DNA from: Bacteroidales bacterium
GTDB taxonomy: Bacteria > Bacteroidota > Bacteroidia > Bacteroidales > VadinHA17
Assembly: GCA_021163295.1 (NCBI GenBank)
Contig: JAGGXD010000182.1
Coordinates: forward strand, 6,316-70,315
DNA: 64,000 nt
Reading direction: 5' to 3'
The notes beneath the pieces were generated by a model. The model ran no database searches, was not told where the DNA came from, and worked only from the letters and a program-made list of their open reading frames with translations. The position numbers and the translations under genes are program-made. Positions 1-64,000 of the stretch are shown here, one piece after another; positions within the stretch are counted from its first letter, which is position 1; the number at the start of each line of letters is the position of its first letter.

Positions 1-2
1 AA

Positions 3-797
3 AGCAGTGCTTTCTCAATTGCAACTGCAGGCTGTAATCTTGCATGTCTCAACTGCCAGAACTGGTCAATCTCACAGAAAAGTCCGCGTGAAACAAGGAA
101 TTTTGACCTGATGCCGGATAAAGTTATTGAGGCTGCTATTGAAAGTGATTGTGAATCAATAGCATATACGTATTCCGAACCAATTACATTTTTTGAATAT
201 ACTTACGATACTTCAATATTAGCGCACAAGGCAGGAATAAAAAACGTACTGGTTTCAGCCGGATATATCAACGAAGAACCCCTGAGAAAACTTGCCAGTG
301 TAATTGATGCTGCTAATATTGATCTTAAGTCGTTTAAAGACAGTATATACCTGAAGTTAAATGCAGGAAAACTTGAACCAGTGCTTCGTACTCTTAAGAT
401 TTTGAATGAGGTTGGAGTATGGTTAGAAATTACAAATCTTATTGTCCCGGGTTGGACTGATGATTTTGATATGATAAAGGAGATGTGTGATTGGTTGTTT
501 AAGAATGGATTTGCTGATAACCCGTTGCATTTCAGTCGTTTTCAGCCTTTATATAAATTAACACAACTACCTCCTACTCCCCTGTCAACTCTAACTAAGG
601 CAAGGGAAATTGCATTGGATGCAGGGATAAAATATGTTTACATTGGTAATGTTCCGGGAACAGATGCCGAAAATACTTTCTGCCATAATTGTAATAAGAT
701 TATTATAAAACGACGTGGATACAGTATTCTGTCAAACCATATTAAGAATGGAAAGTGTGAGTATTGCGGTGAGCCTGTTGCAGGAGTATGGGAGTAA
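3..797 (+). CDS. Radical SAM enzyme, AmmeMemoRadiSam-system / PflA-activase-like; 5' end cut by window edge
   Basis: The frame is open from nt 3. Residues upstream of the ORF-track Met (nt 111) read SSAFSIATAGCNLACLNCQNW, which contains the canonical CxxxCxxC radical-SAM cluster motif. C-terminal cysteine pairs CHNCNK..CEYCG. Family name is from recalled homology. Confidence 0.7.
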   Translation, partial: SSAFSIATAGCNLACLNCQNWSISQKSPRETRNFDLMPDKVIEAAIESDCESIAYTYSEPITFFEYTYDTSILAHKAGIKNVLVSAGYINEEPLRKLASVIDAANIDLKSFKDSIYLKLNAGKLEPVLRTLKILNEVGVWLEITNLIVPGWTDDFDMIKEMCDWLFKNGFADNPLHFSRFQPLYKLTQLPPTPLSTLTKAREIALDAGIKYVYIGNVPGTDAENTFCHNCNKIIIKRRGYSILSNHIKNGKCEYCGEPVAGVWE

Positions 798-816
798 TTG
801 TTAACTTTGGCTCCTT

Positions 817-1395
817 ATGTTGAAGATAAACGATAAATGGACCTTCTTAATAAAGAATCTGCTTAATGGGATTTTCTGGCTTGCACTTTTTCTTGTAGTA
901 TTTATTCTGATCAAGAATGGGATTGATCTGAAATCTTCTCCTATTATAAATTCAATTCAGGATAAGCCGGTATTAGTTCTTTTTGTATATATCTTTTCAG
1001 AGGTTGTATTCGGGATCATCCCTCCTGAGTTTTTCATGCTCTGGTCGCTTCAATACACCAACCCTTTGCATTATGGTCTTATTGTATTATTACTTGCTGT
1101 TATTTCTTATATGGCAGGTGTATTAGGTTACTGGATTGGGGTATTCTTTAACAGGACAAGGTGGTATAGATATCTTCACGAAAAGTTTTTATATAAATAT
1201 CATGGAACAGCAAACCGGTTTGGTCTTTATTTAATTGCTGTTGCCAGTATGACACCAATACCTTTCTCAGCTATTTGTATGATTGTTGGGAGTGCAAGGT
1301 ATCCATTCAAAAAGCTTTTATTATATGCATGTTTTAGATTCGTGAGATTTGGTTTATACTCATTTCTTATTTGGCACGCGAATATTATGGGGTGA
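817..1395 (+). CDS. Integral membrane protein, DedA/YqaA (VTT-domain)-like
   Basis: 192-aa ORF with 4-5 hydrophobic segments (FWLALFLVVFILI, LVLFVYIFSEVVFGIIPPEFF, IVLLLAVISYMAGVLGYWIGVFF, LYLIAVASMTPIPFSAICMIVG). Confidence 0.45.
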   Translation: MLKINDKWTFLIKNLLNGIFWLALFLVVFILIKNGIDLKSSPIINSIQDKPVLVLFVYIFSEVVFGIIPPEFFMLWSLQYTNPLHYGLIVLLLAVISYMAGVLGYWIGVFFNRTRWYRYLHEKFLYKYHGTANRFGLYLIAVASMTPIPFSAICMIVGSARYPFKKLLLYACFRFVRFGLYSFLIWHANIMG

Positions 1396-1403
1396 TGCAG
1401 TGT

Positions 1404-1436
1404 GTTGAGTAGTTGAGTAGTTAAGTAAGTTGAGTG
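1404..1436 (+). repeat. Imperfect 8-bp tandem repeat (GTTGAGTA x3, then degenerate) inside a C-poor spacer
   Basis: gttgagta gttgagta gttaagta agttgagtg, read directly. It starts 9 nt after the TGA at 1393-1395. The spacer 1396-1470 has only 3 C. Confidence 0.7.
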
Positions 1437-1474
1437 GGAAGACGAGGAGAAGAATAGGTGCAATTTAGTAGCCT

Positions 1475-2335
1475 TTATTCTTCGTAGAAAAACCTGGAAA
1501 CAAGTGAAGCTGGTATCTCTTCAAAATAACGGTTTGAGGGATGAATATTTTCAGGAGCATTTGACAGGATTTCGTTAGGTGATTTTTCCTTTTCGTTCTT
1601 TAACCTTTCAAAAAATGTTCCGGAAGTAATATCCCTGTCTGTTTTTTTTCTTGAATCAGAAAAGACATAAAGATCTTTATTATAGTATTTGCATGCAAGT
1701 GCAATGAGCATACTGCCTGTTTTATTAACAAAACTCTTTTCAAAAATCGCATCTGCGCCAAGTATAGCGTAATCAATTGCTGGTATATGTAAACTAACTG
1801 ATGCATCGGTTATCAATGTAATATTCAATTTTTTTCTTGCAAGGAACTTTGCCTGAAGTATCCCTTCTTTTGCCGGATATGAGACAGTTTGTATGATATC
1901 AGGACAAATATTCTTTTTACATAATATATTAAAAACTGATCTGATAGTTAAACTATTACTATGCAACAGAACTTTTTTATTCTTCAAATCAAGGCTACTA
2001 ATTACTGATGCAGCTATTCTGTCATTAACATCTTTCCATTTACTTTTATAGGATAACAGGAACTGTGACATTTCTTTCATTATTTCTCTGGCCGGGAACC
2101 GGTATCCTTCAAGTACTTTAAGCCTATTATTGAATGCCCTGTAAAAATGAAAATAAATTGAAAAACCAGGGAAACCATCAATTAGACGGTTTAAAATACT
2201 CTTCATATCCTGTATAGAATAATTTCCGATATCATTATGATATTCCTCCAACAGATCCAACAGTCTGGCAAGAAGTGCTGATGAGCCTGAACGATTGTCA
2301 CTCAATAATTTATCTATTTCTTTGAAAATATTCAT
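1475..2335 (-). CDS. eIF-2B alpha/beta/delta-family protein (sugar-phosphate isomerase-like fold)
   Basis: The ORF track gives 1475..2407, but that start abuts the divergent gene at 2411. I trimmed to the internal ATG at 2335 (MNIFKEIDKLLSDNRSGSSALL). The C-terminal half (GADAIFEKSFVNKTGSMLIALACKYYNKDLYVF) resembles the IF-2B/MtnA family. Confidence 0.55.
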   Translation of the reverse strand: MNIFKEIDKLLSDNRSGSSALLARLLDLLEEYHNDIGNYSIQDMKSILNRLIDGFPGFSIYFHFYRAFNNRLKVLEGYRFPAREIMKEMSQFLLSYKSKWKDVNDRIAASVISSLDLKNKKVLLHSNSLTIRSVFNILCKKNICPDIIQTVSYPAKEGILQAKFLARKKLNITLITDASVSLHIPAIDYAILGADAIFEKSFVNKTGSMLIALACKYYNKDLYVFSDSRKKTDRDITSGTFFERLKNEKEKSPNEILSNAPENIHPSNRYFEEIPASLVSRFFYEE

Positions 2336-2410
2336 GTAATGTTTTTCGACATAAAAGTAAGAATTTAGATTATTATTAGTATATTCCTGAAAATAATTAA
2401 TTATCAAAAT

Positions 2411-4018
2411 TTGTATAAACTTAGTTCTAACATTTCCACAAATTCGACCGGATTCAAGGAGAAAAGGGAAGCGAATTTAAAATTGGTTGAAGAATATAAA
2501 AAGGAAATTCGCAAATTACAGGAGGGCGGAGGGAAAAATGCTATTGATAAACACAGGTCGAGAGGTAAGTTGCTTGCACGTGAAAGAATAGATTTATTAA
2601 TTGATCCGGATACACCTTTCCTGGAGCTTTCGGCACTGGCAGCTTACAATCAGTATGATAATAAATTCCCATCGGCAGGAATTGTTACAGGGATAGGTAT
2701 TATTCATGGCAGGGAGACAATAATTGTAGCTAATGATGCTACAGTTAAAGGCGGAACATATATTTCTGAAACAATAAAGAAACACATTCGTGCGCAGGAA
2801 ATTGCTATGGAAAACCGTTTACCTTGTGTCTATATGGTAGATTCGGGTGGAGTTTTTTTACCTGATCAGGCAAAAGTTTTTCCGGACAAATATGATTTCG
2901 GCAGGATTTTCTTTAACCAGGCAAGGTTATCGGCAGAAGGAATACCACAATTATCTATTGTTATGGGATCCTGTACTGCCGGTGGTGCTTATGTTCCTGC
3001 TATGAGTGACGAGACAATTATCGTAAAAAAACAAGGAACAATTTTTATTGGTGGTCCTCCATTAGTTAAGGCTGCTACAGGTGAGGAAGTTACTGCCGAG
3101 GAGCTTGGTGGTGCTGATATTCACACTTCTGCTTCAGGTGTCTCTGATCATTTTGCTAATAATGATAAGCATGCAATTCAGATTTGCAGAAATATTTTCG
3201 AAACACTTCCACTCCCCGAAAGGCAAGCACTTGATCTTGCTTCAATTGAAGAACCTGCATACGATCCTGAAGAATTGTATGGAATAGCTCCTGTTGATAT
3301 AAAGCAATCAGTCGATTCAAAAGAAATTATTATGCGAATTGTTGATGGTAGCAAGTTTCATGAGTTTAAACAGCGTTATGCCCCAACAATGACAACCGGA
3401 TTTGCAAGAATTATGGGTTATCCTGTTGGAATTCTTGCAAATAATGGAGTATTATTCTCTGAAACTTCTCTGAAAGGAACTCATTTTATTGAGTTATGTA
3501 CACAGAGAAAAATACCGATCATTTTCCTGCAGAATATTACAGGCTTTATTGTTGGCAGAAAGTATGAAAAGCAAGGTATTGCAAGGGATGGAGCCAAGTT
3601 GGTGCATGCAGTAGCAAATGCTACGGTACCTAAGTTTTCAATAATTTTTGGTGGATCATTTGGAGCAGGTAATTATGCAATGGCTGGCAGGGCATACGAA
3701 CCAAGATTGTTATTTATGTGGCCGAATGCCAGAATATCTGTAATGGGTGGCGATCAGGCAGCTGATGTACTGGTAACAATAAAAAGAGATCAGTATATAG
3801 CAAAAAACAAAAAAACTCCTGAGAAGGAACTAATAAAACTAAGAACCGAGATATTAAAAAAGTATAATTACGAAGGTTCTGCTTACTATAGCACATCGCG
3901 ATTATGGGATGACGGAATAATTGACCAGGTGGATACAAGGAAAATATTGGCAATGGGGATATCAATGTCTCTTAACAGGAGGTTCCCTGATCCAAAATTC
4001 GGAGTGTTCAGGATGTAA
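2411..4018 (+). CDS. Methylcrotonyl-CoA carboxylase beta subunit-like carboxyltransferase (liuB/mccB-like)
   Basis: 535-aa two-domain carboxyltransferase (ARERIDLLIDPDTPFLELS, GSCTAGGAYVPAMSDETIIV, PKFSIIFGGSFGAGNYAMAGRAY). There is no in-frame ATG near the 5' end, so TTG at 2411 is the likely start. Confidence 0.85.
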   Translation: MYKLSSNISTNSTGFKEKREANLKLVEEYKKEIRKLQEGGGKNAIDKHRSRGKLLARERIDLLIDPDTPFLELSALAAYNQYDNKFPSAGIVTGIGIIHGRETIIVANDATVKGGTYISETIKKHIRAQEIAMENRLPCVYMVDSGGVFLPDQAKVFPDKYDFGRIFFNQARLSAEGIPQLSIVMGSCTAGGAYVPAMSDETIIVKKQGTIFIGGPPLVKAATGEEVTAEELGGADIHTSASGVSDHFANNDKHAIQICRNIFETLPLPERQALDLASIEEPAYDPEELYGIAPVDIKQSVDSKEIIMRIVDGSKFHEFKQRYAPTMTTGFARIMGYPVGILANNGVLFSETSLKGTHFIELCTQRKIPIIFLQNITGFIVGRKYEKQGIARDGAKLVHAVANATVPKFSIIFGGSFGAGNYAMAGRAYEPRLLFMWPNARISVMGGDQAADVLVTIKRDQYIAKNKKTPEKELIKLRTEILKKYNYEGSAYYSTSRLWDDGIIDQVDTRKILAMGISMSLNRRFPDPKFGVFRM

Positions 4019-4055
4019 ACCAGTCCAAAGCCGGCAGTCGGCATGAAAGTAAATT

Positions 4056-4853
4056 ATGAGAGAATTCACAACTCTTTTAGTAGATTTTGAAGATGATGTA
4101 GCTGTTATATGGCTTAACAGACCGGAGATACATAATGCCTTTAATGAAATAATGATCTCGGAGCTGATTGACTGCTTTGAGGAAATTAATAAGCTGGATA
4201 AAATCAGGGTGGTAATTTTTAAAGGAAAAGGGGAATCTTTTTGTTCAGGAGCTGATCTTAATTGGATGAAGGATGTTGCAAATTATACATATGAGCAAAA
4301 CTACAATGAAAGTTACCAGCTTTCAAAATGCTTCCATACCATTTATACATGCAATAAACCAACAATAGCAGTGGTTCACGGAGCTGCTATTGGAGGGGCT
4401 AATGGTTTACTTGCCGCATGTGATATGGCATATTGTGATCATGACACGGTTTTTTCTCTTAGCGAAGTAAAAATTGGAATTATACCTGCATGTATTTCTC
4501 CATATGTAATAAAAAGAATTGGTGAATTTGCGGCAAGGGAACTGATGTTGACAGGCAGGCGAATAAAAGGAAAAGAGGCAGAATCGTTCCGTCTGGTTAA
4601 CAAATCACTTAACGTTAATGAGCAGGAATCATATATTAAATCGGTTATCGAAAAATTACAGACCAGTGGACCAAAGGCAATTGAGCATTGCAAAAAATTA
4701 ATATACAATATATCAAACAAGCTGACATTAGATCGGGCACTGGAGGAAACGGCAAGAATAATTGCAGAGATAAGAAAATCAGAAGAGGGCCAGGAAGGAA
4801 TGCAGGCTTTTCTTGAAAAAAGAATTCCAAAATGGGTATCCCGGAAGAAGTAA
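4056..4853 (+). CDS. Enoyl-CoA hydratase (crotonase) family, methylglutaconyl-CoA hydratase-like (liuC-like)
   Basis: 265-aa crotonase fold (VVIFKGKGESFCSGADLNWM, GAAIGGANGLLAACDMAY), sandwiched between the two MCC subunits. Confidence 0.8.
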   Translation: MREFTTLLVDFEDDVAVIWLNRPEIHNAFNEIMISELIDCFEEINKLDKIRVVIFKGKGESFCSGADLNWMKDVANYTYEQNYNESYQLSKCFHTIYTCNKPTIAVVHGAAIGGANGLLAACDMAYCDHDTVFSLSEVKIGIIPACISPYVIKRIGEFAARELMLTGRRIKGKEAESFRLVNKSLNVNEQESYIKSVIEKLQTSGPKAIEHCKKLIYNISNKLTLDRALEETARIIAEIRKSEEGQEGMQAFLEKRIPKWVSRKK

Positions 4854-4871
4854 GTAGTAGGAAGAAAAGAA

Positions 4872-4897
4872 GTTTGAGGTTTGAGGTTTGAAGTTTA
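4872..4897 (+). repeat. Heptamer tandem repeat GTTTGAG x3.5
   Basis: gtttgag gtttgag gtttgaa gttta, starting 19 nt after the TAA at 4851-4853. The same unit recurs at 49791-49825 on the other strand. Confidence 0.85.
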
Positions 4898-4960
4898 AGA
4901 AAGGAAGAGGAAAAATATTCGAGGAAAAATGCCAGGGTTAAGATTGAGAAATTATGAGTT

Positions 4961-6970
4961 ATGAAATTATTTAAAAAAATACTTGTAGCAAACAGAGGGG
5001 AAATTGCAATTCGTGTGATGCGTACTGCTAAAGAAATGGGTATAAGGACAGTAGCTATATATTCTGAAGTGGATGCTGATTCGTTTCATGTTAAAGTTGC
5101 AGATGAATCATACTGTATAGGGATTGAAAGTCTTGCTGAAACATATTTAAACATTGAAAAGATAATAAAGATTGCCCTGAAAGCTGGTTGTGAAGCAATT
5201 CATCCGGGTTATGGTTTTCTTGCTGAGAATCCTGAATTTGTTAATGCGTGTGAGAGTTCAGGTATAATATTTATCGGGCCTTCGGGTAAAGTGATTGCTT
5301 TAATGGGAAATAAAATTGAAGCCAGAAGTTTTATTAGAAGTATTAATATTCCACTTATTGAGGGTGCTGTAGGCAAGGATACTGAGTCATTGATAAAAGC
5401 AGGAAAGAAGATATCATTTCCCCTTTTATTGAAAGCTGCTGCTGGTGGTGGTGGTAAAGGGATGAGGATTGTCAGGGATGAAAAACAGCTTCGTGAAGGG
5501 TTAGAATCAACGGCCAGGGAAGCCGAAAAATATTTTGGTGATGGGACTGTTTATATTGAAAAGTACCTTGATGAATCAAGACATATAGAGTTTCAGGTTC
5601 TTGGTGATAATTTCGGGAATGCAATACATGTTTTTGAGAGAGAATGTTCAATACAAAGACGTTACCAGAAAATTATTGAAGAATCTCCTTCAGTTACATT
5701 ATCACCCAAAATCCGTGAGAAGATGGGTGAAACAGCAGTTAAAATATGTAAGAAAACGGGGTATAATAATGCAGGTACAATAGAATTCCTGGTTGATAAG
5801 AATCTGAATTTTTTCTTTCTCGAAATGAATACACGGATACAGGTTGAACATCCGGTAACAGAACTTACAACAGGGCTTGATCTGGTTAAGGAGCAGATAC
5901 TCATTAGTGCAGGAAATCCCTTGCGTTATAAACAAAAAGATATTGCACAAAAAGGTCACGCTATTGAAGCCAGAATATATGCAGAAGATCCCTCAAACAG
6001 TTTCCTGCCGTCACCGGGAAAAATGACATTTTATAAAGAACCGGCAGGTAAGAATACCAGGGTGGATACTGCTGTTAAAGAAGCTGCAGAGATTAAAAGT
6101 TTATACGATCCGATGATAAGCAAATTAATTGTTTATGGTAATAACAGGAATGAAGCAATAGGTAAGCTTGAATCAGCATTATCTGAATATGTAATTCATG
6201 GCATTCAAACAAATATTGAGTTCTTAATTGGGGTTTTACAACATGAAAAGTATAGGAATAATCAGATATCTACACTATTCTGTTCTGAGAAAAGTTCTGC
6301 AATCATTGATAGTATAAAAAGAAAAAAGCATAAATTGGCTTTGTTTGTTCCTGTACTGGTTTTTGCAGCTTATATCTTACATAAAAAAAAATCCGATCAT
6401 TTCTCTTTTGATATGGAAAAACAATTTATTTGGAATTATATAGGTTATTGGAGAAATATAATTAAAATACCTGTACAGGTTAACGGAGAGGAAAAAGAAG
6501 TAAATGTTTATTACAATAAAAATGGAGAATTTATAACGGAATTAGAAGAACGGGAATATTTAGTAAAATCTAACAGAATATCAAATGGGGAAATTGATAT
6601 ATACATAAATAATAAACCTGTTCACGCATTTATTTCTAAGAAAAGTATATTCCATTATTATATTACATATCAAGGGAATATTTTTGAGATAATCAGAAGA
6701 GATTATTTGCAGGATGATATGGATACCAGGTCGTTTGAAGAAGATTTTGGTGACGGTTCGGGTGTTTTGATATCCCCAATGCCAGGCAAAGTAATAAAGA
6801 TAAACACTAAGAAAGGTGCAAAGATATCCAAAGGAGCAGTTGTTATGATAATTGAAGCAATGAAGATGGAGAATAATATAATTGCCGGTAAAGATGGAGT
6901 TATAAGTAAAATAAATGTTACTTCCGGTCAAATGGTTGAAGGGGGAGCATCATTGGGTTTGATTGAATAA
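4961..6970 (+). CDS. Methylcrotonyl-CoA carboxylase alpha subunit-like (biotin carboxylase + BT linker + biotinyl domain; liuD/mccA-like)
   Basis: 669 aa. N-terminal ATP-grasp biotin carboxylase (ILVANRGEIAIRVMRTAKEMGI, KAAAGGGGKGMRIV, EMNTRIQVEHPVTE) and C-terminal biotinyl domain with the EAMKMEN biotinylation motif. Confidence 0.85.
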   Translation: MKLFKKILVANRGEIAIRVMRTAKEMGIRTVAIYSEVDADSFHVKVADESYCIGIESLAETYLNIEKIIKIALKAGCEAIHPGYGFLAENPEFVNACESSGIIFIGPSGKVIALMGNKIEARSFIRSINIPLIEGAVGKDTESLIKAGKKISFPLLLKAAAGGGGKGMRIVRDEKQLREGLESTAREAEKYFGDGTVYIEKYLDESRHIEFQVLGDNFGNAIHVFERECSIQRRYQKIIEESPSVTLSPKIREKMGETAVKICKKTGYNNAGTIEFLVDKNLNFFFLEMNTRIQVEHPVTELTTGLDLVKEQILISAGNPLRYKQKDIAQKGHAIEARIYAEDPSNSFLPSPGKMTFYKEPAGKNTRVDTAVKEAAEIKSLYDPMISKLIVYGNNRNEAIGKLESALSEYVIHGIQTNIEFLIGVLQHEKYRNNQISTLFCSEKSSAIIDSIKRKKHKLALFVPVLVFAAYILHKKKSDHFSFDMEKQFIWNYIGYWRNIIKIPVQVNGEEKEVNVYYNKNGEFITELEEREYLVKSNRISNGEIDIYINNKPVHAFISKKSIFHYYITYQGNIFEIIRRDYLQDDMDTRSFEEDFGDGSGVLISPMPGKVIKINTKKGAKISKGAVVMIIEAMKMENNIIAGKDGVISKINVTSGQMVEGGASLGLIE

Positions 6971-6999
6971 GGGAAGAAGGGATTAGAGGGAGTAAAGGG
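6971..6999 (+). other. Canonical G-quadruplex-forming motif (G3 N5 G3 N6 G3 N6 G3) on the mRNA-sense strand
   Basis: GGGaagaaGGGattagaGGGagtaaaGGG begins at the first nt after the TAA stop (6968-6970). There is no C until 7046. Confidence 0.6.
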
Positions 7000-7098
7000 A
7001 ATATGATGAAAAGAGGGAAAATAGTTAAGATTTGGATTTAAGAATCAAAAATAGAAAAAAATAGTTTTTAAATTTATTCACAATAAAAGATTACATAT

Positions 7099-8145
7099 AT
7101 GGTTGGAATTATCGGATATGGTACACAAATACCTCGTTATCGCATAAAGGTTGAAGAGATAGCGAAGGTTTGGGGAGCGGATGCAGCTGCTTTATCAAAT
7201 GGATTGAACCTTTTTGAAAAATCGGTACCTGCACCTGATGAGGATACTGCTACACTTGCAGTTAGTGCGGCAAAAAATGCTCTTGCAAGAGCAGGAATTG
7301 ATCCGAAATTGATCGGAGCTGTTTATGTAGGAAGCGAATCGCATCCTTATGCTGTTAAGCCTACGGGAACAATTGTTTCTGAAGCATTGGGCATTTGTCC
7401 TTATGTTCACACGGCAGATCTTGAATTTGCCTGTAAAGCGGGTACTGAAGGTATGTTCATTGCCTTGCATCTTGTTAAAACCGGTGTAATGGAATGTGCA
7501 CTGGCAATAGGTGCTGATACCTCTCAGGGAGCTCCGGGAGATGCACTTGAATATTCAGCGAGTGCGGGGGCTGCAGCGTTTATAATGGGAACAAAAAATA
7601 TTGTTGCTGAATTGGTGGATACTCAATGTTATATGACAGATACTCCTGATTTTTGGAGACGGGAAAATGCTCACTATCCTGAACATGGTGGCAGATTTAC
7701 CGGCAAACCGGCATATCAGAAACATGTTTTCGGAGCTGTAAAGGCAATCCTTGAAAAAACAGGAATGAAGCCAAAGGATTTTGACTATCTTGTTTTTCAT
7801 CAGCCAAATGGCAAATTCCCGGTTCAGGCTGCAAAACAGCTTGGTTTCACAGAAGCTCAGTATCGTTATGGCTTATTAACCCCTACTCTGGGGAATACTT
7901 ATTCGGGCTCCTCCCCTATAGGATTAGCTGCCACCTTAGATGAAGCCGGTTCTGATCAGCTCATACTGCTTGTATCATACGGATCAGGGGCAGGAAGTGA
8001 TGCCTTTGTGTTTCGTACCACAAAACATTTGCTGAAAATCCAGAATCTGGCTCCCAGGGTCAGAAAGCAATTAAACAAACATTTAACATATCTGGAGTAT
8101 GGTGAGTATGCAAAATTCAGAGGTAAAATTCTTAAACCAGAATAG
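7099..8145 (+). CDS. Hydroxymethylglutaryl-CoA synthase, archaeal/short type
   Basis: 348 aa. The N-terminus (MVGIIGYGTQIPRYRIKVEEIAKVWG..EKSVPAPDEDTATLAV..GSESHPYAVKPT..DLEFACKAGT) closely matches the archaeal-type HMGCS pattern as I recall it. Confidence 0.8.
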   Translation: MVGIIGYGTQIPRYRIKVEEIAKVWGADAAALSNGLNLFEKSVPAPDEDTATLAVSAAKNALARAGIDPKLIGAVYVGSESHPYAVKPTGTIVSEALGICPYVHTADLEFACKAGTEGMFIALHLVKTGVMECALAIGADTSQGAPGDALEYSASAGAAAFIMGTKNIVAELVDTQCYMTDTPDFWRRENAHYPEHGGRFTGKPAYQKHVFGAVKAILEKTGMKPKDFDYLVFHQPNGKFPVQAAKQLGFTEAQYRYGLLTPTLGNTYSGSSPIGLAATLDEAGSDQLILLVSYGSGAGSDAFVFRTTKHLLKIQNLAPRVRKQLNKHLTYLEYGEYAKFRGKILKPE

Positions 8146-8154
8146 GAGAATAAT

Positions 8155-9312
8155 ATGAAAGAAATAGCTGTAATAGGAATTGGAATAACAAAATTCGGTG
8201 AACTATGGGAAAAATCTCTTAGAGATATTGCCGTAGAAAGTGCAATGAATTGTCTTGATGATTCGGGTATCGACAGGATTGATTCAATTAATATTGGCTG
8301 TATGTCAAGCGGATTATTTAATGGACAGGAACATCTGGCAAGTATGATCGCTGATTATTTAGGAAGATTGGACATTCCATCAACTCGTGTTGAATCTGCT
8401 TGTGTTTCCGGAGGTCTTGCTGTTCGTAATGCCTGCCTGGAAATTGCTGCGGGAGTTTCTGATTATGCATTAGCCATAGGAGTGGAAAAAATGACTGATG
8501 TGAGTATGGGAAATGCAACTTATGCTTTAGCAACTGCAGCCGATCAGGATTATGAAGCATTTCACGGAATTACATTTCCCGGATTATATGCAATGCTTGC
8601 CAGGGCACACATGGAGCGTTATGGAACAACAAGGGAACAAATGGCACAGGTTTCTGTAAAAAACCATTATAATGGTTCGATGAATCCAAATGCCCAGTTT
8701 CCTTTCAAAATTACACAGGATACAGTTCTGAATTCGACCATGATCGCTGATCCTTTACGTTTAATGGATTGCTCACCTGTTACTGATGGTGCTGCAGCAG
8801 TGTTACTTACCACAGTTGAAAAAGCTAAAAAGCTAAATAAGCACCCACTGGTTGTAATAACCGGTATTGGCAGTGCTACTGATACAATTGCTCTTAGTCA
8901 TCGTAAGGAACTAACCGAATTAAAGGCTGTTAAAACATCTGCTGCCAAAGCATTACAAATGGCAGGAAAAACTATTAATGATATTGATTTTGCCGAGGTG
9001 CATGATTGTTTCACAATCGCTGAAATCCTGGTATTGGAATCAATGGGTATAGTTGGTCCGGGTAAAGGTGGTCCTGCAACAGTTGATGGTTATACTGCAC
9101 TTGATGGGAAATTCCCTGTTAATCCATCAGGAGGATTGAAGTCGAAAGGACATCCCGTTGGAGCTACAGGTGTTGCACAGATTTTTGAAGTTGTAAATCA
9201 ATTAAGAGGCAATAGCGAAAAACGCCAGATTCCCGAAGTAAAAACCGGTCTTGCCCAGAATATGGGTGGATCCGGTGGAAGTAGTATTTGTCACATATTA
9301 GAAGTTAAATAA
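8155..9312 (+). CDS. Thiolase (acetyl-CoA acetyltransferase), archaeal/SCP-x type
   Basis: 385-aa thiolase fold ([10 protein letters not shown] active-site Cys region, [24 protein letters not shown]). The gap to HMGCS is 9 nt. Confidence 0.8.
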
Positions 9313-9347
9313 ATACAACATGTTATTAATTTAAAAACTAACATATT

Positions 9348-9746
9348 ATGAATGTTCCAAGACACTGGAGAGAAACGCCTGAACGTTACAGGATGGAAGC
9401 AGTAAAATGCAGGAAATGTGGAAAAATTTCATTTCCTGCCAGGCTAATTTGTCCTGAATGTAAAAACAAGGTATTTGATAAAATTAACCTTTCGGGGAAA
9501 GGCAAACTTTTAACATATACAATTATTCGAACTGCCCCTGAAGGATTTGAAGATGTTGCACCATATGCTGTTGGTATTGTTGAAATGGAAGAGGGGGTCA
9601 GGGTTATGGGGCAGATTACCGATTGTGATCTGTTGAGTTTGAAAACCGGTGATAAGTTAATTTCCAAGTTCAGAAGAATGAATGAGGAAGGAAAAACAGG
9701 ACTTATAATGTATTCATACAAGTTCGTTCCCGATATTGGAATCTGA
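9348..9746 (+). CDS. DUF35 Zn-ribbon/OB-fold protein (scaffold of thiolase/HMGCS complex)
   Basis: 132 aa. CRKCGKISFPARLICPECK zinc ribbon followed by an OB-fold-like region. Conserved gene partnership with the two preceding genes. Confidence 0.75.
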   Translation: MNVPRHWRETPERYRMEAVKCRKCGKISFPARLICPECKNKVFDKINLSGKGKLLTYTIIRTAPEGFEDVAPYAVGIVEMEEGVRVMGQITDCDLLSLKTGDKLISKFRRMNEEGKTGLIMYSYKFVPDIGI

Positions 9747-9775
9747 AAAAGAAAAAATATTAACCTGAATTAAAT

Positions 9776-10921
9776 ATGTATTTATCTGAAGAACATGAAT
9801 TAATACGTAAAACTGTTAGAGATTTTGCTGAAAGAGAAATAAAACCTGTTGCGGCTGAGTTAGATGAAAAAGGAGAATTTTCTATAGAGAATACTGCAAG
9901 GATGGGTGAATTAGGTCTATTTGGAATGTGCCTGCCTGAAAAATATGGTGGACAAAATATGGATACTTTATCTTATATTATTGCAGTTGAAGAATTAGCA
10001 AGGGTTGACAGTTCACATGCAGCTACTCTGGCAGCGCATAATTCATTGGGGATTAAGCCCATAATGAATTTCGGGACTGAAGAACAAAAGATGAATTATT
10101 TGCCACGTTTATGTACTGGTAAGGAGCTTTGGGCTTTTGGACTTACCGAACCGGAAGCGGGCTCGGATTGCCTGGGGACTAAAACAACGGCTAAACTTTT
10201 AGATGGATACTGGAATATTAACGGATCAAAATGTTTTATTACAAATGGAGCTGTTGATATCTCAAGTGGAGTGACAGTACTTTCTGTTACAGGCACGAAA
10301 GAAGATGGCAAGAAAGAGTTTTCAACAATCATAGTTGAAAAAGACACTACCGGGTTTACCAGGAGGTCAATGCATAATAAAATGATGTGGAGAGCATCGG
10401 ATACCTCCGAGTTGTTTTTTGATGATTGTAAAGTACCTGAATTAAATCTGCTTGGCAAAGTGGGTGAAGGTTCCAAAATAATGTTAAAAACACTTGATAG
10501 CGGAAGACTTTCCATAGCAGCTATGGGGTTGGGACTCGCGCAGGGAGCTTTTGAAATGGCATTACAATACGCAAAGGAAAGAAAACAGTTTGGCAGACCT
10601 ATCGTAAAATTCCAGGCTATTTCTTTTAAACTAGCTGATATGGCTACGAAAATTGATCTGGCCAGAACATATTTGTATCATGCTTGCTGGCTTGAAACAA
10701 ATGGCAAAGAATTTGGAAAAGAAGCTGCAATAGCAAAACTCTATTGTTCTGAAATAGCAAAGGAGGTTGCAGATGAAGCTGTACAAATACATGGTGGCTA
10801 CGGATTGATGAAGGATTACGATATTGAAAGATTCTATCGTGACCAGCGATTACTACAAATTGGTGAAGGAACTTCAGAAATTCAACGTCTGGTAATTGCC
10901 CGTAAGATTGGTGCAGTATAA
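9776..10921 (+). CDS. Acyl-CoA dehydrogenase (short/branched-chain; isovaleryl- or butyryl-CoA dehydrogenase-like)
   Basis: 381-aa ACAD pattern (GLTEPEAGSD, FITNG, QIGEGTSEIQRLVIAR). Last gene of the co-directional cluster. Confidence 0.85.
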   Translation: MYLSEEHELIRKTVRDFAEREIKPVAAELDEKGEFSIENTARMGELGLFGMCLPEKYGGQNMDTLSYIIAVEELARVDSSHAATLAAHNSLGIKPIMNFGTEEQKMNYLPRLCTGKELWAFGLTEPEAGSDCLGTKTTAKLLDGYWNINGSKCFITNGAVDISSGVTVLSVTGTKEDGKKEFSTIIVEKDTTGFTRRSMHNKMMWRASDTSELFFDDCKVPELNLLGKVGEGSKIMLKTLDSGRLSIAAMGLGLAQGAFEMALQYAKERKQFGRPIVKFQAISFKLADMATKIDLARTYLYHACWLETNGKEFGKEAAIAKLYCSEIAKEVADEAVQIHGGYGLMKDYDIERFYRDQRLLQIGEGTSEIQRLVIARKIGAV

Positions 10922-10926
10922 AAAAA

Positions 10927-10956
10927 AGCAGTCGGGAAACTACCGGCTGCTTTCTT
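10927..10956 (+). terminator. Intrinsic terminator-like hairpin ending the acyl-CoA operon
   Basis: 9-bp stem AGCAGTCGG/CCGGCTGCT (one G-U), loop GAAACTA, then TTCTT. Starts 6 nt after the stop codon. Confidence 0.6.
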
Positions 10957-10977
10957 ACTGTGAAAAAACTTACATAT

Positions 10978-11202
10978 TTATAGCAATGTCATTAATCTCC
11001 TGATCTTCATAACTGACAATTCACTATAAGCCTTATTGATTTTTTTATCTAACTTATCAATTAAGTTAGTGCCCGGGTTCTTTTCTTCCGGTATATCGGT
11101 TGTGTTAACTGATCGGTCAGGATACATAAGCCTGTCCCTCTCCTTTTCCAGAAACTTAAGCCTGGCCTTCTGATTATTTAACTGTTCTTCAAGATATCCC
11201 AT
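10978..11202 (-). CDS. Small hypothetical coiled-coil protein (74 aa)
   Basis: ORF only. Charged heptad-like sequence (LEEQLNNQKARLKFLEKERDRL). The frame stays open 28 codons upstream of the ATG without another ATG, so it could be a fragment. Confidence 0.25.
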   Translation of the reverse strand: MGYLEEQLNNQKARLKFLEKERDRLMYPDRSVNTTDIPEEKNPGTNLIDKLDKKINKAYSELSVMKIRRLMTLL

Positions 11203-11292
11203 TTTAAGAGTTTTATTATGTGACTCTGATTCTGTAAAACGCTCTCTGAATAAAAGACGATTAACTTTCCATTTAGTTGCAATTTGGATTGA

Positions 11293-12009
11293 TTATTTTG
11301 ATTTTGACAAGGAATAACCCGCTAATTGAATAGATTTCATTGCCAGGATTTTGAGAGGGTTGATCAGAGGGATGTTTATATGTGATTGTTTTATTACAAG
11401 CGAAATCTCAGTACATCCCGAAATTATTGTACATGCCCCATTTTTTTGCAGATTTGCAATCGACTGGAGAAGGATTTTCCTGGGAACAGTTTTAAAGCCT
11501 GCCTTTATACCATTTTTACCATATATGGCAGTCATATTTTGTTGCTGATACAAAGCATCCGGATTAATTATTTCAGAAGAAATATTTTCAAATGCTTTTT
11601 TATAAATAGCTGTTTTATAGACTCCTGAGGTAGAAAGTAATCCATGTTTTTTTATTTCAGGAAACTTGTGCAAAACATGCCGGGCTGTTTCTTTTATCAT
11701 ATTAATAATCGGCACATGTATATTTTCTTCTATCTGCTTAATAAAAAAATGGGCTGTATTGCATGGTATAAGTATAATGTCAGCACCCATTTTTTCCAAC
11801 TTTAAAGCTCCTTCGATAAGCATTTTAACAGGTGAAGAACCTTTCCCAAGAATAAACAATGAGCGGTCAGGAATTCCTGGATTATTAACAATTAGCACAG
11901 GTATATGATCCTGATCATTATATGCTTTGGTATTCTTTATGATCAAACTGAACAATTCAGATGTTGCTTCAGGTCCCATACCTCCGAGAATACCTATTTG
12001 TTTCTTCAT
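11293..12009 (-). CDS. Aspartate/glutamate racemase-family protein (aspartate racemase-like)
   Basis: 238 aa. GILGGMGPEATSELF N-terminal motif and the second catalytic-Cys region (ISGCTEISLV). Confidence 0.8.
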   Translation of the reverse strand: MKKQIGILGGMGPEATSELFSLIIKNTKAYNDQDHIPVLIVNNPGIPDRSLFILGKGSSPVKMLIEGALKLEKMGADIILIPCNTAHFFIKQIEENIHVPIINMIKETARHVLHKFPEIKKHGLLSTSGVYKTAIYKKAFENISSEIINPDALYQQQNMTAIYGKNGIKAGFKTVPRKILLQSIANLQKNGACTIISGCTEISLVIKQSHINIPLINPLKILAMKSIQLAGYSLSKSK

Positions 12010-12016
12010 TTAGTTC

Positions 12017-13141
12017 TTATTTTGACGGGATACGGTTATATTTCTTCATTACATGTAAAACCTTTTCTAACGGTAATTTTTCGATTTTGTGATCTTTATA
12101 ACCGGTTGTTGTTTTAGCAGTGAACAGGGAGTTGATTATTGCTTCTTCAGTTGCTTCAATAACTGCCAGAAACAGGGATGACATCTGATCATTTCTTAGA
12201 ATTACTGTTGTGTCTACAGGTGAATCTGATCTGTATGAAATTCTATTTGCTGTAGAAAATGCGATAACATAATCACCACTTCCATTGGAGGATATTCCTC
12301 CTGTATGTGCCAGACCAAGCATAGATCTTTTTGCCATACGCAACAGGTTCCTTGCATCAAGTGGAGCATCAGTTGCAACAATTATCATGCAGGAACCATC
12401 TGCCTGCTTCAGTTTGTCAGCAAAATAATACTGTTTAAGTTCTTCTCCAACAGGCACCCCATTTATTTGAAGAATCCCCCCAAAATTAGTCTGGACAAGA
12501 ACCCCAACTGTGTAACTGTTCATATTAGCAGGCAGTTTTCTTGAAGAGGTACCAATTCCACCCTTATATCCAAAACAAACAGTTCCTGTTCCGGCACCAA
12601 TTGATCCCTGCAAAACCTTATTTGAAGATGCATCTTCAATTGCTGCAATAACATGCCTCTTTTTTATATGTAATCCCCTGATATCATTTAGATAACCATC
12701 GTTTGTTTCTCCTACTACAGGATTTACAGATTTGATGTTTTTATTCTTTTTCAGACTGTATTCTATTAATGCTTCCGCTGCTACCGGTACACTTAAGGTA
12801 TTTGTCAGGATAATAGGTGTTTCAATATTCCCAAGTTCCTGAATCTGAGTGCTACCTGTTAGTTTCCCAAAACCATTTGCAACATATACAGCAGCAGGAA
12901 CTTTCTCCATATAAATATTACCTGGGTGTGGAATAATTGCTGTCACTCCTGTCCTTATATTTTTGTCTTTGTTCAGTGTGAAATGTCCAACTAAAACGCC
13001 CGTAACATCAGTAATTGAATTATCCTGGCCGGGGGGAAGAACGCCAATAGAAAATCCAAAATTTCTGAAAGTCATACATTGGGGAAGTGCATTATTAACA
13101 AAACATGTATGTAGTAAAAGAAATAGAATTATTTTTTTCAT
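12017..13141 (-). CDS. Peptidase family S58 (DmpA / L-aminopeptidase-D-esterase-like), secreted
   Basis: 374 aa with an N-terminal signal-like segment. ITDVTGVLVGHFT..TGVTAII and GSIGAGTGTVCFGYKGGIGTSS are typical of the DmpA/P1 family. The gap to the racemase gene is 7 nt. Confidence 0.7.
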   Translation of the reverse strand: MKKIILFLLLHTCFVNNALPQCMTFRNFGFSIGVLPPGQDNSITDVTGVLVGHFTLNKDKNIRTGVTAIIPHPGNIYMEKVPAAVYVANGFGKLTGSTQIQELGNIETPIILTNTLSVPVAAEALIEYSLKKNKNIKSVNPVVGETNDGYLNDIRGLHIKKRHVIAAIEDASSNKVLQGSIGAGTGTVCFGYKGGIGTSSRKLPANMNSYTVGVLVQTNFGGILQINGVPVGEELKQYYFADKLKQADGSCMIIVATDAPLDARNLLRMAKRSMLGLAHTGGISSNGSGDYVIAFSTANRISYRSDSPVDTTVILRNDQMSSLFLAVIEATEEAIINSLFTAKTTTGYKDHKIEKLPLEKVLHVMKKYNRIPSK

Positions 13142-13153
13142 TTGTATATGATA

Positions 13154-13510
13154 TCAAATATGTTCATTCCTCACTATCAGAGCATAATGATCATCATCCA
13201 GGATTTTGTATCCTTGCTCATAGCAGAAATACATTACATCTCCGTTTTTTGAAGTATATGTATTTGTATGAAATTGAAAATTATATCCTTTAATAATTAG
13301 CTGATCTTTATGAACTTGTGCTTTCCCGTCGGAATTAAGATCGGCAAGAATTCTCCTGTTTTTCCTAAGGACATTATGGACATTTCGAATAAAATTTATA
13401 TCATCCCTGTTTATCTCATTATGGTAGCTGTTCCGGCACTGGTCTGAACAAAACTTTTTATCCGACCTGCCTTTTAAGAGTTCTCCGCATTCAAGACATC
13501 TACGTTCCAT
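13154..13510 (-). CDS. Zn-ribbon small protein of unknown function
   Basis: 118 aa. The N-terminal CLECG..KKFCSDQCR forms a CxxC..CxxxC ribbon. No recognisable catalytic domain. Confidence 0.5.
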   Translation of the reverse strand: MERRCLECGELLKGRSDKKFCSDQCRNSYHNEINRDDINFIRNVHNVLRKNRRILADLNSDGKAQVHKDQLIIKGYNFQFHTNTYTSKNGDVMYFCYEQGYKILDDDHYALIVRNEHI

Positions 13511-13556
13511 ACAAAATAGTTTTCTCTTAGGCTAAAAATACAAAATTTACTTCTCA

Positions 13557-13596
13557 TAAACGACATTAAACGTTTACAAACGACTATAAACGTTTA
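13557..13596. promoter_or_regulatory. Two tandem 20-bp repeats, each ending in the perfect palindrome TAAACGTTTA (candidate operator)
   Basis: taaacgacatTAAACGTTTA (13557-13576) and caaacgactaTAAACGTTTA (13577-13596) share 17/20 identity. The palindromes at 13567-13576 and 13587-13596 are exactly 20 bp apart. The site lies in the divergent spacer between the Zn-ribbon gene and ssb. Confidence 0.5.
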
Positions 13597-13677
13597 ATAA
13601 CCGAATAGGGTAGTGTTTATGTTGTTAATTTGATCATGAATTAAACAATTTATTTATTAACCTCAAAATTTTAAATC

Positions 13678-14022
13678 ATGCAAAACTTAAAGAACAAAGT
13701 TCATCTTATCGGAAACCTTGGAATGGATCCTGAAGTTAAGAAACTGGAAAACGGCAACTCACTTGCTAAATTTTCACTTGCCACATCAGACAGTTATAAA
13801 AATAAAGATGGGGAAAAAGTAGAAGAAACCCAATGGCATAATCTTGTTGCATGGGGACCTAAAGCAGAATTTGCTGAAAAGTACCTTAAAAAAGGACAGC
13901 AAATAGCTGTTGAAGGAAAGCTGACACACAGAACTTATGAGAACCAGGAAGGGAAAAAGCAGTATTATACCGAAGTTGTTGTAAATGATGTACAAATGTT
14001 GCGCTCACCAAACAATGCTTAG
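13678..14022 (+). CDS. ssb: Single-stranded DNA-binding protein, short form lacking acidic C-terminal tail
   Basis: 114-aa OB-fold SSB pattern (NKVHLIGNLGMDPEV..TQWHNLVAWG..KGQQIAVEGKL). It ends ..MLRSPNNA, without a DDDxPF-type tip. Confidence 0.8.
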   Translation: MQNLKNKVHLIGNLGMDPEVKKLENGNSLAKFSLATSDSYKNKDGEKVEETQWHNLVAWGPKAEFAEKYLKKGQQIAVEGKLTHRTYENQEGKKQYYTEVVVNDVQMLRSPNNA

Positions 14023-14052
14023 CATTGTTTGCAAATAGCCGCTTGTAATATC

Positions 14053-14085
14053 AAATGCCGGATCCTAATAAGTTCCGGCATTTTT
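14053..14085. terminator. Hairpin terminator between convergent ssb and ATPase genes
   Basis: 10-bp perfect stem AAATGCCGGA/TCCGGCATTT, 11-nt loop, followed by TTTTT. Confidence 0.7.
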
Positions 14086-14112
14086 ATTATCTAAGATATT
14101 GTAATAAGAACT

Positions 14113-16443
14113 TTATTCAAGACTTCTACTAAGTTCGTCGAAGAGATGGGAAAAATTATCCCTGGTTTCTTCATCCAGGTTACCCCATTTCAATTTGGAA
14201 TCCTTTACCTCGCGCATAAAATTAGATGCAAGAATTGAACGTGACAAATTATTATTAACGATATACTCTAAGTTTGATTCCGGAATCCCAATTCGTTTAT
14301 GAAGTATATATTTCTTAAAGTCGATAGTAGAAAACATATCTTCAATACTTTTGAAATGATCAAATTGAATAAGCTTCTTATTTGCCTCGGCTTCATTATT
14401 GGCAAAAAGATGTTTAGTAAGATCATGCTTCAAATCATTACCTTCTTTATTTGTCCCTGTAAGTACCAGAAAATCAATCCCCCAACCAAGTAACATATTT
14501 ACAAGACTCCTGATATTTGAAACTCCTGTAGCAGGCAGATAAAAAACCTGTTTTTCAAAACCTTTCATGTCGGTAAGAGCTTTCATGTAATAGAAAGTAG
14601 CAATATCTTCAAGAATAATATTGTTTTTTTTCTGGATAAACTTTTGTTCAGACAGTCTTATTCCCATCAATGAATAAATAGGCGATAATGTATCTGTTGA
14701 AGCTGTAGTAAGTGATTTTGTATCAAAAACTTTAGTTTCACTTGATTCATCCTCATCAACAGCTCGTTGAACGGCAAGTAACCTGTACAATTTATTTAGA
14801 TCTATAAGATGTGGGGAATGGGTTGTGTAAATAATCTGGACTCTTTCTTTAATATTATCGAATACTTTTAAAACATCTTCCTGAGCCCTGGCATGAAGAC
14901 TTACTCCGGGTTCATCAATCAGGATTACAATATTACTGCCGTTTTTAGATAACGCTGCTGCCTGTAATTCAAGGTAAAATGAGAGAAACCAACGTACTCC
15001 CCTGCTTCTTTGTTTTGGGTATAGGCGTTCTTCCCTGTCTTTTATCCAGAATTCAATATAGGGCAGTCCGCTTTTATCAGGATTAGAATTATCATAATGT
15101 TCAAGCTCAAAATTGATTTTTATTTTATTATGCTTACCAATACTTTGACGCCAGTAGTCCTGGAAATTTATTGTTATCTCTTTATTTAGCTTTTCTATTT
15201 TATGTTTCAGGATACGGTTATTAGTCTGCTGAAAAAAGTCTTCATTAAGACCAGATACCAGGAGAAAGTTTTTTGCTGCTTTATAGCCTTCAATATTAGT
15301 ATTCTCCGTATGAATATCATGCAAATCGATACGATCAGGAAGAAGACTTAAAAAATCTTCGAAAAATATAAATTCAGGTACATAGTTAAAAAGTTTTCTT
15401 CCGGCTTCTTCAAGAGAATAGTATTTATCGATATAAGGTTTCTCTTTCTTGATTTCATTCTTAACCTCATAAATACTATCACCGGACAGAACTTTGAATG
15501 CAATTATTTTTTTCTGGATTGCATCTTCTTTGCTTTGTTCATAATCACGTAGTACTCTAACATAAGTTTCGTTACTTGAATCAAGCTGAGTTCGTGAAGC
15601 CCTGCGTTCCTTTTCATCATATGACATATCAAAAATACGCTGACATTTTTGAAGTTCTTTATAAGATTCTTCAAGCTCCTTTTTGTTAATCAGGAAGTTC
15701 TTTTCTGCTTGTATACTTTCTCCGGCCAAGTTTGCGTTTTCTGAAAGTTGGCGAGCTTCAGAAGCCAATATTTCAGCATTTTTCCCGGCAGCCACATAAA
15801 TATTCCTGCATTCTTCCAGATGTTTTTTTGCACCGGTTATATTATCTTTAATTGTGTTTTCGTTTTTACCATTTTTTCTTGATTTGTATTTTTTCTGTAA
15901 CTGGGTTAACTTTTCCTTAGCAGCTTCAAGTTCATGGTGTTTTTCTTCTTTTTCGGAAACAGCTTTGTCTGATTTCCTTATAGCATTATCATGTTCACTA
16001 ATAGCCTCTTCTATCCTTTCTTTGATATTTTTTTCCTCTTTTTCTCTTTTATCATAAAAACCTCTATATATCTCAAAAACTTTGTCTCCAGCCAGTTCAA
16101 TACGACTTGTTATATCTTCTCCCCATGATCTCTTGAGAATAATGGTTTCTTTTTTCTTAATTTCATCTATCACTCCGTCCGGTAGTCTTTTCTCATTCAA
16201 TTCTTTTTCAACATCAACCTTTATAATCTCGAAAACACAATGCACACAAGGCAAACTAAGATCACTGCGCAAAATATCTTCGGATATTGTACCGGTAAAA
16301 AAGCTATTAATGGCTTCCAGTATTGACGTTTTGCCTGATTCATTCTGTCCAATTAATCCGGTAATATTATCTGGTGACAGATAAGTACAGCCTGTATCAA
16401 TTATTGACCGGAAATTTTGTATTCTAAACCCAATTAATTTCAT
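14113..16443 (-). CDS. ABC/SMC-like (AAA_15/OLD-family-like) ATPase with long coiled-coil insertion and C-terminal Toprim-like region
   Basis: 776 aa. Walker A (GQNESGKTS, aa 32-40), about 220 aa of charged heptad-rich sequence (aa ~115-335), then RGVRWFLSFYL, Walker B (VILIDEPGVSLH) and TTHSP. The C-terminal NNIILEDIATFYYM..GIDFLVLTGTNKEG resembles the OLD Toprim layout, but TGT sits where DxD is expected. Confidence 0.65.
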   Translation of the reverse strand: MKLIGFRIQNFRSIIDTGCTYLSPDNITGLIGQNESGKTSILEAINSFFTGTISEDILRSDLSLPCVHCVFEIIKVDVEKELNEKRLPDGVIDEIKKKETIILKRSWGEDITSRIELAGDKVFEIYRGFYDKREKEEKNIKERIEEAISEHDNAIRKSDKAVSEKEEKHHELEAAKEKLTQLQKKYKSRKNGKNENTIKDNITGAKKHLEECRNIYVAAGKNAEILASEARQLSENANLAGESIQAEKNFLINKKELEESYKELQKCQRIFDMSYDEKERRASRTQLDSSNETYVRVLRDYEQSKEDAIQKKIIAFKVLSGDSIYEVKNEIKKEKPYIDKYYSLEEAGRKLFNYVPEFIFFEDFLSLLPDRIDLHDIHTENTNIEGYKAAKNFLLVSGLNEDFFQQTNNRILKHKIEKLNKEITINFQDYWRQSIGKHNKIKINFELEHYDNSNPDKSGLPYIEFWIKDREERLYPKQRSRGVRWFLSFYLELQAAALSKNGSNIVILIDEPGVSLHARAQEDVLKVFDNIKERVQIIYTTHSPHLIDLNKLYRLLAVQRAVDEDESSETKVFDTKSLTTASTDTLSPIYSLMGIRLSEQKFIQKKNNIILEDIATFYYMKALTDMKGFEKQVFYLPATGVSNIRSLVNMLLGWGIDFLVLTGTNKEGNDLKHDLTKHLFANNEAEANKKLIQFDHFKSIEDMFSTIDFKKYILHKRIGIPESNLEYIVNNNLSRSILASNFMREVKDSKLKWGNLDEETRDNFSHLFDELSRSLE

Positions 16444-16497
16444 CTGATAATATTATTAAATTAATTCAAGTTGCTAGTAACGAGTAGCTTAGGTTAA

Positions 16498-17322
16498 TTA
16501 ATTTATTCTAACACCTATAATAAGAATATCATCTACCTGCTCAAAATCCCTTTTCCAGGCATGAAAAGTTGATAAAAGTATTTCTCTTTGTTCTTTCATG
16601 TTTTTGTTATGGATTTCAAGCAACAGATTTTTAAATGGTTTATATTTAAATTTTTTTTCCTTCGGACCTCCGAACTGGTCCGGAAAACCATCGGTAAAGA
16701 TGTATAAGACATCTCCTTTTTTCATTTTTACAACATTATTCCTGAATGATTTCTCCTCAATACCACTAACTCCGATAGGCATTTTATCCGGTTTTATTTC
16801 ATGTAAAATATCCCGGCGGATATAATACAACGAATTGTTTGCACCAGAATATTGTAACTCCTTCGTTTTTCGGTTAAAGATGCATAAAGAAATATCCATT
16901 CCATCTTTCGACTCACCTCCCTGACCTGTTTGATGCAATGATTTCATGATTTTTTCCCTTAATTGATTAAGTATTCTGTTTGCTTTAATAGAATCTAAAT
17001 TATTCACAATTTCATTAAGTGAAGTAATCCCTAAAATACTCATCAAGGCACCTGGTACGCCATGCCCTGTGCAATCAACTGCTGCAAACAAAACGCTTTC
17101 TTTACGTTCATAGATCCAATAAAAATCACCACTAACTATATCTTTGGGAAGATAAAATATAAAGCTGTCGTGTAAAGTTTTGTGTATTGATGAGGACTGG
17201 GGAAGTAAAGCAGTCTGAATAAGGCAAGCATATTCCAGACTTTCAATTATTTCTTTTTTTTGTCTTGAAATTTCATCCCTCTGCTTTAGCAACTCCTGGT
17301 ATAATTTATTGTCCTGTGGCAT
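16498..17322 (-). CDS. PP2C/SpoIIE-family serine phosphatase (stand-alone domain)
   Basis: 274 aa. LEYACLIQTALLP, SGDFYWIY, AAVDCTGHGVPGALMS and IFTDGFPDQFGG are typical of RsbU/SpoIIE-type PP2C. The ATG overlaps the stop of the upstream dipeptidase gene by 17 nt. Confidence 0.75.
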   Translation of the reverse strand: MPQDNKLYQELLKQRDEISRQKKEIIESLEYACLIQTALLPQSSSIHKTLHDSFIFYLPKDIVSGDFYWIYERKESVLFAAVDCTGHGVPGALMSILGITSLNEIVNNLDSIKANRILNQLREKIMKSLHQTGQGGESKDGMDISLCIFNRKTKELQYSGANNSLYYIRRDILHEIKPDKMPIGVSGIEEKSFRNNVVKMKKGDVLYIFTDGFPDQFGGPKEKKFKYKPFKNLLLEIHNKNMKEQREILLSTFHAWKRDFEQVDDILIIGVRIN

Positions 17323-18754
17323 GTAAAGTTTTTTTTGCCCATTTAGCAGTATATTCAGTAATTATCTGAAGTGCCTTTTTCCTGTCAGTTTCCCAGGTTT
17401 TTAAAACCTCTTTTTCAAAACCGTCCTGATTCTTAAACAGGGAATTTTCAATTGCATCAATCTCTGTTTTTTTTGTTTCAAAGAATTCTTCATAGTTATC
17501 GATACTGGTCTCAGATTCCTGGTAGTAATGCCAGTAGGCAAGTTCAGGTACAGGTGTATGAATATCCGGTGGTGGATTAAAATGTTTTGTAATGGCTTGT
17601 TTATATGTATTTCGTCCAAAACCATCAGGAACTTTTGTAATTCCTGAATACCAGGGTATAAAAGATTGGATACATGGTCTTCTTGGGGCAATCCATAATA
17701 CAGCACCAATTTCAACAGGCATATTACTGCGAAGCTGAGCGACAAAACCATACTGATTCGTATTGGAACAGATACTTCTGAGGTTACTCATATGAGGGTT
17801 CTGATTATCAATATAAAAGTCTGTTCCTTCATAGTGATCACGCAATACCCTCATAAAATCTCTAATCCCAATTTTCTTCTCAGGTTCAAACGAGAACGGA
17901 AAATCGTCTTCAACATTGTAATCAACTTCAGATAACAAATTTATTCCTCTCCATATTCTGTAAATATTTGTTTTTGATTTTAGCGACCCGGAACTTGAAT
18001 AAGCTTCACGGAAATTAAAAGGTCCGTTATCCGGATTATACCATTCCTTTATAATTGCGTATTCAACAATATCTGCTGATCCAAGAAAATTCAGGGTATC
18101 TTCAAGATCAATTTCCCTGATAGTATAGTAATTTGGGATTACAGCAACGTGGTTATCCGGAATTCTTTGTGCTATCCAATGCTTACCATTAACCACAGAC
18201 AACATCCATGCCTCATTGGGGTCGGCAATGCAATATGTTCGTCCGGAAGAAGTATAACCATAATTAGAAACAAGTTCTCCTCCGATTTTAACTGCTTCTC
18301 TTGCTGTTTTAGACCTTTCAGCCATTATTTTTCTGAGGGAATAACCAATACCTCCATCTGTTAATGTGCCTTTCTTTTCGCGTGATGAACAAGCATCTGA
18401 ACCGATACAAACACCGTACTGATTAAGATATGAATCTGAGAAGCTCATTCCTGGCATCTCAAGCCACAAGTAACTATTTGTTTCTTCAGGTTGCACAGAA
18501 GCACCTCCATTCTTAAAAATTATTACCTCATCTTGTAAGTGTTTTAGTGATGGTACTTTATAATAGTTAACAACCTGTTTGCCACCATCATCTTCATCAT
18601 GTGCGAACATAACAGATCCATCAATGGTAGCTTCCCTACCAGCCAATATGGAAAAACAATCAAATCCTTCATTGACTTCTTTATTTGAACATCCGGAATT
18701 GACCAATAAAAAAGCAAATATCAGAACCAGGTAGCCAGAACGATTTTTTTTCAT
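17306..18754 (-). CDS. Peptidase C69 family dipeptidase, lipoprotein
   Basis: The ORF track extends to 18856. I trimmed to the ATG at 18754, giving MKKNRSGYLVLIFAFLLVNSGCS (lipobox). CFSILAGREATIDGSVMFAHDEDDGG matches the C69 N-terminal nucleophile region. Confidence 0.7.
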   Translation of the reverse strand: MKKNRSGYLVLIFAFLLVNSGCSNKEVNEGFDCFSILAGREATIDGSVMFAHDEDDGGKQVVNYYKVPSLKHLQDEVIIFKNGGASVQPEETNSYLWLEMPGMSFSDSYLNQYGVCIGSDACSSREKKGTLTDGGIGYSLRKIMAERSKTAREAVKIGGELVSNYGYTSSGRTYCIADPNEAWMLSVVNGKHWIAQRIPDNHVAVIPNYYTIREIDLEDTLNFLGSADIVEYAIIKEWYNPDNGPFNFREAYSSSGSLKSKTNIYRIWRGINLLSEVDYNVEDDFPFSFEPEKKIGIRDFMRVLRDHYEGTDFYIDNQNPHMSNLRSICSNTNQYGFVAQLRSNMPVEIGAVLWIAPRRPCIQSFIPWYSGITKVPDGFGRNTYKQAITKHFNPPPDIHTPVPELAYWHYYQESETSIDNYEEFFETKKTEIDAIENSLFKNQDGFEKEVLKTWETDRKKALQIITEYTAKWAKKTLHATGQ

Positions 18755-18852
18755 TTTTATATAGTTTAATACTTTCGCTAAAGTATGAAGAAAAACGTAA
18801 TATTTTATAGGTCTGAAATAAATTCCAGAAAAAAACGAATATATTTTTTTTC

Positions 18853-19806
18853 TCAAAGAAGTTTTTCAAGTAATAACATAATTAGGGGGAGTGTAAAAAC
18901 TGATAACAAAGTGGATGTTAATACATTTTGGGAAGCATGTACATCGTCTGCCCCATATTTCTTTGCCATAATAATAATAATAACCATACATGGCATTGCC
19001 GATTGCATAATTATAACTGATAAAGCAATTGTATCAATTTCCCACCCTGTTATTTTTAATATCATACTGATAACCAGAAGGATAAGCATTGGGGAAAGCA
19101 CAAGCTTGTTAATACTCAATATATATACATGGAATTTTCCAATCAGGCTTTGTACTGTTGTTTCGGAAAGAACTGCACCAATATATAGCATTGACAAATA
19201 AAGAGATGTATTTCCTAAACCGCCAAGAGATTTTTGAAAAATATCCGGCATCGACCAGTTCAGGCTCATTAAAATAAGTCCCAGGAAAAAAGCCAATGTA
19301 TTTGGATTTATTAGTTTTTTTAGTCCGGCCAAAACATTTTTGTTTTGGTCTGTTGTTAATAGATATACCCCTAATGTCCATTGCATGGTAGTTGAACACA
19401 AGTGAAAAAGCATTGCAAACAGAAGTCCTTTATTCCCAAAAAGAACATGTATCAATGGGAATCCAAGAAAAACTATATTTCCAAACATAGTATGAACAAC
19501 ATGAATTGTAGTAGCCCTGCTATTTAATGACATAATACGGGAGGAAAGTGTGCCTGTTAAATACAACAATACCAGAGCCAGAAAAGAAAACAAAAGAACC
19601 AGAAACCCATTAAATAAAACTTCACCTGTAAGTTCCATATCGGAAAGAGAGCTCAGGATAAGTAATGGAAGGGTGATGTTAAAAATTATTCCGGAAAGTC
19701 CTTGCTTTACCGGTTCGTTGATCAATCCTGTTTTTGCTGCAATAACACCAATTATCGCAAGGATAATGAGTATAAATACCTGGTTAGTTACGACATCAAA
19801 GCTCAT
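18853..19806 (-). CDS. AEC (auxin efflux carrier) family transporter
   Basis: 317 aa, about 10 hydrophobic helices. Overall pattern resembles AEC/membrane transport family proteins. Confidence 0.6.
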   Translation of the reverse strand: MSFDVVTNQVFILIILAIIGVIAAKTGLINEPVKQGLSGIIFNITLPLLILSSLSDMELTGEVLFNGFLVLLFSFLALVLLYLTGTLSSRIMSLNSRATTIHVVHTMFGNIVFLGFPLIHVLFGNKGLLFAMLFHLCSTTMQWTLGVYLLTTDQNKNVLAGLKKLINPNTLAFFLGLILMSLNWSMPDIFQKSLGGLGNTSLYLSMLYIGAVLSETTVQSLIGKFHVYILSINKLVLSPMLILLVISMILKITGWEIDTIALSVIIMQSAMPCMVIIIIMAKKYGADDVHASQNVLTSTLLSVFTLPLIMLLLEKLL

Positions 19807-19989
19807 ATTAGTATTCTTAACAAATTTTAAAAGACTGACAAAGTTAATATACTTTTACCAGTAAGTTTTAGGGGCATGCTAATTGATTGGTAATTCTTTA
19901 TTCATGTAGCATTTAAATGGTATCATATACTGCAATATTTGCAATATATCTGATAACTCCGGAAAAATATTTTTAATTTCGCAATCGAA

Positions 19990-20739
19990 ATGAATAATTT
20001 CTTTAATAGACATATTTACGGAATTTTAGGAACAATAGTAGTACATCTTGTTCTTGGTATCATATTTATGCTGATGAAACTATCAGTATCATACAGAGAT
20101 ACCGGAAAATATGTGTGGATTGAATTCGAGTCGCCACGTGAGGAAAAAGCATTACAGATACTGGAACAAAAAGAGAAAGTGCAGGGCTATGATGAAGATG
20201 ATTATTGGACAACAATAGCAGCAAATTTATCCAACGAGCCGGAAGAAGAATTTGATATTGAAGAATATATGGATCAGTTAAAGGAGGAGTTGATTGAAAA
20301 TGGAGATATTAAAAAAGAGAACAATTATATTGATGAAAGGAAACAGATTAAAAAAACTCTTGAGGCAGGAATTACAAGTTTTATTGAAGATAAGAGAACG
20401 GAGGAAATAACAAACAGAACTAAAAAAACTTCTGCAGAAATTGCAGCACAATACCGTGGTCCAACACGGATATTCTATGAACTGGCAGGCCGTGTACACA
20501 TAAATCTTCCACTTCCAATATATTTATGCGAAGCTGAAGGGAAAGTTGTAGTCGATATTGAAGTAGACAGAAAAGGCATAGTAGTTACTTCAGCTATTAA
20601 TGAAAGCGAAACAGCTATATTTAATGAATGCTTATACGAGGCAGCAAAAAAAGCTGCTTCACTTTCTGTTTTTAGTACTGATTATTTAGCACCGAACAGG
20701 CAATCAGGAAAAATTACTTACCATTTTGCAGCGCAATAA
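19990..20739 (+). CDS. Membrane-anchored protein with TonB-C-terminal-like domain
   Basis: 249 aa with one N-terminal TM (IYGILGTIVVHLVLGIIFMLM), an acidic/charged linker, and a C-terminal EGKVVVDIEVDRKGIVV..AAKKA..F pattern. Confidence 0.45.
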   Translation: MNNFFNRHIYGILGTIVVHLVLGIIFMLMKLSVSYRDTGKYVWIEFESPREEKALQILEQKEKVQGYDEDDYWTTIAANLSNEPEEEFDIEEYMDQLKEELIENGDIKKENNYIDERKQIKKTLEAGITSFIEDKRTEEITNRTKKTSAEIAAQYRGPTRIFYELAGRVHINLPLPIYLCEAEGKVVVDIEVDRKGIVVTSAINESETAIFNECLYEAAKKAASLSVFSTDYLAPNRQSGKITYHFAAQ

Positions 20740-20902
20740 GAACAAGTAGAGCTGAGAGCGAAGAGCAAAGAGCAATAAGCACATAATAATTTGAAATATT
20801 TATTCACATAATCTCTGTGCGACGGGTAGCATAAAGGCCAGAAAAAAAACATCTTCGAACTTTTGATTAATCCGATAAATATACCTAAAACAGGAATTTA
20901 TG

Positions 20903-21676
20903 TTAATCAATCCAAATTGTATCTTTCCAGGAATTAACAAAAGGTTTAAGATGAGAAGGTACAATACTATACAATTTATTAAAATCAGGTATAGCATCTC
21001 TGTTTTCAGAAAGATTTGTAACATCTTCAGATGGAGGAGGAATATGACACTGACCAATAAATGGTAATAATGCCCAAGGGTCTGTGTTATCCTCAAATTG
21101 TGAAACTAATTCAAGGGCTATTATATTATAAATGACAGGGTTCCTGTAATCTTTAGACCTGCGAATTTTACGAACCTCTTCTTTTATCCATGCATTGGAA
21201 ACCTGATTTTGAACAAGATCAACCTTGTCAACAATTTCTCTTAATTTAACCTTTTTAAGATTTCCAAAATGCTCATAATATTCTTTATATTTTTTATCCG
21301 GAGCATTGATTTCCCATTCACTGCCAAGGAGATCAAGGAAATAGAAAGAGGCAGTATGGCAAATTATTTCTGACAACCAGCTTATTGCTCTTGGGTCACA
21401 GTAGATATGGCAAAGCTCATGCGAAAACTGATATGTTGCTTTTTCAAAAGTATCAAACTCAGTTTGCAAACCAATTTTGTATTTATCTGTTTCAAGAGGC
21501 AGATAGAGTCTGTGATCGTAATACATGTCATTTACCAGATAAATAGGCTTATACCCAAGTGGCGGACCGGTTGGGATTAACCTTTCAAACTCATTAGCGA
21601 TTTGATCAATAACCAATGCAATGGTCATGTTGTATTCATTATTATCCCAAAGATTATAATGTATTTTCCAGTTCAT
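20903..21676 (-). CDS. Hypothetical HExxH (zinc metallopeptidase-like) protein
   Basis: The ORF track starts at a TTG (21724). I prefer the ATG at 21676 (MNWKIHYNLWDNN). It contains FSHELCHIY followed by WLSEIICH (a possible third ligand). I recognise no other domain. Confidence 0.5.
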   Translation of the reverse strand: MNWKIHYNLWDNNEYNMTIALVIDQIANEFERLIPTGPPLGYKPIYLVNDMYYDHRLYLPLETDKYKIGLQTEFDTFEKATYQFSHELCHIYCDPRAISWLSEIICHTASFYFLDLLGSEWEINAPDKKYKEYYEHFGNLKKVKLREIVDKVDLVQNQVSNAWIKEEVRKIRRSKDYRNPVIYNIIALELVSQFEDNTDPWALLPFIGQCHIPPPSEDVTNLSENRDAIPDFNKLYSIVPSHLKPFVNSWKDTIWID

Positions 21677-21744
21677 ATTGTTTTTTTTATTAATAAATAT
21701 AATAAGAAAAAAGAGAAATTCCAAGTTTATTATAAATCTTTAAA

Positions 21745-22122
21745 ACACAAATGGGAACATCTTCGTTTGAAGAATGCTCCCATTTAACTTTTTGATTCCC
21801 GTAGGTTTCTAAAGTTCCAAGCTACGGTTATTATGGTTTCTGTCTGTCCAACTTGCACCTTTCAGCTCAAGCTTTTTTTACATCTGAACCGGTCATTGGT
21901 CCCCTCCGAAGAGTTTCACATCCACCGGTTCTGGCTTTTATAGGCCTCTTTTACACCTGGTTCTTTCGAACCCGACATGCAAGAGTTTCATCTGTACTTT
22001 GATCTACTCCTAAGAGTTGATCTTTCAAGATTAACCTTTTCAGGTGGGTTCTGCTTCCGATCAACCTAAGCTTTTCTTTCACAGATCCAAACCTTTCAAG
22101 CCTACCTTTTATCTCTCACTTG
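21745..22122 (-). ncRNA. Candidate ~375-nt structured RNA of unknown class (stand-alone sRNA or giant leader)
   Basis: ORF-free. GC is 43-52% in sampled lines versus ~30-38% nearby, and the minus strand is purine-rich. Multiple perfect helices are capped by GAAA or UUCG tetraloops, between a TAnnTTTG promoter and a 16-bp terminator hairpin (see finding). Confidence 0.55.
21749..21785 (-). terminator. Strong intrinsic terminator hairpin at the 3' end of the RNA candidate
   Basis: Minus strand reads AAATGGGAGCAT-T-CTTC-AAAC-GAAG-ATGTTCCCATTT (16 bp, one G-U, one bulge), followed by GUGUUUUA. Confidence 0.7.
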
Positions 22123-22128
22123 GTAGAT

Positions 22129-22160
22129 CAAATATAGATTTTTACAACTTCCTATGCAAT
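22129..22160 (-). promoter_or_regulatory. Bacteroidota-type promoter for the RNA candidate
   Basis: Minus strand: TTG (22159-22157), 20-nt spacer, then TATATTTG (22136-22129), matching the TAnnTTTG -7 consensus. Confidence 0.5.
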
Positions 22161-22189
22161 TGTTTTAATGAAATACAATAAACAAAAAA

Positions 22190-22216
22190 TTAACAATAGT
22201 TATTAACAATTGTTAA
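22190..22216. promoter_or_regulatory. Perfect 14-bp palindrome TTAACAATTGTTAA plus an extra upstream half-site (candidate operator)
   Basis: TTAACAAT at 22190-22197. The palindrome TTAACAATTGTTAA at 22203-22216 lies between the RNA promoter and accC. Confidence 0.4.
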
Positions 22217-22296
22217 TATTGCATATAAAGTGAAAAAATGATAAAACGAGTAAATGTAAAGATTAGTAAATGGGAAAAGATGAAGTTGTAACTTTA

Positions 22297-22317
22297 GGCA
22301 TTTCAGGCATTTCAGGC
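22297..22317 (+). repeat. 9-bp tandem repeat GGCATTTCA x2.3
   Basis: ggcatttca ggcatttca ggc, read directly, within a C-poor stretch upstream of accC. Confidence 0.7.
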
Positions 22318-22401
22318 TCTTTAGACATTCCTTCATATCAATTAATTTGCGATTAACAAATTTTAATATATATCTTTACCTTTTTAGATAAAGACTTTTC
22401 T

Positions 22402-23916
22402 ATGATCAAGAAAATCCTAATCGCTAACCGTGGAGAGATTGCAGTAAGGGTTATCAGGTCGTGCCACGAAATGGGAATTAATACAGTAGCGGTCTTCTCG
22501 GAAGCTGACAGGAAATCACTACATGTCAGATATGCTGATGAAGCATATTGTATTGGTCCCCCACCCTCAACAGAAAGTTATTTAAGAATTGACAAAATCC
22601 TGGAAGTTGCTAAAAAAACAAAATCAGATGCAATTCATCCCGGATATGGATTTTTATCTGAGAATCCTGAATTTTCCCGCAGGATAAAGGAATCAGGTTT
22701 AATTTTTATCGGGCCTTCAGAGTTTTCCATTCGAAATATGGGAGACAAGATCAGCGCAAGGCAAATTATGATAAAAGCAGGCGTTCCTGTGGTTCCGGGT
22801 ACAAAAGAAAAAATATTGAATAAAAAGCAAGCATTGAATACTGTTGAAAATATTGGTCTTCCGGTCATGATTAAAGCAGCCTCGGGAGGTGGGGGAAAAG
22901 GAATGCGCCTTGTTAAAAAGAAAGAAATGGTTTGGGAATCAGTGCAAGCTGCAAAATCTGAAGCTCTGGATTCATTTGGAGATGATTCAGTATATGTTGA
23001 GAAATATATTGGATATCCCCATCATATTGAATTTCAGATTTTAGCTGACCAGCATGGAAATATTATTCACTTGTTTGAGAGAGAGTGTTCTGTTCAACGA
23101 AGACATCAGAAAATTATTGAAGAGACACCAAGTCCTTTGTTAACGGATAATTTGCGGCAGGAAATGGGTAAATGTGCTATAGATGCCGCAAAGGCTGTAA
23201 ATTACGAAGGTGCCGGAACTATTGAATTCCTTGTTGATAAGGACTTGAACTATTATTTCCTTGAGATGAATACCAGACTTCAGGTGGAACATCCGGTTAC
23301 TGAAAATGTTACCGGTATTGACCTGGTAAAAGAACAAATTAAAATTGCCGGGGGACAAAAGCTTTCTTATCAGCAAAATGAGGTTTATCAAAAAGGACAT
23401 TCTATTGAATGCCGTATATATGCTGAAGACTCGGATAATAATTTTATGCCAAGCCCGGGTATAATAACAAAAATGACTGAGCCATCAGGGATTGGTGTTA
23501 GAATTGATGGCTATGTTTTTGAGAATTTTGAAGTACCTGTTTTTTACGACCCACTGATATCAAAGCTCATAACTTATGGAAGAAACAGGGAAGAAGCAAT
23601 AAACAGAATGAAGAGATGTCTGGATGAATACTACCTGACAGGGGTTAAAACTTCTCTGCATTTTCTCAGCAGAATAATGGAAACACCTGATTTTGTTGAA
23701 GGCAAGTATAATACCCATTTTATAGAGCAAAACCACAATTTTCTTTTTAATTCATTTAATGGGGATGATATCATGAAGAGTACAGAAGATATGGTTGCAA
23801 TAGTATCTTTGCTCGAGTATGAATCAAATATGCACCAAAAATCAGGAAATAACCATTCATCTTCACATAATCCATGGAAAGAATTTGGGAGAAAATTAGG
23901 AATTACCAGGTTATGA
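22402..23916 (+). CDS. accC: Biotin carboxylase subunit of acyl-CoA carboxylase
   Basis: 504-aa ATP-grasp BC motifs (ILIANRGEIAVRVIRSCHEMGI, KAASGGGGKGMRLV, EMNTRLQVEHPVTE). Confidence 0.9.
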   Translation: MIKKILIANRGEIAVRVIRSCHEMGINTVAVFSEADRKSLHVRYADEAYCIGPPPSTESYLRIDKILEVAKKTKSDAIHPGYGFLSENPEFSRRIKESGLIFIGPSEFSIRNMGDKISARQIMIKAGVPVVPGTKEKILNKKQALNTVENIGLPVMIKAASGGGGKGMRLVKKKEMVWESVQAAKSEALDSFGDDSVYVEKYIGYPHHIEFQILADQHGNIIHLFERECSVQRRHQKIIEETPSPLLTDNLRQEMGKCAIDAAKAVNYEGAGTIEFLVDKDLNYYFLEMNTRLQVEHPVTENVTGIDLVKEQIKIAGGQKLSYQQNEVYQKGHSIECRIYAEDSDNNFMPSPGIITKMTEPSGIGVRIDGYVFENFEVPVFYDPLISKLITYGRNREEAINRMKRCLDEYYLTGVKTSLHFLSRIMETPDFVEGKYNTHFIEQNHNFLFNSFNGDDIMKSTEDMVAIVSLLEYESNMHQKSGNNHSSSHNPWKEFGRKLGITRL

Positions 23917-23953
23917 CTACACTTATAATAACACAATAATTTATAGGAGCTTT

Positions 23954-24457
23954 ATGGAAATTATTGTAAATAAGAAGAATAAAGAAGTGAAAATACTTGA
24001 ACGCCAGGCAAACAAATTGCTGGTGGTTGTTGATAATAAGAAGTATTATGTTGACGTCAAAAAGATAGATAAGAATACTTATTCTTTATTGTACAAAGGA
24101 AAATCGTACAATCTGAGTTTGGTATCTGAAGATGATGAAAGGCGATATTCCATTAAACATAAATTCAATCATTACGAGGTTGAAATTATGGATTCTATTG
24201 CCCGTTACAGAAAAAACAGGGGTAATAATGATATTGAAGAAGATCAAAGTTCTATCTCCTCTCCTATGCCTGGCAAAGTTGTGAAAATCCCAATTAAGGT
24301 TGGTGATAATGTCGTATCAGGGCAAACACTAATAATAATCTCGGCCATGAAAATGGAAAGTGAATATAAGGCAAAGAAAGATGGTAAAATAAAGAAAATA
24401 CTTACAACAGAAGGCTCTACGATTGAAGGTAACCAATCTTTGATACTTTTTGAATAA
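23954..24457 (+). CDS. Biotin carboxyl carrier protein (biotinyl domain)
   Basis: 167 aa. C-terminal biotinyl domain with the SAMKMES motif. Confidence 0.8.
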   Translation: MEIIVNKKNKEVKILERQANKLLVVVDNKKYYVDVKKIDKNTYSLLYKGKSYNLSLVSEDDERRYSIKHKFNHYEVEIMDSIARYRKNRGNNDIEEDQSSISSPMPGKVVKIPIKVGDNVVSGQTLIIISAMKMESEYKAKKDGKIKKILTTEGSTIEGNQSLILFE

Positions 24458-24490
24458 CCTGTTAACCGGATTTGATAAAATGTTTCAATT

Positions 24491-26029
24491 ATGACAACAC
24501 ACGAGGAGAAATATCAGGAATTTGAAAAAAGAAAAAATGCTGCTGAATTAGGAGGAGGCATTGAAAGAATAGAAAAACAACATAAAGCAGGGAAGAAAAC
24601 TGCCAGAGAAAGAATCAGTATATTACTCGATCCGGGCACTTTCGTTGAAACGGACCGGATGGTGATACATCGTACCAGGGATTTCGATATGGATAAAAAA
24701 AGGATTCCTGGTGATGGTATAGTTACCGGTTATGGGAAAATTGATGGCAGGCTTGTTTATGTCTTTGCCCAGGATTTTACTGTATTTGGAGGTACTCTGT
24801 CAAGGACAAATGCTGATAAAGTTGTAAAACTTATGGATCTTGCCTTAAAAATGGGAGCTCCGGTGATAGGACTAAATGATTCAGGCGGGGCAAGGATACA
24901 GGAAGGTGTTCAAAGTCTGGGAGGATATGCTGATATTTTCTATCGTAATGTGATAAGTTCGGGTGTAATACCACAGATATCTGCAATAATGGGTCCCTGT
25001 GCCGGTGGAGCTGTTTATTCTCCTGCACTTACCGATTTTATATTTATGGTAAATAAAACAAGTTACATGTTCGTTACAGGTCCGGATGTTATAAAAACTG
25101 TTACTCATGAGGAGGTTACAAAGGATGAACTGGGTGGAGCAATGACTCATAATTCAAAAAGTGGAGTTGCACATTTTATTGCTGATAATGATGAACAGAT
25201 TCTTATGATGATAAGAGAATTGATTGGATTTGTTCCGTCTAATAATATGGAAGATCCTCCTGAAAAGAAATGTACTGACGATATTAAACGGGAAGACGAG
25301 TTTCTTCAAAAACTTGTTCCTGTAGATCCCAACAAACCTTATGACATGAAAGAGCTTATCACTACAATAGCAGATGATAAGGATTTTTTTGAAGTAATGC
25401 CTCTATATGCCCAAAATATTATTACAGGGTATATCAGACTTAACGGTAAGGCGGTAGGAATAGTTGCTAATCAACCGTCAATACAGGCAGGTGTTCTGGA
25501 TATAAATGCCTCAATTAAAGGAGCACGCTTTGTGAGATTTTGTGATGCGTTCAACATTCCTTTGGTAACTTTTGAGGATGTCCCTGGTTTCTTGCCGGGG
25601 ACAACACAGGAATTTGGAGGAATTATTCGCAATGGAGCAAAATTGCTGTATGCCTTTTCAGAAGCAACTGTACCTAAAGTTACTGTAATTACAAGGAAAG
25701 CATATGGGGGTGCGTATTGTGTAATGTCAAGTAAACACATTGGAGCAGATGTGAACTATGCTTATCCAATGGCAGAAATTGCAGTAATGGGTCCTGATGG
25801 AGCTGTAAATGTTTTATATCGTAACAAGTTAAAGGATACAGAAAAGACTAATCTTGTTGATGAATACAAAGCAAACTTTGCTAACCCATATAAAGCAGCT
25901 GAACTTGGATATCTGGACGAAATTATTTACCCTAAACAAACCAGATTTAAATTAATTCAGGCTCTTGAAATGGCATCGAATAAGGTTAAATCAAATCCTC
26001 CGAAAAAACATGGTAATATCCCTCTGTAA
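24491..26029 (+). CDS. Acyl-CoA carboxylase carboxyltransferase subunit (propionyl-CoA carboxylase beta / methylmalonyl-CoA decarboxylase alpha-like)
   Basis: 512 aa. [40 protein letters not shown] and [15 protein letters not shown] are typical of the PccB/MmdA family. Confidence 0.85.
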
Positions 26030-26046
26030 TTCTGAAAGTTAACTGG

Positions 26047-27105
26047 TTATTTACTGAAACAGGTTTCTTTGAATTTTCTTTTGACCTTTGCAGGTTTCTT
26101 AATCAAAGAATAGAAATCATCATACATCTGTAAAGTTTTCTCATTTTGTGTTTCATCCAGATATGGGAAATTACGATATAAACTAAAAATTTTATTTTTT
26201 TGGTTAAAATAAAAATCAAGGAATGGGATAAGTTCTTTTTTCTTAAGACAAATTCCCATGTATGATACATCCGTAATATTAGTTTTATCAACAGTGAAGG
26301 CCCCTACTCTGTATGGAGCAGAGACAATACCTGCCCAATCAAAATCATATGGAACAGGAATTGGCAGGCTATTATTTGTGGTCTTAACGAATTTTACATT
26401 ATGCAATAAGGGAACAGACCAATCATTATTCCATATCATGTATTGGAAAAGGGACAATCTTACTAAACTGGTTTCATCCAGATCCTTATATAACATAACA
26501 TCAGCCTTCACTAATTCCCCATCGTTTCTCCGTGCCATTTGTTTGGGCCGTTCAATAAAAAAGCCATAAGACTGAATTGTAGTACCTGATCCTGATGAAT
26601 CTATATACTTAATATCAAGTAATCTGACGTTAAAACTTAAGGGGGAAATAATATTATATGTTTTGTAAAGTAAATATTCTTGCAGAATAAATTGTTTAAA
26701 TTCTGTACTATCTGTTTGACAGTGTGTTACCAGCTTGAGCCATTCTAATCCCCGAAAAAGTCTATCTTCAGAATTATCTGTTAAAAACTTCAGCTTTAAT
26801 GGTGGAAAACTACAATTATCAGGATTCTTTCTGAAATTACCACGCATTTTAACAATAACACGGATATCTGTTGACAACCCATCTGGTTCAAAATATGTAA
26901 GGATTCCTATATGGCCTATAGTGTCGACATTTCTGTTATTCAACAATGAGTCAATATTGAAATTAAGATGTATTTTTAAAATCTCTTGTGATTTAAATAA
27001 ATCATAATCAGGATTTTTTTCCTGGTTATATCCACTAATTGCAAAAGGGAAATAAATACACAGAAAAATAAGTATTTTGCATATTTCAATCTTTATATTT
27101 TTCAT
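26047..27105 (-). CDS. Secreted hypothetical protein, possibly CotH-kinase-like
   Basis: 352 aa with a signal peptide. KMRGNFRKNPDNCSFPPLKLKF and PYDFDWAG loosely resemble CotH-family motifs. The functional call is weak. Confidence 0.35.
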   Translation of the reverse strand: MKNIKIEICKILIFLCIYFPFAISGYNQEKNPDYDLFKSQEILKIHLNFNIDSLLNNRNVDTIGHIGILTYFEPDGLSTDIRVIVKMRGNFRKNPDNCSFPPLKLKFLTDNSEDRLFRGLEWLKLVTHCQTDSTEFKQFILQEYLLYKTYNIISPLSFNVRLLDIKYIDSSGSGTTIQSYGFFIERPKQMARRNDGELVKADVMLYKDLDETSLVRLSLFQYMIWNNDWSVPLLHNVKFVKTTNNSLPIPVPYDFDWAGIVSAPYRVGAFTVDKTNITDVSYMGICLKKKELIPFLDFYFNQKNKIFSLYRNFPYLDETQNEKTLQMYDDFYSLIKKPAKVKRKFKETCFSK

Positions 27106-27496
27106 ATTAAAAGTTCTAATGACAGGAAAATAATTTGTAATCTGTTTGCAAAATTATCAATATAGTCAACATGAATGAAAATATTATAATAAATATAAAC
27201 TGAAGCTAAATAACAGTACTATAAACAGATAATAAATGGGGTTGAATTTTGCTAGTTAGAGAGAAGAAAAAATGAGGTTCACAATCCTGGAAACTAAGCA
27301 TCTTTATTCTTGATGCAATGAAAGTGAATTAAATGAAGATAATAAACCAACAACTAAACCTGAAATTAAGAGAAGAGTAACGGATTAGAACCTCATTTTC
27401 ATTTTCAAAGATAATAAATTATTTATCCATAAAAAAAATCTTTCAGGTTTTTTTTAAATAATTTGATGAATTCTTTATTTCTTTAATTTTTAATTA

Positions 27497-28939
27497 TTGA
27501 ATAAGCAAAAAATGGTTGGCTTTTTATTTCGGAAAAATATATTTTTTCTTATATTACTTATCCTATGCTCACCTGTTATTGCTCAGGAACAGGACAGTAT
27601 AATAAGTACACAAAAGGAAATAAGTATTGATGAGCTAAACAAAAAGCTTCTGGAGGCTGCATACGTGGGAAATGATGATATAGTATTAACACTCTTAGAT
27701 GCGGGAGCTGATCCGAATACTTCAATGTGGAATGGAATTACACCACTTATGTTTGCTGCTGATAATGGATTCCTGAAAACAGCTAAAATCCTTGTTTTAA
27801 ATGGAGCTGATGTGAATAGAAAGCCCGAAAATCAGGTTTCTGCTTTGGTTAGTGCTACATTTAATAATAACATGGACATTGCAGAACTATTAATAAGACA
27901 CGATGCAGATATTAATGCTACGGATAGTTATGGAGTTTCTTCTTTAATTTATGCAGCTGCTTATAATTATTACGGCTTATGCGATATGCTGTTGTATTAT
28001 GGAGGAAATATTGAAATACAGGATGAAAAAGGAACAAATGCTGTAATGGCAGCTACTGTTGTTGGCAATTATGATATAGTAAAATTACTTCTAGATAACC
28101 GGGCTCAGATAAATATAACTGATCATAAGGGGAACACAGCATTAATAATGGCAGCTCAGAATGGTGATACCAGCCTGATTAATCTTCTTCTGAATCATCA
28201 CGCTGAACCGGATTATGTAAATAAGTATGGTTTATCTGCATTACATGTTGCTGTAAAAAACGGTCATTTGGAGGCAGTCAGGATATTAGTGAACTATGGT
28301 GCAGAGATTTTTCCACAAACTAACACAGGATATACACCATATGCACTTGCCAAAAAGTCCGGTAACAGGGAAATGAAAAAATATTTATCGTCTCTGAAAG
28401 TAAAGAAAAAATTAAGTCCAACCATCGACAGGATATTTCTTTCTCCCTGCTTTAAACTAAATACAGGTGATTTGTTTTTCGGAAGTGAGATAGGTATTGT
28501 TGATGAAAATCTGGAAATCGGTTTGCAATTTGGCTATTTTTCCCGAACTTTTCCAAAACGAATTTTTATTAAATCAGACGAAAAAAAATCTTTTCAGTTT
28601 TGGGAGAGCAGAACGAACCTTGGACTTGGAATAAATAAATACCTGCATCTTTCAAATCTTGCTTCAGGGGGATCTGTTGATTTTTTTGCATTGGGAAAAT
28701 TTATTTACTCATATGGCGGAAAATATCCGGGATCAGACCAAAAGGCAAAGTCTGTTAAAAAAATCGTTCCGGGTTTTGGTATTTGCTGGGGTCAGGAGTT
28801 AGTTAAATTTAGTGTTGGATATGAGTACTTTAATGATGGTATTGAACCAATAAACCCGCATTGGATTAACCTTGGTGTTTCTGTTAATCTTAATTTGCAT
28901 AAGAAAGAACTTAGGGATAAAGTAATTGAATGGTATTGA
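27497..28939 (+). CDS. Signal-peptide ankyrin-repeat protein with C-terminal beta-rich (barrel-like) domain
   Basis: Start is either TTG at 27497 or ATG at 27512. Signal sequence FFLILLILCSPVIAQ. About 7-8 ankyrin repeats (G.TPLMFAA.NG...AKILV..GADVN and similar). The last ~165 aa alternate aromatic/glycine strands and end ..IEWY. Confidence 0.7.
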   Translation: MNKQKMVGFLFRKNIFFLILLILCSPVIAQEQDSIISTQKEISIDELNKKLLEAAYVGNDDIVLTLLDAGADPNTSMWNGITPLMFAADNGFLKTAKILVLNGADVNRKPENQVSALVSATFNNNMDIAELLIRHDADINATDSYGVSSLIYAAAYNYYGLCDMLLYYGGNIEIQDEKGTNAVMAATVVGNYDIVKLLLDNRAQINITDHKGNTALIMAAQNGDTSLINLLLNHHAEPDYVNKYGLSALHVAVKNGHLEAVRILVNYGAEIFPQTNTGYTPYALAKKSGNREMKKYLSSLKVKKKLSPTIDRIFLSPCFKLNTGDLFFGSEIGIVDENLEIGLQFGYFSRTFPKRIFIKSDEKKSFQFWESRTNLGLGINKYLHLSNLASGGSVDFFALGKFIYSYGGKYPGSDQKAKSVKKIVPGFGICWGQELVKFSVGYEYFNDGIEPINPHWINLGVSVNLNLHKKELRDKVIEWY

Positions 28940-29192
28940 TTAATAAATAAAGAGTAAAGTGCGGAGAGCATAGAGCTAAGGTTTTTATAATAGTTTGGCA
29001 TAGACATAACTAATTAGTGCCTGTCTATAAAGTCAGCATAAATTGATTTAAGAACACCGATTAACGATTTATAATTTACGAAGTGGTTGAAAATCTGAAA
29101 TCTACAATCGTTAACCATTATTCGACATTCAAAACACTTCGATTATTTTAATATTATTGACAAACTATAATTGACCAATTAACCAACTGAGT

Positions 29193-29633
29193 ATGAAAAA
29201 GAAAATTTCATTGTTTTTAACGGTTTTGCTTTCGATAATGGTAATTCTAATAATATCTTGTGATAAGAATTATGATTTTTTTGAGGTAGATTGCTCTGAG
29301 TGTTATCGCACCAGGCCTGAAAATGGTGAACTAATAATTAGTGTTACAATAAATGATGAAAACCCTGAGGTTCCAATAGCAATTTACAGGGATAGAATAG
29401 AATCAGGCCGTATAAGGATAAAAGATACTATCACTGAGAAGACAGTCTATATTGAAGTCCCCTTGAACCATTATTATTCTGTTAAAGCGGAATATAAGGT
29501 TGGTGATGATTCTGTTTTTGCTATTGATGGCGAAAGAATTAAAACTCACCGTATTGCCGATCAGTGCGATACTATTTGTTGGATTATCAAGGGTGGTAGA
29601 TATGACCTGAGATTGAAAGGAAACGTACCTTAA
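29193..29633 (+). CDS. Hypothetical lipoprotein
   Basis: 146 aa. Signal peptide with lipobox (VILIISC|DKN). No recognisable domain. Confidence 0.45.
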   Translation: MKKKISLFLTVLLSIMVILIISCDKNYDFFEVDCSECYRTRPENGELIISVTINDENPEVPIAIYRDRIESGRIRIKDTITEKTVYIEVPLNHYYSVKAEYKVGDDSVFAIDGERIKTHRIADQCDTICWIIKGGRYDLRLKGNVP

Positions 29634-29648
29634 TAATTATAAAAGTTT

Positions 29649-29664
29649 AGTGAAAAAATTCACT
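29649..29664. terminator. Short hairpin between convergent genes
   Basis: AGTGAA-AAAA-TTCACT (6 bp). Weak. Confidence 0.25.
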
Positions 29665-29679
29665 TTACGCTGTGATAAT

Positions 29680-31155
29680 TTAATATAATGGTCCAAGTAT
29701 TCTGGCAAGTGATGCAGAAATTCTCTGCTTTAATGGTCGTTTTTTCCATTCGCCCGGGATAACGAAATGGCAATTTTTAAGATCTTTTCGAAAATCATTC
29801 TCCAGGCTTATTGTATGTATTTCGTTGTATATTAAAGCATTAACTTCAAAGTTTAAATCAAAGCTTCGATAATCAACATTAGCAGATCCAATCGAGGAGA
29901 AAACCCCATCAACCATAATTATTTTGGCGTGATTAAACCCTTTTTCATACAGGTAGATCCCGATTCCTGCATCAAGCATCTCCCCTATGTATGAAATTGA
30001 ATTCCAATAGGCAATTGTTGAATCAGAACGTGCAGGTAAAATAATTTTAACATCTACACCACTCAGGGAAGATGTTTTAAGAGCAGTGAGGATACTTGGA
30101 TTAGGAGAAAAATATGGTGTAGAAATAAAAATGTTCTCTTTTGCTGTACTGATAGCTGCAAAATAGGCCTGCATTATGCTTGACCACTCAGAATCCGGAC
30201 CACTTGCTGTAATTTGTACCAGGCATTCTTCAACAACCTTGTGATCCGGGAAATATCTGGGTTGATGACCAATAATTATCTTCGAAACGAAATACCAGTC
30301 GATAAGAAATATCATCTGTAGTGAATGTACGCTTTCCCCTTCAAGTTTTAAATGAGAATCACGCCAGAAACCAATTTTCGGATCTCCGTGAATGTACTTG
30401 TCTGCAATATTAAATCCACCTACAAACCCAATTGTTCCATCTACAACAATAATTTTGCGATGATTTCTAAAATTTGCCTTACTGGTAAGGAAAGGGAAAC
30501 TTACCGGCATAAAAGCATAAGTTTCAATACCTTCTTTTCGGAGTTCCCTTAGATACTTTTTACTTATCTTCCAACTTCCAACATCATCATAAATAATACG
30601 TATCACTACTCCTTCTCTGGCTTTCTTAACAAGAACATCCTTAATCCTGTTACCAATATTATCAGACTCCCATCGATAAAACTCCATATGAATATGGTTT
30701 TTAGCGTTATCGAGAGCTTTGATAATTGAGCTAAAGGTTTCTTCTCCATTAATAAGAATGTCAACTTTATTATATTGAGTAAGCAGTGCTTTGCTGTTAT
30801 TTAATAACAACATCATAATTTTCTTCTTTTCATTGATCTTTTTATTTTCCAGGAATTTTTGATGAGGCAACTCATCGACCTGATCTCTGCTCAAACTGCT
30901 TATCCTTTCAAGGTCAACCAGTTCTTTACGTGAAAAGATTTTCACTTTCCTATAGTTTTGTCCAAAAATCAGATATCCGATAATTCCAAAACCGGGAATA
31001 AGTATAATAAATAAACCCCACGAAATGGTCTTTACAGGGTCACGGTTCTCCAGTATAACCATAAAGACAGTAAATAAGACTGTCCCACCATAAAGAATAG
31101 TGATCACCAGGGCAATGTTACTTAAGAGAACGTCCCAATGAATGGCAGAAATCAT
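29680..31155 (-). CDS. cls: Cardiolipin synthase (PLD superfamily, two HKD motifs)
   Basis: 491 aa with N-terminal TM helices. HKD motifs are HRKIIVVDG and HAKIIMVDG. Confidence 0.85.
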   Translation of the reverse strand: MISAIHWDVLLSNIALVITILYGGTVLFTVFMVILENRDPVKTISWGLFIILIPGFGIIGYLIFGQNYRKVKIFSRKELVDLERISSLSRDQVDELPHQKFLENKKINEKKKIMMLLLNNSKALLTQYNKVDILINGEETFSSIIKALDNAKNHIHMEFYRWESDNIGNRIKDVLVKKAREGVVIRIIYDDVGSWKISKKYLRELRKEGIETYAFMPVSFPFLTSKANFRNHRKIIVVDGTIGFVGGFNIADKYIHGDPKIGFWRDSHLKLEGESVHSLQMIFLIDWYFVSKIIIGHQPRYFPDHKVVEECLVQITASGPDSEWSSIMQAYFAAISTAKENIFISTPYFSPNPSILTALKTSSLSGVDVKIILPARSDSTIAYWNSISYIGEMLDAGIGIYLYEKGFNHAKIIMVDGVFSSIGSANVDYRSFDLNFEVNALIYNEIHTISLENDFRKDLKNCHFVIPGEWKKRPLKQRISASLARILGPLY

Positions 31156-31186
31156 CTCTTTTGGAATTAATAGAAATAATAAAGTT

Positions 31187-31209
31187 AAAAAAAAAGGGAC
31201 CAGGGCCCC
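31187..31209 (-). terminator. Intrinsic terminator after the OMP gene
   Basis: Minus strand GGGGC-CCTG-GTCCC (5 bp including G-U) followed by T9. Confidence 0.55.
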
Positions 31210-31237
31210 AATTTTCTAACTATATTTTATTAAAGAT

Positions 31238-31870
31238 TTAGAAAAATATACCAAGGCTGAAAATGAACTGCGGGTTCCTTGAATCAAACTCAAAATCTTT
31301 TCCTCCAATATTTACACCATCTCCAAGTTTACTGAGGTTGCCTTCGTACCGTACATCAAGAGAAATTTTATTAAGAATATCGAGGCCAACACCTGCCTGG
31401 TATCCAAATGATGCTCCCTTTAGATTTTCTTCATAACCTGCTGTATCAATAAGATCAGCCTTACTGGAAATTATTATGCTGGCAACAGGACCGGCATTAA
31501 TACGTGCCGGACCAAATTTGAAACCAACAAGTACCGGTATATCCAGTTTCTTGAATTCCATTGTTTTAATACTGGAAACATCTTGAATTATATTGGTAAC
31601 TTTCACCTCACCACCGGTAGATGAAAAGTATAATTCGGGCTGAATAAAAACCCCAAAGAAAGTTACGCGTGTCATTAGACCTGCATGGAATCCCATACTG
31701 GCAGTCTTTATTCCTTCCAGAGAATATTCTTCAACTCCCTGTGTCACAGTAATAAGGTCGTCAATTTTTATAGTTGATGAATTAATGCCGCCCTTTACAC
31801 CGAATTTAATCTGAGCATTTGCAGAAGCAAAAAGGGATATTGCGATTAGTAATAAAAATACTTTTTTCAT
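31238..31870 (-). CDS. Outer-membrane beta-barrel protein (porin/OmpW-like small barrel)
   Basis: 210 aa. Signal peptide (..SLFASANAQ), alternating beta-strand pattern, and a C-terminal ..FIFSLGIFF aromatic terminus. Confidence 0.65.
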   Translation of the reverse strand: MKKVFLLLIAISLFASANAQIKFGVKGGINSSTIKIDDLITVTQGVEEYSLEGIKTASMGFHAGLMTRVTFFGVFIQPELYFSSTGGEVKVTNIIQDVSSIKTMEFKKLDIPVLVGFKFGPARINAGPVASIIISSKADLIDTAGYEENLKGASFGYQAGVGLDILNKISLDVRYEGNLSKLGDGVNIGGKDFEFDSRNPQFIFSLGIFF

Positions 31871-32025
31871 ATCTGTTTTGTTTATTTATTATAAGCATCA
31901 TAAAGAAAATGAATTTATCATTATGTAAACGATAATCGAAGTTATTTATTTTTGAATAGAACACAGATGACACGGATTTAACGAATTTTCATTGATATTT
32001 TATCGATATTTGTATCTTCACAATA

Positions 32026-33306
32026 GTGATAACAATAATCCTGAACATGTTATTAATACTAATAATATTATTGCTTACAGACCTGTTTTTTTATAAAGGG
32101 ATAAGGCATTTAGTGAATTGCAGGTTAACGAAAAAGAAGAAAAAGCTTCTATCCTTGCTATTCTGGGCTCATAGTATCGGGTTTTTAACTGGTACTTTAT
32201 TAGTATCCAGATGGGTGCATAATGATTATGATCCGGCAGTACAACGAAAAATATATTGTTTTGTTGGTTTGTTTCTTGCATTTTATATACCTAAATTACT
32301 TTTTATTCCCTTTAATTTTTCTGAAGACATTATTCGTTATGGTTCTATGTTGGTTATCCGGATTGTTAGAAAAAGAAAAACCGAAGAAGTGAATAATAAT
32401 CTAAAAATTACACGATTAACATTTCTTACAAAAACAGGATTAATTTTTTCAGCAATTCCATTTGTGTCCTTAATTTATGGAATGACTTCAGTAAGATTCA
32501 ATTTCCGGATAAAAAAAATCAATCTTCAATTTAACAATCTTCCTGATGAGTTCTCAGGACTAAGTATTGTGCATATATCAGATTTACATATCGGAAGTTT
32601 ATACGGACACCATAAAGAAATTAGTGAAGCTGTAAAAATGATAAATTCCCTTTCTCCTGATATTATTTGCTTTACAGGAGATATTGTTAATGATTTTGCC
32701 AATGAATTGGATGGTTGGTTTGAAATACTTGGTAAAATGGAAGCCCGGATAGGCAAGTATTCAATTTTAGGTAATCATGACTATGGTGATTATCATTATT
32801 GGAGTTCTGATGAAAAGAAAAAGAAAAACCTGGAAAAAATAAAGCAGGCTCATCACCGGTTGGGTTTCAAATTGTTATTAAACAAATCAATTACCCTTAC
32901 AAGACAGAATAATTCAATTGCAATTATTGGTGTGGAAAACTGGGGGAAACCTCCTTTTGCCCAGTATGGTGACCTTGATGCTGCATGCAAAGGTTTAGAA
33001 AAATACCCATTTAAGATATTGCTTACTCACGATCCAAGTCATTGGGATGCCGAAGTGCTAAATAAGAAAGACATCCCTCTTACTCTTTCAGGGCATACAC
33101 ACGGGATGCAATTTGGAGTAAATATTGGAAAAATAAAATGGAGTCCTGTTCAGCTAAAATATCCCAGATGGATTGGTCTTTATACTGAAGGAGAGCAATT
33201 ACTTTATGTAAATCCGGGATTGGGATATATTGGATATCCGGGCAGGGTTGGGATATCGCCTGAAATTACATTTCTTGAACTTAATAAAAAGATTACATAT
33301 TCTTAA
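32026..33306 (+). CDS. Membrane-anchored metallophosphoesterase (YkuE/calcineurin-like)
   Basis: N-terminal TM segments. Motifs [20 protein letters not shown] and SGHTHG. The start codon is uncertain. Confidence 0.75.
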
Positions 33307-34558
33307 TAATTTCAGTTCCAAATTCTGAGCACTTAAGTTTTGTAGCACCTTCCATTAGTCTTTCAAAATCATAAGTCACTCTTTTGCTGATAATAGATTT
33401 TTCTATGCCGGAAATTATCAGGTCGGCAGGTTCATCCCATCCCATATACTGAAACATTAAAACGCCTGAAACTATCAATGAACCGGGGTTAACCTTATCT
33501 AATCCGGCATATTTTGGAGCGGTACCATGTGTTGCTTCAAAAATAGCATGACCTGTTTGATAATTAATATTAGCACCGGGAGCAATACCTATTCCTCCAA
33601 CACTGGCAGCAAGAGCATCTGATATATAATCACCATTCAGGTTTAAAGTGGCAATAACCGAATATTCGGCAGGTCTGGTAAGTATCTGTTGCAAAAATGC
33701 ATCAGCGATAACATCTTTGATCAACACTTTTCCTTCATCATTAGCTTTCGATTGAGCTTTGTTTGCAGCATCAACACCATCTTTCTCTTTAATCCTGTCA
33801 TATTCCTGCCATGTAAAAACCTGATCAGAAAATTCGCGTTCGGCAAGATCGTATCCCCATTGTTTGAATTGTCCTTCAGTGAACTTCATTATGTTTCCCT
33901 TATGAACAATAGTAACTGATGGAAGTTTATGATCAATAGTATACCTGATTGCATCCCGAACAAGACGCTCCGTTCCTTCACGAGAAACCGGCTTAATACC
34001 AATTGATGTAGTTTCCGGGAAACGAATTTTTGTTACACCTAACTCGGTTTGCATAAAATCAATAATCTTTTTTGCTTCAGAGGTACCTGTCATCCACTCA
34101 ATCCCTGCATATATATCTTCAGAGTTTTCCCTGAATATAACCATGTTTGTCAGTTCAGGCCTTTTTACCGGAGAAGGAACTCCCTTGAAATATCTTACAG
34201 GGCGTAAACAAACATAAAGATCTAACTTCTGCCTTAAAGCGACATTTAATGACCGGATCCCTCCTCCTATAGGTGTAGTTAGAGGACCCTTAATAGCTAC
34301 AATATATTCCCTGATAACATCAAGGGTTTGCCGGGGCAACCACTCTCCATTTTTCTTATAAGACTTCTCACCTGCAAAAACCTCTTTCCAGGCAATCTTT
34401 CGTTTTCCATTATATGCTTTTTCAACTGCTGCATCAAATACCCGGACCGCCGCGGCCCAGATATCAGGTCCGGTACCATCCCCTTCGATAAATGGTATAA
34501 TTGGGTTATCTGGCACTTTTAATCCATCTTGTACTTTAGTTATTTTCTCAGGTTTCAT
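33293..34558 (-). CDS. icd: NADP-dependent isocitrate dehydrogenase
   Basis: 421 aa with strong resemblance to prokaryotic homodimeric IDH ([47 protein letters not shown]). Confidence 0.9.
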
Positions 34559-34819
34559 TTTATAATAATTTATGATTAAAAAATATTTAATATTCCTTTC
34601 TTTTTTACTAACGTTTTAAAGATTCTAAAAATAACATAATTAGTTTGTTTTTCAAGTATTTCCACTTAAACAAATTAATAATTCTTATAATCATTCCCCT
34701 TTGACACAAATAGGAAGAGACCTGAATATCAATATATTGCCTTTAGAGCTAGCGTTTATCAGAATATTTTCTGTTTTTGAACATAAAAAAATACACTGGT
34801 CTTCCGAGCTAACAGAGAG

Positions 34820-36496
34820 TTATTCGAAATCGAGGTTTAGTCTTTGTTTTAATTTATTAATATTAGGATTTTTTTCAGAGAGGTATTTATATTTATCTTC
34901 ATCAGTATAAAGAGATTTTTCCTTGTTTGTTTCCGGGACAAAAGTGACTATCTTAAGATTATCATTTTTTAATTCATGCCTGAGGAAATTTGCAAGATCT
35001 GTCTTAATCATATGATTGAAGTCATCCTCCTGAACTTTATTGCTCATTTCAATCTCTATCGAAAAATCATCTTTAATTACCGGGTTGCTTGCTTTTAAAG
35101 TTGTTGCCATTCTTGGTTTCTCCTTATGCATCATTTCTGCAAACCGCAGCCATTTCTCCATTAATTCCTCTTTGGAAAAGTTTTCAATTTGTTTTTCTTT
35201 CCTTGTTTTCTCAGCTAAGCTCTGGCCCTGGTCTGCATCTTGTGGTTCAATGGCAGACGTTACTTTACCATTAATTATTCTACCAATAGATGGGGTCGAT
35301 GGTTCATATTTTGTTTTGCCATTCCTGACAAGTTCTGGTGAGTTAGATGATGGTTTCTCTTCTTTCTTATTTATCTTTTTTTTTTCTTCGGTTTCATTTG
35401 CTGGCATTGTAAGCATGCATAACTTTACCAGTGTAAGCTCCACATGAAGTCGCTGGTTCTTACTGCTTTTAAAATTAATGTCCGCAAAACTACAAATATC
35501 CAATGCTTTATATAGAAAATCAATAGAACAATTCACTGTTTGCTTTAAATACTGATCTCTCACTGAAGCTCCAATCTCAAGCAAAGGCAGAGTCACCTCA
35601 TCTTTACATACCAGAAGATCTCTGAAATGATTGCTTAATCCATTAATAAAATTGTGTCCATCAAATCCTTTACTAAGGATTTCGTTAAAAATCATGAGAC
35701 TTGAGGAAATATCATGCTGAATAAAATTTTGTGTTAATCTGAAATAGTAGTCGTAATCAAGAACATTTAGATTTTCAAGTACTGTTTTATGCAGTATGTC
35801 TTTACCGGAAAAACTCACCATCTGATCAAAAATTGAGAGAGCATCCCTCATGGCACCATCAGCTTTTTGAGCTATGATGTTTAGTGATTCAGGTTCGATA
35901 TTTACATTCTCAAGTTTTGCAACGTATGCCAGATGTGCAACAATATCTTCACTTTTTATCCGGTTAAAGTCAAATATCTGGCATCGGGAAAGAATTGTGG
36001 GAAGAATTTTATGCTTTTCTGTTGTAGCTAAAATAAAAATAGCATGTGCCGGAGGTTCTTCAAGAGTCTTCAGAAAAGCATTAAACGCAGATGCAGACAA
36101 CATATGAACCTCGTCAATTATATATGTGGAATACTTTCCAATCTGAGGAGGAACCCTTACCTGGTCAATCAAGTTACGTATATCATCTACCGAGTTGTTT
36201 GAGGCGGCGTCAAGCTCATGTATATTATATGAACGGGATTCATTAAAAGATTTGCATGACTCACATTCATTACAAGCTTCAATATTATTGCCTGGATTTT
36301 CACAATTGATGGTTTTTGCAAATATCCTGGCACAGGTTGTTTTCCCAATACCCCTTGGTCCGCAAAATAAATATGCATGCGCAATTTGCTTTTTTCTTAT
36401 CGCATTTCTTAAAGTATTGGTAATTGAAGTCTGCCCAATAACCGCATCAAAATTTTGCGGTCGGTATTTACGGGCTGAAACAATAAAATTCTCCAT
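34820..36496 (-). CDS. dnaX: DNA polymerase III subunit tau/gamma
   Basis: 558 aa. RKYRPQNFDAVIGQ, GPRGIGKTTCARIFAK, the Zn module C..C..C..C, and IIDEVHMLS. Confidence 0.9.
   Translation of the reverse strand: MENFIVSARKYRPQNFDAVIGQTSITNTLRNAIRKKQIAHAYLFCGPRGIGKTTCARIFAKTINCENPGNNIEACNECESCKSFNESRSYNIHELDAASNNSVDDIRNLIDQVRVPPQIGKYSTYIIDEVHMLSASAFNAFLKTLEEPPAHAIFILATTEKHKILPTILSRCQIFDFNRIKSEDIVAHLAYVAKLENVNIEPESLNIIAQKADGAMRDALSIFDQMVSFSGKDILHKTVLENLNVLDYDYYFRLTQNFIQHDISSSLMIFNEILSKGFDGHNFINGLSNHFRDLLVCKDEVTLPLLEIGASVRDQYLKQTVNCSIDFLYKALDICSFADINFKSSKNQRLHVELTLVKLCMLTMPANETEEKKKINKKEEKPSSNSPELVRNGKTKYEPSTPSIGRIINGKVTSAIEPQDADQGQSLAEKTRKEKQIENFSKEELMEKWLRFAEMMHKEKPRMATTLKASNPVIKDDFSIEIEMSNKVQEDDFNHMIKTDLANFLRHELKNDNLKIVTFVPETNKEKSLYTDEDKYKYLSEKNPNINKLKQRLNLDFE
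35367..35385 (-). other. A10 slippery run in dnaX with stop codons in both alternative frames (candidate gamma-subunit recoding site)
   Basis: Minus strand GAA GAA AAA AAA AAG ATA AAT AAG, with A10 at 35385-35376. The -1 frame reads GAT AAA TAA (stop 35369-35367). The +1 frame reads TAA immediately (35373-35371). The site is at codons ~371-374 of 558. Confidence 0.6.
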
Positions 36497-36794
36497 ATAA
36501 AATTGGTATAATTAGCTAATAATTAGCTGTCTGGACCAGATGCTATGAAATGCCCCACTGCATTTACAAAGATAAAAGAGTTTAAATAAACTTAAGGTGA
36601 ATTTGTAATTATTTTTCAACCAATAAAATCCAGTTAAAATTTCTCCTCTTTACAAATCTCATTGTTTATTCATTTTAGTATTTTATACTTAAGGCATTGA
36701 ATAGTTATTAAGTTCAATTAGTAAATGCGACTTTTTGGAGTAGGATAAGCAGAGAGTTAGTCCACAAATTCAAAAAGTTATTCTGAAATATTGT

Positions 36795-36825
36795 TTTGCT
36801 TTCAATAAAAAATATATTATTTTTG
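36795..36825 (+). promoter_or_regulatory. Bacteroidota-type promoter of the rpsF-rpsR-rplI operon
   Basis: TTTG (36795-36798), 19-nt spacer, then TATTTTTG (36818-36825; TAnnTTTG), 41 nt before the ATG. Confidence 0.5.
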
Positions 36826-36865
36826 CGAGCCTTAAAATAGTTTTTATAACCAAATAAATAATTTT

Positions 36866-37231
36866 ATGTTAAACCAGTACGAAACCGTTTTCATTGCAAC
36901 TCCCGTTTTGTCTGAGACCCAGATGAAGGAAGCGGTTAAAAAAATCAAGCGGATCATCACCGGAGGTGGTGGTGAGATCGTTCATGAAGAAAATTGGGGG
37001 CTTAGAAAGCTTGCATATCCTATTCAGAAGAAGTCCACCGGGTTTTATTACCTTTTAGAATTTCGTTCGGAAGGTGAGCTAATTAATAAATTGGAAACTG
37101 AATACCGTCGTGATGAAAAGATCATCCGGTTCCTGACCTTTAGGATGGACAAGTATTCAATTGCATACAGTGAGAAAAAAAGGAAACAAAAAGAAATCGA
37201 AAAAAATGAGGAGGAATTAAAAAATGGCTAA
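36866..37231 (+). CDS. rpsF: 30S ribosomal protein S6
   Basis: [23 protein letters not shown], a typical S6. Operon order S6-S18-L9. Confidence 0.9.
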
Positions 37232-37490
37232 TGAATCAGAAATAAGATATCTAACCCCCCCTACAGTTGAGGTCAAAAAAGATAAATACTGTCGGTTCCT
37301 TAAAAACAAGATCAAATATATTGATTATAAAGATCCGGAATTTCTAAAAAAATTCCTTAACGAACAAGGAAAAATTCTGCCCAGGAGAATAACCGGAACT
37401 TCGCTTAAGTATCAAAGAAAAGTAGCACAAGCTGTTAAAAGAGCTCGCCACCTGGCACTATTGCCATATGTTACAGACATGCTAAAATAG
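37224..37490 (+). CDS. rpsR: 30S ribosomal protein S18
   Basis: 88 aa. [50 protein letters not shown]. 8-nt overlap with rpsF. Confidence 0.9.
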
Positions 37491-37503
37491 AGGAGGGATA
37501 TAA

Positions 37504-37950
37504 ATGAAAATCATATTATTGGTAGATCAGCCAAATTTGGGTCATAAGGATGATATTGTTACTGTCAAAGATGGCTATGCAAGGAATTTTCTAATTCCGA
37601 AAGGTTATGCAATAATGGCTACTAAATCAGCACTTAAGGTGCATAATGAAAATCAAAGCCAGAGGGCACATAAGGAAGAAAAAATTAAGAATGAAGCAGA
37701 AGCTTTAGCTGCCGAGATGAAAAGCATTACACTTTCTATTGGTGCTAAAACAAGTACAAAAGGCAAAATATTTGGATCGGTTAATACTATTCAAATAGCC
37801 GAAGCTCTTACTGCTAAAGGATTTGAGATTGATCGAAAAAATATATCACTAAAGGAAGAAGCTATTAAAGAAATTGGAAAATATTCTGCAACTATTCATC
37901 TTCATAAGGATGTAACTGTTGAAATTAATTTTGAGATTATCGGTGAATAA
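37504..37950 (+). CDS. rplI: 50S ribosomal protein L9
   Basis: 148 aa. MKIILLVDQPNLGHKDDIVTVKDGYARNFLIPKGYA. Confidence 0.9.
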   Translation: MKIILLVDQPNLGHKDDIVTVKDGYARNFLIPKGYAIMATKSALKVHNENQSQRAHKEEKIKNEAEALAAEMKSITLSIGAKTSTKGKIFGSVNTIQIAEALTAKGFEIDRKNISLKEEAIKEIGKYSATIHLHKDVTVEINFEIIGE

Positions 37951-37957
37951 CTCAATT

Positions 37958-37987
37958 CAGTCGACAGTCTGCAGTCCACAGTCGGCA
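37958..37987 (+). repeat. Heptamer tandem repeat CAGTCNN x4
   Basis: cagtcga cagtctg cagtcca cagtcgg ca, starting 8 nt after the rplI stop. Related words occur at 4033-4043, 41063-41078 and (minus strand) 39288-39310. Confidence 0.8.
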
Positions 37988-38086
37988 AAATACAGACTAA
38001 CCTTAAAAATCAGATATAGGAGAATTTAAGCATTCTGTGTTTCTTTTTGCGAATATCCATTATTAATAATACAGACTAAAAGATTA

Positions 38087-38635
38087 TTAATCAACAATAT
38101 TCCTGAAATCATCAATTTTCACCTTGTTGGTCAACATTGAGATTTGATCATATGTTAGATTCCCGACAATGCTTAATCCCAGGAACGAATCTTCTTCCTT
38201 CATAAGCATCATAATTTCATCAATATTTTCAGTTTTACCTTCATGTATCTTGAACTGTACCGAATGATCACTATTATTAATCATTAACAAATCTTCAAAA
38301 TTTTCTTCAGAGAGTTTTTGATTAAAATCTTCAAGAATTATATCCCGTTTTTCAGATCCTGAACTTTTATCACAAATAATAACTTTAATCATTTCCATTT
38401 CAGCCAGTAATTCCACTAAATCAGTCTCATCTGATTTATCAAGCAGAAGATTAACAAGTCCCGGTGGAATACGAAAAATATAAATTCCTGCATCTCCTTC
38501 ATATTTCTCAAAAATATCTCTGGCAGCTTTCCCCCGATTATTCTGACATGATGAATTTAAAATTAGCAGAACTGCTGTTATTACCAGAAAGATAAGTCCA
38601 AACTCTTTTTTTATGCTGTTAATTCTATAAACCAT
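38087..38635 (-). CDS. DUF4252-like secreted protein (divergent copy 3)
   Basis: 182 aa with a signal/lipobox-like N-terminus. Same architecture as the two paralogs (..IFEKYEGDAGIYIFRIP.., C-terminal ..QISMLTNKVKI..). Confidence 0.5.
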   Translation of the reverse strand: MVYRINSIKKEFGLIFLVITAVLLILNSSCQNNRGKAARDIFEKYEGDAGIYIFRIPPGLVNLLLDKSDETDLVELLAEMEMIKVIICDKSSGSEKRDIILEDFNQKLSEENFEDLLMINNSDHSVQFKIHEGKTENIDEIMMLMKEEDSFLGLSIVGNLTYDQISMLTNKVKIDDFRNIVD

Positions 38636-38637
38636 TT

Positions 38638-39168
38638 TTATTCATTTTTATCAATTTTTTCCAGTTCATCAAGCCCTTCTATATTCATGGATTTTGAGAG
38701 TTTGGAAATACTTTTCAAGTCAATAATCCCTCTAATTGAAATCAGTGCATTATTCCCTTCTCCACCGATAACCAGCAATAATTCAACAATAACACCTTCC
38801 TTTTCTTTAACGAGAAATTTTACATCCTGATCTTTATCTTTTACAACCATTAGTTCTTCATATTCATCTAAAGAAAGTTCATCCATTATTTCTTTATGAA
38901 AATTAATACCAGGATTAAGTAAGGATTCATCTTCAGTTGTCAGAATTTTAATGCTTTTGATATTACTGATCATATTATTAAATTCATCATCGCCAGCTTC
39001 CATATCAGAAAACATACTAAACATTTTACTGGATATTAGTACAGTTGTAAATCCGTCTTTACCACCATACTTTTCAAAAAGCTTATCCACCGGATCTTTC
39101 TGTGCAAATGCGCTTAATGATATCATAATCAGAATAAACGCATTGATAATAATTTTGTTTGTTTTCAT
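38638..39168 (-). CDS. DUF4252-like secreted protein (copy 2)
   Basis: Trimmed to the ATG at 39168 (MKTNKIIINAFILIMISLSAFAQ). KLFEKYGGKDGFTTVLISSKMFSMF and IDLKSISKLSKSM are shared with the 40447-40971 product. Confidence 0.6.
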   Translation of the reverse strand: MKTNKIIINAFILIMISLSAFAQKDPVDKLFEKYGGKDGFTTVLISSKMFSMFSDMEAGDDEFNNMISNIKSIKILTTEDESLLNPGINFHKEIMDELSLDEYEELMVVKDKDQDVKFLVKEKEGVIVELLLVIGGEGNNALISIRGIIDLKSISKLSKSMNIEGLDELEKIDKNE

Positions 39169-39311
39169 TATTTTATTTTTTTTATAATTTATTAGCCGAT
39201 ATTTTATCACCTTATTTTCAAGTATATTAAGTTTCTAAAACCAGTTACTATTTTGTTATTATTGTTTGATTGTTACTTTCTTTTTTACCGATTGTCGACT
39301 GCTATTGACTA

Positions 39312-39911
39312 TTAATTGTTTTTTTCGATTGGATTAATAATTCTTGATAAATTATTCAAATTTTTCATCCCTGTTCCGAAAAGTGAGATTGTATAAATGC
39401 TTTTTGTGCTGTATTCAATTTTAGAAATATTACTTAATGGCTTTGTTGCTTCATCCAATTTCCCAATAACATAGAGGTCTTTTGTTCCCTTGTTAAGTTT
39501 AGCAGATACAAAAAGAAGTGTTTCTTTTGTTTGCACATAGGCAATTTCCGGATTATCATAAGTGTCCTGCATTGCGGTATCAAAAATAAAAGCAAAATAT
39601 GCAACTGTAAGTAATGCTACAACTGCAGCAGCACTGCTTACCATATAAAGTATCTTCCTGCGGTTTGTAAATCGTTTTGCTTCTTCCTGTTCTGCTCCTT
39701 TAATAGTTTTTATAATTTTATTTTCAAGTTCCTTGTCACCTATTTCACCCTTACCTCCAACATGATAATAAGTAAACATCTCCTGCTCAGCCCACAAATG
39801 ACGGGGAACATCATTTGTAGTAAAGAAATCCTTTAACTCCTTTTCTTCTTCAATTGCAGAAACTCCACTATAGAATTTTTGCAACAGAAGTTCTATTCTC
39901 TTTATATCCAT
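39312..39911 (-). CDS. Putative anti-sigma factor / single-pass membrane protein
   Basis: Trimmed to the ATG at 39911 (MDIKRIELLLQKFYSG). One TM (ILYMVSSAAAVVALLTVAYFAFIF). Overlaps the sigma gene 3' end by 44 nt. Confidence 0.5.
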   Translation of the reverse strand: MDIKRIELLLQKFYSGVSAIEEEKELKDFFTTNDVPRHLWAEQEMFTYYHVGGKGEIGDKELENKIIKTIKGAEQEEAKRFTNRRKILYMVSSAAAVVALLTVAYFAFIFDTAMQDTYDNPEIAYVQTKETLLFVSAKLNKGTKDLYVIGKLDEATKPLSNISKIEYSTKSIYTISLFGTGMKNLNNLSRIINPIEKNN

Positions 39912-40413
39912 TCTGGTAAAGTTTATTAAGTTCTTCTCTAACTTTTGTCCTTGCCCGTGACACAGATACCCTGAGTGTATTAACATTCTCTTTCATTATT
40001 TCACTTATCTCATGATAACTATGTCCCTCAATATCCCTTAGATGTATTACCATCCTCTGTTGCTCAGGCAGATTATTAATAATATCTTTTACATGTGATA
40101 CAGCATCTTTCAAATCAAGCTTCCTGTCTGCTGTATCGTCAACCATTACCGGGTCGTTATGATAATAATTATCTTCAACTAAAACAGTATGTGTTGTCCT
40201 GATCTTATCCAGGCAATAGTTTCTTGTAACGGTCATTGCAAAAGCTTCCAGACTCCTGTACCTTCCTAGCTTATTTCTTAATTTCCAAAGTTTTAGAAAC
40301 ACTTCCTGAATTGCATCCTCTGCTTCCTCCCTCCGTTTCAATATTCTGAATGCAAAAGCGAAAAGTTTGTTACTGAGTGGCAAAATCGTATTATTAAATT
40401 CTTCGCTATTCAT
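39868..40413 (-). CDS. ECF-type RNA polymerase sigma-70 family factor
   Basis: 181 aa. Region 2 (AEDAIQEVFLKLW) and region 4 HTH (LPEQQRMVIHLRDIEGHSYHEISEIM). Confidence 0.85.
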   Translation of the reverse strand: MNSEEFNNTILPLSNKLFAFAFRILKRREEAEDAIQEVFLKLWKLRNKLGRYRSLEAFAMTVTRNYCLDKIRTTHTVLVEDNYYHNDPVMVDDTADRKLDLKDAVSHVKDIINNLPEQQRMVIHLRDIEGHSYHEISEIMKENVNTLRVSVSRARTKVREELNKLYQNGYKENRTSVAKIL

Positions 40414-40446
40414 AATTCAGGAAAATCGAAATTTACTAAAAAAAAT

Positions 40447-40971
40447 CTACTTCTCTTCTTCTTCCAGCTTTTCTAAGTATTCCATTCCTGTGCCCTCCAT
40501 TGAAGAAGCAAGTTTGGAAATATGTTTCAAATCGATATTTCCTGTAATGCATATAAGAGCATTATTATCTTTCCCTCCTACAACAAGAAGAAGTTCAGTG
40601 ATTATCCCATTCTTTTCCTTTGAGAGAAATTTAACATCCTGGTCCTTTTCCTTAACAACAAGTAACTCGTCATATTCCTCAATTGGTAATTCATCCATAA
40701 TTTCTTTATAGAAATTTAGACCATCCTCATTGATGAATTCAGAATCTGAAGCAAGGATTTTGATAGTTTCAAGCTTGTCAACCAGTCCGTCAACTTCCGG
40801 ATCATCCAGGTCCATCTCTCCAACCATTTTAAAAAGGTTCTTTGAGATATACACTGTCGTAAAACCATCTTTTTCCGCATATTTTTCAAATAGTTTATTT
40901 ACGCTTGAATGCTGTGAAAAAACCAATAGCGGAAAAACTGAAATTAAAACAATTAATTTTAACTTTTTCAT
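40447..40971 (-). CDS. DUF4252-like secreted protein (copy 1)
   Basis: 174 aa with a signal peptide. KLFEKYAEKDGFTTVYISKNLFKMV and IDLKHISKLASSM. Confidence 0.6.
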   Translation of the reverse strand: MKKLKLIVLISVFPLLVFSQHSSVNKLFEKYAEKDGFTTVYISKNLFKMVGEMDLDDPEVDGLVDKLETIKILASDSEFINEDGLNFYKEIMDELPIEEYDELLVVKEKDQDVKFLSKEKNGIITELLLVVGGKDNNALICITGNIDLKHISKLASSMEGTGMEYLEKLEEEEK

Positions 40972-41113
40972 AATTCAGTAATTTAAATTAGTAATAATTT
41001 TATTATTATCTCTATTAAATAGACGAACCGGAGGGAAATTCATTACATACATAGTAAAAAATCAGTTGGCAGTCTGCAAAAAAGCCGGTAGAATGAAAAC
41101 TTCAGCCAATTAA

Positions 41114-41151
41114 CCCCGGTGAAATATGCTCCTTCGTTGCATTTCACGGGG
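41114..41151 (-). terminator. Terminator-like hairpin downstream of the thioesterase gene
   Basis: 11-bp stem with one bulge (CCCCG(G)TGAAAT / ATTTCACGGGG) and a 15-nt loop, flanked on both sides by CCAATTAAC words. The downstream U-tract is modest. Confidence 0.4.
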
Positions 41152-41219
41152 CAAGCAAATTAACCAATTAACATACAATTTGAAATAATAAGCAGGAGCT
41201 GTCGGTTGTCCGAAAAAAG

Positions 41220-41630
41220 TTACAGATTAAAGAAAGGTTTCATTTTTTCGAGAAATACAATCGGTGGCCGGGTAGGTTTACGGGTATTATTGTTCATGAA
41301 AATCAATGTTGTATTCCCGGTAACTACAAGTTTTCCGGTTTCATTAAGAATTTCATAATTGAAAAGTATTCTTACTGAAGGCATTACCGGAATAGTAGTT
41401 TTTATTGTCAGGAGATCATCGTAAACGGCCGGATGATGATATTTTATTTGCAATTCAGTAACAGGAAGTATTATTCCGCTTTTTTCAATTGACAGGTATG
41501 TAAGGTTAAATTCACGCATCAGGTTAGTACGACCCACTTCAAAATAAAGCGGATAATTGCCGTAATAAACAACCCCCATTTGGTCTGTTTCACCATATCT
41601 TACCCTCACCTGTGTTTCTGCTGAATACAT
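41220..41630 (-). CDS. Acyl-CoA thioesterase, YbgC/4HBT family
   Basis: 136 aa. VRVRYGETDQMGVVYYGNYPLYFEVGR hot-dog fold signature. Confidence 0.8.
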   Translation of the reverse strand: MYSAETQVRVRYGETDQMGVVYYGNYPLYFEVGRTNLMREFNLTYLSIEKSGIILPVTELQIKYHHPAVYDDLLTIKTTIPVMPSVRILFNYEILNETGKLVVTGNTTLIFMNNNTRKPTRPPIVFLEKMKPFFNL

Positions 41631-41639
41631 AAAATTTAC

Positions 41640-41674
41640 AATTTTTAATTTTTAATTTCTAATTTTTAATTTCA
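41640..41674. repeat. Heptamer tandem repeat AATTTTT x5 immediately upstream of the thioesterase start codon
   Basis: aattttt aattttt aatttct aattttt aatttca. The start codon is at 41630. Confidence 0.8.
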
Positions 41675-41740
41675 TTGTGCTATGTGGACAGATACTAATT
41701 AGCGGTTAATGACAAATAAGTTTTTGACTTTAAAAACATG

Positions 41741-42559
41741 TTATTCAAAAGGAGAGTTAGGTTCTTTTGCCAGGTGTTTATAAAAAAGTTTGTCAAGGTA
41801 CGATGGAAAACATTTTTTCATAATAGCAGAACCCTTTCCAATAAAAGTAAGAAGTACCCTTTTTTTCTTTTTTTGTATCCCTTTTAAAATAGCTTTGGCT
41901 ACTTCGTCAGGCAGCATCATTTTGCCTTCCTTCCGCGGAGACTCTCCCTGAAGTGACCCGTCGGCAACAAGAGCAGACCTTCTGACATTCGATGCTGTGA
42001 ATCCCGGGATTACCAGCAAAACATGCAGGTCTGTTTTGAGATTTTCAATTCGAAGGGAACTCATAAATCCATGCATTGCATGTTTTGATGCTGAATAACC
42101 TATTCGTCCCGGCATGCCATGAAACCCTGCAACTGAGGACACTCCGACAACAAACCCTTTATTCTCCATTAGGTAAGGAAGTGCATACTTAGTGCAATAA
42201 ACAGTTCCGAAAAAATTTACCTCCATTAATGTGCGGATCACTTTAAGATCAACATCCTTGAACAAAGCTCTCATAGAAATACCGGCATTATTAATAAGAA
42301 TATCAATTGTTTTAAAATGGCTAACGGTTTCTTCAATCAGGTTCCGGCAATCCTGTTCTAAGCTCACATCAGTTTTTACAGCAAAAACATCTGCTCCTTT
42401 TTTTTCGAGCTCATTTACAATGTTATCGAGTTTATTTTTATTCCTGGCAGCAAGGACTATTTTTGCTCCTTTTTCAGCCAGGAGACGTGCAGTAGCCAAA
42501 CCGATTCCCGAAGAAGATCCAGTGACAATAACAACTTTATTTAAGAAAAAATCTCTCAT
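41741..42559 (-). CDS. Short-chain dehydrogenase/reductase (SDR)
   Basis: 272 aa. VVIVTGSSSGIGLATA (TGxxxGxG), NNAG, and YSASKHAM (YxxxK). Confidence 0.85.
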   Translation of the reverse strand: MRDFFLNKVVIVTGSSSGIGLATARLLAEKGAKIVLAARNKNKLDNIVNELEKKGADVFAVKTDVSLEQDCRNLIEETVSHFKTIDILINNAGISMRALFKDVDLKVIRTLMEVNFFGTVYCTKYALPYLMENKGFVVGVSSVAGFHGMPGRIGYSASKHAMHGFMSSLRIENLKTDLHVLLVIPGFTASNVRRSALVADGSLQGESPRKEGKMMLPDEVAKAILKGIQKKKKRVLLTFIGKGSAIMKKCFPSYLDKLFYKHLAKEPNSPFE

Positions 42560-42679
42560 TTTTTTTATAATTAACTAACAATACAAAGTTAAAAATATTC
42601 AGGAAAATAAGTTAGGAAAAAAACTGTATAAACCTTTTGCAAATAAAGATAATGATATTACTTTTGCGGACAATCTAAC

Positions 42680-42752
42680 GATTCAGTAGCTCAGTTGGTA
42701 GAGCACATCCCTTTTAAGGATGGGGTCCTGGGTTCGAGACCCAGCTGGATCA
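42680..42752 (+). tRNA. tRNA-Lys (anticodon UUU)
   Basis: Hand-folded cloverleaf. Acceptor GATTCAG/CTGGATC (one G-U), D-arm GCTC..GAGC, anticodon stem CATCC/GGATG with loop CTTTTAA (TTT at 42713-42715), T-arm CTGGG-TTCGAGA-CCCAG. CCA is not encoded. Confidence 0.9.
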
Positions 42753-42761
42753 CACATAAAG

Positions 42762-42784
42762 CCCCTGCTTTTAAGGGGTTTTTT
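42762..42784 (+). terminator. Intrinsic terminator after tRNA-Lys
   Basis: CCCCT-GCTTTTA-AGGGG followed by TTTTTT. Confidence 0.65.
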
Positions 42785-42808
42785 GCTATTAACTCAAATC
42801 GTTAGAAA

Positions 42809-43927
42809 ATGGATGCCGAGGTTACAATTATTGGTGCGGGTGTAATTGGATTGTCTGTGTCTGCAGCTTTATCAGGTTGTAAAGGGCCTGTGTTTGTTAT
42901 TGATCGGAATCTTTCATTCGGACAGGAAACCAGTAGCAGGAACAGTGAAGTAATACATTCCGGGATATACTATCCTATTAGATCCCTTAAAGGGAAACTG
43001 TGCACGGAAGGAAAGAAGAAGATATATGACTATTGTAACAAAAATGATATCTCATACCGGAAATGTGGAAAACTGATTGTAGCTTCAAAAACAGGAGATA
43101 CACAAAAATTACTCGAAATTCTAAAAAGGTCGCAGAGAAATGGAGTTACAGATGGAAGAATAATTGAAAAGGATGAAATTGCAGAGATTGAACCATATGT
43201 AAAAGCAACAACGGCATTATACTTTCCCACATCAGGAATCATTGATTCTCATAATTTGATGAAACAGCTTGAAGCAGATTCGGTTATTGGTGGTTCGCAA
43301 ATGGTTTACGGAGCTGAGGTTGTTGGTATAAAAAAAATTAAAGATGGTTACCGCATTAATCTTATTGATGCTGATAAACAAAAATTTGATTTTTCCACTA
43401 AAATGATCATTAATGCTGCCGGACTTGATGCTGGTAAAATTGCCGGATACCTTGGTGTTAATGATCCGGATTACAGGGTATATTACTGGAAGGGTGAGTA
43501 TTTCGGAGTGGGAAATGGTAAGAATAAATATGTAAACAGTTTGATATATCCTGTTCCTGAGCCAAATACAGTTGGCCTGGGAATTCATACCACAGTTGAT
43601 CTTGGTGGCGGATTAAAACTCGGACCTAATGCAATTTGGCTCTCTGATAATAATCCGGACTTAAAAGTTGACCCTTCGCATTCAGTGCATTTTTATGAAT
43701 CAGTCAGAAATATTCTTCCTTTCATTGAGTTAGATGATCTTACACCAGATCAAGCCGGGATCCGTACGAAACTCCAAAAACCCGGGGACCCTGTCAGAGA
43801 TTTTATTATAAACGAGGAGACCAACAGAAACCTGCCGGGATTTGTAAATCTGCTTGGCATTGAATCTCCCGGACTTACTGCATGTCTTGCTATTGCTGAC
43901 TATGTTAAAGATTTACTCGCCCTTTAA
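42809..43927 (+). CDS. FAD-dependent oxidoreductase (DAO family; L-2-hydroxyglutarate oxidase/dehydrogenase-like)
   Basis: 372 aa. N-terminal VTIIGAGVIGLSVS Rossmann motif and SSRNSEVIHSGIYYP. Confidence 0.6.
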   Translation: MDAEVTIIGAGVIGLSVSAALSGCKGPVFVIDRNLSFGQETSSRNSEVIHSGIYYPIRSLKGKLCTEGKKKIYDYCNKNDISYRKCGKLIVASKTGDTQKLLEILKRSQRNGVTDGRIIEKDEIAEIEPYVKATTALYFPTSGIIDSHNLMKQLEADSVIGGSQMVYGAEVVGIKKIKDGYRINLIDADKQKFDFSTKMIINAAGLDAGKIAGYLGVNDPDYRVYYWKGEYFGVGNGKNKYVNSLIYPVPEPNTVGLGIHTTVDLGGGLKLGPNAIWLSDNNPDLKVDPSHSVHFYESVRNILPFIELDDLTPDQAGIRTKLQKPGDPVRDFIINEETNRNLPGFVNLLGIESPGLTACLAIADYVKDLLAL

Positions 43928-44705
43928 GTTTTTCCAAGTCCTTCTTTAATCCTGCAACAGTTGACATAAGATGGCTTTCAGGGATCATTGGATCAGGGAC
44001 TTCATTGCTTATATAATTAACAAATTTCCATATTTCTTTTACATCGTTAATATGAACATCATAGGGTTCGTAAAGGGGGTTTAGTGAGTATAATCTCAGA
44101 ACCTGCCTTTCTTTTACTAAATCCTCAATGACTTTAAATACGATCCCGTCATCCATCGTAAAAACTATATATGCATGCCCACTGACAATATCCTTCCAGT
44201 CCTGCACATACTCCCCGGTAACCCATGAGCCATCAGGGATAGGTAACATTGAATCTCCTTTTAAATGAAATGTTCTGTACTTACGTTCCCGCGAGAGAAA
44301 AGGCAACTTAAATGTAGGCAGCTCTGAGATGAATTCAGGATCAGCATAACCTGTACGGTATCCTGCTTTGGCTTTTTCAGGCACAAGCTCAATATTCTCA
44401 TCGTTTTCAGAATCTACTGTTGTAGCCAGTACCCGCAACTTGCTTCCTTTGATATATACATCATACCCACCCTCTAATTGCCTTAACTGGCTTTCAGGCA
44501 ACTCGTTGAGGTTTATCCTGATAAGTGTATCAATTGAAATATTAAAAAATTTGGAAAAAACCAGCAGGGTAGCAATATTTGGATACGCAACCCCATTTTC
44601 ATAACCACTAAGAGTTGAACGTTTTATATTCAAAGCATGAGCAACGTCATCCTGGGTACGTCCACGCCGTTTTCTTAAAAATTTAATATTTGTATTAAAA
44701 TGCAT
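43905..44705 (-). CDS. LexA-like repressor: XRE-type HTH fused to S24 peptidase domain
   Basis: 266 aa. N-terminal HTH (RGRTQDDVAHALNIKRSTLSGYENG) and a C-terminal S24 domain with GDSMLP. Divergent from the polymerase genes. Confidence 0.75.
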   Translation of the reverse strand: MHFNTNIKFLRKRRGRTQDDVAHALNIKRSTLSGYENGVAYPNIATLLVFSKFFNISIDTLIRINLNELPESQLRQLEGGYDVYIKGSKLRVLATTVDSENDENIELVPEKAKAGYRTGYADPEFISELPTFKLPFLSRERKYRTFHLKGDSMLPIPDGSWVTGEYVQDWKDIVSGHAYIVFTMDDGIVFKVIEDLVKERQVLRLYSLNPLYEPYDVHINDVKEIWKFVNYISNEVPDPMIPESHLMSTVAGLKKDLEKLKGRVNL

Positions 44706-44741
44706 GGTGAATAATATTTTTTTTGCAATATAATAAAAAAA

Positions 44742-44779
44742 GATTATATTATAATCAAAAAAATGATTATATTCTAATC
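44742..44779. promoter_or_regulatory. Two copies of a 15-bp palindrome GATTATA-T-TATAATC (candidate SOS-box-like operators)
   Basis: Perfect palindrome at 44742-44756. A second copy, GATTATATTCTAATC, at 44765-44779 has one mismatch. They lie between the LexA-like gene (ATG 44705) and the Y-family polymerase (ATG 44831). Confidence 0.55.
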
Positions 44780-44830
44780 AAAAATAGATTAAAGTATTGA
44801 CAAATACAAGTTTTTGTGAATATTTTTTAT

Positions 44831-46036
44831 ATGGAAACAGGAAATAGAATTATTGCGCATTTTGATCTTGATGCTTTTTTTGTATCGGTAGAGAGATTAA
44901 AGAACAGTAAATTGCAGGGAAAGCCTGTGGTTATAGGAGGTACTTCAGATCGTGGTGTGGTTGCCGGTTGTAGCTATGAAGCAAGAGAATTCGGGGTACA
45001 TTCAGCTATGCCCATGAAGATGGTACGTAACCTGTGTCCTGATGCACTGGTGATTCGTGGCGATATGGAACTTTACAGTAAGTATTCACACCTGGTTACA
45101 GATATTATTGCAGAAAAGGCGCCGGTATACGAAAAAGCTTCAATTGATGAGCATTATATTGATATTACAGGAATGGATCGCTTTTTTGGATGCCTGGCAT
45201 GGACAAAAGAACTGCGTAATGATATTATTAATAACACCGGGCTTCCTGTTTCATTCGGATTGTCAGTAAACAAGACTATTTCTAAGATCGCTGCAGGAGA
45301 AGCTAAGCCTAACGGGGAACTTGAGATACCCGGCAAAAAGGTAAAATCATTTATCTTCCCATTGTCTATCAGGAAGATACCCATGATAGGAAATAAAACA
45401 TTTCATCTGTTGCGATCCATGGGAGTATCTACTATTGAAACATTGAGCGGCATACCTGTAGATATGATGGAACGTCTGCTTGGAAAAAACGGGATTGTCA
45501 TCTGGAAAAAAGCCAATGGTATTGATACAACACCTGTAATCCGTTACTCAGAACGAAAATCGATAAGTACAGAGCGTACCTTTGAAAAAGACAGCACCGA
45601 TATTATCAAACTGAATCAGATACTGGTAGCTATGGTAGAAAAAATCACATATGAACTGAGGAAAAAGCAAAAACTCACATCATGCGTGACAGTGAAGATC
45701 AGGTACTCAAATTTCGACACACATACTTTGCAAAAAAGAATATCATACACTTCATTCGATCATGTACTGATAGAAACTGCCAGGGAGTTATTCGGCAGAT
45801 TATATTATCGCAGAATGCTGGTACGCTTGATTGGTGTGTGTTTTAGCCACCTGGTAAATGGCGTACAACAACTTAACATGTTTGAAGATACACAGGAGAT
45901 GGCAAGACTTTACCTGACTATGGATAAACTGCGTAACAGGTTTGGTAAATATGCAATAAGAAGAGCTGTAGGAGTAAAAACCCCGGCTGAAACTGAAGCT
46001 TATCTAAAAGTAAAAGCACAGGCAAATGTATCTTAA
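44831..46036 (+). CDS. Y-family DNA polymerase (DinB/Pol IV-like; occupies ImuB position of a mutagenesis cassette)
   Basis: The ORF track starts at GTG 44816; I prefer the ATG at 44831 (METGNRIIAHFDLDAFFVSVE). Catalytic acidic motifs are retained (FDLDAFF, ASIDEHYIDIT). 11-nt overlap with the next gene. Confidence 0.8.
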   Translation: METGNRIIAHFDLDAFFVSVERLKNSKLQGKPVVIGGTSDRGVVAGCSYEAREFGVHSAMPMKMVRNLCPDALVIRGDMELYSKYSHLVTDIIAEKAPVYEKASIDEHYIDITGMDRFFGCLAWTKELRNDIINNTGLPVSFGLSVNKTISKIAAGEAKPNGELEIPGKKVKSFIFPLSIRKIPMIGNKTFHLLRSMGVSTIETLSGIPVDMMERLLGKNGIVIWKKANGIDTTPVIRYSERKSISTERTFEKDSTDIIKLNQILVAMVEKITYELRKKQKLTSCVTVKIRYSNFDTHTLQKRISYTSFDHVLIETARELFGRLYYRRMLVRLIGVCFSHLVNGVQQLNMFEDTQEMARLYLTMDKLRNRFGKYAIRRAVGVKTPAETEAYLKVKAQANVS

Positions 46037-48959
46037 TGCTCATTCATATTATAGTCTGCGTTACGGAACCCTTTCACCAGAGGATCTTGTAAAAGAATCT
46101 TCCAAAAGGGGTATAAAGACAATTGCCCTGACTGATATTAATAATTCAACAGGAATACCTGATTTTGTGAAATTATGCCGGAAGGAAAAAATCAAACCTG
46201 TTCCCGGTATTGATTTCCGTGACGGAGACCAACAGCTATATATTGGTCTGGCTAAAAACAATGAAGGTTTCAGAGAACTCAACAGCTTTTTGAGCCGGCA
46301 TAATCTAACAGGCACTCTCCTTCCCCGGTTTGCCCCGGCTTTTAAAAATGTCCGGGTTATTTATCCGTTTGGTTCCCGGTTACCTGGCAATTTAAGAGAT
46401 AACGAATATATAGGCATCCCTCCTTATGCTGTGCGAAAGTTAGTGTCTTCTAAGCTTCCCCGGTCGAAGATAGTCATTTTGCAAAACGCGACTTTTACAG
46501 ATAAAGAAGGTTATGAAGTACATTGTCATCTCCGGGCAATTGACCATAATACACTGCTCAGCAAGCTTGAGCCGTACCAGTGCGCACATCCTGAAGATAA
46601 GCTCTTACAAATAGACCGGCTATTAAAATCTTTTACCGATTATCCTGATATTATTCGTAATACGGAAAAATTAATATCTGCATGCTCATTTGATTTTAAC
46701 TACAAATCATATAAGAATAAAAAAACCTTTACCGGAAATGCGGAGGATGACCGCTTGTTGCTGGAGAAGCTGGCAATGGATGGACTGGACTACCGGTACG
46801 GAAAAAAAAACAGCGAAGCTACAACGCGCATAAAGCATGAACTTAATATTATTAATGAACTGGGCTTTTCTTCATACTTCCTTATCACATGGGATATAAT
46901 ACGTTATTCGATGAACCGGGGGTTTTATCATGTCGGGCGTGGTAGTGGCGCTAATTCAATTGTCGCCTATTGTCTAAAAATTACCAATGTAGATCCTATT
47001 GAACTGGACCTGTATTTCGAGCGGTTTCTTAATCCTAAACGTACCAGTCCGCCCGACTTTGATATCGATTACTCATGGAAAGAGCGTGACGAAGTGCTTG
47101 ATTATATTTTTAAACGGTATGGCAGGGAACATACCGCGTTGCTGGGTACTATATCAACATTTCGTGGTAAATCGATTCTCCGCGAACTGGGAAAAGTTTA
47201 TGGTCTTCCAAAAGCTGAGATTGATGCACTGATCAGTAACCCGTCGGATGAATTGAACCGGAATGATATCACCGGGAAAATTTTTGCTATGGGAATAAAG
47301 ATTGTAGATTTTCCAAATTTGCGAAGTATTCATGCCGGGGGAATTCTTATCTCAGAAGAACCTATTACCTGTTATACAGCCCTTGACCTGCCACCTAAAG
47401 GATACCCTACAACCCAGTGGGATATGTATGTTGCGGAAGATATCGGTTTTGAAAAACTGGATATCCTGAGCCAGCGCGGAATTGGACATATCAAAGAGAG
47501 TGTAGAGATCATTGGACTTAATAAAGGTGTAAAGGTTGATGCATATGCCATACAGGACTTCAAAGAGGATGTTGAAGTAAAAAAGCTGTTAAGAAAAGGT
47601 GAAACCAACGGATGTTTCTATATTGAGAGCCCTGCTATGCGGGGATTACTGGTAAAACTAAAGTGCGACAATTACCTTAATCTTGTAGCTGCAAGTTCGG
47701 TTATACGCCCCGGTGTAGCACGATCGGGGATGATGCGTGAATATATACGCAGGTTTTATAATCCAAACAGTTTTGATTATATCCACCCTGTCATGAAGGA
47801 GCAGCTTTCTGAAACTTTCGGGGTAATGGTTTACCAGGAAGATGTACTAAAGGTTTGTCATCATTTCGCAGGACTTAATCTTGCTGATGCTGATGTTCTG
47901 CGCCGTGCTATGAGTGGAAAGTTCCGCTCGAAAGCAGAGTTAAGGAAGATTATTGATAAATTTTTTAGTAATTGTAAAGCGCGGGGTTATCCTGATAATC
48001 TCACCAAAGAGGTATGGCGTCAGATTGAATCTTTTGCAGGATATTCCTTTTCCAAAGCTCATTCTGCTTCTTATGCTGTTGAAAGTTTTCAGAGCTTATA
48101 CCTTAAAACACATTTTCCTCTTGAATTTATGGTTGCCGTAATAAATAACTTTGGCGGTTTTTACCGTACCTGGGTTTATGTAAATGAGGCCCGCCGATGG
48201 GGAGCCATTATTGAACTACCATGCATTAATAACAGTCTTTATAAAACTACTATTAGTGAAAAAACGATCTATCTGGGGTTTGTTCATATTGATAACCTTG
48301 AACGAAAAATTTCAAAAAAAATACCTTACGAACGCGAAATGCGGGGGGAATACAAAGGACTTGAAGATTTTGTTCAGCGTATCCACCCGGGAATAGAGCA
48401 ACTTACATTATTCATAAGGATTAACGCCTTCAGATTTACCGGAAAATCAAAGAAGGAGCTTTTATGGCAGGCACATATGCTTTACGGAAAAGGGGAAAAA
48501 AGAGAAAACTCCCCTGCCCTGTTCAGCTTGCCTGCAAAAAAATTCAAACTCCCTGAACTTGAGCAAACCAACCTGGAAGATGCTTATGATGAAATTGAAC
48601 TGCTTGGTTTCCCTGTTACCATATCCTACTTCAATTTGTTAAAAACCTCATTCAGGGGTGAGATTAAAGCAAAAAATATGAGTGAAAAGAAAGGCAGAAG
48701 AGTAAGAATGGTTGGGCATCTTGTAACAATAAAATATATTAAAACAGTTAAGAAGGAATGGATGCATTTCGCGGCTTTTATTGATGACACAGGGGAATTC
48801 TTTGATACTGTACACTTCCCACAGACTCTTAAACGATACCCATTCCGAGGGAGTGGCACATACCTGATACTTGGAAGGGTTATTGAAGAGTTTGGTTTTC
48901 CCAGTGTAGAAGTAATTAAGATGGCAAAATTGCCTACGCTTGCCGATCCCAGATATTGA
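46026..48959 (+). CDS. DNA polymerase III alpha-family, error-prone DnaE2/ImuC-like
   Basis: 977 aa (short for a replicative DnaE). N-terminal PHP (YLNAHSYYSLRYGT) and a Pol III alpha core (GRGSGANSIVAYCLKIT, FDIDYS). The context with LexA-like and Y-family genes supports a DnaE2-type role. Confidence 0.75.
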   Translation: MYLNAHSYYSLRYGTLSPEDLVKESSKRGIKTIALTDINNSTGIPDFVKLCRKEKIKPVPGIDFRDGDQQLYIGLAKNNEGFRELNSFLSRHNLTGTLLPRFAPAFKNVRVIYPFGSRLPGNLRDNEYIGIPPYAVRKLVSSKLPRSKIVILQNATFTDKEGYEVHCHLRAIDHNTLLSKLEPYQCAHPEDKLLQIDRLLKSFTDYPDIIRNTEKLISACSFDFNYKSYKNKKTFTGNAEDDRLLLEKLAMDGLDYRYGKKNSEATTRIKHELNIINELGFSSYFLITWDIIRYSMNRGFYHVGRGSGANSIVAYCLKITNVDPIELDLYFERFLNPKRTSPPDFDIDYSWKERDEVLDYIFKRYGREHTALLGTISTFRGKSILRELGKVYGLPKAEIDALISNPSDELNRNDITGKIFAMGIKIVDFPNLRSIHAGGILISEEPITCYTALDLPPKGYPTTQWDMYVAEDIGFEKLDILSQRGIGHIKESVEIIGLNKGVKVDAYAIQDFKEDVEVKKLLRKGETNGCFYIESPAMRGLLVKLKCDNYLNLVAASSVIRPGVARSGMMREYIRRFYNPNSFDYIHPVMKEQLSETFGVMVYQEDVLKVCHHFAGLNLADADVLRRAMSGKFRSKAELRKIIDKFFSNCKARGYPDNLTKEVWRQIESFAGYSFSKAHSASYAVESFQSLYLKTHFPLEFMVAVINNFGGFYRTWVYVNEARRWGAIIELPCINNSLYKTTISEKTIYLGFVHIDNLERKISKKIPYEREMRGEYKGLEDFVQRIHPGIEQLTLFIRINAFRFTGKSKKELLWQAHMLYGKGEKRENSPALFSLPAKKFKLPELEQTNLEDAYDEIELLGFPVTISYFNLLKTSFRGEIKAKNMSEKKGRRVRMVGHLVTIKYIKTVKKEWMHFAAFIDDTGEFFDTVHFPQTLKRYPFRGSGTYLILGRVIEEFGFPSVEVIKMAKLPTLADPRY

Positions 48960-48982
48960 AGCTAATATGAGAGGTTACAGGA

Positions 48983-49672
48983 TTACCAAAAAACAGGTGA
49001 ATAGAAATTCTTGTTTCTAAAGTAAGATCGTCCGTAGTTATTGAACCTGTTGTAGTAAGGATTAAGTCCATCACTATATTCCACACGCGCGCCAATTGTA
49101 AATGCATTAGAGAGTTTATACCTTGCACCAAGTGAAAACTGGTTATAATGATTCTTACCGAATATAGATGAGTTGAGCCGGAAAGGGGAATAATTATTTA
49201 CTGAAAATTTACTTGTATAGACACTCCCGTAAACCAGTAGATTATTGCTGACGAGGTAATCGCCTGAAGCAAACAAAACAAAATTGGAGTTAAGTCTGCC
49301 AGGTAATATGCTCTGTTCCATACCTCCTTTGGGAACAAATTGATTGAACATTGAAGTATGATTATTCATTATTATCCCTCCCACACTGAGATTGAATCGA
49401 GGAGAAATATTGAAGTTTAATGTTGGGGCTATATAAGATGACATCAGCGGGCTTCCGGTAAATGAAGATGTAAATGAAGTGCCAAGTTGTACATCAACAT
49501 TTATAAGTTGCAGGTCTTCACAACCAGGGCGTCTATTTTGGTTGTCAAGAAAATATTTTTCAGGACCAGGAGCCGGCATGAGAAAAGCATTGGGGAAATG
49601 ATAAACCCATTGTGCATTTGCCGTGATATAGGACAGGAAAAATAGTATTATAATCAGAATTCTGTTCTTCAT
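48983..49672 (-). CDS. Hypothetical outer-membrane beta-barrel-like protein
   Basis: 229 aa. Signal peptide (ILFFLSYITANAQ), beta-strand-like alternation, and an aromatic C-terminus ..YSPVFW. Confidence 0.4.
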   Translation of the reverse strand: MKNRILIIILFFLSYITANAQWVYHFPNAFLMPAPGPEKYFLDNQNRRPGCEDLQLINVDVQLGTSFTSSFTGSPLMSSYIAPTLNFNISPRFNLSVGGIIMNNHTSMFNQFVPKGGMEQSILPGRLNSNFVLFASGDYLVSNNLLVYGSVYTSKFSVNNYSPFRLNSSIFGKNHYNQFSLGARYKLSNAFTIGARVEYSDGLNPYYNRFNNYGRSYFRNKNFYSPVFW

Positions 49673-49790
49673 AGTAATTTTTCGAAAATGATGAATAATT
49701 GAATGATAAAGGTAATAAAAACAGGTTATATGTTAAATGTTATACGTTAAAAGTTATACAGGTTTCAGGTTTTTTAACCTCAAACATTCT

Positions 49791-49825
49791 TCAAACCTCA
49801 AACCTCAAACCTCAAACCTCAAACC
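49791..49825 (-). repeat. Heptamer tandem repeat GGTTTGA x5 (read on the minus/coding strand)
   Basis: Plus strand reads tcaaacc x5 exactly. It begins 6 nt downstream of the relA/spoT stop (49831-49833). A further partial copy lies at 49777-49785. The 60 nt at 49771-49830 have 0 G on the plus strand. Confidence 0.9.
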
Positions 49826-49830
49826 AATAT

Positions 49831-52008
49831 TCACCTACTTACCTTAGTAACGCCTTTAATCTTTTCCAGTTTCCGAACAAGCCCTTCCAATACTTTATTA
49901 CCGGATACAAGCACTTTCAGATTACTTTCGAACAAACCTTCTTTTGATTCAACGGATATTGATCTCATATTTACCCGCACATAATTTGAGATAACATCTG
50001 TTATTTTATTTATTATTCCTATTTCATCCACTCCGGATATTCGTATATTAGCCAGAAATGACTCAGACCCTGCTGGTTTTGTCCATCTAACCTTAACAAT
50101 CCTGTATCCAAAATTTTTATATAAATATGGTGCGTTTGGACAGTTTATCCGGTGAATTTTTATTCCTTCGCTTATAGTAACAAATCCAAATACTTTATCC
50201 CCAAATACAGGCATACAGCATTTAGCAAGTTTATAATCCAGGCCCTTTACCTTGTCTTCAATAATAAGGAAATCATCAAAAGATTCGACTACCGGCAATT
50301 CTTTTCGTGGTTCATTTTTTACAATTTCCTTTGAGGACAATAGTTCCTTTTCCGGTTTAGAAAGAATTTCTTTAATCTCACTAATATCAATCTTTTCAGT
50401 CTGAATCATCCAATAAAGATCCTGCGCAAGCTTTATTTTATAATTAGAAAGAAGCTTTTGTACAATCTGGTCGGAATAGCGAATCTTCCAATTCTTTAGG
50501 CGGCGGATCAATATTTCTTTTCCTGATTCAGCAGCTTTTAGTTTTTCTTCATTCAGAGTTTGTTTAATCTTTGTTTTTGCCTTTGAGGTTATCACAAAGT
50601 TTAACCAGTCTGTTTTAGGCTTCTGATTCTTTGAGGTAATGACAGAAACCCTGTCTCCATTTTTCAAAACATGACGGATAGGAACATTTTTCCCGTTCAC
50701 GTTACCTGCAACACAGGCAGCTCCTACCTCAGAATGTATCTCAAAAGCAAAATCAAGAACTGTTGCACCGGCAGGTAGTTGTTTCAGATCCCCGTCAGGG
50801 GTGAAAATATATATTTCATCTGAATATAAACCGGATTTGATCTGCTCATAAAAATCAAGAGATGTTGATTCCTGGGAATCAAGAATCTCACGCATCCTTG
50901 TTAACCATGAATCCAGTCTGCCATTTCCTTTGCCGCCTTTATATTGCCAGTGGGCTGCATAACCTTTCTCAGCAATTTCATTCATACGTGAGGTACGTAT
51001 CTGAACTTCAACCCATCTGCCTTTTGCACCTACTACAGTTGTGTGTAAGGATTCATAACCATTTGATTTGGGTATGGATATCCAATCCCTTAATCTTTGC
51101 GGGTTTGGCTGGTAAATATCCGTGACTATAGAATATGCCTGCCAGCAGTCTTTCTTTTCCTTTTTTTCCCTGGTTTCCAATATTATACGAATGGCAAAAA
51201 TGTCATACACTTCTTCAAAATTCACTCCCTGCTTTTTCATCTTTTGCCAGATGGAATGTATACTTTTTAACCGGCTCTTAACTTCATAATTAAAACTTTG
51301 TTCAGATAGTTTCTCTTTTAATGGTCTGATAAACTCACGGGTAAATCTGTTTCTTTTTGAAGTAGTTTCCCTGACCTTTTCAGCAATGGAATTATAAATA
51401 TCCGGCTCAAGATATTTAAGTGCCGTATCTTCCATCTCGGATTTGATATTATGCAAACCCAACCTGTGAGCCAATGGAGCATATAAATAATATGTCTCAG
51501 AAGATACGCGGAGCCGGGATTCATTGTCCATGGCATCAAGTTTTCGCATCACTTCCAGTCTTTCAGCCAGTTTAATTAGTATTACCCTGATATCATCTGC
51601 AAGATTAACAACCAGTTTCCTGAAATGGTCGGGTTGGTATGAAGTTTTTTCAGTATCCAGATCAGATATCTTCCCCAACCCTTTTATAATTTCGGAAATT
51701 TGAAAACCAAAAGTTTTTTTCAAATCGTTTTCAGTGATCTTCGATATGTTTATAACATCTTTAAGTAAAGTCCCGATTACTGACATATAACCAAGTCCCA
51801 TCTCCCCTGCTACTATTTTCACTACCGATGTAACATGGTCTATTACAGGTTCTCCGGCAAAAGTTAGCTTGCCATTACATTCCTCAGTAACAAGCTGGTA
51901 TGCCTTTCTAACCTGTTTCAACTCTTTCCTGGCAGGAGTTATATGGAAAGACCTGAGAAGTCCCCTGTATCTGTTCTTAATTTCTTTTTCTGTAATAACC
52001 GATGCCAT
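49831..52008 (-). CDS. RelA/SpoT-family (p)ppGpp synthetase/hydrolase
   Basis: 725 aa. HD domain region, synthetase motif (YESLHTTV, RWVEVQIRT), and TGS and ACT-like C-terminal regions. Confidence 0.9.
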   Translation of the reverse strand: MASVITEKEIKNRYRGLLRSFHITPARKELKQVRKAYQLVTEECNGKLTFAGEPVIDHVTSVVKIVAGEMGLGYMSVIGTLLKDVINISKITENDLKKTFGFQISEIIKGLGKISDLDTEKTSYQPDHFRKLVVNLADDIRVILIKLAERLEVMRKLDAMDNESRLRVSSETYYLYAPLAHRLGLHNIKSEMEDTALKYLEPDIYNSIAEKVRETTSKRNRFTREFIRPLKEKLSEQSFNYEVKSRLKSIHSIWQKMKKQGVNFEEVYDIFAIRIILETREKKEKKDCWQAYSIVTDIYQPNPQRLRDWISIPKSNGYESLHTTVVGAKGRWVEVQIRTSRMNEIAEKGYAAHWQYKGGKGNGRLDSWLTRMREILDSQESTSLDFYEQIKSGLYSDEIYIFTPDGDLKQLPAGATVLDFAFEIHSEVGAACVAGNVNGKNVPIRHVLKNGDRVSVITSKNQKPKTDWLNFVITSKAKTKIKQTLNEEKLKAAESGKEILIRRLKNWKIRYSDQIVQKLLSNYKIKLAQDLYWMIQTEKIDISEIKEILSKPEKELLSSKEIVKNEPRKELPVVESFDDFLIIEDKVKGLDYKLAKCCMPVFGDKVFGFVTISEGIKIHRINCPNAPYLYKNFGYRIVKVRWTKPAGSESFLANIRISGVDEIGIINKITDVISNYVRVNMRSISVESKEGLFESNLKVLVSGNKVLEGLVRKLEKIKGVTKVSR

Positions 52009-52101
52009 TGGAAATAAATATTTTAAACAGAATGCAAATATGGTACTTTATCAATCAGTTACAAAGTCGGTTATTTAAAGTTATAGATTATGATAATCAT
52101 A

Positions 52102-52668
52102 TTATTTATAAAATGTGGAATCATAAATAAAAATCTCATCATGATGCCCTAGTATTTTTTCGATTAATTCATTTTGTATACTTTTTACACAATCTACTGA
52201 AGGGAGATAAGGTTTTATGTCAAGTACCGGAGTTTCGTCAAAAGCATCAACACCTGTTACATATAGTATTCCATTTTTAATTTTCTCCAATTTTAAAATT
52301 GAAAAGCCAATTGGATTAGGTCTTTTAGGACTTCGTGTTGAAAATACTCCGAAATTATGTTCGTGACTTGATGATGGTGGATTAATAATCGATTCCCAGC
52401 TATTAACTTTATCAAAGTGGTAGAGCACTATTATATATTCAAATAAATCAAGGGTTGTAAGTGCTTTATGATATTCCGGGTAAATTTCAATAATTCCTTT
52501 TCCTTCAGGCATTAAAATTCCCTGGCGAGGAGCACCTGTTTTTGTTGTATAGTTAGTATGAAAAACACCAATTGGTTTATAATTGATGTCTTTCGTTATG
52601 TTTTGTCCATTAGTATTTATGTTATTGCACCCAATTATTAATAATAATATAACATAACTGTAATTCAT
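52102..52668 (-). CDS. TsaA/TrmO-family (YaeB-like) methyltransferase domain protein with N-terminal lipoprotein-like signal
   Basis: PIGVFHTNY..GAPRQG..GVFSTRSPKRPNPIGFS..TPVLDIKPYLPSVD matches the TrmO fold. The first 14 aa, MNYSYVILLLIIGC, look like a signal/lipobox. Confidence 0.65.
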   Translation of the reverse strand: MNYSYVILLLIIGCNNINTNGQNITKDINYKPIGVFHTNYTTKTGAPRQGILMPEGKGIIEIYPEYHKALTTLDLFEYIIVLYHFDKVNSWESIINPPSSSHEHNFGVFSTRSPKRPNPIGFSILKLEKIKNGILYVTGVDAFDETPVLDIKPYLPSVDCVKSIQNELIEKILGHHDEIFIYDSTFYK

Positions 52669-52836
52669 ATTTTATTTTTTTTACCATTTTGAATAATTTC
52701 CAGTAATTTTCTAATAAAAAGTGTACAAGTAAATCTTTTTCGTTCAGTTCTTTAACTTGCAAGTACTTTTTGAAGGTAATATTGGTACTCAGGTGATCAA
52801 TAAACTGTTTGTTCTTTATAAATTAAGGTGCAACAT

Positions 52837-53178
52837 TTATTCTACAGGTTTAAAAGGATCCCAGATAACAAGGATTAAAGCACCATCCTCTGATTTGAAT
52901 GGGCCATGTTCTTCACTTGCTTTGAATATCTGATATGACCCTGTACTGTAAATTTTTCCCTCACTTATGTATTCACCTTTAAGTACAAAATGTTGTTCCG
53001 TCGTAACATGAGAATGTGGAGCCATATAAAATCCTTTTGGTAGTTTAAGTAATATCGTTTTTGCACTATTTTCATCACGTAAAACTTTTTGTTTTGTACC
53101 ATCTGCATAATTGTTTGCATCCTGCCAGTTTAAATCATCGTATAAGTTTATAAAATTTTTCATTTTAAATTCCTCCAA
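52837..53178 (-). CDS. Cupin-domain protein
   Basis: 113-aa small beta-barrel pattern (PHSHVTTEQHFVLKGEY..G). The start could be the internal Met at codon 6. Confidence 0.5.
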   Translation of the reverse strand: MEEFKMKNFINLYDDLNWQDANNYADGTKQKVLRDENSAKTILLKLPKGFYMAPHSHVTTEQHFVLKGEYISEGKIYSTGSYQIFKASEEHGPFKSEDGALILVIWDPFKPVE

Positions 53179-53325
53179 TTATTTATTTATTTTACAGTAT
53201 TATTTATTTTGTTTGTTTTTAAAATACTCATTTCATGTGGTTTCGGATGTGGATCAGGAAGCTCTTTCAACATGAGCGGTTTTTTTTCAACTGGTGCTTG
53301 ATTCTCAAGAATCCATGCTTTCATT

Positions 53326-55185
53326 TTATAAATTTATTGCTTGTTCATAAGCATCGTGAATGGCATTCTGGGCATTTCCCACTTTATTTGCATCACCTAC
53401 AATGTAAACCGGGATATCATTTCTTAATTCATCCTTTAATGGATTAAAACTCCTCATGCCTGTTGAAACCACGATTAGGTCAACATCATTGAATTGAATA
53501 CTTTTTCCATTTTTATCGGCATAAATTGTACTACCTTCTACTTTTTTAATATAAGTATGATCACTGAAAATAGTCCCTTTTTCTTTCATCATTTTTAAAG
53601 AAAGAATTTTAGCAATCATTTCCATATCTTCTCCAAAATCAGTTGTTCTTTTAACAATAATTACCTGGTTGTTCAGGGGAATTAACGCTGTTGCTATATC
53701 AACGCCGATAAGACCTCCTCCAATTATCAATACTTTTTTATTTTTTGGTAAATTTTCTTTATGCAAGATCTCTGCCCAAAAGGGTTTATCTAACCCGGGT
53801 ATTTTAATATTTGCAGGTTTAGAGCCGGATGCAATAATTACTCCATCATAGTTATTAATTAAATCTGATTTCACGGCTTCTTTATAAATAACATTTATAT
53901 TATTATTTTTTAATTCTTTTACAAAGTATGGAACTAAAGCAGCCATAGATTTTTTATTTGGAGTAAGCGGGGCCAGGTTAAATTGTCCGCCTAATTCATT
54001 TTTTTCGTAAAGATCAACATGATGGCCTCTTCTCTTCAATGTTAAAACAGCTTCCATTCCTGCCAGTCCACCTCCAACAACAGCATAATGTTTTGAATTA
54101 TCAGCCAAAGTAAAAACGTTAGTTTCTTTTCCAATTTCAGGATTCACAAGACATTGAAGACCTTGCCCTGATTTTATACCACCCAGGCAACCTTCTGCAC
54201 AGGCAAGGCAGGGGCGAATATTTCCTTCTACTTTTTTTATACATTTTCCGACAAAATCAGGATCGGCAATTAATGCCCTGCCTATGGCTATGTAATCAGC
54301 ATTATAATTTTTCGTAATATTTTCTATATCTTCTCTTCTATTAATCTGCCCTACAAATATTGTCGGAATATTTACCTCATCTTTAATTTGCCTGGCAAGT
54401 TCCCATGTTTTACCTTTTGGAACAAACATATGCTGAAAAAACCAGGGGGGAGTTGAGCAAACAGAGCCTGCAGACACATGAATTGCATTAATACCATTAG
54501 TTTTCAGCAACTGAGAAAATTTAGCCATATCCTCAATATGAAAGCCATCGGGAATCATTTCATCCCCACTGATCCTTGCAATGATAGGAATATCAACCGC
54601 TTCCCTGACTGCTTTGGCTACTTCAACCGGAAACTTGATCCTGTTCTCAAAACTGCCGCCATATTCATCGTCTCTATCGTTGACTGCCGGGGAAATGAAT
54701 TGTGCCATTAAATAGCCATGCCCAAATTGAAGTTCAATCATATCAAACCCGGAAGCCACTGCCCTTTTTGCGCTGTCAACAAATAATTGTATTACAATAT
54801 CCATTTTTTCCCTATCCATCTTTTCAGGGATGGCACCACCGTTTTTGCAGGCTTTATCGGTTGATGACCAAAAGAAATTTCCGGGGAGTTTAGGATTAGC
54901 CATTCTTCCGGGATGGTTCAAATGTGCAATTACTTTTGTATTGTACTGATGAATTTTATTTGTTAATTTTTTCAGTCCTTCAATTTTGTCATCATTATCA
55001 ATCCCAATTTGAGTAGGTATTTCTCTTAAACTTTTATCAATATACACAGGCTCGGGAGTAATTGCTCCTATATACTTACTCCTTTTTTCATAAAATTTAA
55101 TAAGTTTTTCTGTAATTATTCCTGATTTGTCGCTGTATCCAGTTTTTATGGGTGCGAAAATGAAGTTATTTTTTAATTGTAACAT
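53326..55185 (-). CDS. OYE-type NADH:flavin oxidoreductase fused to FAD/NAD(P)-binding domain (2,4-dienoyl-CoA reductase-like)
   Basis: 619 aa. N-terminal TIM-barrel OYE motifs (HLNHPGRMA, GFDMIELQFGHGYL), Fe-S cysteines (CLACAEGC), and a C-terminal Rossmann motif (YAVVGGGLAGMEAV). Confidence 0.75.
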   Translation of the reverse strand: MLQLKNNFIFAPIKTGYSDKSGIITEKLIKFYEKRSKYIGAITPEPVYIDKSLREIPTQIGIDNDDKIEGLKKLTNKIHQYNTKVIAHLNHPGRMANPKLPGNFFWSSTDKACKNGGAIPEKMDREKMDIVIQLFVDSAKRAVASGFDMIELQFGHGYLMAQFISPAVNDRDDEYGGSFENRIKFPVEVAKAVREAVDIPIIARISGDEMIPDGFHIEDMAKFSQLLKTNGINAIHVSAGSVCSTPPWFFQHMFVPKGKTWELARQIKDEVNIPTIFVGQINRREDIENITKNYNADYIAIGRALIADPDFVGKCIKKVEGNIRPCLACAEGCLGGIKSGQGLQCLVNPEIGKETNVFTLADNSKHYAVVGGGLAGMEAVLTLKRRGHHVDLYEKNELGGQFNLAPLTPNKKSMAALVPYFVKELKNNNINVIYKEAVKSDLINNYDGVIIASGSKPANIKIPGLDKPFWAEILHKENLPKNKKVLIIGGGLIGVDIATALIPLNNQVIIVKRTTDFGEDMEMIAKILSLKMMKEKGTIFSDHTYIKKVEGSTIYADKNGKSIQFNDVDLIVVSTGMRSFNPLKDELRNDIPVYIVGDANKVGNAQNAIHDAYEQAINL

Positions 55186-55229
55186 AATTGAAAAATTTAT
55201 GACTTATAATTAAATTCCGTGTTTGAATT

Positions 55230-55760
55230 TTATTTGAAAGTATTTGCATAATTCTTTGGGACATTTTCTAATAACTTTTTCAAACATTTCATTTTAAAAC
55301 AAAACCACGGAACTTGTTTTTTATACTCTAAATATTCATCGCCAAATTTTCTAATTGTATCAGGTTCCTCAACAAACTTAATCATTATCAGCATGAAAAT
55401 TATTTCAACAGGTGCAATAATTAGAATGAATGAAGGTGACCCTATTAAAAAAGCAACAGCAAACGGCAAAAACAACAAACCCAAATGCATTGGATGTCTC
55501 ATATATTTATATACTCCTTGTTTGGTAAGTATATTAGTTTGCATTCTATTCAATTTACCTTTTCGCCCGTATTTAGCAAGTGTTCTGCCGGTGTTTTTAC
55601 TAATTCGCATTACTATAAATAACAGAAAAACACCAAAAAATAAACTAACAACATGAGAAATAACATTATTATAGACATTCTCAAACATCAAAGAATCAAT
55701 ATAATATCCGAGAACACTACCGCCAAAAATCATTATTATCCAAACAATTATCCTTAACAT
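55230..55760 (-). CDS. Isoprenylcysteine carboxyl / phospholipid methyltransferase-family membrane protein
   Basis: 176 aa with 4-5 TM helices. GVYKYMRHPMHLG..FVEEP..FGDEYLEYKKQV is typical of ICMT/PEMT-like proteins. Confidence 0.65.
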   Translation of the reverse strand: MLRIIVWIIMIFGGSVLGYYIDSLMFENVYNNVISHVVSLFFGVFLLFIVMRISKNTGRTLAKYGRKGKLNRMQTNILTKQGVYKYMRHPMHLGLLFLPFAVAFLIGSPSFILIIAPVEIIFMLIMIKFVEEPDTIRKFGDEYLEYKKQVPWFCFKMKCLKKLLENVPKNYANTFK

Positions 55761-55794
55761 AATCTTTGATTATTTTGATTTCCCACTTACTATT

Positions 55795-57369
55795 TTAAAT
55801 AATATAAATACTATGATAATGATCTTCTATGGTTGAATTAAATTCTTCACGATAAGCTTTCATGGATGCAGGTAGCTGATCCATAATATCGCTGGAGATG
55901 AGACCATCTTCTCCTTTGTTCTTTGCTGCTAGATCACCTGCAAAACCATGAAGAAAAACACCCATGCGTACAGAATTATTAATCGAAAACCCAAGCCCAT
56001 ACATAGCAGCAATGGTACCGGTTAAAACATCGCCGCTGCCGGCAGTCGCCATTCCCGGGTTACCACTGAGGTTGATAAACACTCTCTTATCCGGATAACC
56101 TATCAATGAATGTGCCCCTTTCAAGACAATAGTGGCATTAAGTTCTTGAGCTGTGCTTTGCAAAACGCCAATTTTATTTTTTAAAATATTGTCAATTTTC
56201 TGTTTGGCAATTCTCGACATTTCGCCCAAATGCGGTGTTAATATTGTAGGAGCTTCCCGTTTCTTAATGCATTCCCAATCATTGGCAACAGCAGTTATTC
56301 CATCTCCGTCAACAAGCAATGGCTTTCTAATTTCAGCACTTAACTCTCTCACTAAAGTTTGTGTTTCTTCATTTAAAGATAATCCTGGTCCAATGACAAC
56401 CATATCTGCATTTTCGGAAAATTGTAAAAGCTCCTGTTTATTTTCAAGACTGATACTGCCTGAGCTTGTATTTTTTAATGGTATAAAAACAATTTCACTT
56501 CCTTTATTTCCAATGGAAGCTACCAAATTCGCGGGTGTAGCTAAATAAGAAAGTCCACCGCCTGCTTTTAGAAATGATAATGCAGCAAAATAGGGTGCAC
56601 CGAGGTAGTTGGATGATCCGGCAATGAATAGTACTTTCCCATAGTTACCCTTGTGGGTATCTTTACTTCTTGTAAGAATGGATTCAATATCATTAGTGGC
56701 TATTTTTAACTGATCAGAATCTTGCATAACAGGTGGGAAGGAAATATGTGTAACATATAGTTTGCCTACATGGTCAAATCCGGGGTAAAGCAGGTTGCCT
56801 GTCTTTGGTAAACCAAAGGTGGTAGTATAATCTGCCTTTACCGCTGTACCCATTACCTGTCCGGTATCTCCATGGATGCCCGAAGGAATATCGATGCTGA
56901 ATACGGTCTTATGGCTTGCGTTGATCATATTAATAACATCTTTATATTCCCCTTTGACTTCACGATCCAGACCTGTGCCGAAAATTGCATCGATAATGGC
57001 ATCAGATTCTTTGACTGTTTCTAATGCTGATGAAACATCTTGCAGATCAATCATTTTAATTTGCAATTTATTGACGATATTGAAATTTTGCTTTGAAGCA
57101 CCCTGGAATTTAGAACAATCACCCAAAATAAAAACGGTCACCATTCCACCATTGGAATAAATTTTTCTTGCCACCACTAATCCGTCACCGCCGTTATTGC
57201 CGACACCACAGAAAAACACAAAATTTTTATTTTTAACTCCAAACTCTTTCAAAATAGTGAAATAAGCAGCCTGACCAGCATTTTCCATGAGAATTTCCTG
57301 GGTAATACCATATTTTTCAATGGCTAATTGATCTAAATTCCTCATTTCATTTACGTAACTAATTTTCAT
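55795..57369 (-). CDS. nnr: Bifunctional NAD(P)H-hydrate repair enzyme (epimerase + ADP-dependent dehydratase)
   Basis: 524 aa. N-terminal YjeF_N (CGVGNNGGDGLV) and a C-terminal carbohydrate-kinase-like domain (GSGDVLTGTIAAM). Confidence 0.85.
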   Translation of the reverse strand: MKISYVNEMRNLDQLAIEKYGITQEILMENAGQAAYFTILKEFGVKNKNFVFFCGVGNNGGDGLVVARKIYSNGGMVTVFILGDCSKFQGASKQNFNIVNKLQIKMIDLQDVSSALETVKESDAIIDAIFGTGLDREVKGEYKDVINMINASHKTVFSIDIPSGIHGDTGQVMGTAVKADYTTTFGLPKTGNLLYPGFDHVGKLYVTHISFPPVMQDSDQLKIATNDIESILTRSKDTHKGNYGKVLFIAGSSNYLGAPYFAALSFLKAGGGLSYLATPANLVASIGNKGSEIVFIPLKNTSSGSISLENKQELLQFSENADMVVIGPGLSLNEETQTLVRELSAEIRKPLLVDGDGITAVANDWECIKKREAPTILTPHLGEMSRIAKQKIDNILKNKIGVLQSTAQELNATIVLKGAHSLIGYPDKRVFINLSGNPGMATAGSGDVLTGTIAAMYGLGFSINNSVRMGVFLHGFAGDLAAKNKGEDGLISSDIMDQLPASMKAYREEFNSTIEDHYHSIYII

Positions 57370-57592
57370 AATATTTACTTCATTAATTTCATTGTATATT
57401 ATCTGACCTTTTATTACTTATTAAATTACAAAAGTATTATAATCCCATTTAAAACGTTGATATTTTATATTTCTATGATTTTTCCAGCTCCACCTTCAAT
57501 ATGTTTCTCCTGATATAGAGATTTAATCAAAGTACTTCATATATTTAAGAAACTCGACCAGCAATCTGAATTAACATCAGAATATCCAATTA

Positions 57593-58519
57593 TCAATCTA
57601 ATTTCAAATATTTTATAACAGCTTCATTGCCCTTAAGAGCATTATCAGGGATAGGATTATCCCTGTTAAAAATTTTCAGATCATCTTGTAGTAATATCGT
57701 AACAAAATCTTCCTTATAGCCATTATCATAAGGTATTGTGCTTATTCTTAATTGCAAATGATGAGCCAGGAAATTATAAGCTGCTGTTCTTTTTGAGTAG
57801 CCATAATCATGCTTTTCTGCAGGCAAATGAACATTTTCCACTTTATGCTCAGCATTGTAAAGCGAGTATACTTTTTGTATATACGGATATTCAATACGAG
57901 GTGTATTTCTTGTCCAGTCTGCACCATCTGATATTAATAATAAAGGTCTTGGAGCACAAAGGGCTGCAATTTCAACATTATTCGTTTGGTGATGGTCACT
58001 TTTATGTATGGGCATTCCGCTTTCGCAGATACAACCTCCAAAGAAATGTGCGGATACCTGAACAACCGGCACTGATACTTTTATTCTATTATCAATAGCG
58101 GTTAAAATAAATGTCTGAGTACCGCCACCAGAACCACCTGTCATTCCTACTCTGTTTGAATCAACATCAGGGCGTGATAATAAATACTCCAAGACTCTTC
58201 TGCTATTCCATGTCTGAAGTAGTAAAGCTATCGGTATATCATGAGTTACCTGTTGAGATTCTCCAAACCCAACCATATCATAAGCAAATACCACTGCTCC
58301 CATCCTGGCTAATACAGCGCTCCGTATTTGCACATCATCAGTAAAGCGTTTATTATTCTTATGCCCGTGAGGACAAAGTACCGCAGCAAACTTTTTCATC
58401 ATGATATTTGCTTCATCCTCTGTCCAATGGTATCCCTGGCATAACATGGTATCCTGACTATATCCGGTTAGGATAAAACAAATAAAAACCAGCGTTAAGA
58501 AATACTTAATTATTTTCAT
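57593..58519 (-). CDS. Alpha/beta hydrolase (acetyl-xylan-esterase / dienelactone-hydrolase-like), secreted
   Basis: 308 aa with a signal peptide. The GMTGGSGGG nucleophile-elbow-like motif and LCPHGH are consistent with carbohydrate-esterase-like hydrolases. Confidence 0.55.
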
Positions 58520-58600
58520 TGTTTTACCCCTTTTATATTTTATTAATACTATTCAATACTTTTTTCAATATCAGATAAATCTGCTAAAGCATTTATTTGT

Positions 58601-60673
58601 CTAAAATTCGTTCTCTATTTTTTCCAGGAATAATATTTCAGGAAAAAATTGCCAATCAAATGATACGGTTTGGTTTGCCAAATGAGAATGATGATCCTGA
58701 TCAGGGATATAAAGATTATAACCTTTGGCCTTTGTAAGTATGCGGGTTTTACCATATACTAGTTCAAATTGCTTTCGTAACGCCATAAATTCTTCCGGAA
58801 ATTGCCTGATCCTTTCTGCAGCTTCTGCTTCCTGCTCTTCATTTTGGGACATATCATATGCTTTTAAAGCCAATAATGCTTTAGGGGTAAATCGCACTAA
58901 TTCATTAACCTGCTCATAAACCTCAAGCGTGTAGGTATTACGAATAGCTTGTGACTTCATAGTTGCAATTTTGGAAGCAATACTATCACAGTCTTGTAAA
59001 AAAACTGCTGCCTGCTCCAGTCGTTTTGTATATTGTATGCTCCAATAACCTTTATTATTTCTATCAGGCAGACTAATTACTGCTTCATCGGCAGGATTAT
59101 TAAGTTTATGTAATTGATTACGGTTATTCCCTACTAATAGAGCATTATTCCAAAAAGCTACCGGCTTTTCCAGTTGATCAATAAATGCATACTCAGAATC
59201 TGTAACTGTATTAGAAAATTCTCTTTGACGATAGGCTGATTTTATATCATTCTTTGTTCTTTTCTCTCCTGTCCATGTGTATTCTGCAAAGGCAATAATA
59301 CCACGCATATAAAGTTCGAAATGTGGAGAGTCATCATCCCATAAAGTTAATAATAGTCCATTAATTCCACTACTTATAGAACTCAATGCGAAAGATTTAA
59401 TATTATCCATATTGCCTTCGTTTTGTGGCATCAAAACCCACCTTGTTTGTCCTGCTGTTGCTCCCATTACCTGCATTCCATTCTTTCGAAACCATTCCAT
59501 AGCCCTGCTATTCCCAATTGCCTGAGGAGAACTATAATTCCAGCGCATATAAATACAATTTTTGGGAAATAAATCGAGAAACTCAACCAGTTTATATTCG
59601 TTTTCTTCCCATATCTTGTCCACTTCTTCTCCGGTAAGTTTTGTATTAAACATCGGTCGGTAAACACCTGCATATTTTAATGGCATATCGTCCCAGAATA
59701 TTGGTATGCGCCCATGTTCTTCAGCAAACTTACATACTTTATTCAGCCATGTTAATTGTAACTCAATTGTTGAAATGCCACTGCCTCTTCCTGTAGTATG
59801 TACTTCATCGCCACCAACATGTAAATATCTGCCATAAGGTGTTGCTTCCATAGCATCAAGGTATAGGTCAAATTGCACTTTATATGTTTCAGGATCAAGT
59901 GGATTAAAAGCCCAGTCACTTTTTGGATCATCGCGCAAATTCTTGTATTTGTCATGCTTTAGAATAAATGAAGCATGTCCTAATCCTTGTATTAATGGGC
60001 TAATTTCAATATTTCGCTCTATAGCGTAATCACTTAGTTTCTTCCATTCATTTATACTCAATGCATCAGCCGATCCCACTTCGGGTTGACGTTCATACTT
60101 TATTTTATCTTCCATCTCAGCAATAATGGCATTCACTTTATACTTTGCCAGTTTATCCAGAAGCTTATAATAGTATTCTGTCTTATCCAGGTGATGCTTC
60201 ATATCAAGATGTATAGCCCTGTATGAAAGTAAAGGATAATCCTTAATACTACATACCGGCAGGGGCACATCCTGTTCTTTTGCATCTTCTATAAGCTGTT
60301 CAAGTGTCATAAATCCATATAACAGACCTGCATTATCTTTACCCGTTATGGTTATTTGTTTTCTGGAAATATCAAGCGTATACCCTTCTGCCGGCAAATC
60401 CAATGATTCATCAATACTGTATATGATTTGTGCTTTTGAATGATCTTTTACAGGTTGGATATTTTTTAAATTATCACCACGTACCGGAAGGTTTATGTTG
60501 CCAACAGTATAATAAGACAATATTTTATCGGTTTTTAATGTACTGGTACCTTTAATTATGAACTCTTGTGGTAACGGCAATAATTTAAAATCTCCCGGTT
60601 TTTCAACCTTTGACTGGCAGGAGAATAATAAAATAAAACATCCCGAAAGAAACGTAGCTGTTAATTTTTTCAT
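58601..60673 (-). CDS. Glycoside hydrolase family 20-like (beta-N-acetylhexosaminidase)
   Basis: 690 aa, lipoprotein-like N-terminus (LLFSC). GH20b-like N-domain (AEGYTLDIS..ITITGKDNAGLLYG) and a catalytic region with RAIHLDM.H and HVGGDEV. Confidence 0.7.
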   Translation of the reverse strand: MKKLTATFLSGCFILLFSCQSKVEKPGDFKLLPLPQEFIIKGTSTLKTDKILSYYTVGNINLPVRGDNLKNIQPVKDHSKAQIIYSIDESLDLPAEGYTLDISRKQITITGKDNAGLLYGFMTLEQLIEDAKEQDVPLPVCSIKDYPLLSYRAIHLDMKHHLDKTEYYYKLLDKLAKYKVNAIIAEMEDKIKYERQPEVGSADALSINEWKKLSDYAIERNIEISPLIQGLGHASFILKHDKYKNLRDDPKSDWAFNPLDPETYKVQFDLYLDAMEATPYGRYLHVGGDEVHTTGRGSGISTIELQLTWLNKVCKFAEEHGRIPIFWDDMPLKYAGVYRPMFNTKLTGEEVDKIWEENEYKLVEFLDLFPKNCIYMRWNYSSPQAIGNSRAMEWFRKNGMQVMGATAGQTRWVLMPQNEGNMDNIKSFALSSISSGINGLLLTLWDDDSPHFELYMRGIIAFAEYTWTGEKRTKNDIKSAYRQREFSNTVTDSEYAFIDQLEKPVAFWNNALLVGNNRNQLHKLNNPADEAVISLPDRNNKGYWSIQYTKRLEQAAVFLQDCDSIASKIATMKSQAIRNTYTLEVYEQVNELVRFTPKALLALKAYDMSQNEEQEAEAAERIRQFPEEFMALRKQFELVYGKTRILTKAKGYNLYIPDQDHHSHLANQTVSFDWQFFPEILFLEKIENEF

Positions 60674-60687
60674 AACAAATAATTAAT

Positions 60688-60765
60688 TTAATTAATAATA
60701 AGTAAAACCAGATATACGGTGCCAATACCGGAACCCGTAATAACTACTACTTTATCTTTCCACAT
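60688..60765 (-). pseudogene. 25-codon remnant of an SDR N-terminus
   Basis: Minus-strand ATG at 60765. MWKDKVVVITGSGIGTVYLVLLIIN* carries a Rossmann TGxxGIG motif and then terminates. It lies in the GH20/GH95 spacer. Confidence 0.35.
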
Positions 60766-60904
60766 ACTGAGTTTTTTCCAAATTTAACTTATAAAGCACC
60801 AATTTACTGTATATTCTTAAATTATCCAACGGATCTTTTTACATTCATTAGATTAAAAAATATATCGAGGATCAGTTAGTTATGAATTGAGGCTTACCAG
60901 ATCA

Positions 60905-60976
60905 TTATTCATGCCTCAGGCTATTAACAGGATTGATTCTTGATGCCTTGTATGTGTGGTATAACATACTGCCATA
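60905..60976 (-). pseudogene. C-terminal remnant of an FtsX/MacB-type ABC permease
   Basis: The minus-strand frame reads ..GSMLYHTYKASRINPVNSLRHE* (stop at 60907-60905). The ..A.rInPv.sLR.E* tail is the characteristic FtsX-permease C-terminus. It starts directly below the GH95 stop codon (60985-60987). Confidence 0.55.
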
Positions 60977-60984
60977 TGCAATAT

Positions 60985-63441
60985 TTATCGAGTTAATTTG
61001 TATCTCTCACCTGCCTTTGTGGAAAATTCGATGGTACCGTCTTTTTCCTTTTTGGTACTAACCCGCTTCCCCCTATTTGTTACTTTCACAATTTCCTTTG
61101 GATTTATTCGGCAAGTTTGTCCTTTCCTGGACAATATCTCGACACTAACAATTTTACCATCATTCCATTCCACATCAAGTTCAAAAGCTCCCCGGGTGCA
61201 GAGACCTTCAAAGTGTCCGGCACTCCATTCTTTTGGTAATGCAGGCAATAAATCTATGACTCCTTCATGTGATTGCATAATCATTTCCGTTATCCCTGCT
61301 GTTACGCCAAAACTACCATCTACTTGTAGTGCGGTGTAGCACTTTGCAAATAACTGAGGATAAGCTTGTTCTTTTATGTATCCTTTGAAAATTTTATAAG
61401 CCCTTTCGCCATCATATAATCTTGCCCATAAAGCCATTTTCCATCCCCTCGAGAAACCGGTACCGCCATCGCCCCGTTGCTCTAAAACGGCTTTACAGCC
61501 ATCTATGAATTGGGGGGTGCGCCTGGCGGAAATTACATTGCCCGGATATAATCCGTACATGTGAGAGAAATGACGATGTTTTTCTTCCATCTGTTCATAA
61601 TCTTCACTCCACTCCTGCAAGGCACCGTCTTTGCCAATTTGTGGAGGAACGAGCCTGGCTCGAGCCTCGAGGACCCGGCTGGCATACTCCTGGTCCAGCC
61701 CAAGAATCTGGCTGGCATCGGCATAATATCCGAACAGATCAGTCAAAATCTGCATGTCAATAGTTGAACCGTAACAAATGGTAGTGAAATAATACATTCC
61801 GGTTACTTCATCAAAAAAATATTTATAACCCGGGCCTTTGGGTGGATTTTCAGGGGAATTGGAAGGATTTGTAACCAGCCATTTTCCATTGGGATGCTCA
61901 ACCAGGAAGTTCAAAAAGAAATCCACTGAGCCTTTGATTACCGGGTATATCTCCTTTAGATAATCTTTGTCGAGAGTATACAGGTAATGTTCCCATAAAT
62001 GAGTGGTGAGCCAGGCACCGCCAACAGTAAAGGTGCCCCATGCAGGTCCGTCCATTGGTGCAGCTACCCGCCATATGTCAGTATTCTGGTGAAATACCCA
62101 GCCATTGGCTCCGTAATGTTCCCGTGCAACCTGACTGCCATGATCTGTTAACTCTTTAATTAATGTAATAAGGGGCTCGGCACAATCAGATAAGTTGGCT
62201 GATTCAACCGGCCAGTAATTCATTTCCAGGTTGATATTAGTGGTGTACTTGGAGTCCCAGTTTGGATTCTGGCTTTCATTCCAGATGCCCTGCAAGTTGG
62301 CAGCTTCTGTACCCGGGCGGGAAGAAGAGATCAACAGGTAGCGCCCGAAATTATAAGCCAGGGCAGCCAGACTGGGATCACTATGAGCTTGAAATGTTGT
62401 CATCCGTTGATTTGTAGGAAGGAATGAATTGTCGGTTGCAGGTAAATGTAACCTGGTACGGTTAAAATAGGATTCGTAATCGGCTAATGCCGCCTCCTTC
62501 AGAGCAGCATATTTCTTTCCTTCCAGGTTTTTCAGGTATTGATTCACTCTGGTTACAGGATCAGCACTTATATCCTTGTAATTCACGAAATTAGTAGCGG
62601 CTACAAAATACAGGGTTACTGCATCGGCTTCTTCAATAAAAAGCTCAGACCCTTTTACATTTATTGTACCCCCTTCGGGAACAGCTTTGAGCTGGGCACG
62701 GTACCTTAGTTTACCTTCAATACCCAGATAATCGGCTGATTTACCATTCAACATCAGACCATCATTCCCTACACCATCCATGCGGAAATAATCCGTACCG
62801 TAATTTGAATGAGCCATATTTCGAACACCTCTGAGTTCAGCTCTGAATGATATTTGTTTGGGCTCACTGGCAGTAAGTCTTACCATTATTACCTGATTGG
62901 GTGACGAAGAAAGAATTTCGCGTTTATAGGTAATCCCATGCGCTTTGTACTCAACACATGTGGTAGCTGTTTCAAGGTCTAACCATCGCTTATAATCCGA
63001 AACTTCCGTTTCATTCTCGAAGAATAGGTGCAGGTTGGCAATGGATTGGTATTTCATTTGTTCTACCGGATATCCCATTAGATTACGTCCGAAAAGTTTA
63101 TGCGCTTCCAGGGGTTTGCCTTCAAAAATCAATTTCTGGATCTCAGGCAATACCTTGGCTCCACCCTTTACAACGGTGGAATACGGACCACCAGTCCAAT
63201 AAGTTTCCTCATTCAACTGGATCCGCTCCTCGCCATATTTCCCAAATACCATTGCACCTAATCGTCCGTTACCAACAGGGAGTGCTTCTTCCCAGGTGTT
63301 GGCAGGTGTCTCATACCATAGCACAGTTTCAGGGCTAAATGACAGTTGGTCAATGCTTTCTGAAAGTTTATCGCTCTGTGCATATGTCAGGAGAAATCCC
63401 ATCCAAATACAAAGCCCCAAGAGTACCGGTTTCTTTTTCAT
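60985..63441 (-). CDS. Glycoside hydrolase family 95 (alpha-L-fucosidase)
   Basis: 818 aa with a signal peptide. WYETPANTWEEALPVGNGRLGAMVFG..ERIQLNEETYWTG is a hallmark GH95 N-terminus. Sampled lines are 43-63% GC. Confidence 0.85.
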   Translation of the reverse strand: MKKKPVLLGLCIWMGFLLTYAQSDKLSESIDQLSFSPETVLWYETPANTWEEALPVGNGRLGAMVFGKYGEERIQLNEETYWTGGPYSTVVKGGAKVLPEIQKLIFEGKPLEAHKLFGRNLMGYPVEQMKYQSIANLHLFFENETEVSDYKRWLDLETATTCVEYKAHGITYKREILSSSPNQVIMVRLTASEPKQISFRAELRGVRNMAHSNYGTDYFRMDGVGNDGLMLNGKSADYLGIEGKLRYRAQLKAVPEGGTINVKGSELFIEEADAVTLYFVAATNFVNYKDISADPVTRVNQYLKNLEGKKYAALKEAALADYESYFNRTRLHLPATDNSFLPTNQRMTTFQAHSDPSLAALAYNFGRYLLISSSRPGTEAANLQGIWNESQNPNWDSKYTTNINLEMNYWPVESANLSDCAEPLITLIKELTDHGSQVAREHYGANGWVFHQNTDIWRVAAPMDGPAWGTFTVGGAWLTTHLWEHYLYTLDKDYLKEIYPVIKGSVDFFLNFLVEHPNGKWLVTNPSNSPENPPKGPGYKYFFDEVTGMYYFTTICYGSTIDMQILTDLFGYYADASQILGLDQEYASRVLEARARLVPPQIGKDGALQEWSEDYEQMEEKHRHFSHMYGLYPGNVISARRTPQFIDGCKAVLEQRGDGGTGFSRGWKMALWARLYDGERAYKIFKGYIKEQAYPQLFAKCYTALQVDGSFGVTAGITEMIMQSHEGVIDLLPALPKEWSAGHFEGLCTRGAFELDVEWNDGKIVSVEILSRKGQTCRINPKEIVKVTNRGKRVSTKKEKDGTIEFSTKAGERYKLTR

Positions 63442-63683
63442 AATTCTTTAAAAATTTATTTCCTTTCGAAAAAGGAGTTTCTAACTTATAATCCCAAAAT
63501 GGATCTTCCCTGGCCCACCCGGATGTTTCTGATCCGTTTATAACTAGTGTTGCTTTGCACCATTGTTGAAGCTCGCCATCAATTTGAACTTCCTGTTTTG
63601 TTGTTTTTTGGCAAGAGAATAATATAAAGTATTGGGCATATTGTTAACAATGTTGATAATTTAAAATTAAATATTTTGTTCAT
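63442..63683 (-). pseudogene. Frameshifted/truncated remnant of a secreted protein gene
   Basis: Minus-strand ATG at 63683 gives a signal-peptide-like 34-aa ORF (MNKIFNFKLSTLLTICPILYIILLPKNNKTGSSN*). The adjacent frame continues ..KQEVQIDGELQQWCKATLVINGSETSGWAREDPFW.. and runs into the GH95 start. The shift lies in an A-rich run. Confidence 0.3.
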
Positions 63684-63749
63684 TTAATGTATAAAAAAGA
63701 TGAATAAATATTAGCTTTAGTGAATTTTATTTTAAAACAAATTCTATCT

Positions 63750-64000
63750 ATGAAAACAGAGAATAAATCAGATTTTGCTTCCGAACGACTTTATTCACTT
63801 GATATCCTACGGGGGTTTGATATGTTCTGGATAACAGGCGGAGCATATCTATTTGCCGAACTGGCAAAATTTACAAACTGGGGATTTTTTAAAGCTATCT
63901 CACATCAGCTTGAGCATGTTGAATGGGCAGGTTTTGCTCCTTGGGATCTTATTTTTCCACTATTTATGTTTATTGCAGGTGTTGCAATTCCTTATGCACT
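63750..64000 (+). CDS. DUF5009/DUF1624-type membrane acyltransferase-like protein (heparan-alpha-glucosaminide N-acetyltransferase-like), 3' end beyond window
   Basis: ATG at 63750. MKTENKSDFASERLYSLDILRGFDMFWITGGAYLF..PWDLIFPLFMFIAGVAIPYA. The open frame runs off the window edge and is not in the ORF track. Confidence 0.55.
   Translation, partial: MKTENKSDFASERLYSLDILRGFDMFWITGGAYLFAELAKFTNWGFFKAISHQLEHVEWAGFAPWDLIFPLFMFIAGVAIPYA

Follow-up and report, generated by a model that had tools for sequence, protein, structure and literature searches.

A liu-like operon of a sediment Bacteroidales bacterium with an archaeal-type HMG-CoA synthase trio in the place of HMG-CoA lyase: a possible lyase-free route from isovaleryl-CoA to acetyl-CoA

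Introduction

The liu genes of Pseudomonas are arranged in the order liuB-liuC-liuD, followed by liuE. In archaea, a trio formed by a thiolase, an HMG-CoA synthase and a DUF35 protein is known for feeding the mevalonate/isoprenoid pathway. A third system, the alternative isovaleryl-CoA (AIB) route MvaS-LiuC-AibAB-AibC, is established in myxobacteria (PMC5389471).

Here we describe an operon from an uncultured sediment Bacteroidales bacterium that combines a liu-like gene set with the archaeal-type trio. It lies in a 64-kb stretch of DNA, referred to below as the window. Its features are:

2335..2410, no strand: predicted divergent promoter region, flanked by the operon and a minus-strand IF-2B-family gene (read from sequence)
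2411..4018, plus strand: MCC-beta (carboxyltransferase, LiuB-like), 535 aa
4056..4853, plus strand: crotonase, probable 3-methylglutaconyl-CoA hydratase (LiuC-like), 265 aa
4961..6970, plus strand: MCC-alpha, a fusion of biotin carboxylase and biotin carboxyl carrier domain, 669 aa
7099..8145, plus strand: archaeal-type HMG-CoA synthase, 348 aa
8155..9312, plus strand: archaeal-type (SCP2-like) acetoacetyl-CoA thiolase, 385 aa
9348..9746, plus strand: DUF35 scaffold protein, zinc ribbon and OB fold, 132 aa
9776..10921, plus strand: acyl-CoA dehydrogenase, short-chain/butyryl-CoA type, 381 aa
10925..10958, plus strand: intrinsic terminator, 11-bp hairpin then UUUCUU (RNA fold and sequence)

Results

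Operon structure

An earlier note on this DNA had described seven co-directional genes with gaps of 9-128 nt ending at a hairpin terminator, and the ORF coordinates agree (gaps of 37, 107, 128, 9, 35 and 29 nt). The terminator begins 4 nt past the last stop codon with an 11-bp stem at 10925-10953, followed by UUUCUU; its fold (dG -17.9 kcal/mol, z -4.84 against shuffles) was equalled by 0 of 200 shuffles. At the other end, MCC-beta has no ATG close to the TTG at 2411, and its start is uncertain, and the minus-strand IF-2B-family ORF starts with an ATG at 2334, so that region 2335-2410 is probably a divergent promoter region. ORFs and domain searches revealed no regulator gene in the operon that would point to one inducer. 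Since a Rikenellaceae MAG (L007) has the identical seven-gene order, and two cold-seep Bacteroidota MAGs (L003 and L004) contain part of the operon, it is not an assembly artefact.

Protein assignments

Profile searches matched the domain content previously proposed for all seven proteins. MCC-beta (Pfam Carboxyl_trans, 497 bits) scored 700 bits against PDB entry 9tps, 687 against human MCC-beta and 676 against P. aeruginosa MCC-beta, compared to 454 bits for geranyl-CoA carboxylase beta and at most 275 bits for PCC-beta. By sequence, the carboxyltransferase belongs with the methylcrotonyl-CoA carboxylases; the geranyl-CoA and propionyl-CoA types, raised in the earlier note as possible contrary assignments, were rejected on these scores. 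It is also 60-68% identical to trio-adjacent carboxyltransferases of Aminicenantes, Zixibacteria and others. MCC-alpha comprises Biotin_carb_N, CPSase_L_D2, Biotin_carb_C and Biotin_lipoyl domains. Its glycine-rich loop for ATP, GGGGKG, lies at 162 and its biotinylation motif AMKM at 633-636; the EMNTRIQVEH block is present too. A role in decarboxylation alone would not require this intact ATP-grasp biotin carboxylase and biotinyl-lysine motif; in other phyla, separate BC and BCCP genes are retained in the cluster. The crotonase (ECH_1, 189 bits) had as its best NCBIfam match PRK05674, of the P. aeruginosa LiuC/GnyH type, with 245 bits, below the 426-bit cut-off. Its gene sits between those of the carboxylase subunits, a position kept in about 30 loci, and it is probably a LiuC-like 3-methylglutaconyl-CoA hydratase.

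For each protein of the trio, the solved archaeal complex is the top match or close to it. The HMG-CoA synthase exceeds the cut-offs of TIGR00748 (509 bits) and NF003274 (524 bits), scores 459 bits against the synthase chain of the M. thermolithotrophicus complex 6ESQ, and shows no variation at the catalytic residues E80, C112, H234 and N266 when 89 sequences are aligned. The thiolase exceeds the cut-off of NF004720 (515 bits), reaches 505 bits with NF053570 and 352 bits with 6ESQ chain A, and bears intact C83-x-S, H283-D-C-F and G332-H, the motifs named in PMC12960953. The DUF35 protein has zf-ChsH2 and OB_ChsH2_C domains, zinc-ribbon cysteines C21, C24, C35 and C38 in its translation, and the 6ESQ DUF35 chain as its top PDB match (128 bits). 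The three products presumably form a physical complex. Sequence changes specific to the bacterial clade are uninformative on direction, because they are also found in carriers with an HMG-CoA reductase.

The acyl-CoA dehydrogenase (Acyl-CoA_dh N, M and C domains) is closest in the PDB, at 395-349 bits, to short-chain/Bcd enzymes. With at most 262 bits for isovaleryl-CoA dehydrogenases, orthology to these was rejected. The C-terminal motif is IGEGTSEIQR; the catalytic Glu is placed as in SCAD, and a Gly replaces SCAD's Tyr. The protein is 60% and 69% identical to MCC-adjacent dehydrogenases in two other Bacteroidia genomes, and its gene context suggests that it would serve the isovaleryl-CoA/3-methylcrotonyl-CoA redox step.

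HMG-CoA enzymes in the genome

The earlier note had seen the trio in the place of HMG-CoA lyase and no lyase-like ORF in the window. Gene order and the absent lyase agree with the former, and the latter extends to the whole 96.6%-complete genome: searches covering lyases of the HMGL fold found no HMG-CoA lyase in either. The sole HMGL-fold protein is LeuA, within an ilvDBNC-leuACDB-ilvA operon, on which the lyase model scores just 37 bits. HMG-CoA reductase was not found genome-wide, and tblastn gave no homologue of the reductase, mevalonate-pathway kinase, decarboxylase or IDI-2 of a relative. Dxr is encoded, and hence the genome uses the MEP route. The contrary case that the note had envisaged, a lyase elsewhere together with a complete mevalonate pathway, is thus not what this genome holds. 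Without lyase and reductase, HMG-CoA is left with the trio on one side and the carboxylase branch on the other, and one or the other must oppose its textbook direction.

The genome further encodes crt-hbd-bcd-IcmF-buk, a set consistent with degradation of valine or isobutyrate. Its single ETF is encoded by etfB-etfA, adjoining a membrane Fe-S oxidoreductase and an acyl-CoA dehydrogenase, a set resembling the ETF:menaquinone system of fatty-acid oxidisers (PMC8805022). The only glutaconate-CoA-transferase-family pair (GctA 86 bits, AibA 56 bits) adjoins a 3-oxoadipyl-CoA-thiolase-like gene.

Conservation across bacteria

Out of 80 related loci, about 33 combine the trio with an MCC-type carboxyltransferase; these come from roughly ten bacterial phyla, among them Aminicenantes, Zixibacteria, Ignavibacteria, Eisenbacteria, Elusimicrobiota and Planctomycetota. 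In a 301-genome sample of the phylum, by contrast, only the present genome and six genomes of other classes have the archaeal-type synthase. The combination, earlier called unusual, is therefore so within class Bacteroidia, yet widespread in other uncultured phyla. Among 22 genomes with the linkage, a lyase is found in 3, a clear HMG-CoA reductase in 4 and neither in about 14, two complete chromosomes included; most carriers are MAGs, whose completeness limits how far a missing lyase can be trusted. More broadly, an HMG-CoA reductase exceeds the family cut-off in 7 of 30 trio-bearing genomes examined. The cluster's neighbours elsewhere are acyl-CoA genes of catabolic type (6 acyl-CoA dehydrogenase, 3 thiolase, 3 3-hydroxyacyl-CoA dehydrogenase and 2 methylmalonyl-CoA-mutase-family genes), and FabH is not among the 25 commonest neighbour families.

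The complete genome of a Marinilabiliaceae member of the same order clusters a dehydrogenase homologue (60% identical), MCC-alpha, hydratase and MCC-beta, adjoining IDI-2, HMG-CoA reductase, a GHMP kinase and mevalonate diphosphate decarboxylase. Neither an HMG-CoA synthase of any type nor a lyase was found in this genome, so the module there must make HMG-CoA. By analogy, its direction may support catabolism in the present operon.

Discussion

We consider it somewhat probable that the operon provides every step of a lyase-free route by which isovaleryl-CoA from leucine or isovalerate is turned into three acetyl-CoA, with the trio running in reverse. The intact ATP-binding and biotin motifs, the catabolic neighbours and the Marinilabiliaceae module argue for it. 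The acyl-CoA dehydrogenase would convert isovaleryl-CoA to 3-methylcrotonyl-CoA, passing electrons to the single ETF and the neighbouring membrane oxidoreductase; MCC would carboxylate the product, spending ATP; and the crotonase would hydrate 3-methylglutaconyl-CoA to HMG-CoA. The reversed synthase would then yield acetyl-CoA and acetoacetyl-CoA from HMG-CoA and CoA. Via the CoA site that the enzymes share, acetoacetyl-CoA would reach the thiolase, and its favourable thiolysis there would pull the unfavourable synthase step (net: HMG-CoA + 2 CoA -> 3 acetyl-CoA). If so, free acetoacetate would not be formed, a CoA-transferase would be unnecessary, and one extra thioester would be kept compared to the lyase route, worth about 1 ATP by substrate-level phosphorylation. 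No paper that we found describes such a route.

Thiolase condensation costs approximately +25 kJ/mol and the synthase step returns some -25 to -30, roughly cancelling, so that 3 acetyl-CoA and HMG-CoA + 2 CoA would be near equilibrium. At cellular ATP/ADP ratios, ATP-forming decarboxylation through MCC would, in turn, cost roughly 20 kJ/mol. Against catabolism, the HMG-CoA synthase reaction is considered irreversible under physiological conditions and we know of no report of reverse flux through it; Bcd-type dehydrogenases work reductively in many anaerobes, and the bidirectionality of ETF-linked membrane oxidoreductases, which run both ways in syntrophs (PMC8805022), also counts against it.

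The same dehydrogenase affinity, to fermenters' butyryl-CoA dehydrogenases, would suit de novo isovaleryl-CoA synthesis, the chief rival and the second option of the earlier note, which keeps the trio in its known direction and explains the missing lyase and reductase equally well. HMG-CoA made from three acetyl-CoA would be dehydrated, decarboxylated by the biotin enzyme (reversed with ATP made, or via the carboxyltransferase half alone) and reduced by the dehydrogenase with ETF to isovaleryl-CoA, an iso-odd fatty-acid primer or fermentation product. Iso-branched fatty acids abound in many carrier phyla, and groups rich in them include Bacteroidota, Ignavibacteria, Acidobacteriota and Myxococcota. 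We nevertheless find this rather unlikely: every cluster has a full ATP-grasp biotin carboxylase and biotin carrier, no physiological ATP synthesis by such an enzyme is known to us, and normal ATP/ADP ratios would make it strongly uphill. Besides, the operon contains no AibA/B-type decarboxylase or AibC-type reductase, the genome's sole transferase pair is more GctA- than AibA-like, a reductase is absent from most clusters in other phyla, and the Marinilabiliaceae module runs toward HMG-CoA. The genome also makes leucine, hence 2-oxoisocaproate, and a nine-thioester-equivalent bypass seems unnecessary.

Less probable still is an amphibolic module whose seven enzymes reverse with supply, breaking down plentiful leucine or isovalerate, or turning excess acetyl-CoA and reductant into branched primers or isovalerate as electron disposal. 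The near-equilibrium estimate for synthase plus thiolase, the bidirectional oxidoreductases and the missing single-inducer regulator are in its favour, yet the ATP-dependent carboxylase step is effectively one-way in cells and the sequence offers nothing for a switch. That the trio is an ordinary isoprenoid set merely adjoining a leucine operon, with the lyase encoded elsewhere, has its archaeal role and the reductase-bearing minority of trio genomes behind it; we hold it to be very improbable. The present genome, with Dxr and no lyase, reductase or mevalonate kinase/decarboxylase homologue, refutes it unless the missing 3.4% hides all these genes, and the short gaps, single terminator and trio-carboxylase linkage across phyla are further arguments against it. 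On direction, where the earlier note had leaned slightly to iso-fatty-acid primers without deciding, the balance now leans, though not decisively, to catabolism.

Among known systems, reversed citrate synthase in Desulfurella and Thermosulfidibacter is a precedent with the same chemistry for the catabolic reading. Synthesis would instead make the operon functionally analogous to MvaS-LiuC-AibAB-AibC of myxobacteria. In gene order, MCC-beta, hydratase and MCC-alpha correspond to liuB-liuC-liuD of Pseudomonas, with the trio at the position of liuE.

Architecture of the operon

Seven co-directional genes make up the operon:

2411-4018, + strand: methylcrotonyl-CoA carboxylase (MCC) beta subunit
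4056-4853, + strand: LiuC-like hydratase (crotonase)
4961-6970, + strand: MCC alpha subunit
7099-8145, + strand: archaeal-type HMG-CoA synthase (348 aa)
8155-9312, + strand: thiolase
9348-9746, + strand: DUF35 protein
9776-10921, + strand: acyl-CoA dehydrogenase

The intergenic gaps measure 37, 107, 128, 9, 35 and 29 nt. Profile searches bore out all seven gene assignments of an earlier note on this DNA, among them the archaeal trio of thiolase, HMG-CoA synthase and DUF35 protein (three neighbouring genes at 7099-9746, with gaps of 9 and 35 nt). The hairpin terminator placed there after the operon is real too: it lies 4 nt past the last stop codon and consists of an 11-bp stem followed by UUUCUU (−17.9 kcal/mol, z = −4.8 by RNA folding). 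An Rfam scan of window positions 1-12000 matched no family. A Rikenellaceae MAG has the identical seven-gene order, and two cold-seep Bacteroidota MAGs carry parts of the operon, with a synthase identity of 84-95%; given this recurrence, the arrangement is real and not an assembly artefact.

The MCC-beta ORF lacks an ATG, and its earliest possible start is the TTG at 2411 (window 2334-2484), 4 nt from the longest reading of a divergent IF-2B-family ORF for which the ATG at 2334 is the likelier start. The true start of MCC-beta may be farther downstream, as homologues align only from residue 15-25 on. The two long spacers (4854-4960 and 6971-7098) are purine-rich, with a nearly C-free sense strand, and several GGG runs lie 3' of the MCC-alpha stop codon; no terminator-like hairpin or Rfam match was found in either spacer.

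The trio and its carboxylase partners

Both the synthase (TIGR00748, 509 bits) and the SCP2-type thiolase (NF004720, 515 bits) scored above the cut-off of their profiles, and the DUF35 protein carries the zf-ChsH2 and OB_ChsH2_C domains. Against the chains of the archaeal complex structure 6ESQ, synthase, thiolase and DUF35 protein reached 459, 352 and 128 bits, in each case the best or second-best PDB match. Using a motif list for these proteins (PMC12960953), we found the thiolase motifs C83-V-S (CxS), H283-D-C-F (HDxF) and G332-H (GHx) and the zinc-ribbon cysteines C21, C24, C35 and C38 of the DUF35 protein, while the synthase tetrad E80, C112, H234 and N266 is invariant in 89 sequences. 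Judged by single-chain homology, the trio belongs at sequence level to the family of the archaeal complex.

In the PDB comparison, the MCC-beta protein scored 676-700 bits against MCC-beta structures, 454 bits against geranyl-CoA carboxylase and at most 275 bits against propionyl-CoA carboxylases. By this ranking the window carboxyltransferase is a member of the MCC clade, as had been proposed, and the geranyl-CoA or propionyl-CoA carboxylase alternative raised along with that proposal is ruled out. The best structural match is 9tps (also 9tqc and 9tqg; 700 bits, both proteins 535 aa), deposited as 'Propionyl CoA carboxylase beta subunit'; it may really be MCC-type, given that it scores above human and Pseudomonas MCC-beta against the window protein. 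Both MCC subunits are present in the operon. The alpha subunit was assigned from its biotin carboxylase (BC) and BCCP domains and AMKM biotinylation motif, and also has the glycine-rich ATP loop and the EMNTRIQVEH block. A second acyl-CoA carboxylase set lies at window 22402-26029 (504-aa biotin carboxylase, 167-aa carrier, 512-aa carboxyltransferase); its carboxyltransferase is 33% identical to MCC-beta, and the set is probably of the housekeeping propionyl/acetyl-CoA carboxylase type.

The top NCBIfam match of the crotonase is the Pseudomonas LiuC-type model PRK05674 (245 bits, under the cut-off of 426), and its position between the carboxylase subunits is kept across related loci. The acyl-CoA dehydrogenase is closer to SCAD/Bcd structures (395 bits) than to isovaleryl-CoA dehydrogenase (IVD, 262 bits). 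IVD has its catalytic Glu on helix G and Gly-Ala at the C-terminal site; here the catalytic Glu stands in a C-terminal IGEGT motif, the SCAD position, and the SCAD Tyr is replaced by Gly, as in IVD. On these scores and residues, the operon dehydrogenase is no orthologue of LiuA/IVD. Dehydrogenases encoded next to MCC genes in two further Bacteroidia genomes share 60% and 69% identity with it, which makes it the usual MCC partner of this lineage.

HMG-CoA sinks in the genome

We searched the whole assembly (3.49 Mb, 272 contigs, 96.6% complete) for enzymes that could consume HMG-CoA. There was no match to HMG-CoA reductase (PF00368) across the genome, and tblastn with the reductase, GHMP kinase, decarboxylase and IDI-2 of a relative returned no homologue; Dxr is present. 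The sole HMGL-fold (PF00682) protein is a 506-aa LeuA encoded in ilvD-ilvB-ilvN-ilvC-leuA-leuC-leuD-leuB-ilvA, and the lyase model NF004283 hit only this LeuA, at 37 bits. For reference, divergent true Bacteroidota lyases score 180-200 bits with this model, under the NCBIfam cut-off, and among trio-bearing genomes no score other than those of four true lyases exceeds 66 bits. A hidden lyase was hence rejected, its only candidate being a gene of the leucine-biosynthesis operon. The absence of HMG-CoA lyase, first noticed in the window, thus holds genome-wide, and the scenario that the earlier note had set against its own reading, a lyase and a mevalonate pathway elsewhere, did not materialise: neither was found in the genome searches. 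Since trio and carboxylase branch both normally make HMG-CoA and nothing else touches it, one of the two must run against its textbook direction.

Gene sets on three other contigs were also noted. On C39 (14921-22925), crt, a long 3-hydroxyacyl-CoA dehydrogenase, a Bcd-type dehydrogenase, a fused IcmF (1706 bits, above cut-off) and butyrate kinase form one string, consistent with breakdown of valine or isobutyrate through butyryl-CoA or with the opposite direction. On C241 (7276-13106), the single etfB-etfA of the genome precedes genes for a 701-aa membrane protein (Fe-S and HdrD/TfrB-like CCG domains) and a 601-aa acyl-CoA dehydrogenase, a layout like the ETF:menaquinone/methylmenaquinone oxidoreductase system of fatty-acid-oxidising syntrophs (PMC8805022). 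C84 (7735-13644) has a glutaconate-CoA-transferase-family pair with a 3-oxoadipyl-CoA-thiolase-like gene (620.6 bits, cut-off 622); facing them are genes for an IclR-type regulator, an iron alcohol dehydrogenase and an SDR. This pair, the only one of its family in the genome, is nearer GctA than AibA (a weak match, 56 bits); an AibA/B-like decarboxylase elsewhere in the genome is therefore unlikely, the sole candidate looking like a CoA-transferase beside a PcaF-like thiolase.

Distribution and phylogeny

A scan of species-representative genomes gave at least 594 stretches with synthase relatives, of which the best 80 were compared. They come from Bacteroidota, Aminicenantes/Acidobacteriota, Zixibacteria, Ignavibacteriota, Eisenbacteria, Planctomycetota, Calditrichota, Elusimicrobiota, Myxococcota and others. 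About 33 of the best 80 have an MCC-type carboxyltransferase (60-68% identical) in the same locus, and most of those with none seen are too short to judge. Synthase-thiolase-DUF35-MCCbeta-hydratase-BC-BCCP is the commonest order in linked loci. A tally of flanking genes revealed no recurring regulators, transporters or leucine-specific genes beside related clusters. The next-closest synthase relatives (78-79% identical; L008:3396-12245 and L009:10001-18636) show a second architecture, in which the trio is followed by biotin carboxylase and carboxyltransferase and then by dehydrogenase and hydratase; this carboxyltransferase is just 32% identical to MCC-beta and belongs to a different carboxylase lineage.

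A true lyase was found in four of 30 trio-bearing genomes and a reductase above the family cut-off in seven of the 30, lyase absence being limited by MAG incompleteness and possible non-homologous lyases. Where the trio is linked to the carboxylase, about 14 of 22 genomes lack both lyase and reductase, including the complete chromosomes CP070825 and CP070742. A check for complementarity of lyase and trio among MCC-bearing Bacteroidota was of only partial use, as its E-value threshold also took in a second carboxyltransferase clade (~48% identical, present in about two-thirds of the phylum).

In a quick maximum-likelihood tree, all 79 bacterial synthases form one clade apart from the 11 archaeal sequences (SH-aLRT 100, branch 0.5). 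Nested within that clade, the nine Bacteroidota synthases group together with good support; MCC linkage is scattered over the whole bacterial clade. Of 301 genomes sampled from the phylum, the trio occurs in the window's own and in six that belong to other classes; it is rare in class Bacteroidia. The common Bacteroidota carboxyltransferase (~48% identical) is more distant from the operon's MCC-beta than are the MCC-beta proteins of other phyla and of humans. The operon probably arrived by horizontal transfer.

Bacterial and archaeal synthases have different fixed residues at three positions, of which two lie on either side of the catalytic Cys112. Residue 104 (window 7408-7410) is His or Arg in bacteria and residue 117 (window 7447-7449) is Glu, versus Thr and Ala, respectively, in all 10-11 archaeal sequences, 6ESQ included. 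We considered these changes as a signature of a reversed enzyme and dropped the idea: they are independent of reductase presence, occurring also in carriers with a reductase, and so carry no information on direction.

A Marinilabiliaceae MAG with a complete chromosome (OY760941.1), from the same order as the window's genome, holds a homologous block:

L087:956-10788, minus strand: MCC-beta, hydratase, MCC-alpha, acyl-CoA dehydrogenase, IDI-2, class II HMG-CoA reductase, GYDIA GHMP kinase, mevalonate diphosphate decarboxylase

That genome lacks both types of HMG-CoA synthase and also a lyase. With mevalonate genes adjoining and synthase and lyase missing, its MCC block must supply HMG-CoA, and the mevalonate pathway looks as if it were fed only by leucine or isovalerate breakdown. 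In another Bacteroidia genome (G244; L088:5482-10827), a 597-aa AtuA-family protein occupies the MCC-alpha place, in the order MCC-beta, hydratase, AtuA, acyl-CoA dehydrogenase, the latter being the 69% identical one; searches of this genome turned up neither a lyase nor an archaeal-type synthase.

Direction of flux

We lean, by a modest degree, towards catabolism with a reversed trio. The carboxylase branch would convert isovaleryl-CoA to HMG-CoA, which the trio would cleave (HMG-CoA + 2 CoA -> 3 acetyl-CoA), the favourable thiolysis pulling the unfavourable synthase reversal via the shared CoA site. One thioester would thereby be saved per leucine in comparison with lyase plus CoA-transferase. 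To our knowledge, reversal of HMG-CoA synthase has not been reported. An intact ATP-dependent biotin carboxylase and its carrier, retained in every cluster, favour this direction, because a decarboxylation-only route would need neither. ATP-forming decarboxylation is approximately 20 kJ/mol uphill at cellular ATP/ADP ratios, and the sum of thiolase and synthase is, again approximately, near equilibrium. By analogy, the OY760941.1 block, which must supply HMG-CoA, argues for the same direction. So do the gene types that adjoin the clusters in other phyla (acyl-CoA dehydrogenases, ordinary thiolases, 3-hydroxyacyl-CoA dehydrogenases and methylmalonyl-CoA-mutase-family genes) and the further branched-chain sets of the own genome, namely the C39 string and the ETF on C241.

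De novo synthesis of isovaleryl-CoA, with the trio working forwards, would suit the many carrier phyla that are rich in iso-branched lipids, which counts against the catabolic reading. We nonetheless regard it as rather unlikely: no fatty-acid synthesis gene is among the 25 commonest neighbour families, and the organism makes leucine (ilv/leu operon), so that it has no obvious need of a costly bypass to isovaleryl-CoA. A further point against catabolism is that the ETF system (PMC8805022) and this type of dehydrogenase can also work reductively. To a module running in both directions we give a small share of credence. That the trio are mevalonate genes which merely adjoin a leucine operon is hardly credible: their archaeal family does start that pathway and a minority of carriers have a reductase, yet the own genome has Dxr and lacks reductase, kinase and decarboxylase, on which grounds we rejected the reading. 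Returning to catabolism with a reversed trio, its broadest form would make the trio a physiological, thioester-conserving HMG-CoA cleavage, replacing lyase, free acetoacetate and CoA-transferase in the catabolism of leucine, isovalerate and possibly isoprenoid tails across some ten mostly uncultured anaerobic phyla; for this we see the chances as evenly balanced.

Novelty and implications

A full-text literature search found no description of trio-MCC linkage, of a catabolic HMG-CoA synthase or of reverse synthase flux. New here are a Bacteroidales form that keeps the liu order and includes the dehydrogenase in the operon, the whole-genome absence of both HMG-CoA sinks, the mevalonate-coupled Marinilabiliaceae relative as an argument on direction, and the clade-level synthase tree. 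If true, the catabolic reading would give HMG-CoA synthase its first catabolic role and, next to reversed citrate synthase, would be a second example from nature of an 'irreversible' Claisen synthase reversed to save ATP. Leucine is among the most abundant protein amino acids, and isovalerate figures as a major intermediate when protein decays anoxically in sediments, digesters and guts. On the catabolic reading, the energy balance of anaerobic leucine or isovalerate oxidation would shift by about 1 ATP per molecule, which near the thermodynamic limit separates a worthwhile pathway from a pointless one, and this would help explain the livelihood of Aminicenantes, Zixibacteria, Ignavibacteria and some sediment Bacteroidales. 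Annotation would be corrected, as pipelines label the trio 'mevalonate pathway' in organisms without one. Enzymologists would gain a natural test of an HMG-CoA synthase driven backwards through channelling into thiolase, and metabolic engineers a scaffolded, reversible connection from acetyl-CoA to C5/C6 branched acyl-CoAs.

Comparison with known systems

As in the liuRABCDE cluster of Pseudomonas aeruginosa and P. putida, MCC-beta, a probable LiuC-type hydratase and MCC-alpha follow one another in liuB-liuC-liuD order, with an acyl-CoA dehydrogenase within the same operon. Unlike that cluster, the operon has no LiuE (HMG-CoA lyase), which is missing genome-wide and whose place the trio takes; its dehydrogenase is no LiuA/IVD orthologue, and no LiuR regulator was seen. 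The operon is thus liu-type by its carboxylase and probably by its hydratase, but fails on LiuE and LiuA.

The alternative isovaleryl-CoA biosynthesis (AIB) route of Myxococcus xanthus comprises MvaS, LiuC, AibA/AibB and AibC (PMC5389471). The resemblance to it suggested by the earlier note stands for the topology, in which an HMG-CoA synthase is linked to 3-methylglutaconyl-CoA, 3-methylcrotonyl-CoA and isovaleryl-CoA without a lyase, and falls for the components: the operon has no AibA/AibB, AibC or MvaS-type synthase (TIGR01835, the MvaS-type model, 112 bits against a cut-off of 360). Its synthase is of the archaeal three-protein type, an ATP-dependent biotin carboxylase takes the AibA/B place, a flavin dehydrogenase that of AibC, and the likely direction is opposite. 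In the leucine-to-mevalonate shunt of trypanosomatids (PMC5993337) and in the OY760941.1 cluster, the leucine branch likewise passes HMG-CoA to a non-lyase; unlike both, where HMG-CoA goes through reductase to isoprenoids, the window's genome has no reductase.

A reversible citrate synthase reportedly serves a reversed oxidative TCA cycle in Desulfurella acetivorans and Thermosulfidibacter takaii, in work ascribed to Mall et al. and Nunoura et al. in 2018. There too, an 'irreversible' Claisen-type synthase, whose forward step includes thioester hydrolysis, is used for cleavage by an anaerobe and saves ATP; its family and substrate differ and it has no scaffolded partner, so that the analogy is one of mechanism only.

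The closest system is the thiolase/HMG-CoA synthase/DUF35 channelling complex of Methanothermococcus thermolithotrophicus (PDB 6ESQ/6ET9), said to have been described by Vogeli et al. in PNAS in 2018. The three proteins are encoded side by side here as well, with catalytic residues and zinc ribbon kept. The archaeal complex starts the mevalonate pathway, whereas the window's genome has none, and the bacterial synthases form a clade of their own (SH-aLRT 100) with fixed changes beside the catalytic Cys. The trio genes lie inside a putative leucine-catabolism operon and the proposed direction is opposite, a reversal that would mirror the channelling logic described for archaea.

Follow-up and report, generated by a model that had tools for sequence, protein, structure and literature searches.

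The gap between the gene of a 257-aa protein and that of a biotin carboxylase in the 64,000-nt stretch of Bacteroidales DNA analyzed here (hereafter, the window) holds a real non-coding RNA gene of a family absent from the catalogues, probably a stand-alone one, a reading to which we would assign a probability of roughly 60%. That the gap encodes an orphan structured non-coding RNA having its own promoter and its own terminator, and falling outside every catalogued RNA class, is fully supported: this had been proposed by an earlier sequence-only reading and was borne out by promoter boxes conserved among homologues, a covarying terminator and a negative Rfam scan. The stand-alone reading is favored because the promoter and operator are conserved, no conserved competing pairing is seen, the downstream gene varies and the HExxH gene that follows in the window has a promoter of its own.

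Extent, composition and distribution of the RNA gene

Both ends of the RNA are predicted from the positions of its promoter and terminator (Table 1), and the homologue profile matches exactly 22124..21742 (nhmmer, E = 2e-96), the RNA being single copy within the window. Its GC content is 0.415, compared with 0.356 for the whole window, and the hand counts given for its core were reproduced exactly (0.433 for 21841-21900 and 0.517 for 21901-21960), although the claim that this is the GC-richest non-coding stretch has to be relaxed to second place among the intergenic regions, the tRNA region at 42.6 kb being slightly richer. The RNA is, as had been stated, purine-rich on the minus strand (61.6%), and its single-sequence fold reaches -113 kcal/mol versus -88 kcal/mol for shuffles (z = -4.65). 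The gap indeed lacks ORFs of 60 aa or more, with one 61-aa TTG-initiated ORF (21602-21787, plus strand) merely overlapping its edge. It carries no NCBI annotation and sits between two consecutive protein accessions; such an unannotated gap in uncultured Bacteroidota shows what standard annotation overlooks.

Altogether, 24 distinct full-length homologues (378-532 nt) were collected from Bacteroidales, Bacteroidota, one “Chlorobi” MAG and metagenomes, i.e., from related uncultured bacteria, with nhmmer E-values of 1e-14 to 1e-158 both in syntenic loci and in all 22 of the 22 matches to a 21-base pattern that was searched for in genomes and metagenomes. The two more divergent members among the 24 (L037 and L038) were located by synteny, which shows that the pattern undercounts the family. 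The sequence records name subsurface, sediment and TARA samples. RNA lengths differ by just 1-2 nt among close relatives, and sequence conservation in the homologous loci ends at the promoter and terminator borders. The known distribution of the family is narrow, and arguments from synteny do not represent independent events, since all of the members belong to related lineages with shared gene order.

The reading according to which there is no RNA gene at all, and the block is a decayed protein gene, a small-protein gene or a mobile/repeat element, seems hardly credible. A coding function might be suspected from the long stop-free stretches that purine-rich sequence creates in some homologues, the longest being 173 codons in L026, but the longest open stretch shifts in strand, frame and position among close relatives, whose length differences of 1-2 nt likewise speak against a coding gene, and the variation is concentrated in compensatory pairs. 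A decayed or coding gene was rejected, as no frame is conserved across homologues and Pfam matches none of the small ORFs. A mobile element or MITE was also discarded: the block is single copy, without internal tandem repeats, searches of phages, plasmids and viral contigs with the RNA gave no match, and a flanking 23-nt inverted repeat (I2) is no better than those of shuffles and is absent in relatives.

Covariation and architecture of the fold

When a structure of 82 pairs is placed on the 24-sequence alignment, 94.5% of the cells are paired and 57 of the 82 pairs show double (compensatory) changes. Controls in which the structure was slid along the alignment gave 33-55% paired cells and 16-27 pairs with double changes, and none of the 500 shuffles reached the observed values. 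RNAalifold arrived at 81 pairs, and compensatory changes are present in 56. The strand is indicated by 195 G-U cells versus 18 A-C cells, pointing to the minus strand, and the GNRA and UNCG loops make sense solely when read on that strand. Compensatory changes are still seen within the clade of the window (GGUU/AACC in the window corresponds to GGCU/AGCC in L027).

The architecture (Table 1) is defined by the long-range helices P1-P5, which were missing from the list of the sequence-only reading. P1 is paired in 100% of the cells, including a change from A-U to G-C in L007, and its pair U22118-G21822 is U-G in 17 sequences and U-A in 7. The third pair of P2 is C-G in 14 sequences and U-A in 10, and two pairs of P3 are doubly changed in the clade of L016, L026, L037 and L038. 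All four pairs of P4 show double changes (e.g., A-U in 13 and G-C in 11; C-G in 12 and U-A in 10). An optional arm, P4b, has been cleanly lost in the window copy; L028, L017, L021 and L023 carry an extra arm of 116-118 nt at precisely the P4b junction, and other clades have versions of 50 to 130 nt. P5 is 98.6% paired, with five pair types at its last pair, and the two hairpins that it encloses, P6 and P7, contribute 15 pairs with double changes. Double changes are also found in all eight outer and all three inner pairs of P8, as well as in four of the five pairs of P10.

Table 1. Features of the RNA locus in the window (positions are those of the window; signals, ends and the operator are predicted from sequence).
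Feature	Position	Strand	Remarks
Biotin carboxylase gene	22402..23916	(+)	Divergent neighbor; Pfam
Upstream operator (predicted)	22189..22219		Palindrome TATTAACAATTGTTAATA (22201-22218) and overlapping second TAAC-N4-GTTA site
-33 TTG	22157-22159	(-)	RNA promoter
-7 box TATATTTG	22129..22136	(-)	Bacteroidota TAnnTTTG type
RNA gene	21742..22124	(-)	383 nt; A22124 (inferred transcription start) to 21742 (end of U-tract)
P1, 5' strand CCAAGU	22118..22123	(-)	Pairs with GCUUGG ~300 nt downstream; closes the whole fold
Joining strand AG.GAUAAAAG	22107-22116	(-)	Near-invariant; precedes P2
P2 GGU	22104..22106	(-)	Partner ACC 21835-21837
P3 GCUU	22098..22101	(-)	Partner AAGC 21934-21937; 100% paired
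P4 domain	22042..22094	(-)	Stem AGGU/ACCU (22091-22094 with 22042-22045) around one hairpin
P5	21940..22039	(-)	AAAGGU 22034-22039 with GCCUAU 21940-21945; encloses P6 and P7
P6 hairpin	22001-22022	(-)	Inside P5
P7 hairpin	21946-21985	(-)	CTCTT...GGTTC-GAAA-GAACC...AAGAG; inside P5
P8	21886..21931	(-)	Outer stem GAACCGGU/ACCGGUUC and inner CUC-UUCG-GAG hairpin
P9 hairpin	21850..21873	(-)	GAAA tetraloop cap
P1, 3' strand GCUUGG	21817..21822	(-)	Preceded by conserved joining strand CAUAAUAACCGUA (21823-21835)
P10	21786..21816	(-)	AACUU 21812-21816 with AAGUU 21786-21790; encloses near-invariant CCUACGGG
CCUACGGG	21798-21805	(-)	Hairpin of two to three pairs, UACG loop
Intrinsic terminator	21742..21785	(-)	Stem 21785-21749, then GUGUUUU
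Promoter of downstream gene (separate)	21694..21724	(-)	TTG 21722-21724, 20 nt, TATATTTA 21694-21701
257-aa protein, HELCH motif	20903..21676	(-)	Neighbor of the RNA, separate from it

Four of the local helices drawn from the single sequence were confirmed, together with the terminator, and have their place in the covarying fold: the GGTTC-GAAA-GAACC hairpin closed by CTCTT/AAGAG is P7, the CTC-UUCG-GAG hairpin nested in GAACCGGT/ACCGGTTC is P8, and the AGCTTG/CAAGTT hairpin with its GAAA cap is P9. The P9 loop (GAAA, or GAAAA or GCAA in a few) and the G following it occur in every member and the stems retain complementarity while varying by clade, although P9 had to be left out of the formal pair count because MAFFT does not align its stems in register. 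Two other proposals did not survive: only 64% of the cells pair across homologues for GTTGATC/GATCAAC, whose bases belong to other covarying helices, and CCGTAG/CTACGG does not form as drawn, as G21822 pairs with U22118 in P1 and CCUACGGG makes its own small hairpin, the closing pair of which is C-G in 22 sequences and U-A in two (L037 and L038). The exact 10-nt repeat TGAAACTCTT could be confirmed at 21990-21981 and 21918-21909; since only the window and L027 have two copies, it is no feature of the family.

Conservation peaks not in the helices but in the purine-rich strands joining them (AG.GAUAAAAG, UUUAAARA, CAGA and CAUAAUAAC) and in the small CC-UACG-GG hairpin. A long-range pseudoknot, AACCGUA/UACGG, is compatible with the sequence, but shows no covariation and has an A-G mismatch in 5 of 22 sequences; it was dropped in favor of the local CC-UACG-GG hairpin, which shows the C-G to U-A change. 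A pairing of the 5' AAAAGG with CCUUU was rejected as well, since, by reading, it breaks down at a covarying position.

Transcription signals and the genes on either side

The Bacteroidota-type promoter noticed in the window is present, its -33 and -7 boxes are conserved in all homologues, and their spacing to the conserved RNA 5' end ACCAAGUGAG is constant; the -7 box can be aligned in all 20 loci compared as a near-invariant TAT[AT]TTT[GA]. The identification of TATATTTG as a -7 box relies on the Bacteroides promoter consensus TAnnTTTG. At the other end, the proposed terminator hairpin with its GUGUUUU tail was found to covary across homologues, nine of its 15 pairs having double changes (94.4% paired); where a homologue has a complete terminator, the stability is -20 to -26 kcal/mol. 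A conserved promoter and a Rho-independent terminator hence bound the conserved block, as befits an independent non-coding RNA gene.

Upstream of the promoter, 20 of 22 loci have a TAAC-N4-GTTA site whose position relative to the RNA start is -91/-92, and 11 have another one at -78. The carboxylase ATG is 256-320 nt away, depending on the locus, and therefore the putative operator travels with the RNA promoter. This TTAACAATTGTTAA operator shows up as repeat families D1 and I5 in the repeat scan of the window. The boxes known as LexA-like in Bacteroidetes (GGA-N5-TCC and CTAA-N5-TTAG; PMC8565304) are missing from the RNA promoter and the gap after it.

The divergent operon comprises biotin carboxylase, BCCP and carboxyltransferase genes, in this order (an acyl-CoA carboxylase), and the biotin carboxylase gene is adjacent and divergent wherever the contig extends far enough, bar L005 and L006. 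It is conceivable, if quite improbable, that a stand-alone RNA is tied to this operon by the shared operator and acts on the expression of the carboxylase or on the enzyme itself. The divergent adjacency is the one constant of the neighborhood, down to 60% carboxylase identity, and such a fixed position might point to a role that is local (cis or co-regulated) and not generally in trans; in the clade of the window there is, moreover, a third operator-like copy, ATTAACAAATTTTAATAT (22352-22369), 33 nt before the carboxylase ATG. That copy is, however, limited to one clade, the operator keeps its distance to the RNA start and not to that of the carboxylase, the RNA and operator are intact in L005 and L006, where the carboxylase gene is not adjacent, and reading by eye turned up no obvious, conserved stretch complementary to the carboxylase 5' region. 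The adjacency may be mere inherited gene order.

On the other side, the sequence-only reading had left a choice between a stand-alone sRNA and a leader of an “orphan HExxH gene”. Of the two, the stand-alone RNA is favored, and the leader finds no support in the form proposed; it was rejected for the HExxH gene because homologues of its product at ~40% identity (L009, L010 and L013) are encoded at loci without the RNA, an aminoacyl-tRNA synthetase gene (tRNA-synt_2) lying 220 nt upstream, and because the gene has its own promoter. The -7 box of this promoter, TATATTTA, is conserved in the window, L027, L034, L028, L017, L021, L023 and L004, past the RNA terminator and ahead of the ATG, and a generic promoter scan finds the same promoter as TTGGAA-17-TATATT. 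The term “orphan HExxH” is itself inexact: the protein matches no Pfam or NCBIfam family but has at least 43 homologues, 22 of 32 aligned members of which have QExxR instead of HExxH, the latter motif being confined to one subgroup. Its predicted structure (pLDDT 91) gives weak matches only, to zincin-like folds.

A more general version, in which the RNA is a giant cis leader (riboswitch-like or a protein-bound attenuator) whose P1-closed fold senses a signal and sets read-through into co-oriented genes, survives as the weaker rival but is unlikely. The downstream gene in such a case would ancestrally be that of SRAP, and in the window the HExxH gene. The downstream genes are co-oriented with the RNA in 24 of 24 loci, and SRAP follows directly in L019, L033, L037 and L038; in L038, the U-tract ends only 22 nt from the SRAP start codon, so that, at least there, any transcript reading through would have the RNA as its 5' leader. 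With an aptamer-like P1 closure, a linker of 30 nt and then a terminator, the layout is riboswitch-style, and tight control would be sensible, SRAP (COG2135) being a predicted SOS gene in Bacteroidetes (PMC8565304). Against this, terminator and start codon are anywhere from 22 to about 630 nt apart, no downstream gene is universal (lineages differ in having the HExxH gene, SRAP, a gene for a beta-lactamase-like protein or yet another one), and two clades have conserved -7 boxes past the terminator (TATATTTA and TAACTTTG). No conserved antiterminator or other pairing rivaling the 15-pair terminator was found: the best upstream duplexes of the terminator 5' arm are scattered over positions 81 to 458 and reach -8 to -17 kcal/mol, whereas the terminator itself, the truncated L016 extract excepted, has -20 to -26 kcal/mol. 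Structural selection on the RNA also persists where SRAP has been lost, as in the clade of the window, which lacks the P4b arm as well and in which the RNA keeps its compensatory changes. No riboswitch aptamer is known to come near 380-530 nt.

A putative trans-acting RNA and its place among known classes

Our best reading is that of a regulated, stand-alone structured RNA, for which we infer action in trans and a partner-binding core. Transcription would start ~5 nt past the Bacteroidota -7 box, would probably be modulated by a dimeric DNA-binding protein at the palindromic operator fixed at -91, and would halt at the strong intrinsic terminator. The RNA folds into a compact multi-domain body, in which P1, P2 and P3 gather its 5' end, its central part and its 3' region, and P4-P10 radiate outward. 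As the most conserved nucleotides lie in the joining strands and the CC-UACG-GG hairpin, a tertiary-structure core may be envisaged that acts in trans by binding a protein or small-ligand partner or catalyzing a reaction. We do not think that antisense pairing or a switch for the next gene is its mode of action.

That the RNA is a very divergent member of a known family (RNase P, tmRNA, 6S, SRP, a riboswitch, OLE, GOLLD, ROOL or raiA) is very improbable. Its RNase P-like size and closing helix and its many GNRA loops might suggest so, as might the string CCUACGGG, which presumably equals a conserved segment of 16S rRNA. All of the searches were, however, negative. The scan against Rfam 15 (4227 covariance models, those of the families above included) covered the window and nine homologous stretches and matched no known family: at gathering score the window yields the tRNA at 42680 alone, at E <= 10 the RNA region gives noise only (7-23 bits), as do the L017 and L016 RNAs, and seven homologous loci have no match at E <= 1. 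ARAGORN reports no tmRNA or tRNA genes in 21500-22450, and known signature motifs, e.g., the RNase P P4 sequence GGAAAGUCC, were absent when the RNA sequence was read for them. A type III toxin-antitoxin RNA is not indicated, as there are no tandem repeats inside 21742-22124, and neither retron nor type III partners are seen, the neighbors being the unassigned HExxH protein (257 aa) and the carboxylase and neither a reverse transcriptase nor an endoribonuclease. Full-text literature searches turned up no account of an RNA of this kind.

It is tempting, if decidedly tentative and on balance doubtful, to regard the RNA as the founder of a new class of large functional RNAs, either a machine (a ribozyme or a ligand- or protein-binding RNA) or the largest signal-sensing leader yet. 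A machine would have a tertiary core made of the invariant junction strands, and a leader would couple a signal to how strongly SRAP, a DNA-damage protein, and its neighbors are expressed, DNA damage being a plausible signal because SRAP is a predicted SOS gene. Cryo-EM work on ornate large bacterial RNAs reportedly exists, and the 383-nt form of the window is naturally minimized and of a size suited to direct structural and biochemical study. The optional P4b arm across homologues offers a natural deletion series, and the apparently dedicated operator should point to the regulator of the RNA. Large ornate bacterial RNA classes are regarded as rare (PMC11109978). Earlier cases, namely RNase P, riboswitches, OLE, GOLLD and ROOL, have each opened new biochemistry.

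With bacterial type A RNase P RNA, the RNA shares a size of ~350-400 nt, an end-to-end closing helix, conserved joining strands and losable arms, but it fails the Rfam models, lacks the P4 signature, is restricted to one lineage instead of being universal, and has an operator upstream, which suggests regulation. Terminator-type riboswitches have a comparable P1-closed sensor-like fold, short linker, intrinsic terminator and co-oriented gene, whereas here no alternative pairing is conserved, the class of the downstream gene is inconstant, a separate downstream promoter exists and the RNA is two to four times the size of the largest aptamers. The raiA motif RNA of Bacillota and Actinomycetota, once suspected of being a leader and now seen as an independent non-coding RNA that has a promoter and a terminator of its own, poses the same leader-versus-gene question, being likewise intricately folded, conserved and located just upstream of a co-oriented protein gene; it differs in its phylum and its size (~200 nt versus 380-530 nt), the RNA described here having no Rfam match and an inconstant neighbor gene. 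OLE, GOLLD and ROOL differ in that the RNA described here is smaller, has no Rfam match, lies outside prophages and OLE-type operons and is hosted by uncultured Bacteroidota, yet the likeness to them is that of RNAs several hundred nt in length with covarying helices, many GNRA loops and optional peripheral domains, of narrow phylogenetic range and found by comparative genomics.

Composition, homologues and range of the RNA

The structured RNA candidate (22124..21742, minus strand, 383 nt) is 61.6% purine, has a GC content of 0.415 vs. 0.356 window-wide, is bordered by AT-rich spacers on both sides and is surpassed, slightly, by the tRNA region alone among the window's intergenic stretches. 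Locally raised GC (0.44-0.46 over 120 nt) is also seen in the intergenic stretches 2336-2806, 10922-11292 and 37232-37503, none of which matched Rfam at the gathering threshold. The hand-counted GC values of the sequence-only reading (0.433 and 0.517) proved exact on recount, and its statement that the gap is free of ORFs of at least 60 aa agrees with our ORF check, which found none inside the gap; the flanking genes carry consecutive protein accessions (NCBI MAG, labelled Bacteroidales bacterium), and the gap therefore holds no annotated feature. Folded on its own, the minus-strand sequence reaches -113 kcal/mol vs. -88.4 for shuffles (z = -4.65), and the plus strand folds more weakly. No conserved reading frame was found across the homologues, nor were tandem repeats within the RNA region, meaningful inverted repeats flanking it or similarity to phage or plasmid records. 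The RNA is single-copy in the window and in each homologous locus; its transcript ends are inferred.

Homologue collection was seeded by relatives of the 257-aa protein encoded downstream (the HExxH protein), after which syntenic loci were fetched, and the RNA was found upstream of this gene in relatives' loci L003-L008. A pattern scan with 21 bases of the conserved 3' region (AATAACNGTANCTNGG-N8-16-CCTACGGG) matched 10 species-representative genomes (Rikenellaceae, Bacteroidales and Bacteroidota MAGs, the complete Bacteroidales chromosome CP070687.1 and one "Chlorobiota" MAG) and 12 JGI metagenome contigs, with zero matches in viral contigs; all 22 are true homologues according to nhmmer. Two members that diverge further, L037 and L038, were reached via biotin carboxylases homologous to the one encoded next to the RNA; neither contains the exact pattern, which means that the scan underestimates the family, whose known range is a lower bound. 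The full collection comprises 24 distinct full-length sequences (378-532 nt), plus four fragments, and identical matches to the window RNA bases range from 67% to 97% in the first set of 22.

Elsewhere, the stretch 13678-16443 combines an SSB gene with the gene of a 776-aa AAA_15/AAA_21 ATPase that comes after it on the opposite strand, and this pair, beside a SpoIIE phosphatase gene, is conserved in L002 and L003; such a combination is frequent in defence and abortive-infection loci.

Conserved fold and the optional P4b arm

RNAalifold yielded 81 pairs for the 24 sequences, 56 of them with compensatory changes. When an explicit 82-pair structure was counted on the 24-sequence alignment, 94.5% of the cells were paired (33-55% in slid-partner controls) and 57 pairs were changed on both sides (16-27 in the controls), with 0/500 shuffles reaching either value; since the sequences are related, independent events are fewer than these cell counts imply, although the slid-partner control preserves this relatedness. 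The 22-sequence alignment behaved similarly. As G-U cells exceed A-C cells (195 vs. 18), the strand of the RNA is fixed.

Helices P1, P2 and P3 are long-range and close the body of the RNA, from which the remaining ones radiate. P9 was left out of the formal pair count, since MAFFT fails to bring its stems into register.

Positions of the helices and the terminator in the window
Feature	Position	Strand	Remark
P1	22123-22118 with 21822-21817	minus	5' CCAAGU paired to GCUUGG
P2	22106-22104 with 21837-21835	minus	
P3	22101-22098 with 21937-21934	minus	
P4 stem	22094-22091 with 22045-22042	minus	
P5	22039-22034 with 21945-21940	minus	bears hairpins P6 and P7
P8	21931-21886	minus	
P9	21873-21850	minus	GAAA-loop cap
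P10	21816-21812 with 21790-21786	minus	encloses near-invariant CCUACGGG
Terminator	21785-21749	minus	

Several helices of the sequence-only reading reappear in this fold: its GGTTC-GAAA-GAACC hairpin closed by CTCTT/AAGAG is P7, its CTC-UUCG-GAG within GAACCGGT/ACCGGTTC is P8, its second GAAA hairpin is P9, and the terminator hairpin stands as described. Its GTTGATC/GATCAAC helix, paired in just 64% of cells across homologues, and its CCGTAG/CTACGG helix are not confirmed; of the latter, the G pairs in P1 and CCUACGGG makes its own small UACG-loop hairpin, whose closing pair changes from C-G to U-A in L037 and L038; the exact 10-nt repeat is present, but peculiar to the window's subclade. Conservation is highest not in the stems, but in the joining strands (AG.GAUAAAAG, UUUAAARA, CAGA, CAUAAUAAC). 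CCUACGGG (21798-21805) is identical to the core of a 16S rRNA segment that is conserved and serves as the 341F primer site, which makes a UACG-loop hairpin in rRNA too; this identity is probably coincidental.

The closest relatives of different length (L028, L017, L021 and L023; RNA of 499-501 nt) bear a 116-118-nt arm, P4b, inserted exactly at the P4 junction, and versions of 50 to 130 nt occur in other clades. It is cleanly absent in the window, L027 and L034, where P4 closes a single hairpin (window 22042-22094 vs. L017:1198-1697) and compensatory change persists in the remaining RNA (e.g., GGUU/AACC to GGCU/AGCC); the window RNA is a natural minimal form that has lost the optional arm. Along with P4b, these genomes have lost SRAP, the gene that in relatives comes after the HExxH one, and no SRAP homologue was found anywhere in the 64-kb window.

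Promoter and probable operator

The promoter elements proposed earlier hold throughout: in every locus, the -7 box TATATTTG and the -33 TTG keep a constant spacing to the conserved 5' end of the RNA. At -91 from the RNA start, 20/22 loci carry a perfect palindrome, TTATTAACAATTGTTAATAA / TATTAACAATTGTTAATA (core TAAC-N4-GTTA), and 11 loci have a second, overlapping TAAC-N4-GTTA site at -78; in the window, the two sites together occupy 22189-22219. Its spacing to the RNA start is constant, that to the ATG of the divergent biotin carboxylase gene varies (256-320 nt), and it accompanies the RNA in L005, whose carboxylase gene is non-adjacent; the palindrome therefore belongs to the RNA promoter. 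It is a likely operator, suggestive of a dimeric regulator dedicated to the RNA, and matches none of the LexA-like boxes published for Bacteroidetes (PMC8565304).

Nearby, the window's clade alone has a third operator-like copy, ATTAACAAATTTTAATAT, at 22352-22369, 33 nt ahead of the carboxylase start codon. The spacer that separates the likely RNA operator from the carboxylase gene contains a short tandem repeat with perfect units (AGGCATTTC x 2.4, 22296-22317), variants of which occur in just L027 and L034. In the relative L036 (1-376), units of the GGAATGATGGAAT type, strung into a long microsatellite-like array, fill the sequence upstream of the carboxylase as far as the contig end.

Stand-alone RNA or leader

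Of the two readings offered from sequence, a stand-alone sRNA or a leader of the HExxH gene, the former is favoured here. The gene after the RNA changes with lineage: many loci have the HExxH gene there, L014, L018 and L020 have one for a beta-lactamase-like protein, L019, L033, L037 and L038 have SRAP, and L026 has yet another gene. HExxH homologues of ~40% identity lie elsewhere, 220 nt past an aminoacyl-tRNA synthetase gene, with the RNA absent within 5 kb. Both points argue against an HExxH leader. So does a near-consensus promoter of the gene's own (TTG, 20 nt, TATATTTA; 21724-21694), found between the RNA terminator and the ATG of the HExxH gene (20903-21676, minus strand) in the window's clade and kept in eight loci; in the clade of L005, L019 and L033, TAACTTTG occupies the equivalent place after the terminator. 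Compared with L027, L034 and L028, the window copy lacks ~42 nt directly past the terminator (a gap of 65 nt vs. 105-111 nt).

Some cis role of the RNA would fit the co-orientation of all downstream genes with it, the likely ancestral order (carboxylase operon, RNA, SRAP) and the mere 22 nt between the RNA U-tract and the SRAP start codon in L038. Against a leader, no upstream RNA segment consistently pairing with the terminator arm was found, and the RNA is kept in the window although SRAP is altogether lost. Weighing these points, we put a stand-alone, trans-acting RNA at a probability of about 0.6 and consider a leader unlikely, a role linked to the carboxylase being a minor variant.

As for the HExxH protein itself, no Pfam or NCBIfam family was found, and its confident AlphaFold model (pLDDT 91) gave weak matches only, to M1-type (aminopeptidase-like) and other zincin folds. 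In the family alignment (A4), the two histidines are present in 10/32 and 9/32 members, mostly RNA-adjacent ones, and the remaining 22/32 homologues, whose gene sits after the aminoacyl-tRNA synthetase gene, have QExxR, a split suggesting two subfamilies, one active and the other inactivated.

The RNA had been described as matching no recognised class, which is borne out by Rfam 15 (no match at any threshold for the window or the homologues) and by ARAGORN (no match in the RNA region), and full-text search found no description of it in the literature. It resembles the rare large orphan RNAs (the raiA motif, OLE, GOLLD and ROOL), while being a member of none of them.
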